Part shown: positions 1-64,000 of the stretch, one piece after another
How the letters are laid out: each line of letters starts with the position of its first letter
Numbering within the stretch: position 1 is the stretch's first letter
NCBI RefSeq assembly: GCF_902713615.1
Contig: NC_052146.1
Span: 306,482,335-306,546,334, forward strand
From: Scyliorhinus canicula
Lineage: Eukaryota
Length of the DNA stretch: 64,000 bases
Direction: 5' to 3'
The notes under the pieces: generated by a model
Database searches by the model: none
What the model was told of the DNA's origin: nothing
The model's input: the letters and a program-made list of their open reading frames with translations, nothing else
Made by a program: the position numbers and the translations under genes

Positions 1-594
1 TCGTTGTCGTGTTTGCTGTGCTCAAGGACCACACTCTGTGGATAATATGAGTCCTGCACACAGTTACTCATGTCAGTGTTCTTAGTGGCATCTGCTGTTC
101 CCTTGAGCGGCCGTCGCTGAGTTCACGGCGCTCCCCGTCTGGAGTCATGTCCGGCTTACGTGAATCAGCTTTGGCTTGTCGATTCTCCCCGTCTGGAGTA
201 ATTTCATTCAGGAATGCATTTGCTTGTGGAGAGGCTCGAGCAGATTAGGTTTGCATTACCGTGATGTCACCGGAGTCACCAGTAGTCTCACTGTGATTGT
301 CTTCTTTAAACTGTTTTAGGAGCCGCTCCCTCTCCTCCTGTGGCGATCCCATACTCTTATCCTCTGCGGTGAGTTTCCAGCTCATGCAGCTTTTCATACA
401 GCACCACAGCCTCTTGCTTCACCTGGGAATGTGCTATCCCAGCCCCCAGGCTTTCCTTCTTCGTGTTTAATATATCCAGCTCTTGCTGTTGAGCAGCCAA
501 CTCCTGCAACAAACGTCCATTAATTGCTTTCATTTTTATATATCTGGCTTGTTTGCCTTCTACCATGTTTTTGATGATGGTATCTGCCGCTTGC

Positions 595-740
595 TTTTCT
601 CGTTCACTTGAGCGTGGCAGACTGTCGTAGTCTTTCTGTTGTTCACTTGACCGTGGCAGACTGTCATAGTCTTTCTGTTGTTCACTTGAATGTGGCAGAC
701 TGTCATAGTCTTTCTGTTGTTCACTTGAGCGTGGCAGACT
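595..740. repeat. 39-bp tandem repeat (~3.5 copies), in frame in ORF 357..1277 ([13 protein letters not shown])
   Basis: TTCACTTGAGCGTGGCAGACTGTCATAGTCTTTCTGTTG repeated. Confidence 0.9.
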
Positions 741-934
741 TGCATCTTCCGCTGCTGGTTGCTCAGAGGAGGTCGCTAGACCCTCATGGTCTTGTTCATG
801 CAAAGACTGCTCTCTGGAGTCCTGCGTAGCTTCTATCGTGGAGGCTGTCCACGAGCTCGCTGTGGAGGCTTGTGTCACTGGAGTCACTTTCTGTGTGGAG
901 ATGTGCAGTTGTCTCGCTGTGGAGTCTTTCATCG

Positions 935-1350
935 CTTTCTGTGTGGAGGCTGGGACCCTTCGTGGTGCTTGGACCACTTTCTGTGTGGAGTCGGGAACCC
1001 TTCGTGGTGCGTGGACCCCACTCTCTGTGTGGAGGCTGGGACCCTTCGTGGTGCATGGACCCCAATCTCCGTGTGGAGTCGGGAACCCTTCGCGGTGCGT
1101 GGACCACTCTCTGTGTGGAGTCGGGGACCCGTCGCGGTGCGTGGACCCCAATCTCCGTGTGGAGTCGGGAACCCTTCGCGGTGCGTGGACCACTCTCTGT
1201 GTGGAGTCGGGGACCCGTCGCGGTGCGTGGACCACTCTCTGTGTGGAGTCAGGGACCCTTTGCGGTGCGTGGACCACTCTCTGTGTGGCAGCAGGCCGCT
1301 CTCTGTGTGGCAGCAGGCCGCTCTCTGTGTGGCAGCAGGCCGCTCTCTGT
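935..1350. repeat. 42/43-bp tandem repeat (~8 copies) followed by a 22-bp repeat (~3 copies)
   Basis: GTGTGGAGTCGGGAACCCTTCGCGGTGCGTGGACCACTCTCT units; GCTCTCTGTGTGGCAGCAGGCC units. Confidence 0.9.
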
Positions 1351-2435
1351 GGGCTTGTGCCGCTCTCTGTCTCGTGGCGTCAGGCAGCAGCATAATCCTG
1401 CCCTCACGAGTCGGGATGTCAGATAGGCTGGGCTGAGGATTCCCCAATCCGAAGAACTCGTCGTCGGGGTCTTCAATGTACAACACGTCTAGTTGCGGTT
1501 CGGATTTGGTACTGGGGTCGCCACGTCCAATAATGAAATCTTCGTCTGAGTCGTAGTCTTCTCGGACCATATCATTACTTTTTGTGTTGGAGCTGGCATT
1601 GGGCTCGTGATGTCCAAAGAAGAAATCAAGGTCTGAGTCATAGTCTTCAAGGACATCTTCTAGGGCAGTGCTAGCTGCTTGTTGCAGGATTCTGCGGATG
1701 TTACTTTCAGCTACTGGTCGAAGATCAGGCATTGTGTTGTCGTTCCAGGTGAAAGAATCTTGTTTTGTGGCTTTAAATTTTTTTTTATTGTTTTGGGACA
1801 TTTCCCCTTTAAGTGAGCATGGTCCAGGGCCTCTGATGTAACAAAGCTCGTGACATATAGCATAGGAAGCACTTGCGCATGCGCAGATCGCTGTTCCTTT
1901 ACTTGCTGCCTTTTTCGCAATTGCGCATGCGCAAACGGACCTTCCCGTTCTGTGTGTTCTTTGCACAACTGCGCATGTGCAGCTCCTTTTCCAAGATGGC
2001 TGCAAATCAAAACTGCCGTTTTCTGCAATGGAAAGCCTGCCTTCTCCTCGTGGTCAGTACTGGCCCCTCTTTTGCCATTTTTCCTTGTATTTTCCCCGCA
2101 GAATTCTTTGAATTTGTCCAGGACTGCCTGGAAGTCGCTCCTGTTTTGCCCCTTTGAGTATTTGAAGATTTCGAAGATTTCTGCTGCTTTTTCACCCGCG
2201 GTGGTAAGTAGACGTTTTATTTTCTCTGCATCCTCCACACCATCAAAGTCGGACGCTGCCAGGTAGATCTCAAATCTCTGCCTGAACGCACGCCAGTTTT
2301 CACTGAGATTGCCTTGCTACCTGAGCTGCTGTGGAACCAGAATCTCGAACATCATCTTGCCTGGCTGCTGTTGCTGGTTGTCACTGTTTGCTGAGTTGTA
2401 ACTATGTGGATTTAAACAGTCATTCACTGGTACCA

Positions 2436-2912
2436 TGTTTTGTTATGCTCTTGATGTAGCATAAGCTGCTTCCTTGGTGTGCACTCTGACAAAGGAAGGT
2501 TCAGACTTGGAGATAGCTTTAACACATTTATTGAACAGTTAACAATTCTCCTACTTGGATTCAACTCTCCCGTTAATCCTTCTATAGCTACTCAGACAAT
2601 CTAACCAGTCTGCTACAATCCACATGGTGGGTGTGATGTGTTTCAATCAATCCTGTCTGTACTCACTAAGTGTCTCCACTGGAAAGAGGAAGATCATGTG
2701 TGCTGGGTCCTTTTCTCTGGGTTGGAGTAATGGCCCTCTGTGGTAGTGTCACGTCTGGGTGTGTCTTGAATGGCCATTGGTCGTGTCCTATCTTACTGGC
2801 ATATTGGTTGAATGTCTATGTGTCATGTCTCTGGTGCTCCCTCTAGTGTCTGTCTAGTCTATGTGTATTTACATGAACCCCTTGTGTATTTACAGTGATG
2901 CATATCACCACA
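2436..2912 (-). mobile_element. 5' LTR of a Gypsy-like LTR retrotransposon
   Basis: On the minus strand it starts TGTGGTGATATG and ends CATAACAAAACA (imperfect inverted termini), contains AATAAA (~2527), and is followed directly by a PBS-like TGGTACCAG. Confidence 0.75.
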
Positions 2913-3054
2913 CGAACCACAGCCAGACTGCTCCCATTTTCTCCCCTCCGCACTTCAACCCGTAGACCTGAGGGTTCATTCACCGTCCGCCCAGGGACAC
3001 ACGCACATGTCCAGTAACTCGAGTGTCCTGAAATGTTCGGGGGTTCAGTCCTAC

Positions 3055-3174
3055 CTTGGTAGCGGACGGCCCCCTCACTGAGGATACACCTGTCCCAGCA
3101 GCTCTTTGCTTGTATGAATTGAACACTCTTTTCTTCTTAGTCACGACTTTGCTACAGATGGGTTCATGTCGTTC
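3055..3174 (-). CDS. ZC2HC1B: ZC2HC1B exon 3 ([40 protein letters not shown])
   Basis: attttcag acceptor, gtagga donor, 120 nt; completes the C2HC finger. Confidence 0.9.
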
Positions 3175-6100
3175 CTGAAAATAATAGCAAGCCTTGAGTT
3201 CGGGGGGCGGGGTGGGTCAGAATCAGCTTCCAATAACCTGAAGCGAACTTTGAGCAAGATTTTCCGTCTCAGACTTTATTCCCTATCTCCTTCCCTGCCC
3301 CCATCCCCAGTTAGGATGCTGACTCTGGTGGGACATGTTCCTGGCAGCAGCAACACGTGACCTTTCACCCACACCCTCCACTTGGCAAACACAGTCCCGC
3401 AAAGTCCTGTTTTCTTCCACAGCCAATTGCAAAGCAAAAGGCTCCCTGCTACCCGATTGGGTGATTCTTGACTGTCAGCCAATCAGCCAATTTCCCCGCT
3501 TGCAATCACAATTTTAAAAATGAAAGGAGGTGAAATTAACATTCTTAGAAACAATCCCGTGGCTTTTCTTCAGGAGTTGCTCCCATGGGAATTCTGTGGA
3601 TTCGCCTTTGATTCCGGGAGACTCCAGGGTAATCCCAAGCTCCCATGTTAGTATCTCATGACGTTGACCGAGCAGACCGCCCGCCATTGGCACCATCATG
3701 CAACACCGGGAGCACCACCAAAACAGGATATCCACTCATTGTCATGTTGCTGTGGGATCTTGCTCTGCGCAAATTGGCTGCCGCATTTTCTACATGACAG
3801 CAGTAATGGTCATACCTCAATAATAATAATCTTTATTAGTGTCACAAGTAGGCTTACATCAACACTGCAATAAAGTTACTGTGAAAAGCCCCTACTCGCC
3901 ACATTCCGGCGCCTGTTCGGGTACACAGAGCGAGAATTCAGAATGTCCAATTCACCCAACAAGCACGTCTTTCTGGACTTGTGGGAGGAAACCGGAGCAC
4001 CCGGAGGAAACCCACGCTCACACGGGGAGAACGTGCAGACTCCCCTTGTTTAATAATGCTCCTGTGAGGCACCTTTGGACATTTTATGAGTTAAAGGCAT
4101 CCTATCAATATTGTAAGGTCACCTTCATCGCTTGCTGTGCCTGAGGTCATCAATTATTTATTAAATGGGTTTGTTTTGCTGGTGTTAAAGCCTCAACCAG
4201 CAACTGGCCACAGGCTGCCATCTTTATACCCAAGTCCTATAATAGCGGAGATTTTGTCCACAGACCTTTGTGCTAGCATTGAACAAGGACAGGGAAGATG
4301 TCTGTGATGTTTGCTGTCCCCTACAGTAACCCATCACAGTGAATATTCAAGCTCACAACTGCCTTAGCCGGCCATTTTGAGTCAGCATTAAGAAAGGAAC
4401 TGTTCAGTTTAAGGTGGCTGAGAGGACATTTGATGAGGACTCGAATACTGAGGTAGTATGGGCTGAGTTAAGAAACAGGAAAGGAGAGGTCACCCTGTTA
4501 GGGGGTTTCTATAGGCCTCCGAAAAGTTCCAGAGATGTAGAGGAAAGGATTGCAAAGATGATTCTGGATAGGAGCGAAAGTAACAGGGTAGTTGTTATGG
4601 GGGACTTTAACTTTCCAAATATTAACTGGAAACACTATAGTTCGAGTACTTTAGATGGGTCCGTTTTTGTCTAACGTGTGCAGGAGGGTTTCCTGACACA
4701 GTATGTAGATAGGCCAACGAGAGGCGATGCCGTATTGGATTTGGTACTGGGTAATGAACCAGGACAGGTGTTAGATTTGGAGGTAGGTGAGCACTTTGGT
4801 GATAGTGACCACAATTCGATTACGTTTACTTTAGTGATGGAAAGGGATAGGTATATACCGCAAGGCAAGAGTCATATCTGGGGGAAAGGCAATTATGATG
4901 CGATGAGGCAAGACTTAGGATGCATCGGCTGGAGAGGAAAACTGCAGGGGATGGGCACAATGGAAATGAAACACTTGTCAAGAGGAAGAAAGAGGCTTAT
5001 GTAAAATTGAGAAGTGATGGTTCAGTTAGGGCGCTTGAGAGTTACACATTAGCTAGGAAGGACCTAAAGAGAGAGCTAAGAAGAGCCAGGAGATAGGATG
5101 TATAATCATCTGGAAAGGAATAATTTGATTAGAGATAGTCAACATGGTTTTGTGAAGGGTAGGTCGTGCCTCACAAACCTTATTGAATTCTTCGAGAAGG
5201 TGACCAAATAAGTGGATGAGTGTAAAGCAGTTGATGTGGTGTCTATGGATTTCAGTAAAGTGTTTGATAAGGTTCCCCACAGTAGGCTATTGCAGAAAAT
5301 ACAGAGGCATGGGATTCAGGGTGATTTCGCAGTTTAGATCAGAAATTGGCTAGCTGATAGAAGACAAAGGGTGGTGGTTGATGGGAAATGTTCAGACTGG
5401 TGTCCAGTTACTAGTGGTGCACCACAAGAATCTGTTTTGGGGCCGCTGCTGTTTGTCATTTTGATAAATGACCTGGAGGAGGGCGTAGAAGGATGGGTGA
5501 GTAAATTTGCAGATGACACTAAAGTTGGCGGAGTTGTGGACAGTGCAGAAGGATGTTACAAGTTACAGAGGGACATAGATAAGCTGCAGAGCTGGGCTGA
5601 AAGGTGGCAAATGGAGCTTAATGCAGAAAAGTGTGAGGTGATTCATTTTGGAAGGAATAACAGGAAGACAGAGTACTGGGCTAATGGTAAGAGTCTTGGT
5701 AGTGTGGACGAGCAGAGAGATCTCGGTGTCCATGTACATAGATCCCTGAAAGTTGCCACCCAGGTTGAGACGGTTATTAAGAAGGCGTACGGCGTGTTAG
5801 CTTTTATTGGTAGAGGAATTGAGTTTCGGAGCTATGAGGTCATGTTGCAGCTGTACAAAACTCTGGTGTGGCCACATTTGGAGTATTCCGTGCAGTTCTG
5901 GTCGCCACATTATAGGAAGGATGAGGAAGCATTGGAAAGGGTACAGAGGAGATTTACAAGGATGTTGCCTGGTATGGAGGGAAGATCTGATGAGGAAAGG
6001 CTGAAGGACTTGAGGCTGTTTTCGTTAGAGAGAAGAAGGTTAAGAGGGGACTTAATTGAGGCATACAAGATGATCAGAGGATTAGATAGGGTGGACTTGA

Positions 6101-9100
6101 GAGCCTTTTTCCTCGGATGGTGATGTCCAGCACGAGGGGACATAGCTTTAAATTGAGGGGAGATAGATATAGGACAGATGGCAGAGGTAGGTTCTTTACT
6201 CAGAGAGTGGAATACCCTGCCTGCAACTGTAGTGGACTCGCCAACACTAAGGGCATTTAAATGGTCATTGGATAGACTAATGTACGATAAGGGAATAGTG
6301 TAGACGGGCTTTAGAGGGGTTTCACAGGTTGGCGCAACATCGAGGGCCGAAGGGCCTGTACTGTGCTGTAATGTTCTATGTTTGAAGCCCTCCAGGTCAG
6401 TTTTCCCGTTCGGCCTGTCCAAGGAAGGTATTACCGGTGTGGAAGCTTAATTTCACCAACTCAGGACGTCCCAAAGTACGTTGCAGCTGGTGAGGTAGCT
6501 TTGGGGTGGCACGGTCGCACAGTGGCCAGCACTGCTGCCTCACAACACCAGGGACCCCGGTTCGATTCCAGCCTTGAATGACTATCTGTGCGGAGTCTGC
6601 ACGTTCTCCCGGTGTCTGCATGGGTTTCCTCCGGGTGCTCCGGTTTCCCCTCACAGTTCAATGATGTGTGGGTTGACGTTGGCAGGGAGGGTGCAGGTGG
6701 TAAAGATGAATGTGCTGCCAAGGTCCTGTCGGTTTTTCAATCCCTCCTGATTTTATCTCCCTGATGCCTTTTTCCGACAGGTGGAGGCGCTGGTCTGGGA
6801 ATTTGTGTGGGCGGCGAAGGGACCGTGGCCAAGTGGGATCCTGCTACACAGACAGAGAAGGATTGGCGCTCCCGTAACTGATGCCCTACTATTGGGCAGC
6901 GAATGTGGAGAAGGTGTTGGTGAGGGTCAGCGGAGGGGATCAGGTTGGAGGAGGAATCCTGTAGGGGCTCGCGTTAAGGGCCCTGGTAATGGCTCTGTTA
7001 CCATTAGCCAAGGGGAAGTATACGGGGAGTCCGGGGGTGGAGTCGACTATTAAGATTTGGAATCAGCAGAGGAGGCATTTTAAATTAGACCAGATAGAAC
7101 ATAGAGCATACAGTGCAGAAGGAGGCCATTCGGCCCATCGAGTCTGCACCGACCCACTTAAGCCCTCACTTTCACCATAACCCCGTAACCCAATAACCCC
7201 TCCTAACCATTTTGGACACTAAAGGCAATTTATCATGGTCAATCCATCTAATCTACCCGTATTTGGACTGTGAGACGAAACCGGAGCACCCGGAGGAAAC
7301 CCCGCAGACACGGGGAGAACGTGCAGACTCCGCACAGACAGTGACCCAAGTGGGAATCGAACCTGGGACCCTGGAGCTGTGAAACCACAATGCTCTCCAC
7401 TTGTGCTACCGTGCTGCCCAGATATCGCTGTTGACACCACTGTATGGGAACCACAGGTTTAATCCGGGAGGGATGGATGGGTTTTATAGGTGCTGGAGGG
7501 AGGAGGGGCTGGAGCTTGTCAGAGATATCTTCACGGACGGGAAATCACTGGGTCAGGGATATAACGGAGGGGAATTCACTGGATCAGGGATATCTTCACA
7601 GAGGGGAAATCACTGGGTCAGGGATATCACGGAGGGGAATTCACTGGGTCAGGGATATCACGGAGGGGAAATCACTGGGTCAGGGATATCTTCACAGAGG
7701 GGAATTCACTGGGTCAGAGATGTCACGGAGGGGAAATCACTGGGTCAGGGATATCTTCACAGAGGGGAATTTGCTGGGTCAGGGATATCACGGAGGGGAA
7801 TTCGCTGGGTCAGGGATATCACGGAGGGGAATTCGCTGGGTCAGGGATATCTTCACAGAGGGGAATTCGCTGGGTCAGGGATATCACGGAGGGGAATTCA
7901 CTGGGTCAGGGATATCACGGAGGGGAATTCGCTGGGTCAGGGATATCACGGAGGGGAATTCACTGGGTCAGGGATATCACGGAGGGGAATTCACTGGGTC
8001 AGGAATATCACGGAGGGGAATTCGCTGGGTCAGGGATATCTTCCCGGAGGGGAATTCGCTGGGTCAGAGATATCGTCCCGGAGGAGAATTCGCTGGGTCA
8101 GGGATATCACGAAGGGAAATTCGCTGGGTCAGGGATATCACGGAGGGGAATTTACTGGGTCAGAGATATCACGGAGGGGAATTCACTGGGTCAGGGATAT
8201 TACGGAGGGAAATTCACTGGGTCAGGGATATCATGGAGGGAAATTCACTGGGTCAGGGATATCATGGAGGGGAATTCACTGGGTCAGGGATATCTTCACG
8301 GAGGGGAATCCGCTGGGTCAGGGATATCACGGATGGGAATTCGCTGGGTCAGGGATATCACGGAGGGGAATTCACTGGGTCAGGGATATCTTCACGGAGG
8401 GAAATTCACTGGGTCAGGGATATCTTCACGGAGGGGAATTCGCTGGGTCAGGGATATCTTCACGGAGGGGAATTCGCTGGGTCAGGGATATCACGAAGGG
8501 AAATTCGCTGGGTCAGGGATATCACGGAGGGGAATTCACTGGGTCAGAGATATCACGGAGGGGAATTCACTGGGTCAGGGATATTACGGGGGGGAATTCA
8601 CTGGGTCAGGGTTATCACGGAGGGGAATTCACTGGGTCAGGGATATCACGGAGGGGAATTCACTGGGTCAGGAATATCTTCACGGAGGGGAAATCACTGG
8701 GTCAGGGATATCACGGAGGGGAATTCACTGGGTCAGGGATATCACGGAGGGGAAATCACTGGGTCAGGGATATCTTCACAGAGGGGAATTCACTGGGTCA
8801 GAGATATCACGGAGGGGAATTCGCTGGGTCAGGGATATCACGGAGGGGAATTCACTGGGTCAGGGATATCACGGAGGGGAATTCACTGGGTCAGGAATAT
8901 CACGGAGGGGAATTCGCTGGGTCAGGGATATCTTCCCGGAGGGGAATTCGCTGGGTCAGAGATATCGTCCCGGAGGAGAATTCGCTGGGTCAGGGATATC
9001 ACGAAGGGAAATTCGCTGGGTCAGGGATATCACGGAGGGGAATTTACTGGGTCAGAGATATCACGGAGGGGAATTCACTGGGTCAGGGATATTACGGAGG

Positions 9101-12100
9101 GGAATTCACTGGGTCAGGGATATCATGGAGGGAAATTCACTGGGTCAGGGATATCATGGAGGGGAATTCACTGGGTCAGGGATATCTTCACGGAGGGGAA
9201 TCCGCTGGGTCAGGGATATCACGGATGGGAATTCACTGGGTCAGGGATATCACGGAGGGGAATTCACTGGGTCAGGGATATCTTCACGGAGGGAAATTCG
9301 CTGGGTCAGGGATATCTTCACGGAGGGGAATTCGCTGGGTCAGGGATATCTTCACGGAGGGGAATTCGCTGGGTCAGGGATATCACGAAGGGAAATTCGC
9401 TGGGTCAGGGATATCACGGAGGGGAATTCACTGGGTCAGAGATATCACGGAGGGGAATTCACTGGGTCAGGGATATTACGGAGGGGAATTCACTGGGTCA
9501 GGGTTATCACGGAGGGGAATTCACTGGGTCAGGGATATCACGGAGGGGAATTCACTGGGTCAGGAATATCTTCACGGAGGGGAATTCGCTGGGTCAGGGA
9601 TATCACGGAGGGGAATTCACTGGGTCAGGGATATCACGGAGGGGAATTCACTGGGTCAGGGATATTACGGAGGGGAATTCACTGGGTCAGGAATATCACG
9701 GAGGGGAATTCACTGGGTCAGGGATATCACGGAGGGAAATTCACTGGGTCAGGGATATCTTCCCGGAGGGGAATTCGCTGGGTCAGGGATATCGTCCCGG
9801 AGGAGAATTCACTGGGTCAGGGATATCACGGAGGGGAATTCGCTGGGCCAGGATATCACAGAGGGGAATTCACTGGGTCAGGGATATCACGGAGGGGAAT
9901 TCACTGGGTCAGGGATACCGTCCCGGAGGAGAATTCACTGGGTCAGGGATATCACGGAGGGGATTTCACTGGGTCAGGGATATCACGGAGGGGAATTCGT
10001 TGGGCCAGGATATCACAGAGGGGAATTCACTGGGTCAGGGATATCACGGAGGGTAATTCACTGGGTCAGGGATATCATGGAGGGGAATTCACTGGGTCAG
10101 GGATATCTTCACAGAGGGGAATTCACTGGGTCAGGGATATCACCGAGGGGAATTCGCTGGGTCAGAGATATCTTCACAGAGGGGAATTCACTGGGTCAGG
10201 GATATCACAGAGGGGAATTCGCTGGGTCAGGGATATCACCGAGGGGAATTCGCTGGGTCAGAGATATCTTCACAGAGGGGAATTCACTGGGTCAGGGATA
10301 TCACGGAGGGGAATTCGCTGGGTCAGGGATATCACGGAGGTGAATTCGCTGGGTCAGGGATATCACGGATGGGAATTCGCTGGGTCAGGGATATCACGGA
10401 GGGGAATTCACTGGGTCAGGGATATCACGGAGAGGAATTCGCTGGGTCAGAGATATCGTCCCGGAGGAGAACTCGCTGGGTCAGGGATATCTTCCCGGAG
10501 GGAAATTCACTGGGTCAGGGATATCACGGAGAGGAATTCGCTGGGTCAGAGATATCGTCCCGGAGGAGAACTCGCTGGGTCAGGGATATCTTCCCGGAGG
10601 GAAATTCACTGGGTCAGGGATATCACGGAGGGGAATTCGCTGGGTCAGGGATATCTTCACGGAGGGGAATTCGCTGGGTCAGGGATATCACGGAGGGGAA
10701 TTCGCTGGGTCAGGGATATCTTCACGGAGGGGAATTCGCTGGGTCAGGGATATCACGGAGGGGAATTCACTGGGTCAGGGATATCACGGAGGGGAATTCG
10801 CTGGGTCAGGGATATCTTCCCGGAGGGGAATTCACTGGGTCAGGGATATCACGGAGGGGAATTCACTGGGTCAGGGATGTCACGGAGGGGAATTCGCTGG
10901 GTCAGGGATATCTTCCCGGAGGGGAATTCACTGGGTCAGGGATGTCACGGAGGGGAATTCGCTGGGTCAGGGATATCACGGAGGGTAATTCGCTGGGTCA
11001 GGGATATCTTCACGGAGGGGAATTCACTGGGTCAGGGATATTACGGAGGGGAATTCACTGGGTCAGGGATATTACGGAGGGGAATTCACTGGGTCAGGGA
11101 TATCACGGATGGGAATTCGCTGGGTCAGGGATATCACGGAGGGGAATTCACTGGGTCAGGGTTATCTTCCCGGAGGGAAATTCACTGGGTCAGGGATATC
11201 TTCCCGGAGGGGAATTCACTGGGTCAGGGTTATCACGGTGGGGAATTCGCCTGGTCAGGGATATCACGGAGGGGAATTCGCTGGGTCAGGGATATCACGG
11301 ATGGAAATTCGCTGGGTCAGGAATGTCACGGAGGGAAATTCACTGGGTCAGGGATACCACGGAGGGGAATTCGCTGGGTCAGGGATATCACGGAGGGGAA
11401 TTCGCTGGGTCAGGGATATCACGGAGGGGAATTCGCTGTGTCAGGATATCACGGAGTGTAATTCGCTGGATCAGGGATATCTTCCCGGAGGGGAATTCGC
11501 TGGGTCAGGGATATCTTCACGGAGGTGAATTCGCTGGGTCAGGGATATCCCGGAGGGGAATTCGCTGGGTCAGGGATATCTTCACGGAGGGGAATTCGCT
11601 GGGTCAGGGATATCCCGGAGGGGATTTCACTGGGTCAGGGATATCACGGAGGGGAATTCGCTGGGTCAGAGATATCTTCACAGAGGGGAATTCACTGGGT
11701 CAGGGATATCTTCACGGAGGGGAATTCGCTGGGTCAGGGATATCACGGAGGGGAATTCGCTGGGTCAGGGATATCACGGAGGGGAATTCACTGGGTCAGG
11801 GATATCACGGAGGGGAATTCGCTGGGTCAGGGATATCTTCCCGGAGGGGAATTCACTGGGTCAGGGATATCACGGAGGGGAATTCACTGGGTCAGGGATA
11901 TCATGGAGGGGAATTCACTGGGTCAGGGATATTACGGAGGGGAATTCACTGGGTCAGGGATATCACGGAGGGGAATTCGCTGGGTCAGGGATGTCACGGA
12001 GGGGAATTCGCTGGGTCAGGGATATCACGGAGGGGAATTCACTGGGTCAGGGATATCACGGAGGGGAATTCACTGGGTCAGGGATATTACGGAGGGGAAT

Positions 12101-15100
12101 TCACTGGGTCAGGGATATTACGGAGGGGAATTCACTGGGTCAGGGATATCACGGAGGGGAATTCGCTGGGTCAGGGATATCACGGAGGGGAATCCACTGG
12201 GTCAGGGATATCACGGATGGGAATTCGCTGGGTCAGGGATATCACGGAGGGGAATTCACTGGGTCAGGGTTATCTTCCCGGAGGGAAATTCACTGGGTCA
12301 GGGATATCACGGAGGGGAATTCGCTGCGTCAGAGATATCTTCACAGAGGGGAATTCGCTGGGTCAGGGATATCACAGAGGGGAATTCGCTGGGTCAGGGA
12401 TATCACGGAGGGGAATTCGCTGGGTCAGGGATATCACGGAGGGGAATTCACTGGGTCAGGGATATCACGGAGGGGAATTCGCTGGGTCAGGGATATCACG
12501 GAGGGGAATCCACTGGGTCAGGGATATCTTCCCGGAGGGGAATCCACTGGGTCAGGGATATCACGGATGGGAATTCGCTGGGTCAGGGATATCACGGAGG
12601 GGAATTCACTGGGTCAGGGTTATCTTCCCGGAGGGAAATTCACTGGGTCAGGGATATCTTCCCGGAGGGGAATTCACTGGGTCAGGGATATCTTCCCGGA
12701 GGGGAATTCACTGGGTCAGGGATATCTTCCCGGAGGGGAATTCGCTGGGTCAGGGATATCACGGAGGGGAATTCACTGGGTCAGGGATATTACGGAGGGG
12801 AATTCGCTGGATCAGTGATATCTTCACGGAGGGGAATTCGCTGGGTCAGGGATATCACGAAGGGGAATTCACTGGGTCAGGGATATCACGGAGGGGAATT
12901 CGCTGGGTCAGGGATATCTTCCCGGAGGGGAATTCACTGGGTCAGGGATATCTTCCCGGAGGGGAATTCACTGGGTCAGGGATATCACGGAGGGGAATTC
13001 ACTGGGTCAGGGATGTCACGGAGGGAAATTCGCTGGGTCAGGGATATCTTCACGGAGGGGAATTCACTGGGTCAGGGATATTACGGAGGGGAATTCACTG
13101 GGTCAGGGATATCACGGAGGGGAATTCGCTGGGTCAGGGATATCACGGAGGGGAATCCACTGGGTCAGGGATATCACGGATGGGGATTCGCTGGGTCAGG
13201 GATATCACGGAGGGGAATCCACTGGGTCAGGGATATCTTCCCGGAGGGGAATCCACTGGGTCAGGGATATCACGGATGGGAATTCGCTGGGTCAGGGATA
13301 TCACGGAGGGGAATTCACTGGGTCAGGGTTATCTTCCCGGAGGGAAATTCACTGGGTCAGGGATATCTTCCCGGAGGGGAATTCACTGGGTCAGGGATAT
13401 CTTCCCGGAGGGGAATTCACTGGGTCAGGGATATCTTCCCGGAGGGGAATTCGCTGGGTCAGGGATATCACGGAGGGGAATTCACTGGGTCAGGGATATT
13501 ACGGAGGGGAATTCGCTGGATCAGTGATATCTTCACGGAGGGGAATTCGCTGGGTCAGGGATATCACGAAGGGGAATTCACTGGGTCAGGGATATCACGG
13601 AGGGGAATTCGCTGGGTCAGGGATATCTTCCCGGAGGGGAATTCACTGGGTCAGGGATATCTTCCCGGAGGGGAATTCACTGGGTCAGGGATATCACGGA
13701 GGGGAATTCACTGGGTCAGGGATGTCACGGAGGGAAATTCGCTGGGTCAGGGATATCTTCACGGAGGGGAATTCACTGGGTCAGGGATATTACGGAGGGG
13801 AATTCACTGGGTCAGGGATATCACGGAGGGGAATTCGCTGGGTCAGGGATATCACGGAGGGGAATTCGCTGGGTCAGGGATATCACGGAGGGGAATTCAC
13901 TGGGTCAGGGATATCTTCCCGGAGGGGAATTCACTGGGTCAGGGATATCTTCCCGGAGGGGAATTCACTGGGTCAGGGATATCTTCCCGGAGGGGAATTC
14001 ACTGGGTCAGGGATATCACGGAGGGGAATTCGCTGGGTCAGGGATATCACGGAGGGGAATTCACTGGGTCAGGGATATTACGGAGGGGAATTCGCTGGAT
14101 CAGTGATATCTTCACGGAGGGAAATTCACTGGGTCAGGGATACCACGGAGGGGAATTCGCTGGGTCAGGGATATCACGGAGGGGAATTCGCTGGGTCAGG
14201 GATATCACGGAGGGGAATTCGCTGGGTCAGGGATATCACGGAGGGGAATTCGCTGGGTCAGGGATATCACGGAGGGGAATTCACTGGGTCAGGGATATCA
14301 CGGAGGGGAATTCGCTGTGTCAGGATATCACGGAGGGGAATCCACTGGGTCAGGGATATTACGGAGTGTAATTCGCTGGATCAGGGATATCTTCCCGGAG
14401 GGGAATTCGCTGGGTCAGGGATATCTTCACGGAGGGGAATTCGCTGGGTCAGGGATATCCCGGAGGGGAATTCGCTGGGTCAGGGATATCTTCACGGAGG
14501 GGAATTCGCTGGGTCAGGGATATCCCGGAGGGGAATTCACTGGGTCAGAGATATCACGGAGGGGAATTCACTGGGTCAGGGATATCTTCACGGAGGGGAA
14601 TTCGCTGGGTCAGGGATATCTTCACGGAGGGGAATTCGCTGGGTCAGGGATATCTTCACGGAGGGGAATTCGCTGGGTCAGGGATATCCCGGAGGGGAAT
14701 TCGCTGGGTCAGGGATATCCCGGAGGGGAATTCACTGGGTCAGGGATATCTTCACGGAGGGGAATTCACTGGGTCAGGGATATCTTCACGGAGGGGAATT
14801 CGCTGGGTCAGGGATATCCCGGAGGGGAATTCACTGGGTCAGGGATATCTTCACGGAGGGGAATTCGCTGGGTCAGGGATATCCCGGAGGGGAATTCACT
14901 GGGTCAGGGATATCTTCACGGAGGGGAATTCGCTGGGTCAGGGATATCCCGGAGGGGAATTCACTGGGTCAGGGATATCTTCACGGAGGGGAATTCGCTG
15001 GGTTGGATGAGCTGCCGGAGAGGTTTGCGTTCCCGAGGGGGAGTGAGTTTAGGTACCTACAGGTGCGGGGCTTTGTCCGAAAGGAGCTGCCGACATTCCC

Positions 15101-18100
15101 AAACTATCGGAGTACACACTCCTGGAGATGTTGCTGCTCCCAGATGAGGCGTGGGAGGGCAGGACCGGGGATATATACAGTTGGTTGGGAGAGCAGGGCA
15201 AGGCATTAGTAGAAAGGATTAAGTGGGAGGGGGGGAGTTGGGGTGGGAGATAGGACGGGGGCTCTGGTTTGAGGTAATGCGGTGAGTGAACTCACCCTCC
15301 TCCTGTGCGAGAATGAGTTTGATTCAGTTTACACTGGTGCACAGGGTCCACTGAACTCGGACTGGGATGAATGGGTTCTTCCCGGGGGGGGAGTGGATGG
15401 ATGTGAGTAATGTGGGCGGGAATGGTGAATTACGCTCACATATTCTGGGGATGTGAGAAGTTGGAGAGTTTTGGGGAGGCGGTGTCTGGACCTTATCGAG
15501 GATAATGGGGGCCGAGATGAAGCCGGATCCCCTGATGGGGATCTTTGGGCTCTCGGACGTGCCGGAGCTGCTGGATGGACAGGAGGCCGATATCGTGGCC
15601 TTCAGCTCTCTGATTCCCCGGTGACGGATTCTATTGAATTGAAGGTTGGACACTTCACCGGGGGTTGCGGCCTGGCTGGGAGGTCTGTTCCAGTTTCTCC
15701 AGTCGGAAAAGATTAAGTTTTCTTTAAGGGGGTCAGAAGAGGGCTTTGAGTTACAGTGGAGGCTGTTCATAACGGTATATGAGGGAGGAGCTTTTGTCAT
15801 GGGGGCAGTGGGATGGGAAGGGAAGGGGTTAAAAGGGGAAAATGGACAAATAGTTAACTCTGTTTTGTTGGAATGTGTTTTTGTTGATATTCTTACGTTT
15901 GGAATAAAAAATCTTTTTTTTAAAAAGCTGTGTGGGTTCGGTGGATTGGCCGTGCGAAATTACTCCGTAGTGTCCAAAGGTTTGGTGGGATTCTGGGCAT
16001 AGGGTGGGGGATTGGGATTAGGCAGGTTGTTCTTTCAGAGGGTCGGTGCAGATTCGATGGGCCGAATGGCCTCCTTCTGTACTGCAGGGATTCTATGATT
16101 CTGTAAAAACATTTGACACGTGCAACGCCACCTGAGGAGGTATTTGGTCAGGTGACCAAAATTCAAAGAGATAGGTTTGAAGGAGTGTCCTAAAGGAAGA
16201 ACGTGAGTTTGAGATGCGGACAGGTATCCGGAGCCTCGGCAATTGAACTCACGAGCGGCACCCAATGGCGGGTGATTAAAATCGGGGGTGCCACAAGAGG
16301 TCAGAATTAGAGGACTTTGGGGCTGGTGGAGAGTCACAGAGATCGGGAGGAGTGAGGATGAGAGGGAGTTGTAAACAAGGATGAGAATTTATAAATGTAG
16401 ATGTTGCTGGACCAGAAGCTGATGTGGGTCAGTGAGCTCAGGGCTGGTAGGGCAATGGGGCCTTCTGCGTTAAGACACAGGCAGAAGAGTTTGGGATGTC
16501 TGAAATCATGGTTTATGAAATAGAAACAAGCACAGTTACACTCAATATGGAAAACCATAAAGCTCCCAGAGATTCCGAGCAGGATGTGGAAGGCAGAGAA
16601 GGAAACTAAGGCAATGAATCCTGTACCAACTCACCAGACTACTGGATTCAAAACTCCTTCCGCAGATTCTACATGGCACCAGGTTGAGATTCTGCTCTGT
16701 GTGCAAGAAAAGGGTGAAATAAATAACATGCCAACACACTCACTGTTACTGGATTGTAATCTGGAGGTCTAGATTCAAATGCCACCGGAGGTAGAAGGTG
16801 CTCTCGGTAAAAGTCGCCATGAAACAGTCAACATTGGTGCAAAGTCTCAGCAGCTGGTTCCCTTTAGGGAAGGAAGTCTGCCGTTCTCACCCAAGTCAGG
16901 CTCAGTATGTGACTCCAGTCCCACACCAAGTTGACTCTCAGAACTGCCCAGCACACCATTCAATTGCCTCCCAAGAGTAATTGGAGTTGGATAATGCATC
17001 ACCAATAACCACATCCGGAAAATGAACGGGGAAATATATTTGGTCCATTCTTATCCCTTTGCGTGGACAGAAGCAGTAATAGACCATGATTGCTAATAAA
17101 GACGCGGGAAGATCTGATTTGTGAAGGGACATTTGGCCCATTGAACCCATTCCTTTCGGTAGCTATAATGATATGCATAAGCAATTCTGTACGTTAAAAA
17201 AAATTAGACTTGCAACCAGCAGGTGGCAGTAGAAGTACACAACGTGACACTGTAACTTCGGGGAGTCTGAGTGAGGAGTCGTCGGGGATAGTCGTGTTTT
17301 GCATTAGCTCTCGTAATCTCGTTGTTAAAATTTACAGTTCGTTAGTAGTATTAGTATTGTTTTCTACCCACGTTTTTGTAATTCAATAAATCTTAACTAG
17401 TCATGAACTAGACGTTATTTGGTGCACTGACTCAATCATTGCAATGCACTAGAACATAACAGTAGCTGCGGCCGAGGGTGGAGATGCACACCTCTTGATG
17501 TCAGATGGATGTGGATTCAAATTCCAGTCCAGAGACTTGAGTCAGAGTGCAGGAGGGAGATAGAGAACCCAGTAGAGTGGTGCAACGACAACAATCTCTC
17601 CCTCAATGTCACCAAAACCAAGGTACTGTTTATTGACTTCAGGAAGCAAAGTTCTGTACACACCCCTGTCTGCATCAACGGGGCTGAGGTGGAGATGGTT
17701 GACAGCTTCAAATTCCCAGTGGTGCACATCACCAATAATCTGTCCTGGTCCACCCACGAGGACACTACGACCAAGAAAGCACAACAGCGCCTATACTTTC
17801 TCAGGAAACTAAGGAAATTCGGCATGTCCACATTAACCCTTACCAACATTTACAGATGCACCATAGAAAGCATCCTATCGGGCTGCATCATAGCCTGGTA
17901 TGGCAACTGCTCGGCCCAGGGCCGTAAGAAACTACAGAGAGTTGTGAACACAGCCCAGTCCACCATGCAAACCCGCCTCCCATCCATTGACTACACCTCC
18001 CGCTGCCTTGGGAAAGCGGGCAGAATAATTAAGGCCCCCCCCCCCCCCCCCCCCCAAATCCGGGTTATTCTCTCTTCCAACTTCTTCCATCGGGCAGGAG

Positions 18101-21100
18101 ATACAAAAGTCTGAGAACACGCACGAACAGGTTCAAAAACAGCTTCTTCCCCACTGTTACCAGGGGCCTGAATGGCCCTCTTATGGACTGACCTGACGTC
18201 TTCACACATCTTCTCTACTGAGTAGCACTATACTCCTGTATGCTTCACCCGATGTCTATGTCTATGTATTTACACTGTGCATTTCTGTATGTCCTATGTT
18301 TTACATGAATGGAACGATCTGACTGCACTGTACGCAGAGCAAATCTTTTCACTGTACCTCAGTACACGTGACAATAAATCTAAATGCAATCTTGAGCGAT
18401 CTAGGCAGGCACTCTAGTGCAGTGCTGAGGGAGTGCTGCACTGTCAGACGTTTTGGCCTCTCATACAAGCCGTCAATCTAAGGCCCTGTCTATTCCGACT
18501 GGTGGATACAAAGGATCCCAAGAGACTACTTCAAAGAACAGCAGGGGAGTTATCCGTCATGTCCGGCCAAAATGTTTGTCCCTTGACCAACATCACTAAA
18601 ATGGATGAACTGGTTGTCATCATATTGCTGTTTGTGGGATCTTACTGTGCACAATTTATACCACTGCATGAGATTATTTTCCTCCACACCTGCCTCAGTA
18701 AATATAAGAGGCGGGATTCTCCCCTACCCGGCGGGGCGGGGGGTCCCGGCGCTGAGGGGTGGCGTGAACCACTCCAGCATCGGGCCTTCCCAAAGGTGCG
18801 GAATCCTCCACACCTTCAGGGGCTAGGCCGGCCCAGAGTGGTTTGCGCTCCGCCGGCCGGCGGGGAAGGGGCTTGGCACCACGCCAACCGGCGCCGAAGG
18901 GCTTCCGCCAGCCGGTTCAAGTTGGCGCATGCGCGGGAGCGCCAGCGTGTGCTGGCGTCATCCCAGCGCATGCGCAGGGGGGGGTTTCACCTCCACGTCT
19001 TTTACACCAGCCGACGCAGAGGAATAGAGTGCCCCCACAGCACAGGCCAGCCTGCGGATCAGTGGGCTGGAGAATTGCCGGGGGGGGGGGCTCTACCAGC
19101 GGCCACAGGCCGGCGCGGCGCGATTCCCGCCCCCGCCAAATCCCCGGAGCCGGAGAATTCGGCAGCCGGCGGGGGCGAGATTCACACCGCCCACCCCCCC
19201 CCCCCTCCAGCGATTCGCCGACCCGGCGAGGGATCGGAGATTCCCACGCAAGGTTGGAGAATCCCGCCCAATGTTCCCAGTGATCACTGGAATGGCAGCT
19301 TATTGGCAGCGGCAGAGGGGCTGGGGTAGATCAGGGGGCTAAGGGAGTGACAGCACTGGATGTGAGGATACAGGAGTGTGAGGAGAGGCCACCGTGAGTG
19401 GCCAAAACAAAAGCTCCCAGGTTGAAGAGAGTGGGGGAGAAAACCGAGGCCTAGTGGGCAAGGATGACCGCATGCTGAGATTTCAACAGAGCGCAGGTGT
19501 TGGTCAAGGCTCAGTGACGCGCACGCCTCACCTTTTGGACAGAAGGTCATGAGTTCAACTCCCAGTTGAACATGTGACACAGCTGATACTCCCCGTTCAA
19601 TACTCAGGCAAACCCCTGGATTCTACCTTTCAGATGAGACAGGAAGTTGAGGTCATTCTGCCCTTGCAGGTGGAAGTAAAAGATCCCATCGTGACATTAT
19701 CCTGGGTCAATATCTATCCCTCAGCATTCAAACCGATAGCATTGATGTTGGTGGGATCTTTCTTTGTCCAAATTATCTGCTATCTTTTGTGATGATCCCA
19801 GCTGCTGTTGCTAATGGACAGTCAGGTCCCAGAATGGAACCCCAGCTCGATAGATTCAAACATTTATTTTTTGTTTCAAGATTTTGATTTGATTTGATTT
19901 TTGATTTGATTTATTGCCACAGATACCGAAGTACAGTGAAAAGTATTTTTCTGCGGCCGAGGGAACGTACACAGTGCGTACATAGTAGACAAAAAGAATA
20001 ATCAACAGAGAACATTGACAAATGGTACATCAATGAACAAACGTGGATGAACAGTGTCACAGGACAGCTGGTTAACTTTCAACAAATGAATAAAACATTT
20101 ATTAAACAATAAAAGATTGACTATAATGCACCACCCTTCACCCCAGCTGTATCTTTATATATATATTTGCAAAATCCATCTTATACTCTAATACTCTCAG
20201 TAAGTACACAGTCCACATAAGCCAATAGGCAAACAGCGTCCTGTTCTGGGTGTGCTTAACGGGTATTTTCCTGGTGTTTGCAGTGCCGAGATCAACGCCG
20301 CTGTTAAACGGCTCTCTGTTCTTTTCTCGGGCCTCAGCGAGGAAGGCCCCACCGAGCAAGGAAGGCCCCACCGAGCGAGGAAGGCCCCGACGGGCGAGGA
20401 AGGCCCCACCGAGCGAGGAAGGCCCCACCGAGTGAGGAAGGCCCCGACGGGCGAGGAAGGCCCCACCGAGCGAGGAAGGCCCCACCGAGCGAGGAAGGCC
20501 CCCCCGAGCGAGGAAGGCCCCACCGAGCGAGGAAGGCCCCACCGAGCGAGGAAGGCCCCCCAAGCAAGGAAGGACCCACCGAGTGAGGAAGGCCCCCCCG
20601 AGCGAGGAAGGCCCCACCGAGCGAGGAAGGCCCCACCGAGCGAGGAAGGACCCACCGAGTGAGGAAGACCCCCCCGAGCGAGGAAGGCCCCACCGAGCGA
20701 GGAAGGCCCCACCGAGCAAGGAAGGCCCCGACGGGCGAGGAAGGCCCCACCGAGCGAGGAAGGCCCCACCGAGCGAGGAAGGCCCCACCGAGCGAGGAAG
20801 GCCCCACCGAGCGAGGAAGGACCCACCGAGCGAGGAAGGCCCCCCCGAGCGAGGAAGGACCCACCGAGCGAGGAAGGCCCCCCCGAGCGAGGAAGGCCCC
20901 ACAGAGCGAGGAAGGCCCCACCGAGCGAGGAAGGCCCCACCGAGCGAGGAAGGCCCCCCCGAGCGAGGAAGGCCCCACCGAGCGAGGAAGGCCCCGACGG
21001 GCGAGGAAGGCCCCACCGAGCGAGGAAGGCCCCACCGAGCGAGGAAGGCCCCGACGGGCGAGGAAGGCCCCACCGAGCGAGGAAGGCCCCACCGAGCGAG

Positions 21101-24100
21101 GAAGGCCCCGATGAGCGAGGAAGGCCACACCGAGCGAGGAAGGCCCCACCGAGCGAGGAAGGCCCCACCGAGGCCACACTTAACTTCATTTCCTGCACAA
21201 AGGAGGTCAGCTCGGCAGTACAGGAAGAGATTGGGGTACCGTTTATCTCTCAACCCCCCAAAGTGACACCAAAACCACCCCCAATGACCCAACTTACCGA
21301 TTAGGGCATCCTCGAGTCCCCCTCACCCCACCTCACAAGGGCAAAGCACCCTCATGCCCGATTCCCAGAATGTACATTGACATAGAACAGTACAGCACAG
21401 AACAGGCCCTTCGACCCTCGATGTTGTGCCGAGCATTGTCAGATAACCAAGATCAAGCTATCCCACTCCCTGTCATTGTGATGTGCTCCATGTGCCTATC
21501 TAATAACCGCTTGAAAGTTCCTGAAGTGTCCGACTCCACTATCACAGCAGGCAGTCCATTCTACATCTAACCACTCTCTGAGTAAAGAACCTACTTCGGA
21601 CATCCCTCCTATATCTCCCACCCTGAACCTTGTAGTTATGCCCCCTTGTAACAGCTACATCCACCCGAGGAAATAGTCTCTGAACATCCACTCTGTTTAT
21701 CCCCCTCATCATCTTATAAACCTCTATTAAGTCGCCTCTCATCCTCCTCCGCTCCAAAGAGAAAAGGCCTAGCTCCCTCAACCTTTCCTCATAAGACCTA
21801 TCTTCCAAACCAGGCAGCATCCTGGTAAATCTCCTTTGCACCCTTTCCAATCCTTCCACATCCTTCCTATAATGAGGTGACCAGAACTGCACACAATACT
21901 CCAAATGTGGTCACACCAGGGTCATGTACAGTTGCAGCATAACCCCACGACTCTTAAACTCAAGCCCCCTGTTAATAAATGCTAACACACTATAGGCCTT
22001 CTTCACGGCTCTGTCCACTTGAGTGGCAACCTTCAGAGATCTGTGGACATGAACCCCAAGATCTCTATTCCTCCACATTCCTCAGAACCCTGACGTTGAC
22101 CCTGTAATCCCCATTCAAATTTTTCCCACCAAAATGAATCACCTCGCACTTATCAGGGTTAAACTCCATCTGCCATTTTTTGGCCCAGCTCTGCATCCTA
22201 TCAATGTCCCTTTGCAGCCTACAACAGCCCTCCACCTCATTCACTACTCCATGCCACCTCAGGTACCTTGGCACTGCCACCCTGGCAGTTCCCCTGCCAG
22301 CCTAGCAGTGACACCTGGGTACGCGAGTGTTTCCAAACTCCAGTCTTGAAGAAGAAACTTTGAAACTTCCCCCTAACAAAGCTTTCTCTTGAAGGCCTAC
22401 ACCAAGGATCCAGCTCCAGGTTTTTAAACTCTCCTTTCAGTATTCCTGTCTTGGATTCACATGCATTCAAGCTTCCACGCATTTTCTCAGGTGCTCAGCT
22501 CTCCAACAAAGCCCCAATGCTTCGCAGACTGTATGAAGATGTCACCAAACTTTCAATTATCCTTGAATTTCTGCCTTCTCACCTAACCAGCTTTAAATCT
22601 GCTTCTTGCAGCTGCCTCTTTGACTCAGTGCACTTTCTCTGATTTTTACTTGAATTCTCCAGAACAGGATCTTTTTCAACTCCTTGTTCTTTGCTACTCC
22701 CATTTAACTGCCTTGCTGAGATATACTTTTGTCAAAGCGCTTGCTTTCTGGGACTTTATTTTTCATTTTGGAAAGTCTGCTCTCTGCAGCTCTCTTGTCC
22801 TGTCCAGCTTCTTCTGGCTTAAGCTTACAACTAACTCCAAAGTTCTTTCTGTCCTCGGGTGGCCCCGGTTGCTAAGCAACAGCCTAGTTTTCCTTTAAGC
22901 CCAGTTTGCTTTCAGGTCATAAACCTCCATGACCAGACAAGCATCGTAACCAAACTGAAGTCTTTTAAATACAGAAACATAAAATTAAACTTACAGCTAT
23001 ACCTTATTTTTAAACCCCAGAAATACAAATATAAAATACTTTAAAAGACCTGTTTCCAGACTATTTTTGAAATACTCAATTGAACAAATACTTTTTGGCA
23101 TTGCCACACAGAGTGCAGAGTGAAATACAAGGCACCGTCTACAATATCACACTCTTAACATATGGGAAGCAAAAATGGAAACTTGCTGACTGGTTCAAGA
23201 CTAACATCACTGTGAGGGAATCGGTCAATGAAGCCATGCAGTCGGCTCTCACTGATTACAAGGGAGATCCGAGTGAGCAGACACTGAATGTACCCAGAGT
23301 CGCTCAACGCCAATGAATAGTAATGACAATTTTGCCAGAAAATCTAGATGTTCTTCAACATCGGGAATGCTGGGGGTTTGGAGGATCAAAAGGCAACAGG
23401 CCCATCAGCAAAGAAAACAAAGGCAGTTGGGGGGGGGGGGGGTTTCATCGCCTACTGCAATAAATGGTGGTGAGCTGCCTTCTTGAACCGCTGCAGTCCA
23501 TATGGTGCAGGTACACCTACAGTGCTGTTAGGGAGGGCGTTCTAGAAGTTTGACCCAGTGACAATGAAGGAACATGGATAGATCCGCCAAGGGATGGGAA
23601 ATAAATGATGCCCCACATCCCAAGAACGAATAAAAAAAAATGTATGTTCAAATATATCCAAGACAGGATGGTGTGGGGTTTGGGAGGGGAACTTGCAGGT
23701 GGTGGTGTTCTCTTGCGTCTGCTGCCTTTGGTCGTCCAGGTGGTAGTGGTCACAGAATGTGTTGCCATGTGGAGCCTGGATGAGTTAGCGTAGTGAGCTT
23801 TGTAGCTGGTACGTACTGTTGTCACTGTGCATGGCTGCTGGAGTGAGTATGTAAGATGGTAGTTGTGGTGCCAGTCGAGAGGGCTGCCATTTCCTGGATG
23901 ACATCAGTTTCTGGAGCGCTGCTGCAGTTGTATTTATTCAGCAAGTGGGAAATATTCCATCGCACTCCTGTCTTGTGCCTTCTGCCATCAAGCTCTGCTT
24001 TATGCCAAATAATGATTTTTTTTCATGATTTTTAATGCACCCATTGGAAACTTGAATTGAACTTTTAAAAAGACTTCAATAAAAAAGAGCCTATATATAT

Positions 24101-27100
24101 GACTTGAACTCACAGTCCAAGGTTGCCATCTCAAGTTTGCCTCACTAAATATCCCACATTCAAATCCATTGGAGTGGAGTCAGTCTGTCTGTAATATTCA
24201 TCCCCAACAAAAGACTCACATCATGGGCTGGATTCTCCGCCCCGCTGCGCCACATTTCTGTTTCTGCACGCCGACGGGATACTCCGTTACCCATTGTGGG
24301 GCAGCCCCACGCCGCCGGGAAACCCCTGGGCTGTCGGCAAAACGGAGCATCCCGGCGGCGGAGAATCCAGCCCCACGTGGCAAGACCCTGAGGCATTCAA
24401 CTATTTGGAGCTAATCGAATCACCTTTGGGATGTATGGATAACGTCTTTTTTAAAAATCTCCAGCAATTGGAGGAACATTACCTGACAAACCAACACTTT
24501 GTACATCTTAGAATAGAATGCCTAGGTGCAGAAGGAGGCCATTTGGCCCATTGATTCCACATTGACTCTTGGAAAGAGCACCCTACCCAGACCCATGTCT
24601 ATAGTCCGCCCTCCAGCTGTATTTAAATTTTCTCTGATGCATATAATTACTTGCAAGAATTCATAGAATCACAGCAAAATAGTGCAAAAAAAAAAGGCCC
24701 TTTGGCCCATCGCACCTGCATCACCACATGAAAGGCACCTGATCTGCCAATCCTAATCCTTTGTCCAGCGTTTAGCCCACAGCCTCGAATGTTGTGACGT
24801 GCCAAGTGATCATCCAGGTACCTTTTTAAAGGACGTGAGGCATCCCGCCTTTACCACCCTCCCAGGTAGTGTGTTCTAGACTATCACCACCCTCTGGGTG
24901 AAAAGGCTTTCCTCAAATCCCCCCCGATACCTCCTGCCCCTCACCTTGAACTTGTGCCCCCTCGTAACTGACCCTTCAGCTAAGGGCAACAGCTGTTCCC
25001 TCTCCACCCTGTCCATGCCCCTCATTATCTTGTCCATCTCGATCCCCTCAGTCTTCTCTGCTTCAGAGAAAACAACCCAAGCCTATCCAACCTCTTCATA
25101 ACTAAAACGTTCCATCCCAGGCAACATCCTGGTCAATCTCCTCTGCACCTCCTCCAGTGCAATCACATCCTTCCTATAATGTGGCGACCAGAATTGCACA
25201 CAGTACTCCAGCTGTGACCTCACCAAAGTTCTATACAGCTTCATCATGACCTCCCTGCTTTTGTAATCTACATTGTGCTGCCCTTATGCCTCTATTGTTA
25301 AAGGCAAGTTTGCCTTATTCACCGCCCTATTAATAATAATTTAATAATAATCTTTATTATTGTCACAAGTAGGCTTGCAGTAACACTGCAATGAAGTTAC
25401 TGTGAAAAGCCCGTAGTTGCCCCACATTCCGGCGCCTGTTCGGATACACTGAGGGAGAATTCAGAATGTCCAAATTACCTAACAGCACGTCTTTCGAGAC
25501 TTGTGGGAGGAAACCGGAGCACCCGGTGGAAACCCACGCAGACACGGGGAGAACATGCAGACTCCACACAGACAGACCCAAGCTGGGAATCGAACTTGAC
25601 ACCCTGCCGCTGTGAAGCAACAGTGCTAACCACTGTGCCACCGTGCTGCCCCACTTAACTACTTTCTGCCTTCAGAGACCTATTTACAAAGACGTCAAGG
25701 TCTCTTTGTTCCTCAGGACCTCCCAGTGTGGTGCCATTCATTGAATATTTCCTTGCCAAATTGCCTCTTCCAAAGTGTATCACCACACTTTTCAGGATTA
25801 AATTCCATCTGCCACTTATCTGCCCATTTCATCAACCCGTCTGTATCTTCCTGTAACCCAAGACTCTCAGCGTCACTGTTAACTACCCGGCCAATCTTTG
25901 TGTCATCCACAAACTTACTGATCCTACCCCCCACAAAGTGAGCGATGTCGTTTATATAAACGATTAATAATATGGGACCCAGCATCTTCCCGAGCAGCTC
26001 CATGACGCAGGGCTCCGTGCTCTATGGGCTGTTCCCAAGGGACGCACACCGGGATAAACATCAGCTGTTGCTGGGGGAATCATCAACTCGGTGAAAGATG
26101 CTCTTTGTTCTGCCTGAAACCTGTTGGTCTTTCGGTGCAGAGTTGTCCTTGACCGAGTGTTGCAGGCGGGCACATTGCAAAGCCCGAGACTTTGTGCTGA
26201 GGAATTCACTATAGTTTAGGGCAGTGTTCTTCAAAGTCAGGGGCACGCCCCGCGGGTGGATCGCGGGCGGGTGCCGGGAGGGTCGCGGAGCCGTTGTCCG
26301 CAGCACTCCCGATCGCGCAAATCCCCACGCAGCAACCGGCTTTTAATAATGCTGGTTGCAAGCGGCCGCGAACATGCTAAAAAAAAATTTGCCCGCATTG
26401 CACATGCGCGCACAATGATCGGCACGCATTCACATTCTGCGAACATGTTTAAAAAATTGAGCCGCATTGGGCATGCGCGCCGATCATCGGTTGCAACTTT
26501 TTGGTTTACAAGTTCTGTACAAAGAACAAAGAACAAAGAAAAGTACAGCACAGGAACAGGCCCTTCGGCCCTCCAAGCTAAACTCCAAGCAAAGTCTAAA
26601 TTAAAATCTTCTATACTTCCTGGGTCCGTATCCCTCTATTCCCATCCTATTCATGTATTTGTCAAGATGCCCCTTAAATGTCACTATCGTCCCTGCTTCC
26701 ACCACCTCCTCCAGCAGCAAGTTCCAGGCACCCACTACCCTCTGTGTAAAAAACTTGCCTTGTACATCTCCTCTAAACCTTGCCCCTTGCACCTTAAACC
26801 TATCCCCCCAGTAATAGACCCCTCTACCCTGGGAAAAGCCTCTGACTATCCACTCTGTCTATGCCCTCATAATTTTGTAGACATCTATCAGGTCACCCTT
26901 CAACTTCCATCGTTCCAGTGAGAACCGCTCCTCATAGCTAATGCCCTCCATACCAGGCAACATCCTGGTAAATCTCTTCTGCACCTTCTCTAAAGCCTCC
27001 ACATCCTTCTGGTAGTGTGGCGAGCAGAATTGAACACTATACTCCAAGTGTGGTCTAACTAAGGTTCTATACAGCTGCAACATGACTTGTCAATTCTTAT

Positions 27101-30100
27101 ACTCAATGCCCCGGCCAATGAAGGCAAGCATGCTGTATGCCGTCTTGACTACCTTCTCCACCTGTGTTGCCCCTTCCAGTGACCTGTGGACCTGTACACC
27201 TAGATCTCTCTGACTTTCAATACTCTTGAGGGTTCTACCATTCACTGTATATTCCCTACCTGCATTAGACCTTCCAAAATGCATTACCTCACATTTGTCC
27301 GGATTAAACTCCATCTGCCATCTCTCTGCCCAAGTCTCCAAATGATCTAAATCCTGCTGTATCCTCTGACAGTCCTCATCGCTGTCTGCAATTCTACCAA
27401 CCTTTGTGTTGTCTGCAAACTTACTAATCAGACCATTTACATTTTCCTCCAAATCATTTATATATACTACGAACAGCAAAGGTCCCAGCACCGATCCCTG
27501 ACCACTAGTCACAGCCCTCCAATTAGAAAAGCACCCTTCCATTACTACTCTCTGCCTTCTATGACCTAGCCAGTTCTGTATCCACCTTGCCAGCTCACCC
27601 TTGATCCCGCGTGACTTCACCTTTTGTACCAGTCTACCATGAGGGACTTTGTCAAAGGCCTTACTGAAGTCCATATAGACAACATCCACTGCCCTACCTG
27701 CATCAATCATCTTTGTGACCTCTTCGAAAAACTCTATCAAGTTAGTGAGACACGCCCTCCCCTTCACAAAACCGTGCTGCCTCTCACTAATACGTCCATT
27801 TGCTTCCAAATGGGAGTAGATCCTGTCTCGAAGAATTCTCTCCAGTAATTTCCCTACCACTGATGTAAGGCTCGTTAGACGTATTAGATGCTGTGGTATG
27901 AAGAGACAAAAGTTCTGCTCCTTTTTCACCAACACATTTTTATTTCTTCCAACAGACTCTGCACAAAACGCTACGCATCACCAAACCCAGAGGCTACCTG
28001 AAGCCCCTTTACAGATCACTGTCAATTATTGGACACTTAACATAAATGAGACAACTAATTGCAATGTCTCTTAACCCTTTACTGAACAAGAATCACCGGC
28101 CTGTAGTTCCCTGGATTATCCTTGCAACCCTTCTTAAACAAAGGAACAACATTGGCTATTCTTCAGTCCTCCGGGACATCACCTGAAGACAGTGAGGATC
28201 TAAAGATTTCTGTCAAGGCCTCAGCAATTTCCTCTCTAGCCTCCTTCAGTATTCTGGGGTAGATCCCATCCGGCCCTGGGGACTTATCTACCTTAATATT
28301 TTTCAAGACGCCCAACACTTCGTCTTTTTGGATCTCAATGTAGTGCTTTTTATTCATTTAATTTTTTTCATTTATTTTATTCATTTTATTTTACAAGCTC
28401 GGGGGAGGTTTTATTCATTTTTTTCATTTATTTTACTCATTTTATTTATTTTTTACAAGTTCGGGGGGGGGAGGGTTTATTTGAAAAACTTTTACAGGAA
28501 AAAAATGCAGAACGTTGGACAGATGGAGACTCCATACTTTCCGACACCGGAAGGCTTCATCTTCATCCAAAAGGTTCCATTGGAGGAGCGTGTACGAGGG
28601 CCAAAGGGACCCAAAGCCATTTCCTCCATTTTTGTCAGCAGCAAACAAGGTCAGAGAAAATGGTGGGTCGCGCAGGTCGGCCGGCGTGGGTTGTGAAGGT
28701 TGTCCGGCGTGGGTTGTGAAGGTCGGCCGGTGTGGGTCCCGAAGGTCGGCCGGTTTGGGTCCCGAAGGTTGGCCGGTTGGTAAAAATGGGTCCACGGAAA
28801 AAAGGTTTGTAGAACACTGGCTTAGGGCAGCTGCTGCAGAGGAGTGACGAGGGAAGGTCGCTGTCGAAGACCTTTCAGTCAGAGTGAACCGAGAGGTTGA
28901 AAATCTTGTTGAACCCCTCGGGCTGTATGACTCACATTGAATTTATAGGCTGAATATTACATGTATCACAATTGTACTAAAGCACCTCAGAGAACAAGTT
29001 GATCCATGTGGACAACTTAAATACCTTTGCACCATTTGTAAGGAACATTTTGAAATGTTTGTAATGTTTCTTTGTATTAAAGCACCTCAGAGAGCAACAT
29101 GATGTATGTATGTAGAGAACTTGTGTATGATTGCACTTTGTGTGATGGGCATTTTGAAATGTTTGTAATGTTCTTTCAGATATTTTATGACTTAAGTGTG
29201 GTCGCCTGACAGGGCCTGGTTTTGAGCCTGATTAAATTGGATATTTTAAATTAAAGAATTGGGCACTTTAAATCAAACTGCAGCCAAACCTCAGGCAGAC
29301 TGTTGGGAATTCAGACTTAACCAAAGTCAAATACATAACCGACAGAAACTTGTCTGGAACACATCCGTCAATCACCCATTGGGAGACCATTGCACCCTAT
29401 TGATATGAATCGATCTATTGTCAGTAGCTCAGATCGAGCCAGACTCTTGGGCACCCAGAGTTTCTGCTGTTACCTTATCATAGAATTTACAGTGCAGAAG
29501 GAGGCCATTCAGCCCATTGAGTCTGCACCAGCTCTTGGAAAGAGCACCCCACCCAAGGTCAACACCTCCACCTTATCCCCATAACCCAGTAACCCCACCC
29601 AACACTAAGGGCAATTTTGGACACTGAGGGCAATTTATCATGGCCAATCCACCTAACCTGCACATATTTGGACTGTGGGAGGAAACCGGAGAACCCGGAG
29701 GAAACCCACGCACACACGGGGAGGATGTGCAGACTCCACACAGACAGTGACCCAAGCCGGAATCGAACCTGGGACCCTGGAGCTGTGAAGCAATTGTGCT
29801 ATCCACAAGGCTACCGTGCTGCCCTCAATGCTTCATGTGGGAGCAGGTAATGTGTAGCTCACATCACCAGATAGTCACCTGGGGCGGGCTCAGGTGGCCT
29901 ATCAGACGGTCATCAACGGGACCACTGGCCGCTGAGTCCCTCTACCGAGGCCTCTGGCAGAAATCCAGAGGAAATGGCAAAAGGGTATGAAAAGAGGGAG
30001 ATTAAAATAATAATAAATGCTCACAGGCACCAGAAGCACATCAGCAGCGAAGACTCCAGGCAGAGGCAATCGAGACATCGCAGAAGGAAGGAAGAAGCTG

Positions 30101-30749
30101 CCAGTGAGACTCACCTTCGTGACGACGGACCAGAGCGACTCCACAACCGGACCCATAGATCAATCAATCCATCTTTGCAGGCAGCATAACTGAATCTTGT
30201 TTCTCGTGTATATTTTGGGTAAATTTACGGGTTAATTGTGTGTTTAATAAAAATTGTTGTATTTATACTTGTGTTTGTCCTTTGTTCTTCTCACTATTAA
30301 AAGACACGTAGGTAAAACTTGGATTAAAATACTGGCCGAAGTATCTGAGGAATTGGATAGATACAACAAAAATATATAATTGCAACAAAAAATAATTCAA
30401 TTGAAAGCCCCAAAGATAATCGATTCATGTTCTCATGGCCCCCAGCTCCCCCGAGACTCAGATAGCGGAAGAATAGAGACCATTGTGATGTCAGCACAGC
30501 GGTGTTGTAATGTCACATGACTCAAAGGAGGCAATAACAAGGGAGAACGAGCCCAATGTTCTACTTTGATCTTAACCTTCCTCCCTCATAGTCTGTAATT
30601 CATGGTGCAACTACCTCTGCCCTGCCTTTGCAATCCACAACGGTACAGCAGCTATGGTATTCCTTTTAAATCCTTAACCACACTTGTTCTCGATTTTCTT
30701 ATTGGGGGTTTGAAGCAGTAAAAATCGTCTACTTACGAGAACTATTCAT
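3055..30749 (-). CDS. ZC2HC1B: Zinc finger C2HC-type protein (ZC2HC1B orthologue by synteny), 5' part: join(complement 30737-30749, 16635-16696, 3055-3174); continues beyond the window start
   Basis: Spliced product [65 protein letters not shown] contains C-x2-C-x11-H-x3-C and a [13 protein letters not shown] motif typical of ZC2HC1A/B; position directly downstream of LTV1 on the same strand favours 1B. Confidence 0.85.
4413..6380 (+). mobile_element. CR1 LINE, 5'-truncated with an internal deletion
   Basis: Endonuclease motifs ([14 protein letters not shown]), RT motifs ([29 protein letters not shown]) and a 3' UTR ending TGTTCTATG. Confidence 0.92.
6505..6672 (+). mobile_element. tRNA-derived SINE 5' part (HE1-like)
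   Basis: A-box/B-box-like head (ggttcgattcc) and conserved body TGTGCGGAGTCTGCACGTTCTCCC...GGGTTTCCTCCGGGTGCTCCGGTTTC. Confidence 0.8.
7093..7418 (-). mobile_element. Full-length HE1-like SINE with CR1-like 3' tail
   Basis: tRNA head, conserved body, tail ...gatgggccgaatggcctccttctgcactgta; further copies at about 3822-4040, 15928-16100, 25335-25652, 29478-29824, 34061-34278, 39967-40192, 43545-43737, 49126-49473, 50270-50557, 52690-52895, 53345-53642, 57605-57895 and 63305-63628. Confidence 0.85.
7518..15002. repeat. ~7.5-kb minisatellite of 29/32-bp units GTCAGGGATATC(TTC)ACGGAGGGGAATTC(A/G)CTGG, roughly 240-250 copies
   Basis: Directly visible; nearly every unit has GATATC and GAATTC; stop-free in the plus frames, hence the spurious ~1000-aa ORFs. 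Confidence 0.98.
16635..16696 (-). CDS. ZC2HC1B: ZC2HC1B exon 2 ([21 protein letters not shown])
   Basis: cttttcttgcacacag acceptor, gtgagt donor, 62 nt. Confidence 0.88.
17545..18385 (+). mobile_element. Rex1/Babar-like LINE 3' fragment
   Basis: [20 protein letters not shown]...[17 protein letters not shown]...[17 protein letters not shown]; 3' end with AATAAA. Confidence 0.85.
18710..19269. mobile_element. GC-rich MITE with GGCGGGATTCTCC...GGAGAATCCCGCC termini (Harbinger-like)
   Basis: Terminal inverted repeats; CpG-rich interior with GCGCATGCGC palindromes. Confidence 0.75.
20335..21175. repeat. 19-bp minisatellite CCGAGCGAGGAAGGCCCCA, ~44 copies
   Basis: Directly visible; almost T-free on the plus strand; source of several spurious ORFs. 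Confidence 0.95.
21381..22250 (-). mobile_element. CR1 LINE 3' fragment
   Basis: [31 protein letters not shown]; [17 protein letters not shown]. Confidence 0.9.
24225..24373. mobile_element. Short MITE of the same TIR family
   Basis: GGGCTGGATTCTCCG...CGGAGAATCCAGCCC perfect 15-bp inverted termini. Confidence 0.75.
24660..25985 (-). mobile_element. Degenerate CR1 fragment split by a SINE (25335-25652)
   Basis: ISKFVDDTK...[14 protein letters not shown]; CR1-type 3' UTR. Confidence 0.8.
26222..28819. mobile_element. Non-autonomous hAT (Charlie-like) DNA transposon containing a CR1 insertion
   Basis: TIRs CAGTGTTCTTCAAA / TTTGTAGAACACTG; 8-bp TSD GTTTAGGG (26214-26221) / GCTTAGGG (28820-28827). 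Confidence 0.85.
26521..28340 (-). mobile_element. CR1 LINE, 5'-truncated, with a ~220-bp insert at ~27873-28094
   Basis: RT ORF 27090..27935 ([21 protein letters not shown]); (AAAGAAC)n tail at 26521. Confidence 0.92.
29197..30368 (+). mobile_element. Probable solo LTR containing a SINE (29478-29824)
   Basis: TGTGG...CAACA termini and AATAAA at ~30246; no clear TSD. Confidence 0.4.
30737..30749 (-). CDS. ZC2HC1B: ZC2HC1B putative exon 1 coding part (ATG AAT AGT TCT C)
   Basis: aaaATG Kozak context, perfect gtaagt donor, phase 1 matching exon 2; RFX-like sites about 135-155 bp upstream. Confidence 0.65.
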
Positions 30750-30875
30750 TTTACAGCTATTAAGATAGACTTGACCTCTAAAGCAGACGATGGTATAGGT
30801 CCCGTTGGCAGGTGTTTGACTAAAGCCACCCCCCACCCATCCCCATCTCCTCTCTATTGTGTCAGACTGGGCTAT

Positions 30876-30904
30876 CCCCTATAGCAACCGTTGCTAGGGT
30901 TGAC
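30876..30904. promoter_or_regulatory. Back-to-back RFX X-box-like sites in the putative ZC2HC1B promoter
   Basis: CCCCTATAGCAAC-C-GTTGCTAGGGTTGAC: two GTTGCTA half-sites in a palindrome upstream of the putative ATG. Confidence 0.55.
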
Positions 30905-31189
30905 AAAGAAAGCCATTTCCCTTTCTTTTTCTTCCACTGTTTCCTTTCATTTAGCCTTTGCTGAATTGTGCGCCTTAAACATTTGCAGCTCTTAATTGGT
31001 GCCCAAGTTATTTGAAGAAAAAAGGAGAAAAAAGACCATTTTCAGCAGAAAAGAAACCGGCTCAGGAAAGTGAAGCCAATTCGATTCTTATTTCACCGAC
31101 AATGATCCAAAGGGTTTGACATCAAACAACTTGTCGCCATGCTTTGTATTTTGCAAGTTGTTGCTTAGAATCAGGTTAGTTGACCAGTC

Positions 31190-31376
31190 TGAATCCTGGG
31201 ATGGATGAGAGGGCAGTCTGAAGAGGATAAATTGAACAGACTAGGACCATTTTCCCTCGAGTTTAGAAGAATGAGAGATAATTTCATTGAAACAAAATTC
31301 TTAATGGGGTTTTGACAGGATAAATGCTGGGAGGAGGTTTCCCTGAGCTGCAATCGAGAACTCAAGGCTCAGGATA

Positions 31377-31409
<33 letters not shown>

Positions 31410-33005
31410 GTCGGCCATTTTGGGCTGAGAGCAATAGAAATGTCTTCATTCAGCATTGTGAATCTTTGGAATTTTCTACCCCAGAGGGTTGTAGATGATC
31501 ACTCGCAGAGCATATTCAAGACAGAGATCAATATATTTCGATACGAAGGGAATCAAAAGACACGAGGGTAAACCAGGAAAGTGGATTTGAGGTAAAAAAA
31601 AATCACTCCCGACCGTACTGGGGGAAGAAGCTCGAGAGACTGGCTGATCATGCTTGTCTCGCCTGCAGGTAATAGGGTAGACAAATGGAATGTCGGCCAT
31701 TATTTCATGCAATGGAGTTTAAACATAAGGAAGACCGGCTAAAACTACACGAGACACTAGTTAGAGCACACCTGGAATGCTGTGAACAGTTCTAGTCCCT
31801 TTATCTAAGGAAAGATGTCCTGGCATTGGAGACAGTCCAGAGAAAGTTCAAAAAATGGATCCCTGGTGTGGAGGGATTTTCTTCTGAGAGGTCGAGCCTG
31901 TACTCACTAGAATTTAGAAGAATGAGAGACAACCTTATTGAGACATATAGGATTCTCGGGGTGGGGGGATGTTCGACAGCGTTGATGCTAAGAGGATGAT
32001 TCCTCTTGTGAGAGACTCAGTCGGTTAGGATTATATTCACTGTAGTTTAGAAGAGTGAGAGGAGATCAAAATTCTAACACATTTAGACAAGGTAGATTCA
32101 GAAAAAATGTTCCCGATGGTGGGGGAGTCCAGAACTAGGGGTCATAGTTTGAGAATAAGGGGGAAACCTTTTAGGGCTGAGGTGAGGAGAAATTTCTTCA
32201 CCCAGAGAGTGATGACTCTGTGGAATTCACTCCCGTGAAAGTAGTTGAGGCCAAAATGTTGTGTAATTTTAAGAAGGAATTAATTATAGCTCTTGGGGAT
32301 AAAGGCATCAAGGGGTATGGGGGGAGAGGCGGGATCATGTGTGGAACTTGATGATCAGCCATGATCATAATGAATGGTGGAGCAGGCTCGAAGGGCTGAA
32401 TGGCCTCCTCTTGCTTCTATTTTCTATGTTTCTAAGGGGTCACCGATTTGAGACAGAGATGAGGAGGAATTTCTTCTCTCAAGAGGGTAGTGAATCTGTG
32501 GAATCTTTACCGTGGAGAGCTGTACAGGCTGGGTCGTTAAGTGTATTCAAGGCTGAGATAGATATTTTTAATCAGTAAGGGAATCGAGGGTTATGGGGAT
32601 AAGGTGGGAAAGTGAGGTTGCGGATTATCACATCAGATCAGCCATGATCTCATTGAATGGCAGAGTAGGTGTGATGGACTGAATGGCCTACTTCTGCTCC
32701 TATGCCTTATGTAAGTTGTGTTAAACTCTCCAATGTAACATGAACAATGAACATGGGTGGGAGGATGAACTGTGACGAGGATGCAGGGATCCTACAGCAT
32801 GATCTGGACAGGTTGGGTGAGTGGGCAAATCAATGGCAGATGCAGTATAATTTGGATAATTGAGAGGTTATTCACTTTGGAAGCAAAAAGAGGAAGGTAG
32901 ATTACTCCCTGAACGGTTGTAAATTGGGAGAGGGGAGTGTGCAGCAGGACCTGGGTGTACTTGTGCACCAGTCGCTGAAGGCAAGCATGCAGGTACAGCA
33001 GGTGG
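31190..33005 (+). mobile_element. Cluster of decayed CR1 fragments
   Basis: Repeated CR1 3'-end sequences (agaagaatgaga..., ttcttcacccagagag..., gatcagccatgat...). Confidence 0.7.
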
Positions 33006-33007
33006 CA

Positions 33008-34060
<1,053 letters not shown>

Positions 34061-34572
34061 TGGGCAGCACAGTGGTTAGCATTGCTGCCTACGGCGCTGA
34101 GGACCTAGATTCGAATCCCGGCCCTGGGTCACTGTCTGTGTGGAGTTTGCACATTCTCCCCGTGCCTACGTGGGTTTTACCCCCACAACCCAAAGATGTG
34201 CAGGGTAGGTGGATTGGCCATGCTAAATTGCCCCTTAATTGGAAAAAATTAATTAGGTACGCTAAATTTATTTTAAAAAGGTACAGATGTAATAGGAAAA
34301 ATGGCAGTCAATCTGTGCACAGGCAGCTCCCACAAGTATTGTTTTTTTGACAATGGCTGAAGGATATTCTCCAGGGCTCTGGGGAGAACTCACCTGGTTG
34401 TCTTCTAATAACACCATGCTGACAGTAACCAAGGATCTTCTTGTCTTGGGCCATTCTCATTGTGTAATGGATTTTCTTGGCCTGGTTTCTTTGCTTTTCA
34501 CTTCTCTCAGCTGATGTCAACCTCTTCCCATGCACCTGACATGCTCAGGAGGCCAGGCTGGTACAGGGCTCT

Positions 34573-34880
34573 CAGTCAGCCTAGTTACATGGAGTATTAG
34601 GGGGCTGAATGGCCCAGTTAAGCATCCTTTAGTGCTTTCACATCACTAAAGCCTTAACACTGATATTGCATTCTTTCAGAAGCACCTTTGTGTTATTGAT
34701 CACACTAGATTACGTACAGCCTGAGACGGCCAGGTGTTTCATTCCAACTTTCACAGTAAAGTTGGGGGGAACGGCAACTTTGATTAACAAAGAATCTCAG
34801 ATCCTGGAGGACATTACACAAAGGTCAGTGGTTCACTTTTTCAATCCCCTGTCGTGTTGGTGAACGTCTTTGCCCCAACT
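34573..34880 (+). mobile_element. Old L1 endonuclease N-terminal fragment
   Basis: VSLVTWSIRGLNGPVKHPLVLSH..SLNTDIAFFQ resembles the L1 ORF2 start motif. Confidence 0.55.
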
Positions 34881-35014
34881 GGGCCAACATGAAATGTATT
34901 TAGCGCTTCTCTCTCCCTTCCCAATCTAGACACCCGCCATCTTATTTCCGGAGATCAGAATTGCGTCACACAGGGCTGGATACAACCATAGATACAGTGC
35001 TAACCAATGTGTCA

Positions 35015-36040
35015 CCGTGCCTCTTATAAGGGCATCAAGCCTCCTGGCGCCCTCTGGGCCAACCTGCGGCAGGTCCTCCCACAAAACTCTGCAAGCATTC
35101 GTGCTGGACGGATCTGGGGAGAAAAGGGCACCGTAGAAGTTTCGAATTTGGGCCCTAATCTCCTCTGGATCTGAGACAAGGGACCCGTTGTCGGCCAGTA
35201 GCGTAAGGAGCTGCTGACAGACTCCGCACCGTTTATCCAGGGGGAGCCACCCCAGGACTCGACAATTTGCAGTCGTGCAGCGTGCCCTTCTCTCTGTACA
35301 CCAGCCGCAGGGCCGGGTCCTCATCGGGCTGACCGAGACGTGACTCCAAGTCGAGCACCTCCTTCTCCAACTCCTCGACCCTGGATTTCCACCTCTTTAT
35401 CGACCCCCCCTCGCATACTCCTGACAGAAGGTACACACATGACTCTTGCCCATGTCCCACCATAGCCTCAAGGAGGGGAAGCCTCCCTGCTTCCTTCTCC
35501 AGCTGGTCCAGAAGCGACGAAACAAGCCCAGGAACCGCTCATCCTCCAGCAGCAGCTTGTTAAAATGCCAGTGGGCAGATTGCGACTGAGCGCGAGACAG
35601 GGCGAGCCCCATCCACACAAAACGGTGGTCCGAGCAAGGCACCTGCTGCACAGGTACGCCCTTGAAATGTAGAGGCAGCCGATTCTGGAAGCTCCGACCC
35701 CAGGCCTCACAAAGGTGAAGATGCTGGAGTCAGGATGGAGAGTCTGGCAGATGGCCACCAAGTTAAAGAACCCGACCAAGTTCCTTAACTTCACCACCGC
35801 ACGACAGCTGCACTGGGCACAGAGATGGTCCTGTATCTCAAGGATGCAATTAAACATGCCCCCCCCCCCCCCCCCCCCCTCCGGACGATGCACACGCCCG
35901 TGGCGATGGTGCCAAGATGAGTGGACACTTGCTCGAAGAAAGTCGTCTGCAACTGGCCAGCCTGGGGAGCATAGACATTCACAAGCTGAAGTACCTCACC
36001 GCAGACCGTCAGGTGCAGCAAGCAGCCTGGCTGTGGCTCC
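35015..36040 (-). mobile_element. Tx1-clade LINE ORF2 fragment (endonuclease and linker)
   Basis: LQLVNVYAP, GG-FNC, SDHRFV, HWHFNKLLLEDERF..FW..WR.KQGGFPSLRLWWDMGK. Confidence 0.85.
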
Positions 36041-36639
36041 TTGAGGCGGGTATTTGGGGATGGAGCGCAGTGTCTCTTCCTGATGAATTGGCTGTTCCAC
36101 ATCGGGAAACCCAGGAACGTCAACAGACCACAGAAAGACACAGATTTTTCCTCTTGGCTCCTATTTGAAACCTTTGGCTACAGCAAAGCCACAGGTCTTG
36201 ATTCAGGGCCCCATTCTCCAATACTAATAACAGATGTGACAGATGTTCCCTGGCCCCTGCGGACCACACTCACACGTTCTGAACGTGCTCAAAGCTGGCT
36301 GCTTTTAATCATCTTTCTTTCGAGATTCTCCCCAAAGTTTTCGATGTTCATTTGCAGCCATGTCCTTTGCTCACGCCTGTGGTCACAGCCGAATTGGTCA
36401 GTTCCACTAAGATTACGGCAGACGTCATTGCATTGACTGCGTTAATCGCTCGCAGGTGGGTTCTATTCAATTAGAGATCCCCCAAACGTCCCACTGCTTC
36501 CTCTCAGTTAGAAGACAAAGTCTTCTCTTGGAGAAGATTAAATATACCATCAGAGAAATGCTATCGTAGATGACAGCCTTTCTTTAACCAATTAATTACT
36601 GATGATTGTTAATTTAAATGGGGCTTTTTTTGCAAAGGG

Positions 36640-37785
36640 GATGTTTGATTGTTTATTGTGTAGGGGGGCAGTGTATTTATTGTATTGGACTCTGTACCCC
36701 CCCCCAACACAGTAAACAAAGCAGCAGCAGAGTCCAATACAATAAACACACTGCCCCCCCCCAACACAGTAAACAAGCAGCAGACAGAGACCAATACAAT
36801 AAATACACTCCACCCCCCCACCCCCACAGTAAACAAGCAGCAGACAGAGACCAATACAATAAATACACTGCCCCCCCCCCCCAGTAAACAAACAGCAGAC
36901 AGAGACCAATACAATAAATACACTGCCCCCCCCCCCCAGTAAACAATCAAGCAGCAATGTATTTATTGTATTGGACTCTGGCTGCTGTTTGTTTACTCTG
37001 TGTGTGGGGGGGGGGGGCAGTGTGTTTACTGGGGGGGGGGGGGCAGTGTGTTTACTGTGTGGGGGGGGGCAGTGTATTTATTGCATTGGACTCTGCTGCT
37101 GTGTGTTTACTGTGTGTGGTGGGGGGGGGGGCAGTGTATTTATTGTATTGGAGTCTGTCTGCTGTTTGTTTACTGTGGGGGTAGGGGGGCAGTGTATTTA
37201 TTGTATTGGACTCTGTCTGCTGCTTGTTTACTGTGTGGGGGGGGGGGCAGTGTATTTATTGTATTGCACTCTCTCTGCTGTTTGTTTACTGTGTGGGGGG
37301 GGGGCAGTATATTTATTGTATTGCACTCTCTCTGCCGTTTGTTTACTGTGTGTGGGGGGGGCAGTGTATTTATTGTATTGGATTCTCTCTGCTGTTTGTT
37401 TACTGTGTGGGGGGGGTCAGTGTATTTATTGTATTGGAGTCTGTCTGCTGTTTGTTTACTGTGTGGGGGGGGGGGCAGTGTATTTATTGTATTGGAGTCT
37501 GTCTGCTGTTTGTTTACTGTGTGGGGGGGGGGCAGTGTATTTATTGTATTGGAGTCTGTCTGCTGTTTGTTTACTGTGTGGGGGGGGTCAGTGTATTTAT
37601 TGTATTGGAGTCTGTCTGCTGTTTGTTTACTGTGTGGGGGGGGGGGGGTCAGTGTATTTATTGTATTGGACTCTGTCTGCGGCTTGTTTACTGTGTGGGG
37701 GGGGTCAGTGTATTTATTGTATTGGACCCTCTCTGCTGTTTGTTTACTGTGTGGGGGGGTCAATGTATTGGGGGGGGGGGGGGAT
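36640..37785. repeat. ~60-bp minisatellite (G-run + CAGTGTATTTATTGTATTGGACTCTGTCTGCTGTTTGTTTACTGTGT) with an internally inverted block (~36697-36956)
   Basis: Directly visible in both orientations. Confidence 0.95.
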
Positions 37786-38396
37786 GTCAGTGAATACCTT
37801 ATCCAAAGGCACCTCCGGCAGTGCTGCATTCTCTCAGCCTCGGTTACATCCTCCACTTAACCCCTGACCCCACCCGGAGGGCAGGGGTTGTGTTCTGCTG
37901 CCAACTGCACAATCACAACTGATGAACGACTTCATTGTGAAAAGTCACACAAATTAAACGGAGCATCCCACAGCTCACTGGGCAAGAAAATTTTCACAAA
38001 TATTTTATAAATGGATAGAACCGCAAGCTGTTTCTTCGTCTTTCAGCTGGAAGGTGAAGCTCCACCAATGAGAGAGACTGGTTAACAAAGACCATTTGAG
38101 TTCAGGTGGAATATTCTATTGATATCCCCCAGCCCACCGAAGCTTCCTCTGCGTACGTCAGGATGGGTTTCACTTGCGGGAGGATCCAGGTCGACTCGGC
38201 TGTCATTAGGAAGAAAGCCAGAGATTCGTGGATCTTGGAAAGGGGACAAGTTTGTGGGTTTGTTTTCTAGTCAGAGGCAGGGTGGCTGCAAAAAGAGGAG
38301 TTCTCATTTAAATTGTCCGTGAGTGTCTGAACCGCCATCGGAACTCTCTCGCTCACTCTGACCCCATGGGGAGGGGACACGGCCCCACGTTATCCC

Positions 38397-38507
38397 TCAC
38401 AGTTTGATCCCCTGCAGGTTCTGTCTCAGGTTCAACGCCACTTGTTCCTGCCTCGTCTTCTCCAATTTAAATGCATCCCTGTTGGCTTTTTTCTCCATTC
38501 TTCGCTC
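38397..38507 (-). CDS. LTV1: LTV1 exon 11 coding part (ERRMEKKANRDAFKLEKTRQEQVALNLRQNLQGIKL*)
   Basis: atgtag acceptor after a pyrimidine tract; TGA stop at 38399-38397. Confidence 0.95.
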   Translation of the reverse strand, partial: ERRMEKKANRDAFKLEKTRQEQVALNLRQNLQGIKL

Positions 38508-41500
38508 CTACATTGGGACCAGAAAGAGAGAGGGAGAAATGGTTAAAAGAGGCAACACATTTTTCAACAAGCATCAGAGTAAATAACAGACGAAATATTA
38601 ACGGTGAGGCTAGAATCACTGCCGTTTATTACAGCAACACGCCAGAGACAATCTGTACCAAGTCTTTCAATATTTACTGAAAAGCTCTTTTCAACGCTGC
38701 ATCTTCCTGCCCTCTGAAACACTCCTCACCACGCGTTAGTGTGTACGCAGCACAAACCACCCAATCTGGCTGCAATAATGCCCTTTAATAAACTATGGGT
38801 CCGCTCCGTGGAGGGAGGGGACAGTCTTTAATCTGATACTTCATGGGATGTGGGTGTTGCCCATCCCTAATTGCCCTTGAACCGAGTGATTTGCTTAGCA
38901 TTTTCAGAGGACAGTTAAGAGCCAACCACATTGCTGGGGGTCTGGAGTCACGTGTAGGCCAGGGCGGGTAAAGAGGGCAGATTTCCTTCCCCTGAAGGAC
39001 ATCAGTGAACCAGATGGGTTTTTGCGACAGTCGATGACAGTTTCACGGTCACCATTACGGAGACTAGTTTTCAATTTAAACTCCATCCGCTGTGGTGGTG
39101 GGGGGCTGTGTCCCCAGGGTATTAGCTGGGTCTCTGGGGTACTAGCCCAGTGATATTCCCACTGCGTCAGCATCTCCCCACCATTGACATTGCCCGGTGA
39201 TACGCTCCTCAGAGAGTATCTGGGATTTATGTTCTTGCTGTGTTCTGGAGCGCGACATTTTCCTCACCTTCCGTTCTCCTTTAATTGTCTGTTTCCGGAT
39301 CTTGCGCTCCGATTTGCTCTCGTCCCGTGGACGGGGTTGCGTCGAGACTCTGGGCAAGTCGCTGATGTTAATTGTTTCTAGTCGTTCCAGCTGTTTAGCA
39401 GTGAGGTTCCGTTTGGGTAGAACATCCAATGGAACCCCAGTTTTCTTGGATACCTTGATTTGATTGAGCTGAAAAGAGGAAAAATCACAGGCTGACAATC
39501 TACAACTTGCATTGCAATGAAGTTCCCGTGATAATTATTTGGGACATGTTAAGACAGGTGCTCAAAAGCTCAGGTCAGAGTTAAGTTTGAAGTACTGTTT
39601 TGAAGAGGGTTGTGTTGGAGATGTTCACGAAGAGAATCCTAGAGTTTGGGGTCCTGGCAACAGAAGGCACAGCCTCCAATGGCAGCGCGGTGAAACAACA
39701 GGATTAATCTCACCAAGAGGCAAACTCCCCAAACCAACGCTGCACAGCTCCACATCCAAATAGAAAACAGCCAAGGAATGTTTTGCTACATTTAATGTTT
39801 TCTTACCAATGCAAGTCCTCTGTAATGTCTGCACTGGTGGGGGTCACCAGAACTTGGGGTGTTAGAGATCAGACCAATAAATCCACTGGGGAGTTCAGGA
39901 GAACCCTGTTGTCCAGACAGTGGTGAGAATGAAGGACAGGGGCACCCCCTCTTAATCACTGCCCAGAGGGCAGCATGGTGGCACAGTGGTTAGCACTGCT
40001 GCCCCATGGCACTGAGGTCCCAGGTTCGATCCTGGCTCTGGGTCACTGTCCGTGTGGAGTTTGCACATTCTCCCCATGTTTGCGTGGGTCTCACCCCCAC
40101 AACCCAAAGATGTGTAGGGTAGGTGGATTGGCCACGCTAAATCGCCCCTGAATTGGAAAAGATGAATTGGGTACTCAAAATTTATTTTAAAAACCCAGAA
40201 TTCAGAAATAGTCCCGACTAGTTAACCTCAAAGTGCCATCAGCGTAAATTCCAGCTGTGGAGGGGGGTCCGTGGCAAAACTCCCCCCCCCCCCCCCCCCC
40301 CGCCCTGGCACCCTACAGCCCCAGAGGTTTCTCAGAGGGAGACTACAAGAGGTTTGGAGAAGGGAACAGCACCAAATAAATAACACACTTTGAACTTTAC
40401 TGTGATGCAGATGAGGGAAGCTGGACAACACATTCTCCTCAGAGAGCATCCAGGGTCACTTTGGTTGGGTGGGCACGGGGAAAGGGCGATGGTGACATTC
40501 TGACTTTGACCAATAGTGTAAAGCGAGTGATATCGATTCAGCCCCCCCATCCACTGATATCACTCATTCTGCATTATAACTCAGAGTCAAAATCATCCCC
40601 ACAACCACAGTAATTGGTGGAAGAATGCCAGGTTCCCCTCCATGAAGGATATTACTGATTCAGCTGGGTTACTCACAACAATTTTTGTGTCAAATTTTAC
40701 AGGAGGCAGCCCAACAATCAAAATGATTGAGTTCAATTTCACAACCTCTGCTGGCAGGATTAGACCTCATGCTGGTCCAGCATTAGAACAAGATGTCGTT
40801 CAGATAGACCGGGATTCCAATGTGCTGCTGCCTTGGGCCACCCTGCCCATCCTAGTGGAACCGCACAGCCATGGTCTTAGTGAGCGGGGAAACACGGTGC
40901 GAGTGGGCAAGCACTTAGCGACAATGCGACATCCTTCACCCCGTCACTCCCATTTAACAAGAGGCAGAGACGGATGGACATTTACGGCAGCATCCATTCT
41001 TCATACCTTTGGTGGATCTGTTATCAGCTTCGGGTGGTTGTATAGATTTGAATAGGTGCCTGTACGAGAAAAAGATTCAGACTGAGGATTCAAGGTAATG
41101 TATGGTAACAATTCCACCACAATGCCCCTCCCGAGAACGTGGGCTATGCCAATCACGGGTATCTTTGTTTTGGTGAAGTGGATTGAGGGATATATACTAT
41201 CCCAGGACAACGAGGAGCACTCCCCTGGTCTTCCAGATATTCCCATGGGATTACATCCACCCAAAATATCTCATCTCAAAGGCTGCATCTCCAACAATAC
41301 AGCAGTCCCTTACTGGGACGGGGAAATATCCATGGAGTGGGCCGTGGATCTGACCCCCCCCCCCCCAAAAAACCTCTGACCCAGAAGCGAGTATGTGACC
41401 CACTGAGTCACAGCTGATGGAGGGGGAGCCGCCCTGTAACCAGTACTTACTGAGGATAGATTCACAGTCCCATTGCTCCGTTGGTTCTTCAATGACCAGC

Positions 41501-44500
41501 ATCTCAGTCTCTTCCTTCTCCTCTTCCACCTCCTTTAGTAGAACGTCTCCTCTTGGCCCCAGGTCATCAGGCATCTGACAGCTGCCGGCAAGATTGAGAG
41601 GATTGAGAATTCCCTTAAAAAGCAAAGAAAATGACACAACTCGCCGCTCCACTGGGTTGAAAAAGGGAGTGGGTATCTCCGCGCTACAGCACTTAGCCCC
41701 ACTGAACATTGTTTGCATTTAAGAAACACAATTTACTAGAATGGTACAAGGAATGCGGAGTTTTGGTTAAGTGGGAACACTGGGAAAGCTGCCATTTTCC
41801 TCAGTCGAGCAGAAGGGGTTACCTGGAGATTGGATCGTGAGGCAGGAAACCAGAGCAAACAGACTAAAGATAATCGGACAAATAACCGGAGCAGAGGGCG
41901 GCGGGGAGATGAGAATTGTTTTCTCCTCCATGTTGAGTGTTTAAGATCTGGCATGCGCTGCCTGAAAAGGCAGTAGAAGCAGATTCAATAATCATTTCCA
42001 TGAAGAAATTAGATATTTAAAAAGTTAAAACAAATTGCAGGAGTATGAGGAAAGAGGAGTGGGACGAATTTGATAGCAAAGGACTGACAGGCCGAATGGC
42101 CTCCTGTGCGATATAATTCTGCTCCCATTTTATATTCACTTACTCTTTTGCTTTCTGGGTGTGATAATCACTGATGACTTCATTCAGCCGTGTGCTATCC
42201 ACCTGAATACATCCTTCCAGTTCATGGTGATCCAGAGCTCCGATCTCATCATCATCGTACTCCTCGAACAGCTAAAGCAGGCAGGCACAGAGTTACTGCA
42301 CAGAACACTATCCGAAGAGTTACATCTACTTTCAACATCTTTCAGAAGAAACGTAAAAACAATACGGTAATAACAACATGGGATTTCAACTTCCCCAATA
42401 TTAACTGGGATACACAGTGTGGAAGGCTCAGAAGGGGTGAAATTCTTCTAATGTATCCAGGAGAGAGCTTTTTAGGCTGGTACGTAGAAAGAGAGAACTA
42501 GTTCTAAGGAAGTTGTTTCAGTGGGGGAGCATTTCGGTAATAGCGACCATAACTCAGTAAGATTCAAGGGAGTTGTGGAAACGGACAAAAATGGGCCCCA
42601 GATAAAAGTTCTGAATTTTAATAGGATAAGGCAGGATCTGGCCAAAGTCGACCGGGAGCAGTGATTTGTAGGAAAGGAAAAGTTATATCGGAGCAATGGG
42701 ATTCATTCAAAAAGGAAAGAGAGACACTACAGGACCAACATGTTCCCGGAAAGGTGAAGGGTAGGAGCAATAAGTCTAGAGAACCCTGGATGTCAAGGGA
42801 AATACAGGATTGGATAAAGGATAAAAGGGAAGCTTGTAGCAGATACCGAGGGCTCAAAACAGCAAAAGCCCTGGAGGGGCATAGAAAGTGCAGGGGGTTA
42901 CGTAAACAAAAAATCAGGAGAGGGAAGAGGGAAAAGCACTGGCGGGTAAAATAAAGGAAAGTCCAAATGTGTTTTATAAGCATATTAAGGGCAAGAGGAT
43001 GACATGAGAAAGAGTAGACACCACTAGGGACCAACGTGGCAACATGTATACAGAGCCAGAAGACATAGGTGAGGTTTTAGATGGGTACTTTGCATCTGTG
43101 TTCACTATGGAGATCAGAAAGAGGGACTGTTATGTACTTGAACAAATTAAGATAAGAGAGGGAGGGAGCAGGTATTAATGGTTTTAACGGGCTTCAAAGT
43201 GGATCAATCCCCAGGCCCAGATGAGATGTATCCCAGGCTGCTGTGGAAGGCAAAGGAGCAGATTGCAGAGGAATGACAATTTTCAAATCTTCTCTGGCCA
43301 CAGGAGAGGTGCCAGAGGACTGGGGCACAGCTATTCAAGAAGGGTGGTAGGGATAAACCTGGAAATTACAGGCCAGCGAGTCTAACACCAGTGGTAGGGA
43401 AACTATTGGAAAACATTCAGAGGGACAGAATTAATTTCCACTTGGAGAGGCAGGGATTAATCAAGGATTTTGTCAAAGGGAAAACACGTCCAACAAATTT
43501 GATTGAATGTTTCGAGGAGGTGACTAAGTGTAAAGTTTTTTTTTAAAATTTAGATTATCCAATTATTTTTTCCAATTAAGGGGCAAATTAGCGTGGCCAA
43601 TCCACCTACTCTGCACATTTTTGGGTTGTGGGGGCGAAACCCACGCAAACACGGGGAGAATGTGCAAACTCCACACGGACAGTGACCCAGAGCCAGGATC
43701 GAACCTGGGACCTCGGCGCCGTGAGGCAGCTGTGCTAGACTAAGTGTAAAGTTGATGTCAGTGTAGTTGATGTAGTCTCCATGAATTTCAGTAAAGCTTT
43801 TGACAAGGTCTCACATGGGAAACTGGTCAAGAAGCCAAGAGCCCATGGGATCCAGGGCAGTGATTAGTGCTGGGTCCCTTGCTGTTTGTAGTGTACATTA
43901 ATGATCTGGACTATAAATGTAGGAGGTATGATCAGTAAGTTTGTAGATGACACAAAAATCAGTGGTGTGGTAAATAAATAGTTCCTAAGTTCATAAGATA
44001 CAGGAGCAGAATTAGGCAATTTGGCCCATCGAGTCGGACCCACCATTCGATCATGGCTGATCTCACCCTGGGCTTAACTTCACCGTCCTAGCCCGTTCTC
44101 CATAACCCTTCTATCCATTACTAATTAAAAATCTATCTCCTCCTTAAATTTACTCACTGTCCCAGCATCCACCACACTCCAGGGTTGCAAATTCCACAGA
44201 TTCACAAACCAATGGGAGAAGTAGTTTCTCCTCAACTCGGTTTCCTCCACAAGTTCTGAAAGACGTGCTTGTTAGGTGAATTGGACATTCTGAATTCTCC
44301 CTTTGTGCATCCGAACAGGCGCCGGAATGTGGCGACTAGGGGCTTTTCACATTAACTTCATTGTCGTGTTAATGTAAGCCTACTTACAATAAAGATTATT
44401 AAAATTTGCTACCTCTTATCCTGAGACTATGATCCCTTGTTTTAGAATGTCCCACAAGAGGAAGCATCAGCTCCTTGTCTACTTTATCCATGCTGTTTAG

Positions 44501-47500
44501 CATCTTGTATACCTTAATTAGATCTCCCCTCATTCTTCTAAATTCTAGAGAGTATAGGCCTAAACATTGATGATTTGGAGTTGGGGACCAAGGGCAATGT
44601 GTCCAAGTTTGCAGATGACACTAAGATGAGTGGTAAAGCGAAAAGTGCAGAGGATACTGGAAGTCTGCAGAGGGATTTGGATAGGTTAAGTGAATGGGCT
44701 CGGGTCTGGCAGATGGAATACAATGTTGACAAATGTGAGGTTATCCATTTTGGTAGGAATAACAGCAAACGGGATTATTATTTAAACGATAAAATATTAA
44801 AGCATGCCGCTGTTCAGAGAGACTTGGGTGTGCTAGTGCATGAGTCACAGAAGGTTGGTTTACAAGTGCAACAGGTGATTAAGAAGGCAAATGGAATTTT
44901 GTCCTTCATTGCTAGAGGGATGGAGTTTAAGACTAGGGAGGTTATGTTGCAATTGTATAAGGTGTTAGTGCGGCCACACCTGGAGTATTGTGTTCAGTTT
45001 TGGTCTCCTTACTTGAGAAAGGACGTACTGGCGCTGGAGGGTGTGCAGAGGAGATTCACTAGGTTAATCCCAGAGCTGAAGGGGTTGGATTATGAGGAGA
45101 GGTTGAGTAGACTGGGACTGTACTCGTTGGAATTTAGAAGGATGAGGGGGGATCTTATAGAAACATTTAAAATTATGAAAGGGATAGGATAGATGCGGGC
45201 AGGTTGTTTCCACTGGCGGGTGACAGCAGAACTAGGGGGCATAGCCTCAAAATAAGGGGAAGTAGATTTAGAACTGAGTTTAGGAGGAACTTCTTCACCC
45301 AAAGGGTTGTGAATCTATGGAATTCCTTGCCCAGTGAAGCAGTTGAGGCTCCTTCATTACATGTTTTTAAGGTAAAGATAGATAGTTTTTTGAAGAATAA
45401 AGGGATTAAGGGTTATGGTGTTCGGGCCGGAAAGTGGAGCTGAGTCCACAAAAGATCAGCCATGATCTCATTGAATGGCGGAGCAGGCTCGAGGGGCCAG
45501 ATGGCCTACTCCTGCTCCTATTTCTTATGTTCTTATGTTCTTAAACTGTTCAATCTCTCCTCATACGACAAACCCCATATCTCTGGAATCAACCTAGTGA
45601 ACCTCCTCTGAACTGCCTCCAATGTCACTACATCCTTCCTCAAATAAGGGGACCAAAACTGTGCTCAATACTCCAGATGTGGTCTTACCAACGCCGTGTA
45701 CAGCTGTAACAACACTTCCTTACCTTGATACTCTATTCCTTTTGCTATAAATGCCAACATTCCATTTGCATTCTTTATTATCTGCTGTACCTGAATGCTA
45801 GTTTTCTGTGACTCATGCACGAGGACACCCAGATCCCTCTGCAATGGAGCGCCCCGAAGTCTCGCCCCATTTGGATAATATGTTGCCATCCCATTTTTCC
45901 AAACAAAATGCATGACCTCACACTTATCCACATTAAACTCCATCTGCCACATTTTGGCCCACCCTCCTAACCTATCTATATCCATTTGTCGGGTTCTCAT
46001 TACCTCATTGCAACTTACTGTCCCACCTATTTTTGTGTCATAATAATATGCCTACAGAACCTTTTTACCCCTGTATCCAAGTCGGAAATATAGATTGTAA
46101 ATAGCTGGGGCCCAAGGACCGAACCTCTGGCACCCCATTAGTTACATCTTGCCATCCAGAAAAAGTCCCATTTATCCCCTCTCTGCCTCCTGTCCTTCAG
46201 CCAGTCTTCTATCCAAGCTGATAATTACCCCAACCCCATGTGATCTAACCTTGTGCATTAACCATCTCCGTGGCACCTTATCAAACGCCTTTTGAAGTCC
46301 AGATATATTACATCTACAGGATCCCCATTATCCACTTTGTTTGTTATATTTTCGAAGAACTCGAGCAAATTAGTCAAACAATCCCAATAGTTTGTCGAGT
46401 ACCGTTTTCCTATTGACGTTAATTGTTCTAAGTTCCTCCCTTTCTATTACCTCTGAAATGCTCGTTCCTATAGGAATGGTATTCGTGTCCTCCACCATGA
46501 AAACGGAGGCAAAGTATTGATTTAGCATCTTTGCCATTTCTGTGTTCTCCACCATTAACTCTCCGGTTTCATCTTCCAAGGGACCAACATTCACTTCAGC
46601 AACTCTCTTCCCTTTTATGTACTTGTAGAAGCGTTTGTGTTCTTTTTGATATTCTGCACTACTTTTCTTTCGAATTACCTCAGCTCTTTCTATTCCTTTT
46701 TGAGTATCCCTTTATGTTTGAAAGTTTCCCAATCTTCCAGCCTGTCACTGGCCTTTGCAATATGATACACCTTAGTTTTTGTCTTTTTAATGTCCTTGAC
46801 CTCCTCGTTTAGCCGTGTGTTTTTTACCCTCTTTCTTCCTCACTGGGATATATTTTAGTTGTGAGGAATTGAGTATCTCTTTAAACAACTGCCACTGTTC
46901 ATCAGCTGCCTTACCTTTTAGCCTTCCAGCCCAGTCTATACAGGTCAGGTCTGTCCTCATGTCCAAGTAATTTATTTTGTTTAGTTCCAGGACTCCACTT
47001 TCTCGTCCACAAACTGAATTTTGAATTCAACCATACTATAGAACATAGAACCGTATGCCACACTGCAGACCCTTCGGCCCACGATGTTGTGCCGACCATT
47101 TATCCTAATCCAAGATCAACCTAACCTGCACCCCTTCAATTTACTGCTGTCCATGTGCCTGTCCAAGAGTCGTTGAAATGTCCCAAATGACTCAGACTTC
47201 ACCACCTCTGCTGGCAGTGCATTCCACACACCCACTACTCTCTGTAAAGAACCTACCTCTGACATCTCCCCTATACCTCCCTCCAATAAACTTAAAATGA
47301 TGTCCCCTCGTGACAGCCATTTCCATCCTGGGAAAAATTCTCTGGCTATCCACTCTATCCATGCCTCTCATCACCTTTTATACCTCTATCAAGTCACCTC
47401 TCTTCCTTCTTCGCTCCAGTGAGAAAAGCCCTAGCTCCCTCAATCTTTCTTCACAAGACATGCCCTCCATTCCAGGCAGCATCCTGGTAAATCTCCTCTG

Positions 47501-50500
47501 CACCCTCTCCAAAGCATCCACGTCCTTCCTATAATGAAGCGACCAGAACTGGACACAATATTCCAAGTGTGGTCTAACTAGGGTTTTATAAAGCTGCAGC
47601 AAAACCTCGCGGCTCTTAAACTTAATCCCCCTGTTAATGAAAGCCAACACACAATACGCCTTCTTAACAACCTTGGTGGCAACTTTGAGGGATCCATGTA
47701 CGTGGACTCCAAGATCCCTCTGTTCCTCCACACTTCCAAGAATCCTGCCTTAACCCTGTATTCAGCATTCAAATTTGACCTTCCAAAATGAATCACTTCA
47801 CATTTATCTAGGTTGAACTCCATCTGCCACTTCTCAGCCCAGCTCTGCATCCTGTTGTAACCTGCAATAGCCCTCAACACTATCTACAACTCCCCCAACC
47901 TTCGTGTCATCGGCAAACTTACTAATCCACCTTTGCACTTCCTTATCCAAGTCATTTATAAAAACCACAAAGAGCAGAGGTCCCACAACAGATCCCTGCG
48001 GGACACCACTGGTCACCGAACTCCAGGCGGAATATTTTCCATCCACTACCACTCGCTGTCTTCTTTCGGCCAGCTAATTCTGTATCCAGACAGCCAAATT
48101 TCCCTGTATCACATGCCCCCTAACTTTCTGAATGAGCCTACCATGGGGAACCTTATCAAATGCCTTACTGAAATCCATATACGCCACAGCCACTGCCCGA
48201 CCTTCATAAATGTGTCTCGTCACATCCTCAAAGAATTCAATGAGGCTTGTGAGGCATGACCTGCCCCTCACAAAGCCATGCTGACTATCTTTAATCAAAC
48301 TATGTCTTCTCAATAATCATAAATCCTATCTCTCAGAATCCTTTCCAATATTTTGCTCACCACAGACGCAAGACTAATGTGGGTCTGTAATTCCCAGGGA
48401 TTTCCCGATTCCCTTTCTTGAACAGAGGAACAACATCGCCTCCCTCCATCCGGTCCTACTCCAGTGGAGAGTGAGGACGCAAAGATCATCGCCAATGGAG
48501 CAGCAATCTCCTCCCTCGCTTCCCATAGTAACCTTGGGTATATCCCGTCAGGCCCAGGGGACTAATCTATTCTGATGCTTTTCAAAATTTACAGCACATC
48601 CTCGTTTTTAATATCAACCTGTTTGAGTCTATTAACCTGGTTGACGCTGTTCTCATGAGCAACAAGGTCCCTCTCTCTCGTAAATACTGAAGCAAAATAT
48701 TCATTTAGGACCTCCCCCATCTCCTCAGACTCTAGGCACAAGTTCCCTCCACTATCCCTGATCAGCCCTACTCTCACTCTGATCATCCCTTTATTTCTCA
48801 CACAAGTGCAGAATGCCTTGGGGTTTTCCCTAATCCTTCCCACCAGGGCTTTTTCATACCGTCGTCCAGCACTCCTAAGTCCTTTTTGAGTTCCTTCCTG
48901 GCTATCTTGTAACCCTCTAGAGCCATGCCAGATCCTTGCTTCCTCAACCTTACGTAAGCTTCCTTCTTCCTCGTGACTAGAAGCTCCACTTCTCTTGTCA
49001 TCCAAGACTCCTTCAACTTACCATTCCTCAGTGGGACAAAGCTATCCAGCACTCGCAGCAAGTGCTCCTTAAACAATCCCCACATTACTGTTGTGCATTT
49101 CCCCAAGAACAACTGTTCCCACTTTATAGAATTTACAGTGCAGAAGGAGGCCATTCAGCCCATCGAGTCTGCACCTGCTCTTGGAAAGAGCACCCTACCC
49201 AAGGTCAACACCTCCACCATATCCCCATAACCCAGTAACCCCACGCAACACTAAGGGCAATTTTTTTGGCCACTAAGGGCAATTTATCATGGCCAATCCA
49301 CCTAACCTGCACATCTTTGGGCTGTGGGAGGAAACCGGAGCACCCGGAGGAAACCCACACACACACGGGGCGGATGTGCAGACTCCACACAGACAGTGAC
49401 CCAAGCCGGAATCGAACCTGGGACCCTGGAGCTGTGAAGCGATTGTGCTATCCACAATGCTACCGTGCTGCCCTCAGCTCCTGTCTAATAGCAGTATAAT
49501 TTCCCCTCCCCCAATTAAATACCTTCCCATACTGTATGTTCCTATCCCTCTCCGTGACTATGGTAAAGGTCAAGGCGTTGTGGTCACTGTCACCAAAGTA
49601 CCTTTTGTGTAAACTGACCTTCTCAAACCGATCATCCAACAGGGTGAGTTGCTCATTTCGTCTTATCACAGATGATGTCATGGAGTAGGTGGTGAAGCGA
49701 CTCCTGGTCTCCTCCTCGAGAAAGGGGAACTCTCTCTCTCTACCCTCATTGCTGGCAATCCTTGAGCCACCATCATCAGAGAGAGCACCAGTCGAGTCAC
49801 AGTCTTCATCTTCGGTATCCTCCCACTCCTCATCATCATCGGAATGCCTAAAGAACAAATAGACAATCCATTCACTCTGGCATTGTGATGAATGTAGAAA
49901 TTGTTACATATTATATTTCATGTTTGTTACAATTATGTTATTAAAAACCCAGGTTTAAAATACAAAGTGTGTCTACCAAAGCTGTAATAAAGGTGTCGTA
50001 AAAGGTGTGGTAATTATTGATTTTAACCATTTACTTGTTTACAGAAACATTGCTAATGGTACATTGTTTTGATTGCAGGAGATACCCTGGGGTGTAGAGA
50101 ACTTGAGCGATTGTATTTAGTCCCAGCTAAGCAGGTGATGGGACATCGAAGTGGGATATAGATGATTTAATTAATGGGAGGAGCCAGGTCTGTCTGTAGT
50201 TTGCAGTTTTTTGAAATCTTGTTAGACTCTTCTGCTCAACCTCAAAAGACAGAAGGACTTTCAGGTTAGTATAGAGAAATACAGCACAGAACAGGCCCTT
50301 CGGCCCACGTTGTTGTGCCGAACCTTTGTCCTAGGTTAATCATAGAATTTTGGACACTAAGGGCAATATATCATGGCCAATCCACCCAACCTGCACATCT
50401 TTGGACTGTGGGAGGAAACTGGAGTACCCGGAGGAAACCCACGCACACATGGGGCGGATGTGCAGACTCCACACAGACAGTGACGCAAGTCGAAATCGAA

Positions 50501-53097
50501 CTTGGGATCCTGGAGCTGTGAAGCAATGTGCTATCCACAAGGCTACCGTGCTGCCCTTAGGTTGTTCCTGAAAAGAGCCTCTCCCTCCAAAGGTCTGCAC
50601 AGATAACCAAGTAACCTGTTTCGTTAACTTTATCTATAGGTGGTATTTGAACTATATTGGGTTGATTAATTAGATTAAGTGGCAGTTTTTCCTTTCAGTA
50701 AAGAACTGTTTGAATGTTAATTAGAAAGCTATTTCTTTGATGTTAATGTGTTTAATTCTGTGTTTCAGTTAATGTTTGCTTTAATAAAAAGATACCTATT
50801 GGTCATCACTCCCGAGATGAAGTATCCTTTCCTCACAGTTTTACAAATTGGAAAATAGTTTGAGCTTCTTGTCCGGTATCTTAACATCACATCTCGGGAC
50901 GTCCCAATAGAAAGCAGATCACTGACAAGCTAATGTTTTGGGAGCATTGTCCTAACTGCTCTGAAGAAAACCAAGCAGCCAATTTGTGCACAGTAAGAGG
51001 CCTTAGACCGCGAATGAGATAAATGATCAGTTAAGTCTGTCAGGTACAGCTGGTTTGACGGAGGAATGTTGTTGGCAGGGGTGGCAGCGGGTGAATCTCT
51101 TCCTTTCCATCAAATAGTACCATGGGGTTTTTTTTTACAGTCTGCTTGAATGGTCGTGAGGGGCACAGAAAAAACGTGGGTCTTGTTTTAACAGCTGGGG
51201 TGAAAAATGGCTCTAAAACGACAGCATTGGGGTGTCACGCTGTTTGGTTTCAGGCAATCTGAATGAAACAGCCCTTTCCCACTGCGATAGTTTATTCCCT
51301 GTTCTGTGTTTGTTGCCGAGATTCTGTGGCAACGGTGAGGATCAGTGATGTTAGGGTAGCCTTGTGTCATGACAAGATCGAGGGATTTTGCTCCACTCCT
51401 GGGAACGCAGATGCAAGGGATTGGGGAAAAAAACAATGCTAGAGGAGGAAGGAAAATGCAATCAGCCGATGGGACCTGGATAATTGGAAATGCCAGCGCA
51501 CTGCTGCAGAGCCATATCATTAAACCTACACATAAATATTCAAACAACTGTATTACAACCAATAACCCATCAAATCATCTCACCTCAACAACTGTGAGGG
51601 GTTGCACAGAAAGTTCCCTCAGTTTACCTAAACTCATAGTTTATTTAAAGGTAAATTAAAGATTGATGTCACTGCAGTTGGTGCAGTGATTCACTGAATT
51701 GTTTTGAGCGAGAGCGGGACCGGTTTCTGATTGGCGTGGACATCACCTTGTACCTGAAGTTAATTGGGCCCAGTGTAACCTCCTGTAACTCACCTCAATT
51801 GATTAAAGGGGTCAGAGAGGAAATGCCCACATTTTGCCCCTGTAATTGGCCTGGATATTGATTCCGGTTTCGCCGCTGTGGGAGGGTTGCTGATCACCGG
51901 TACTGAAATACACGAGGCACATCGCGACTGTGTGGGACAGGCTGGATGGAACAGAGGGTCTCGCTTTGCCCATCGTTTCACCTCCTCACCTCAATCACCA
52001 GCCTCTAACCCCCCTCTGCGCACAAACCCTCCTCCAGCACCCCTCCCTTCTCTGGGTTTAAAATCACGTACGCCTGAGCATCCTCCTCACTCCCTTTAGC
52101 AACAGCCTTCACCACAAAGTCATCTTCCAAAATATTGTCGGGATCGTCAAAGTCAAAGTCATCATCGAGAGCGGCCACGATATCCGGGTCGAGGTCCAGG
52201 CGAGGTCCTGAGGGCAAATCCAAACACATCCTTAATTTACTGCCTCAGATACTATAACTAGAAAAGCGGTAAACTGTGGAGGGGTGGGGAATAGACTATT
52301 CACACACACACATCCTTCCAGGGTAGCTGTGCCACCATACTGCTGCCATGAAATCATCACCATGACGGCCTTATTCCGTATTCAATTCTGCTGTTTGGTT
52401 TTGGTTTGGAATGACACTGTCAATCATTCCCTCAGGAGTAGTGAGCATGGATGTCTGGTTTGATTTGATTCACTGTTTGACACGCAAAGCTTGTATAGTG
52501 ATGATTTATTCCAAGACGCAAACACCAAAATTATCGGCAGCTATGTTTGACCCCATTTACCCCTCACCCTTTCCCTCCTTACCTGTGACAGTCAGTTTAG
52601 CTCAGTCGGTCTAACTCAATCAAAGGTTCTTGGGTTCAAGACCCATCCCAGAGACTGGACCACCGAAGCCAGACTGATGCTGCAAGATTACTTTTTTTAA
52701 ATATAAATTTAGAGTACCCAATTCATTTTTTCCAATTAAAGGGCAATTTAGTGTGGCCAACCTACCTATCCTGCACATCTTTGGGTTGTGGGGGTGAAAC
52801 CCACGCAGACACGGGGAGAATGCGCAAACTCCACACGGACAGTGACCCAGGGCCGGGATTCGAACCCGGGTCCTCAGCGCCGTAGGCAGCAATGCTGCTG
52901 CAAGATTACGGAGGGAAACAATGTAAAAGGGGGGGGGAAAGAGAACTTCTGTGTTAACTCCCAGTCTTACCTCGCACAGGAGCTGCTTTGTTCAACAATC
53001 CCGTCTCCTCTTCAAACTCTGAAGCAAAAACTGACGACGGCAGGTTAATGGAATGAGTCTGAAATCAAACACATCACAGGTCCACAGTTCAGTTTCG

Positions 53098-53165
<68 letters not shown>

Positions 53166-56100
53166 GGAGGGGCCAGACAAATCACGGTGGGGGGGTGTGG
53201 AAGGGTGGAAAGACAAACAGAGGGAAAGCAGATTCAGAGTGAATGCTATTGATTCACCCTTGCACCCCGGGGCAGTCATTAACATGATCCCTTTCGGAGC
53301 AGTGGTTCTGTCAGTTGATACAATTCCATCATCACTGTTACCCCACAGTTGCTTCACAGCTCCAGGGTCCCAGGTTCGATTCCCGGCTTGGGTCACTGTC
53401 TGTGCGGAGTCTGCACGTTCTCCCCGTGTGTGCGTGGGTTTCCTCCGGGTGCTCCGGTTTCCTCCCACAGTCCAAAGATGTGCAGGTTAAGTGGTCATGA
53501 TAAACTGCCCTTCGTGTCCAAAAATGTTAAGTGGGGGTTACTGGGATAGGGTAGATACGTGGGCTTCAGTAGGGTGCTCTTTGCAAGGGCTGGTGCAGAC
53601 TCGATGGGCCGAATGGCCTCCGTCTGCACTGTAGATTCTATGATTAAACACAGGGCCCGCCCCCCAAATTTGTCCAATGTGTCCCTCATAGGGCTAAATC
53701 GCTGGCTTTGAATGCAGACCAAGCAGGCCAGCAGCACGGTTCGATTCCCGTAACAGCCTTCCCGAACAGGCGCCGGAATGTGGCGACTAGGGGCTTTTCA
53801 CAGTAACTTCATTTGAAGCCTACTCGTGACAATAAGCGATTTCATTTCATTTCAACTCTGCCTTACGGGAATCTGCTGCACCTTCTCTTCAAGCTGTCCA
53901 TCTCCTGAAGTTAGTGTGTCCTGGTCTTCCTTCAGGGGTAAGCTGGAGGGCACAAGCTCAGCAACTGGAGACACCTCCTTCAGGTGCTGCAGGTAGTTGT
54001 AAGCATCATCGAAGAAGACGCCATATTTCCTCTCCTCCTCCTTCCGCTTTTGTGCATCTGCTCTCTGCAAGAAAGGGGTTCAGGGCGGGTTACAGTAACA
54101 GCCACAAATCACCGTGCCTCTTAACTTACGTAAGACTCATTCGTAACAATGGTGCAGCCCTCCCCGGGCCAGCTGTACCTCAGTGGGTAGCACTCTCTTT
54201 TCCACTCAGAACACTGTGGGTGCACATCCCATACCCGAGACATGGGCCCATAATCCAGACTTAACACTTCAGTGCAGTACTGAGAGAGTGCTGCACTGTC
54301 AAAGGATTTGTCTCTTGCACACAGCGTTAGACCCTCTGCCCTCACATGGGGACAGAAAAGATCCCACAGCCACTACAGAGCAAAGGTGGCTGAATGGAGA
54401 TGTGGCAACGGTCAGCAATGATCTGTCTAAATGATGGAGCAGGTTCAAGGGCCTGAATGACCTCCTCCTGTTCCTATGGGATCCAAAGATTAAATTCTAC
54501 TCACACGGAAGCTGCCCACACCTAATGCCAAGCCCCATTTCATCTCGTTTCTACGGAGCTCTCAGCTACACATCAACGTGAATCACCTCTGTTGGTAGAA
54601 GAACTCTCTGTGGGGCCTTCTCATCTGCAACCAATGGATCCTTCTGGCTTCTGTGCACCAGGTGAAAGGTCACTGATGACTTCTTCTGGATAAAGGGCTT
54701 CTTCTTTCGGTGAGGCTGAAAAACAACATTGGAACTAGGTTAAGACTGGTGAATGAGTCAGTGCGTCCTCAGTCCAGAGACCAGCAGGATCCCTGCATGT
54801 CAACATATCAGCTTCACACAGATGGACCTTCCTGTGTTATAAACCCAGCAAATATCATACCATACCCAGCTAGTGATCTAGTACCACATCACTCACTGAG
54901 GGGTACAATCACAGCAAGGCCTTGGAGGGAAACAGGAGAATTACATTGAAATTAGCAGCATAGAAACAGGCCACTCAGCCCAACTGATCTATGCTCTATA
55001 CTCCACATGACCCCCCTTCCTATCCTACCTCATCTCATCCCAACAGCATAACCTTCGACTAATTCCTCAGTCACGTATTGATCAAGCTTCAATTTAAAGT
55101 TTTATAATATTCACATCAAGTATTCCATGTGGTTTTCAGTTCCATACCCTCATCACTCTCTAGCTAAAGGTGTTTCTTCCGACATCCTGATTGGATTTAT
55201 TAATCTTATTATGTGCACGATCATTAGTTATGGACTCTGCAAAGCGAAAACATCTTTTGCTGGAAAGGTGCTGAGGATATAAGGTTTTAGTTACAGAGGG
55301 AGAGGAGATGGGACTTTCTTTTCTCCTCAGAGCACAAATAGGTTCGGCGAGATTTAATTAATGATACTTTTAAAAAATAAATTTAGAGTGCCCAATTCTT
55401 CTTTTTCCCAATTAAGGGGCAATTTAGCGTGGCCAATCCACATATCCTGCACATCTTTTTGTGTGGTGGGGCAAGGACCACACAGACATGAATTGAAATG
55501 AAAATCGCTTATTGTCACAAGTAGACTTCAAACGAAGTTACTGTGAAAAGCCCCCAGTCACCACATTCCGGCGCCTGTTCAGGGAGGCTGGTACAGGAAT
55601 TGAACCGTGCTGCTGGCCTGCCTTGGTCTGCTTTAAAAGCCAGCGCTTTAGCCCTGTGTTAAATCAGCCCCTGAGCTGGTCATGGGGCCGAGGTGGAGAT
55701 GGTTAACAGCTTCAAATTCCTAGGTGTGCACATCACCAAAAATCTGTCCTGGTCCACCCACGTCGACGTTACAACCAAGAAAGCACAACAGCGCCTATAC
55801 ATCCTCAGGAAACTAAGGAAGTGCGGCATGTCCACATTGGCTCTTACCAGCTTTTACAGGCACACCATAGAAGGCATCCTATCGGGCTGCATCGCATAGT
55901 GGTATGGCAACTGCTCAGCCCAAGACCGTAAGAAACTATAGAGAGTTATGAACACCGGCCAGTCCATCACACAAATCCACCTCCCATCCATTGACTCTGT
56001 CTACACCTCCTGCTGCCTTTGGAATGCAGGGAGTATAATCAAAGACCCCTCCCACCCGCTTACTCACTCTTCCAACTTCTTCCATTGGGCAGGAGATTCA

Positions 56101-58270
56101 AAAGTCTGTGAACACGCACAAACAGATTCAAAAACAGCTTCTTCCCCACTGTTACCAGACTCCTAAATGACCCCCTTATGGACTGATCTGATTAATACTG
56201 CACTCCTGTATGCTGCTGCTCCGATTTCCTTCCACAAGTCCCGAAAGACATGCAGTTAGGTAATTTGGAAAATTCTGAATTCTCCCTCAGTGTACCCGAA
56301 CAGGCGCCAGAATGTGGCGACTCGGGGCTTTTCACGGTAACTTCATTGCAGTGTTAATGTAAACCTACTTGTGACGATAAAGATTATTATTATTATTCAC
56401 CCGATGCATGTGTCCATGCATTTACATTGTGTACCTTGTATTGTCCGATTATGTATTTTATTTTCATATACTAAATGATCTATTTGAGCTGTACGTGAAA
56501 AATACTTTTCACTGTACTTCAGTACATGTGACAATAAACAAATCCAAATGTAATTGGCAAAAGAACTAAAGGAGTAGATGAGGAGGATTTGTTTTATTTA
56601 CACTGCAGATTGTTGTGTTCAGAAAGGCATTGTCAATGTAGGCCGGTGGACACAGGGGTGATGGATGAACAGGAGTTGGAGCTCATTAGAATAAAGTCAG
56701 CAAATGTTTTGGATCACCTCAAGTTTACGGAGGGTAGAATATGGAGACCAGCCGGGAGTGTGTTGGAATATTTGAGTTAAGAAGCAATAATGAAATGAAA
56801 TGAAAATGAAATGAAAATCGCTTATTGTCACGAGTAGGCTTCAAATGAAGTTACTGTGAAAAGCCCCTAGTCGCCACATTCCAGCGCCTGTTCGGGGAGG
56901 CTGTTACGGGAATCGAACCGTGCTGCTGGCCTGCTTTCAAAGCCAGCGATTTAGCTGTGTGCTAAACAGCCCTGACATGACATGAAGACATGGATAACTA
57001 TTTCAGCAGAGGATCTGAAGCGGGGGCAGGGAGTGGAGCAAAGTTACAGAGGTGAATGGCCTCCTTCTGTGTTGTGACAATCCACTGATTCTATTCTAGG
57101 TGGGAATAGGTGAGCATGGTGACAGTGTGGATTTGTGGTCAGAAGCACATCTTAGAATCAAGCCAAGGTTGCAAACAGTGTGGTCCAGCCTCACACGAAT
57201 GCCAGGGAGAAAGACATACACTGCAGCAGGAATAAAGTTTGCGTCAGGGACCAGAGACAATCAGTCTTCAGGTAGGAGCTGAGAGAAGTGGTAGTGAGAT
57301 AGAGCTGGGTGTCAGTGTCAGTATGGAACCTGACATTGTGTTTTTGGACTAAGTTACTAAAAGGACTAGTGTGCAGACAACAAAGGGAATTGGATCTGTA
57401 CTTGAAAAGGAAACATTTGTCAAGCTCATTCTGGCCAGTCCGTCATCACCTAGTGGGCAAAACGGACTCCGGGAGGTTCACTCAGCATTAAGAACCATCA
57501 AACCAGAACTATCTATCTCAGAGGCAAGTCCCACTCTAGAGACTTAAGGACACAAAACCACATCAGGAGTGTTACGGGACGGTACAGTGGTCCGCAGGAC
57601 TGCGGCGTGGTAGCACAATAGTTACCACAGTTGCTTCACAGCACCAGGGTCCCAGGTTCGATACCCCGCTGGGTCACTGTCTGTGCGGAATCTGCACGTT
57701 CTCCCCGTGTCTGTGTTTCCTACGGGTGCTCCGGTTTCCTCCCAAAGTCCAAAGATGTGCAGGTTAGGTGGATTGGCCATGATAAATTGCCCTTAGGTGG
57801 GATTATGGGGATAGGGCTGGGGAGGGTGCTCACTCAGAGGGTTGGTGCAGACTCAATGGGCTGAATGGCCTCCTTCTACAGTGTAGAGATTCTATGGCCC
57901 TATGGAGTGCTGCTGTGTCAGAGGTGCCATCCTTCAGGTGGGGCTGAGATAAGCCCAGGTAAATTTGGCACTAAGTGATGGGCAAGGAAATTCTTGTTAG
58001 CAACAAAAAACTAAATGCTGAACAAAGTCAGCCTGTTGGGCAGCAGGAACAGAATGGTTTCCAGTCCGTGCTGGACTGGGAGGTTGTTTTGAAGTCAGGT
58101 GGACTGAGGATATGAACATTAATGTTTATCCACATTGCAAACACGAGCTGGTCAGAGTGGGATCTTGCTGTTCACACACTGACTGCATTCCCAGTGGCTG
58201 GCAGAAGGCGCTATCGGAATGCAGCTCCCCCCGGCCCTCGCTCTCTCTGCCCGGGCTGTTCACTCACCAT
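38397..58270 (-). CDS. LTV1: LTV1 ribosome biogenesis factor, complete spliced CDS: join(complement 58268-58270, 54587-54715, 53867-54064, 52971-53058, 52072-52207, 49619-49847, 42144-42271, 41451-41581, 41007-41059, 39268-39468, 38397-38507); 1407 nt, 468 aa
   Basis: Manual translation gives MPHRKKKPFIQKKSSVTFHLVHRSQKDPLVADEKAPQRVLLP...YGVFFDDAYNYLQHLKE...LPSSVFASEFEEETGLLNKAAP..GPRLDLDPDIVAALDDDFDFDDPDNILEDDF...SRFTTYSMTSSVIRRNEQLTLLDDRFEK...WDCESILSTYSNLYNHPKLI...ERRMEKKANRDAFKLEK..., colinear with vertebrate LTV1 as I recall it; all 10 introns are GT-AG with matching phases. Confidence 0.97.
39268..39468 (-). CDS. LTV1: LTV1 exon 10 (LNQIKVSKKTGVPLDVLPKRNLTAKQLER...IRKQTIKGERK)
   Basis: tttcag acceptor, gtgagg donor, 201 nt. 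Confidence 0.95.
41007..41059 (-). CDS. LTV1: LTV1 exon 9 (STYSNLYNHPKLITDPPK)
   Basis: gtacag acceptor, gtatga donor, 53 nt. Confidence 0.95.
41451..41581 (-). CDS. LTV1: LTV1 exon 8 (CQMPDDLGPRGDVLLKEVEEEKEETEMLVIEEPTEQWDCESIL-S)
   Basis: cggcag acceptor (phase 2), gtaagt donor, 131 nt. Confidence 0.92.
42144..42271 (-). CDS. LTV1: LTV1 exon 7 (LFEEYDDDEIGALDHHELEGCIQVDSTRLNEVISDYHTQKAK-D)
   Basis: ctttag acceptor, gtaagt donor, 128 nt; absent from the ORF track. Confidence 0.95.
42365..43975 (+). mobile_element. Decayed CR1 fragment with a SINE at ~43545-43737
   Basis: [24 protein letters not shown] and KAFDKV-like remnants. Confidence 0.8.
43992..46985 (-). mobile_element. CR1 LINE (minus) interrupted by a SINE piece (~44240-44400) and a plus-strand CR1
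   Basis: [15 protein letters not shown]...VRPHLEY; AKMLNQYFASVF. Confidence 0.85.
44566..45541 (+). mobile_element. Young 5'-truncated CR1 nested in an older antisense CR1
   Basis: Near-intact RT C-terminus (ORF 44575..45192), (TTCTTATG)n tail, TAAAC duplicated at 44561-44565 and 45542-45546. Confidence 0.9.
47040..49600 (-). mobile_element. CR1 LINE, 5'-truncated, with a SINE at 49126-49473
   Basis: [58 protein letters not shown]. Confidence 0.92.
49619..49847 (-). CDS. LTV1: LTV1 exon 6 (HSDDDEEWEDTEDED...TRSRFTTYSMTSSVIRRNEQLTLLDDRFEK)
   Basis: ctttag acceptor, gtcagt donor, 229 nt. Confidence 0.95.
49884..50886 (+). mobile_element. Probable solo LTR with a SINE insertion (~50270-50557)
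   Basis: TGTGATG...TTAACA termini; AATAAA at ~50783. Confidence 0.45.
52072..52207 (-). CDS. LTV1: LTV1 exon 5 (GPRLDLDPDIVAALDDDFDFDDPDNILEDDFVVKAVAKGSEEDAQA)
   Basis: cctcag acceptor; the gtacgt donor gives the phase 2 that exon 6 requires; 136 nt. Confidence 0.92.
52971..53058 (-). CDS. LTV1: LTV1 exon 4 (THSINLPSSVFASEFEEETGLLNKAAPVR-G)
   Basis: tttcag acceptor, gtaaga donor, 88 nt, ends in phase 1. Confidence 0.95.
53101..53162. repeat. (GA)31 microsatellite
   Basis: Directly visible. Confidence 0.98.
53867..54064 (-). CDS. LTV1: LTV1 exon 3 (RADAQKRKEEERKYGVFFDDAYNYLQHLKE...QQIP)
   Basis: ttgcag acceptor, gtaagg donor, 198 nt; within ORF 53852..54070. Confidence 0.95.
54175..54380 (+). 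mobile_element. Old SINE fragment, DeuSINE/SacSINE1-like
   Basis: ...acacttcagtgcagtactgagagagtgctgcactgtc... also seen decayed at ~18400-18680, ~19510-19790 and (minus) ~41180-41410; family name is from memory, not a search. Confidence 0.45.
54587..54715 (-). CDS. LTV1: LTV1 exon 2 (PHRKKKPFIQKKSSVTFHLVHRSQKDPLVADEKAPQRVLLPTE)
   Basis: tttttcag acceptor, gtgatt donor, 129 nt; absent from the ORF track. Confidence 0.95.
55683..56545 (+). mobile_element. Rex1/Babar-like LINE 3' fragment (same family as 17545-18385) with a SINE piece inserted at ~56215-56395
   Basis: FKFLGVHITKNLSWSTH...[15 protein letters not shown]; same 3' UTR. Confidence 0.85.
58268..58270 (-). CDS. LTV1: LTV1 exon 1 coding part (ATG only)
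   Basis: gcggcgATG|gtgagt: good Kozak context followed directly by a consensus donor; phase 0 joins to CCT CAC CGA (P-H-R) of exon 2; lies in a CpG-rich promoter-like segment. Confidence 0.85.
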
Positions 58271-58356
58271 CGCCGCTGGAAGCTGCCGACCGTCACCCAC
58301 ACATCAGCCGAAATGAGAAGGCTCACCTAGGCCGCCATGCGGCTGTACATGAAATC

Positions 58357-58590
58357 CTGATTGGCTGGAATCGTGAAGCACTCCGGGATACTGGCTGACT
58401 GTCTCACCAACCTCCGAGCACTGATTGGCTGGAACTGTGAAGCACTCCGGGATACTAGCTGACTCACACCAACATCCGAGCACTGATTGGCTGGAACTGT
58501 GAAGCACTCTGGGATACTAGCTGACTCATACCAACCTCCGAGCACTGATTGGCTGGAACCGTGAGGAACCCTGGGATACTGGCTGACTGT
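58357..58590 (-). promoter_or_regulatory. LTV1 promoter: ~62-bp tandem repeat (~3.7 copies), each with an AGCCAATCAG CCAAT box
   Basis: ctgattggct at 58357, 58421, 58483 and 58545; TGACTCA in copies 2 and 3; starts about 90 bp upstream of the ATG. Confidence 0.65.
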
Positions 58591-58689
58591 TGTGACCTCC
58601 GTAAATTGGAGGATGTGCAGTTGCATCAAATCGCTGATAAGGAGGAAGGGCGGGGTTGTGTCTCATTTAATCCCCGTGAAACACGACAG

Positions 58690-59250
58690 GTCCAGCATTG
58701 GGTTAGATACAGAGTAAAGCTTCCTCTACACTGTCCCCATCAAACACTCCCAGGACAGATACAGCACGGGGTTAGATACAGAGTAAAGCTCCCTCTACAC
58801 TGTCCCCATCAAACACTCCCAGGACAGGTACAGCACGGGGTTAGATACAGAGTAAAGCTCCCTCTACACTGTCCCATCAAATACTCCCAGGACAGGTACA
58901 GCACGGGATTAGATACAGAGTAAAGCTCCCTCTACACTGTCCCATCAAATACTCCCAGGACAGGTACAGCATGGGGTTAGATACAGAGTAAAGCTCCCTC
59001 TACACTGTCCCCATCAAACACTCCCAGGACAGGTACAGCACGGGGTTAGATACAGAGTAAAGCTCCCTCTACACTGTCCCATCAAATACTCCCAGGACAG
59101 GTACAGCACGGGGTTAGATACAGAGTAAAGCTCCCTCTACACTGTCCCATCAAATACTCCCAGGACAGGTACAGCACGGGATTAGATACAGAGTAAAGCT
59201 CCCTCTACACTGTCCCCATCAAACACTCCCAGGACAGGTACAGCATGGGA
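58690..59250. repeat. 68-69-bp tandem repeat, ~8 copies (GGTTAGATACAGAGTAAAGCTCCCTCTACACTGTCCCCATCAAACACTCCCAGGACAGGTACAGCACGG)
   Basis: Directly visible, highly homogeneous. Confidence 0.95.
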
Positions 59251-59265
59251 CTGGGTAAAGACCCT

Positions 59266-61255
59266 GGGCCGGATTCTCTGTTGGCCGACGCCAAAATGGT
59301 GAAAGGGGATTGGGAGGGGAATACGTTCCGACCCCAAAATCGCAGCAGATGCCGATTTGATGGCAAACCACAAATCTCCATCACCTCGACTGCGGCGTCA
59401 ATGCATTCCAGAACGCACGGACAGTAAACACCGTTTACATATCATTAATGGCCCTGTCCTGGTGTTCCAGGGCCTCTGCGATTCTCTGCCTCCGATGGGC
59501 CGAGTTCCCGCCGACGAGGTTCACTTCTCTTTTAAAAACCGTCAGGACACTGAGAGGCGCAACTGCGGGCTGCCGAGCCAGTCACTGGGCATGCTGGCTG
59601 GGGTGTGGGGGCCCTGCCAGTGCAGGGGAGGGAGGGGATGATGAGGGAACACGCTGAGCCTCACGAGAGTGATGCAGTGTCCAGGCAAGGATCACCATTG
59701 ATGCGGCTAGAAAGGCAGCCATCTTGCTGCTCACCCCACTGCCACCCACATTGGCTCCTGGTTCTGCAAAATGACATTAGCTGTATGGGTGGCCCCACCC
59801 CCACACCCCACCCTCCGCCATACCCCCACCACCCCACCCTCCACCATACCCCCATCACCCCACCCTCTGCCATACCCCCACCACCCAACCACCCGATCGC
59901 CTCCAGGTTCACCAAGGGGTGGGGCTGGCCAGTGGCACGGACACCGCATCCCACGTTCACCCCCCCCCGCCACCCCCTCGCCCACAACTCCCTCTGTGAT
60001 ACATACCTCCAACACTACGGGGTGCAGGTCCTGGGTTGGCAGTAACACTCGGTCTGGTTCATGGGTTGGAGGATGATGACAACCCGCTCTGCGATGAGCT
60101 CTGATGCTGTGGATCGTACGACAATGTCTGACTCCTGCCCATGGTAGCAATTCCCACCATCCACCTGGGAGATCCTTGCATGCGAGCTGGCCATTCCATC
60201 ACATGGTCCCATTGAATCCCTGGAGTGATGGTTGTGGGGACGGTCGGGGAGGGGGGGGGGGGAACCCAGGCCACCCACAACGCCAACTCATTGCACCCCA
60301 ATGTCCGCCCATTCGATCCCCCTCCCCCCTCTGGCCAGCCCAAACCAGCCCCCCCTTCACACCCATCTGACAGAGCACCGAGGCAGGTTGTGACCAGGTG
60401 TTTAATGTGCCCTAGTCCTGCACCTGCGAAAACTTAACTAGTGTCTAACTTTCTGGTCTTGGTAAGGGCCACATGTCCGGAGGTCCCAGTTTTCCCCCCG
60501 CTCCCGGCGGTTATAGGAGTTTCTCCTGGGGGTGGGGGGAACATGGCCAGTATGGGTGCCTGCCGACATGTGGTGCAGGGTGGTATTCGGCCGCTCTCCT
60601 CCGAGGGGGGGGGGGGGGTAGAGTTACGGGTGTGTGGGACGGAGGTTAGTGCCAGGTGCAGAGTGCTGCCTATTCACCCTGGCCGCCCTGAGGAGGTTGT
60701 GCAGTTTCTTCCTGCACTATTGGCCAGTCCGGTCGATGTTGCCCACGGCGCTGACCGTCTCTGCCACCCGTGCCCAGGCACATCGAACGGTGGCAGCTGG
60801 CAGACTGCTTCCCGGGCTGGGATACAAGGTCATCGGCCTCTCCTCACCGCGTCCAGCAGGCTCTCCGGCTCCACATCTGTGAATCAGGGGGCTGCCAGTC
60901 TAGGTGCCATCTTGTTGGCTGGGATGGTGTGTGTGGGGAGTGCAGTGTGTATGTGTGGCTGGGATGGTGTGTGTGGGGAGTGCAGTGTGTATGTGTGGCT
61001 GGGATGGTGTGTGTGGCTGGGATGGTGTGTGTGGGGAGTGCAGTGTGTATGTGTGGCTGGGATGGTGTGTGTGGGGAGTGCAGTGTGTATATGCGGCTGC
61101 AGCTCGTCAGCCTCTTGAGTGTCAATTGCGAAACTGGCAAATCTCGCGCCGTTTCTCATTGGAATCGATTGTGTTCCACGTGGCGCTGGTGCTAGCCCTT
61201 TGACAGCCGCTGAATCGGTCCAGGTGCGGAAGTCCATGAACGGAGAATCCAGCCC
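59266..61255 (-). mobile_element. PIF/Harbinger-like DNA transposon deletion derivative with a Myb/SANT-like ORF remnant (~60677-60910)
   Basis: TIRs GGGCCGGATTCTC / GAGAATCCAGCCC; minus-strand remnant MAPRLAAP*FTDVEPESLLDAV/EERPMTLYP...AWARVAETVSAVGNIDRTGQ*CRKKLHNLLRAAR. Confidence 0.75.
60915..61092. repeat. 39-bp GT-rich tandem repeat inside the Harbinger-like element
   Basis: GGCTGGGATGGTGTGTGTGGGGAGTGCAGTGTGTATGTGT x ~4. Confidence 0.9.
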
Positions 61256-61769
61256 TCTATTTATGTGGGAATGTTTTGCTGACATGTTGGTGCAATGTCA
61301 GGCTAAGTCATATCTGTGGGGGGAAGGCTGATTGGCGGCTCCGACACCCTTTGCAATCTGACTGTCTGACACTAGGTGGTGCCATGAGCTCAGTTCCAGG
61401 AGAAAAAACCCTCAGCACACGCAGTTAACAAAAGGTAAGACAGCAGGTGCTAATGTCAGGTTGCAAAGGTTGAAGCAAAGTCTCTGTTTTATTCATGCTA
61501 CATAATACATGATATATTATGTACATGATAGATTCTGACTCAGATCTAATGTGCGCTGATTGTCTCATGCCTGAGTCACAAACGATGTGGAGATGTCGGA
61601 GTTGAGCTGGGATGAGCACAGTAAGATGTCTTACACCAGGTTAAAGTCCAACAGGTTTGTTTCAAATCACTAGCTTTCGGAGCACTGTGTGTCACAAATG
61701 TTCTGACTGTTATCCCCAGGATACAATTTCAGTGGCCACTCCAGCGCTGCATTAAAGTTGTTCCCCTTA

Positions 61770-62926
61770 AAAGCGAGCTCTTTGTGACACAGGCGAGGGG
61801 CCAAGGAAAGAGACTGGAAGAGTTACCGCTTAAGATGGTGGAGAGTAGCCTTCGCTACTTGGGCATTCAGGTGGCTAAGAGCTGGGGTGCCCCGCACAAG
61901 ATCAATTTAGCGCGGCTGGTGGATCAGATGGAGGAGGACTTTAAGAAATGGGACATGCTACCGCTTTCCCTGGCGGGTAGGGTGCAGTCGGTAAAGATGA
62001 CGGTCCCCCACAGGTTCTTGTTTGTCTTCCAGTGCCTTCCCATCCTCATGCCCAAGTCCTTTTTCAAGCGGGTAAATAGGATTATTGTGGGATTTATGTG
62101 GGCAAATAAGACCCCGCGTGTTAAGAGACTGTTCTTGGAGTGCAGTCAGGGGTTGGGGGGGGGAGGGTTGCCACTGCCAAACGTTTGCAGCTATTACTGG
62201 GCAGCGAATATATCCATGATTTAGAAATGGGTAGTGGAGGGAGGGGGGGGGGGGGGTGGAAGTGGCGTCTTGTAAAGATACTAGCTTGGGGGCACTGATT
62301 ACGGCACCGTTGCCGCTTCCGCCGACCGGTATACCACGAGTCTGGTGGTGGTGGCGACATTGAGGATCTGGGGGCAGTGGAGACAGCCCGGGGGGGGGGG
62401 GGGGGGGGGGGGGTGTAGGGGCTTCAGTCTTATTCATTGATGGTTTTACTTTTGCTGGTCGCATCAATGGAGGAGAGGGCTCCCTCCCCCCCCCCCCCCC
62501 CCCCCCCCCCCCGGGGAATACCTTTAGGTACATGCAGGTTCGGGCGTTCGTGAAAAAGCAGGTGGGGGAATTCCCGCTGCAGCCTGCCCGGAGGAGACAG
62601 GACACAGTGGTCTCGGGCGTGTGGGTAGGGGATGGCAAGATATCGGAAATATATCAGGAGCTGCAAGAGGCGGAGGAGGCCTCGGTGGAGGAACTGAAGG
62701 GCAAGTGGGAGGAGGAGCAAGTGGGGGGGGTGGCTTGGGCGGTGGATGGATTTCATTTGTAAAGGGCAAATACCCCACCTTATTTTGTTAAATGATTAAG
62801 CTGTTAAATGGTTAAGTTGTTTTCTGTTTCACTGTTATGTTTACCGTTTGTTTTTCTTTTTGTAGTGGCTTGTAAAAATTATTGAAAATTTTTGAATAAA
62901 AATAAATTTTAAAAACAGGAAAAAAC
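61770..62926 (+). mobile_element. 5'-truncated, internally deleted L1 with a 15-bp target-site duplication
   Basis: RYLGIQV...WDMLPLSLAGRVQSVKM..PHRFLFVFQCLP...GGLPLPN..YYWA; A-rich tail; TSD AAGTTGTTCCCCTTA at 61755-61769 and 62927-62941 at a TT/AAAG-type site. Confidence 0.9.
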
Positions 62927-63769
62927 AAGTTGTTCCCCTTATTAGAGATGCTATCTCTCAGGATAATTGTTCACCTTGCCAACAAAGACCCATCTGCTTT
63001 TCCAAGTGAAAGATGCTGCTGAAGGACAGCTAAAAGTGTCCTGCCCAACATCCCTCCCTCATTCAGAATCACCCAAAACAGTTTAAACCATCGACCACCA
63101 AATGGTTGTCTGTGACAGCTTGCTGTGTACAAATTGGCCGACAGCCTTCCCTCACTCCAACAGTGACTGCATTTCAAATGTACTTTATTGGGGTATAGGG
63201 TATATTAATTGAATTTTTTCTTCATATTTTTATGTTTCCAATATAAATTCTGACATTCATATTGATAATGATGACTGCCTATGTAAACGTATCACGTGAG
63301 AGAATCATAGAATTTACAGTGCAAAACGAGGCTATCATGCCCACCTAGTCTGCACCGGCTCTTGGAAAGAGCACCCTACTTAAACACACATCTCCACCCT
63401 ATCCCCATAACCCAGTAACCCCACCTAACCTAAGGGCAATTCATCATGACCAATCAACCTAAATTGCACATCTTTGGACTGTGGGAGGAAACCAGAGCAC
63501 CCGGAGGAAACCCACGCAGACACGGGGAGAACGTACAGACTCCACAAAGGCAGTGACCCAAGGCGGGAATTGAACCTGTGACCCTGGAGCTGTGAAGCAA
63601 CTGTGCTAACCACTGTGCTACCGTGCCCCCCCCTCACTGTACTACCGTTACACCTGCCCACCAGTGGCAGTACTGGAGAGAGAGGGCGCAATTGTAGCCT
63701 GACGAGTATTACAAAGAGTTACAGAGATTTAACTGCACAGAAAACGCATCCAACCCTCTTAAGACCAAA

Positions 63770-64000
63770 AGGGATAGGAGAAGAATGAGGCCACTCGACC
63801 CATCGAGTCTGCTCCGCCATTCAATCATGGCTGATATTTTTCTCATCCCCATTCTCCTGCCTTCTCCCCATAAACCCTGATCCTCTTATTAATAAAGACA
63901 CTCAGTGATTTGGCCTCCACAGCCTTCTGCGGCAAAAGAGTTCCACAGATTCACCACCCTCTGGCTGAAGAAATTCCTCCTCATCTCTGTTTTAAAGGAT
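63770..64000 (-). mobile_element. CR1 3' end fragment (runs off the window)
   Basis: ...gaagaaattcctcc / cacagattcaccaccctctgg, CR1 3' sequence in antisense. Confidence 0.7.

Follow-up and report, generated by a model that had tools for sequence, protein, structure and literature searches.

How a minisatellite begins is rarely visible, because its founder sequence and junctions have usually decayed. The 64,000 nucleotides of shark DNA analysed here (hereafter the window) contain an intronic array of short tandem repeats with retrotransposon sequence on both sides, which raises the question of whether the array arose from that retrotransposon and, if so, from which segment and at what stage. 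We consider it very probable that it is a locus-specific minisatellite, born at the DNA level after insertion from 34 bp of a dead L1-like ORF2 relic, which lies in antisense orientation within an intron of a C2HC zinc-finger gene. The features of the locus are listed in Table 1.

Table 1. Features of the locus, with positions counted from the first nucleotide of the window.
Feature	Position	Strand	Basis
Next host exon, which finishes the finger (ERHEPIC...)	3055-3174	-	Clear acceptor, putative donor
L1-like ORF2 tail, part 1 (post-RT region; frameshifts, stops)	6655-7096	+	Match to second L1 at 61971-62382
tRNA-derived SINE within the L1 relic	7097-7417	-	Direct reading
L1-like ORF2 tail, part 2, directly left of the array	7425-7517	+	blastp to fish L1-like ORF2 proteins
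Minisatellite, 234 units in 74 variants	7518-15001	+	Own parse of units
Block duplication, 892 bp (28 units), two copies	7911-9646	+	844 nt compared, 99.3% identity, 6 differing sites
Block duplication, 709 bp (22 units), two copies	12477-13865	+	680 nt compared, 100% identity
L1-like ORF2 tail, part 3, right of the array	15002-15910	+	blastp; match to second L1; direct reading
Host exon, first part of the C2HC zinc finger	16635-16696	-	AG acceptor, GTGAGT donor, direct reading
Second, diverged L1-like ORF2 tail, amplified segment present once	61784-62760	+	Collinear with both flanks

Structure of the array

The first-pass annotation had described a 7.5-kb array at 7518-15002 with units of about 32 bp, amplified roughly 240-fold. 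The extent agrees with our parse to within one nucleotide and the copy number is nearly right, whereas the unit length is not, since 32 bp is the mean of two real lengths: 152 units are 31 bp long, 78 are 34 bp and the remaining four are 30 bp. All are arranged head to tail in the same orientation, as in a minisatellite with a unit of 10-100 bp. Tandem Repeats Finder likewise reported a single array (7531-15003, period 31, 233.7 copies, 89% matches, score 10578). A search with the 31-bp unit, allowing up to three mismatches, gave 153 matches, all on the plus strand between 7556 and 14971, where shuffled sequences lead us to expect none, and found no unit elsewhere in the 64-kb window. We therefore regard the array as a single-locus repeat in the kilobase range, of 7,484 bp, a length taken from the assembly alone, with support from contig depth that is rough.

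The two ends of the array differ from its middle. Both terminal units (7518-7551 and 14968-15001) have the 34-bp form, which is ancestral, while the 31-bp form is derived from it by a 3-bp deletion, makes up 65% of the units and dominates the interior. Variants are ordered along the array in a non-periodic pattern, on which re-duplicated multi-unit blocks of 65, 709 and 892 bp are superimposed. The youngest pair is without any difference, and the 709-bp and 892-bp duplications are recent. Two sites within the unit contain a CpG: at the TCGC site 106 units have CG and 125 have CA, a split that CpG decay probably explains, and at the ACGG site 212 have CG, 14 have CA and six have TG. The plus strand of the array is G-rich, with a GC content of 55% and a GC skew of +0.37. 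Judged by eye, the unit resembles the classical GGGCAGGA minisatellite core no more than loosely, and no good CTCF-like core was seen in it.

The retrotransposon relic on both sides

The array interrupts the tail of an L1-like ORF2 that survives in three parts. Part 1 is 58% identical to the second L1 in the window over 61971-62382 at the nucleotide level (E 3.5e-15; tblastx E 1.8e-18), and the 5' end of the relic is either truncated or adjoins a SINE. Another SINE separates part 1 from part 2; it is bounded by a 7-bp target-site duplication (CCAGATA at 7090-7096 and 7418-7424), across which the L1 frame reads ...HFKLDQ / ISLLTPL.... Part 3 aligns with the second L1 at 62513-62745 and contains a broken Cys/His region near 15400-15480 and an AATAAA near 15905.

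Further evidence comes from the junctions. The flanks were compared with fish L1 ORF2 proteins separately, piece by piece, with the L1 pieces left unjoined and no consensus built. In one protein, P0024, the left flank matched residues 959-998 (blastp E 7.5e-07) and the right flank residues 998-1035 (E 6.8e-07). The same holds throughout: both flanks matched in the right order in 17 proteins, and in every one of these the left flank ends and the right flank starts on the same residue, so the only change at the site is the presence of extra copies of one segment. The flanks thus continue the parent element without loss, in these proteins and in the second L1, as is the case for tandem repeats derived from a transposable element (TE). 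The flank peptides quoted in the first-pass annotation are present, and the observation that it named as fatal, flanks that do not join into a continuous ORF2, is the opposite of what we find. Its central proposal, that one short ORF2 segment was amplified in place, is supported both by the 17 external proteins and by the second L1, whose sequence runs collinear with the two flanks.

The full-length proteins among the matches show an Exo_endo_phos and RVT_1 architecture, with zf-RVT also in two of them, and P0024 is named "LINE-1 reverse transcriptase-like" by its source. The relic is thus homologous to proteins that combine an APE-type endonuclease with a reverse transcriptase (RT), which identifies it as L1-like (L1/Tx1 group); the sequence at 6655-15910 keeps the post-RT tail only and has no RT domain to place, and membership of the L1 clade proper is putative. 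A Pfam search with the short flank peptides returned no match, and we know of no Pfam model for this part of ORF2. A search with the last 101 amino acids of the array and the right flank (14700-15206) gave no protein homologue at E <= 1e-5, to which, being length-limited, we attach little weight.

The second L1 had been put forward as an internal single-copy control. The peptide LFIDGFTFAG...GNTFRYMQVRAFVKKQV is indeed present at about 62430-62575, the 146-aa ORF of this copy has 3009 matches among protein representatives, and the nucleotide alignment shows collinearity with both array flanks. A piece of the left flank (7421-7551) gave no significant DNA match to the second L1, which is broken at that place by homopolymer runs, G24 and C27. 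Because of these runs the control carries less weight for the exact segment than had been assumed, a gap that the external proteins close.

Coding content of the unit

The unit encodes VRDIFT[D/E]G-EFAG, a segment that is now present 234 times. In each unit, one G needed for an intact ORF2 frame is missing from the stretch coding for ...TEG-EF..., and direct reading of 14986-14996 shows the resulting 1-nt offset between VRDIFTEG and EFAG, just as the shift had been described earlier. Since the missing G is common to every unit, the founder copy was already frameshifted. Plus-strand ORFs nevertheless run through the array for up to 1065 aa. They are most likely a by-product of the repeat, because the unit has no stop triplet in any plus-strand frame and both 31 and 34 equal 1 modulo 3. 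A Pfam search with one of these ORFs gave no domain, and a length-limited search for similar predicted proteins of 93-296 aa found none.

The host gene

Against Pfam zf-C2HC_2, the exon at 16635-16696 scores 27.8 bits (cut-off 27), covering positions 1-17 of the 25 in the profile. When the minus strand below 16600 was scanned for motifs, the exon at 3055-3174 was the sole candidate with a good polypyrimidine tract; it supplies H-x3-C and gives a finger spacing of C-x2-C-x11-H-x3-C. The host gene thus has a C2HC-type finger (zf-C2HC_2) split across the intron that contains the array, as judged from Pfam searches of each exon singly. Atlas look-ups with the two exons returned zf-C2HC_2 clusters only, with scores below 0.82. 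The identification of the gene as ZC2HC1B, as opposed to ZC2HC1A, ZC2HC1C or ZNF474, and of the intron as number 2, both from the first-pass annotation, is therefore putative. As the gene is on the minus strand, both relic and array are antisense to it. By our exon model the intron spans 13,460 nt (3175-16634), and the array occupies 55.6% of it, in line with the earlier estimate of about 55% of 13.5 kb.

Short-read contigs and copy number

Public short-read runs from this organism yield contigs that carry the unit, and contigs from two samples contain both the 31- and the 34-bp forms. One contig of 796 nt, with two differences, extends from the right flank 30 nt into the last unit, one letter short of the 31 on the array side that the bridging rule demands. 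The contig comparison covered the region beside the array, with about nine units. Summed contig depth, a rough guide, was 10-150 in the array bins, compared with about 3-5 in single-copy pieces, about 2000 in the neighbouring L1 bin (15020-15119) and above 10^6 in the SINE bins. By this rough measure the array, at tens of times the single-copy depth, four orders of magnitude below the SINE and also below the adjacent L1 bin, is not an abundant dispersed satellite of the PROsat kind discussed below. A few further loci with the unit are compatible with the depth.

Alternative explanations

It could be argued that the array is real and that its size is misstated, by collapse or over-expansion in the assembly, the perfect 709-bp duplication being one such error. 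We think this improbable. In its favour, 680 nt of the 709-bp block are repeated at 100% identity, and the interior and total length depend on the assembly, with short-read contigs as the only data. Against it stand the 74 distinct variants in an ordered, non-periodic pattern, the six differing sites between the 892-bp blocks, and the occurrence of both unit forms in contigs of two samples at tens of times the single-copy depth. Much less probable is that the L1 source element already carried the repeat, or a seed of it, or that the reverse transcriptase produced it at insertion, which would make it a feature of an L1 subfamily. Internal tandem repeats do occur in some TEs (PMC9659126), and for the first one or two copies such an origin is possible. 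However, the segment occurs once in all 17 collinear L1-like proteins and in the second L1, the block duplications and the majority form of 31 bp clearly arose at this locus, and the contrast in depth between the L1 bin (about 2000) and the array bins (10-150) indicates that the array is missing from most copies of this L1 family in the genome.

The least probable of these alternatives is that the array is functional, for example by offering binding sites, acting as an insulator, giving rise to antisense RNA or encoding a repeat protein in the long plus-strand ORFs. The ORFs of up to 1065 aa and the G-richness of the plus strand (GC 55%, GC skew +0.37) might be taken to point that way, but the ORFs follow automatically from a stop-free unit of length 1 modulo 3, the one searched against Pfam matched no family, the length-limited search returned no predicted protein of 93-296 aa resembling them, and the unit itself comes, frameshifted, from a dead transposon. 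No unit-bearing contig was found in a related organism with about 92% identity in the neighbouring exon region, a weak comparison that also speaks against function and hints that the array is young. Judging from the sequence, the array is most likely without function and merely tolerated in the intron.

Origin and growth of the array

The sequence shows a relic that was 5'-truncated, was later hit by the SINE and had lost one G in the ...TEG-EF... stretch. Under our preferred explanation of a local birth after insertion, the initial duplication may have arisen when replication slipped or switched template at a GT microhomology of only 2 nt (GCTT/GT at the start of the segment, GCTGG/GT at its end), an event that itself lies beyond observation. 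In-register unequal exchange, gene conversion or replication slippage could then have driven growth and turnover; any of these would account for the homogenised interior with ancestral units at the edges.

Similar processes are known from other genomes. In human, at least 7,276 arrays, corresponding to 23% of minisatellites and satellites, are derived from TEs (Ahmed and Liang, 2012, PMC3389668). The shark array resembles these in that a TE piece was repeated head to tail in place with local duplication of units, and differs from them in its origin from LINE coding sequence and in its very large size (234 units, 7.5 kb). In comparison with the human set, both junctions are kept to the residue, and for this reason the exact founder segment can be named. 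Satellites derived from L1 ORF2 include PROsat in Phodopus roborovskii and Pvc20 in the harbour seal, and the HinfI repeat of chicken is derived from CR1 ORF2 (reviewed in PMC9659126). As in these cases, the tandem monomer resembles part of a LINE ORF2. PROsat, Pvc20 and HinfI are, however, satellite families known by the similarity of their monomers to ORF2, whereas the shark array is a single locus that still lies within its parent element and, unlike PROsat-type families, is not abundant genome-wide according to contig depth.

As cited in PMC3389668, Alu-derived minisatellites are flanked by short direct repeats (Jurka and Gentles, 2006), and a slipped-strand model places minisatellite birth at non-contiguous repeats (Taylor and Breden, 2000). 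As far as these cases are summarised there, the shark array is like them in having a founder bounded by short similar motifs that was then expanded, and unlike them in that the bounding similarity consists of GT only, or of an imperfect GCT(T/GG)GT. The slipped-strand model fits the shark array, although it is not demonstrated.

Implications

The suggestion that retrotransposon coding DNA has given rise to a satellite at this locus is upheld by our data, although the phenomenon is already on record. Tandem repeats derived from TEs, and from L1 ORF2 in particular, have been described before (PMC9659126; PMC3389668), and the shark array introduces no new principle; it is a large and very clean instance of a process known from other animals. 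One could go further and propose a genome-wide propensity to expand short G-rich segments of any origin into multi-kilobase intronic minisatellites by one shared mechanism. We regard this as unlikely. If it were true, the array would still be active and hypervariable, as the divergence of 0-0.7% between the block duplications suggests, and, with its junctions intact and its founder identifiable, it would offer a natural system in which to follow the birth and growth of a minisatellite.

This one locus displays the 34-bp founder from L1 ORF2, the prior frameshift, both junctions, the ancestral units at the edges, the derived majority unit and the nested block duplications. It is therefore a good teaching or model case for how transposon DNA can seed tandem repeats, and for how an intron can grow to more than twice its length.

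Array structure

Tandem Repeats Finder reported one array, at 7531-15003 (period 31, 233.7 copies, 89% matches, score 10578). With unit boundaries set at the conserved joint CTGG|GTCAG, the stretch 7518-15001 parses into 234 units, 152 of 31 bp, 78 of 34 bp and 4 of 30 bp, and these lengths replace the 32-bp unit of the first-pass annotation. The units comprise 74 distinct variants, and the 34-bp form (ATATCTTCACGG) is set apart from the 31-bp form (ATATCACGG) by three extra bases. Allowing up to 3 mismatches, the 31-bp unit was matched 153 times in the 64-kb window, always on the plus strand and within 7556-14971, whereas 0 matches are expected in shuffled sequence. The repeat is therefore real, far above chance and, within the 64-kb window, restricted to the array locus. 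The array has a GC content of 55% and a GC skew of +0.37, and its G-rich strand is thus the plus strand.

Plus-strand open reading frames of 870-1065 aa cross the array. There are 0 stop triplets in any plus-strand frame of the 31-bp or the 34-bp unit, and both lengths are 1 mod 3, so each frame cycles through three phases without a stop. An array ORF had no match in Pfam, and no similar predicted proteins of 93-296 aa, the lengths covered by the search, were found with the array and right flank as query. We take the long ORFs to be a by-product.

Features of the array locus and of other repeats in the window
Feature	Position	Strand	Details
Relic part 1	~6655-7096	+	aligns with second L1 61971-62382: 58% nt identity, E 3.5e-15; tblastx E 1.8e-18
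tRNA-derived SINE inserted in relic	7097-7417	-	7-bp target-site duplication CCAGATA
Relic part 2	7425-7517	+	abuts array start directly
Relic part 3	15002 to ~15910	+	aligns with second L1 at 62513-62745
Tandem block duplication	7911-8754 vs 8803-9646		892 bp, 28 units; 99.3% over 844 nt
Tandem block duplication	12477-13156 vs 13186-13865		709 bp, 22 units; 100% over 680 nt
Host exon	16635-16696	-	AG acceptor, GTGAGT donor; Pfam zf-C2HC_2 27.8 bits (cut-off 27), profile positions 1-17 of 25
Homopolymers in second L1	62243-62256 (G14), 62390-62413 (G24), 62486-62512 (C27)		take the place of ORF2 sequence
Other long homopolymers	31377-31408 (G32), 18035-18055 (C21), 35859-35879 (C21), 40282-40301 (C20)
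Tandem array	938-1288		42/86 bp x 8
Tandem array	58357-58588		62 bp x 3.7
Tandem array	58685-59249		68 bp x 8, higher orders 137 and 205 bp
Tandem array	60916-61099		40/58/98 bp x 2

Origin in an L1-like ORF2

The array splits a plus-strand L1-like ORF2 tail, an old and broken relic. The L1 frame continues without a break across the SINE insertion (...HFKLDQ / ISLLTPL...), and the part beyond the array holds several frameshifts and then a broken Cys/His region, with an AATAAA near 15905. Upstream in the same intron lies another LINE relic (4414-6123, plus strand), with Exo_endo_phos_2 and RVT_1 and a CR1/L2-like look.

The second L1 of the window had been proposed as a single-copy control for the amplified segment. 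It aligns collinearly on either side, but at the exact founder segment the control is weaker than claimed, as the element is split there by the G24 and C27 runs; the short left flank piece gave no significant DNA match to it. Outside reference proteins were therefore sought, with the second L1's intact ORF (61784-62221; 146 aa) as query against 1.84 billion protein representatives. This gave 3009 matches, and the full-length ones carry an APE-type endonuclease and RVT_1, two of them zf-RVT as well. Database matches to the L1-like ORF2 include P0024, a teleost protein named "LINE-1 reverse transcriptase-like protein" by its source, and P0026, a medaka reverse-transcriptase protein.

The flanks were compared one at a time, unjoined, by blastp to 150 proteins listed of the 3009 matches. 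The left query (7422-7541) ends in ...VRDIFTDG and the right query (14988-15101) starts with GEFAGLDEL..., its shared junction G being read from the last unit of the array. Among these 150 proteins 20 were matched by both flanks, collinearly in 17, and in all 17 the last G of the left flank and the first G of the right flank are one protein residue; in the other three the matches lie at unrelated positions and are of chance level only (E 0.002 to 9.6). The flanks thus join into a continuous ORF2, as had been supposed. The intact protein carries ...V-x-D-x-x-x-x-G-x-F-x-x-x-x-E-L... once, and the relic the same with the 34 bp coding VRDIFT(D/E)G-EFAG multiplied; apart from these 34 bp, no ORF2 sequence was gained or lost at the array.

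Direct reading of the last unit shows that GAG GGG (14986-14991, V-frame) and GGG GAA (14988-14993, E-frame) share one base. For an intact frame GAG GGN GAA would be needed; the unit thus lacks one G, and the 1-nt shift seen in the first-pass annotation is real. The same G is absent from the first unit and from the consensus of the units, and the founder copy was therefore frameshifted before amplification started. It was dead DNA at that time, not coding sequence under selection.

Host intron and neighbouring repeats

The L1 and the array run antisense to the host gene, which is encoded on the minus strand and may be the ZC2HC1B of the first-pass annotation or another zf-C2HC_2 gene, with the array in its putative intron 2. 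The next exon of the host gene was sought on the minus strand, below the exon in the table, as an AG-preceded phase-0 continuation with H-x3-C, and the scan left a single candidate with a good polypyrimidine tract, at 3174. This candidate exon would supply the rest of the finger, at the C-x2-C-x11-H-x3-C spacing of the family. Profile searches ran on single exons rather than on the joined two-exon model, and Atlas look-ups on the exons returned low-scoring zf-C2HC_2 clusters only. By this exon model the intron spans 3175-16634 (13,460 nt) and the array occupies 55.6% of it, close to the share of about 55% estimated earlier.

Minisatellites are plentiful across the window. A 19-bp minisatellite at 20336-21172 (44 copies, 90% matches) lies in a stretch with a GC content of 62% and a strong AT skew of +0.48. 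Two tandem arrays with a 55-58-bp unit (36695-36954 and 36954-37759) are joined at 36954; their consensus units look reverse-complementary, and they would be an inverted (palindromic) minisatellite pair whose units each contain a long run of G or C. In all, 19 homopolymer runs of G or C, 12-32 nt long, occur in the window. Such a density of long poly-G/poly-C tracts is unusual and could be a feature of the genome or an effect of sequencing or assembly.

Short-read evidence

The public read data were short-read contigs, from the source organism (two samples) and from two further organisms, and the mapping covered 14720-17719, from the last units of the array into the right flank. A 796-nt contig from the source organism spans 14974-15769 with two differences; it begins 30 nt inside the last unit, one letter below the bridging rule. 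Unit-bearing contigs were found in both source-organism samples and in organism C, some with the 3-bp difference between the 31-bp and 34-bp forms.

Summed contig depth was 10-150 in the array bins, about 3-5 in single-copy pieces, about 2000 in the neighbouring L1 bin and >10^6 in a SINE bin. Contig depth is no copy number, and within that limit the array values fit one locus with a few hundred units; they fit neither an abundant dispersed satellite nor a repeat that this L1 family has in most of its copies. In organism B the neighbouring exon region (16362-16826) was present at ~92% identity, and no short-read contig fell on 14720-14919, which hints weakly that the array arose after the split from that organism.

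The element fragment at 15920-16119 reached a summed contig depth of >10^6 in all four runs, the two other organisms included, which makes it an extremely abundant repeat that the sampled species have in common. A 201-aa ORF at 17509-18111 (plus strand) matches Pfam ALKBH8_N (E 2e-13); because its read depth is very high (>10^5), it is part of an abundant repeat, probably a retroelement tail rather than a gene.

Growth and significance of the array

The terminal units (7518-7551 and 14968-15001) both have the ancestral 34-bp form, matching ORF2 (I-F-T), and 65% of the units are of the derived 31-bp form. At its 3' end the array consists of 65-bp dimers in a row, one 31-bp plus one 34-bp unit in each. 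Two CpGs are the main polymorphic sites: at TCGC, 106 units have CG and 125 have CA; at ACGG, 212 have CG, 14 have CA and 6 have TG. From the edge and interior forms, the dimers, the block duplications and the CpG variation we infer a history in three stages. The seed duplication may have arisen at very short microhomology, between GCTT|GT at the founder start and GCTGG|GT at its end. Expansion and turnover would have followed through in-register unequal exchange, gene conversion or replication slippage, with new variants spreading through the interior while the edges stayed ancestral, and methylation-driven CpG decay would have run alongside. Divergence between units is ~11% and the youngest blocks are identical, which suggests either that the array is long-lived and still active or that the 100% block is an assembly error.

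Tandem repeats that stem from transposable elements, and from LINE ORF2 in particular, are already known. Of the human minisatellites and satellites, at least 7,276 (23%) have a transposable-element origin and expand as units are duplicated locally, and known initiation models account for few of these arrays (Ahmed and Liang, PMC3389668). The monomers of PROsat in hamster and Pvc20 in harbour seal come from L1 ORF2, and those of the chicken HinfI repeat from CR1 ORF2 (reviewed in PMC9659126), much like the catshark array. In the library searched, no paper connects the catshark with minisatellites. The observation is confirmed and the L1 origin proposed in the first-pass annotation is supported, with corrections to the unit lengths and to the strand on which the array lies with respect to the host gene, and with the gene name and intron number taken as provisional. 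The array is most likely neutral and generated locally, and to the known cases the catshark locus adds one from a shark, of unusual size and unusually easy to read.
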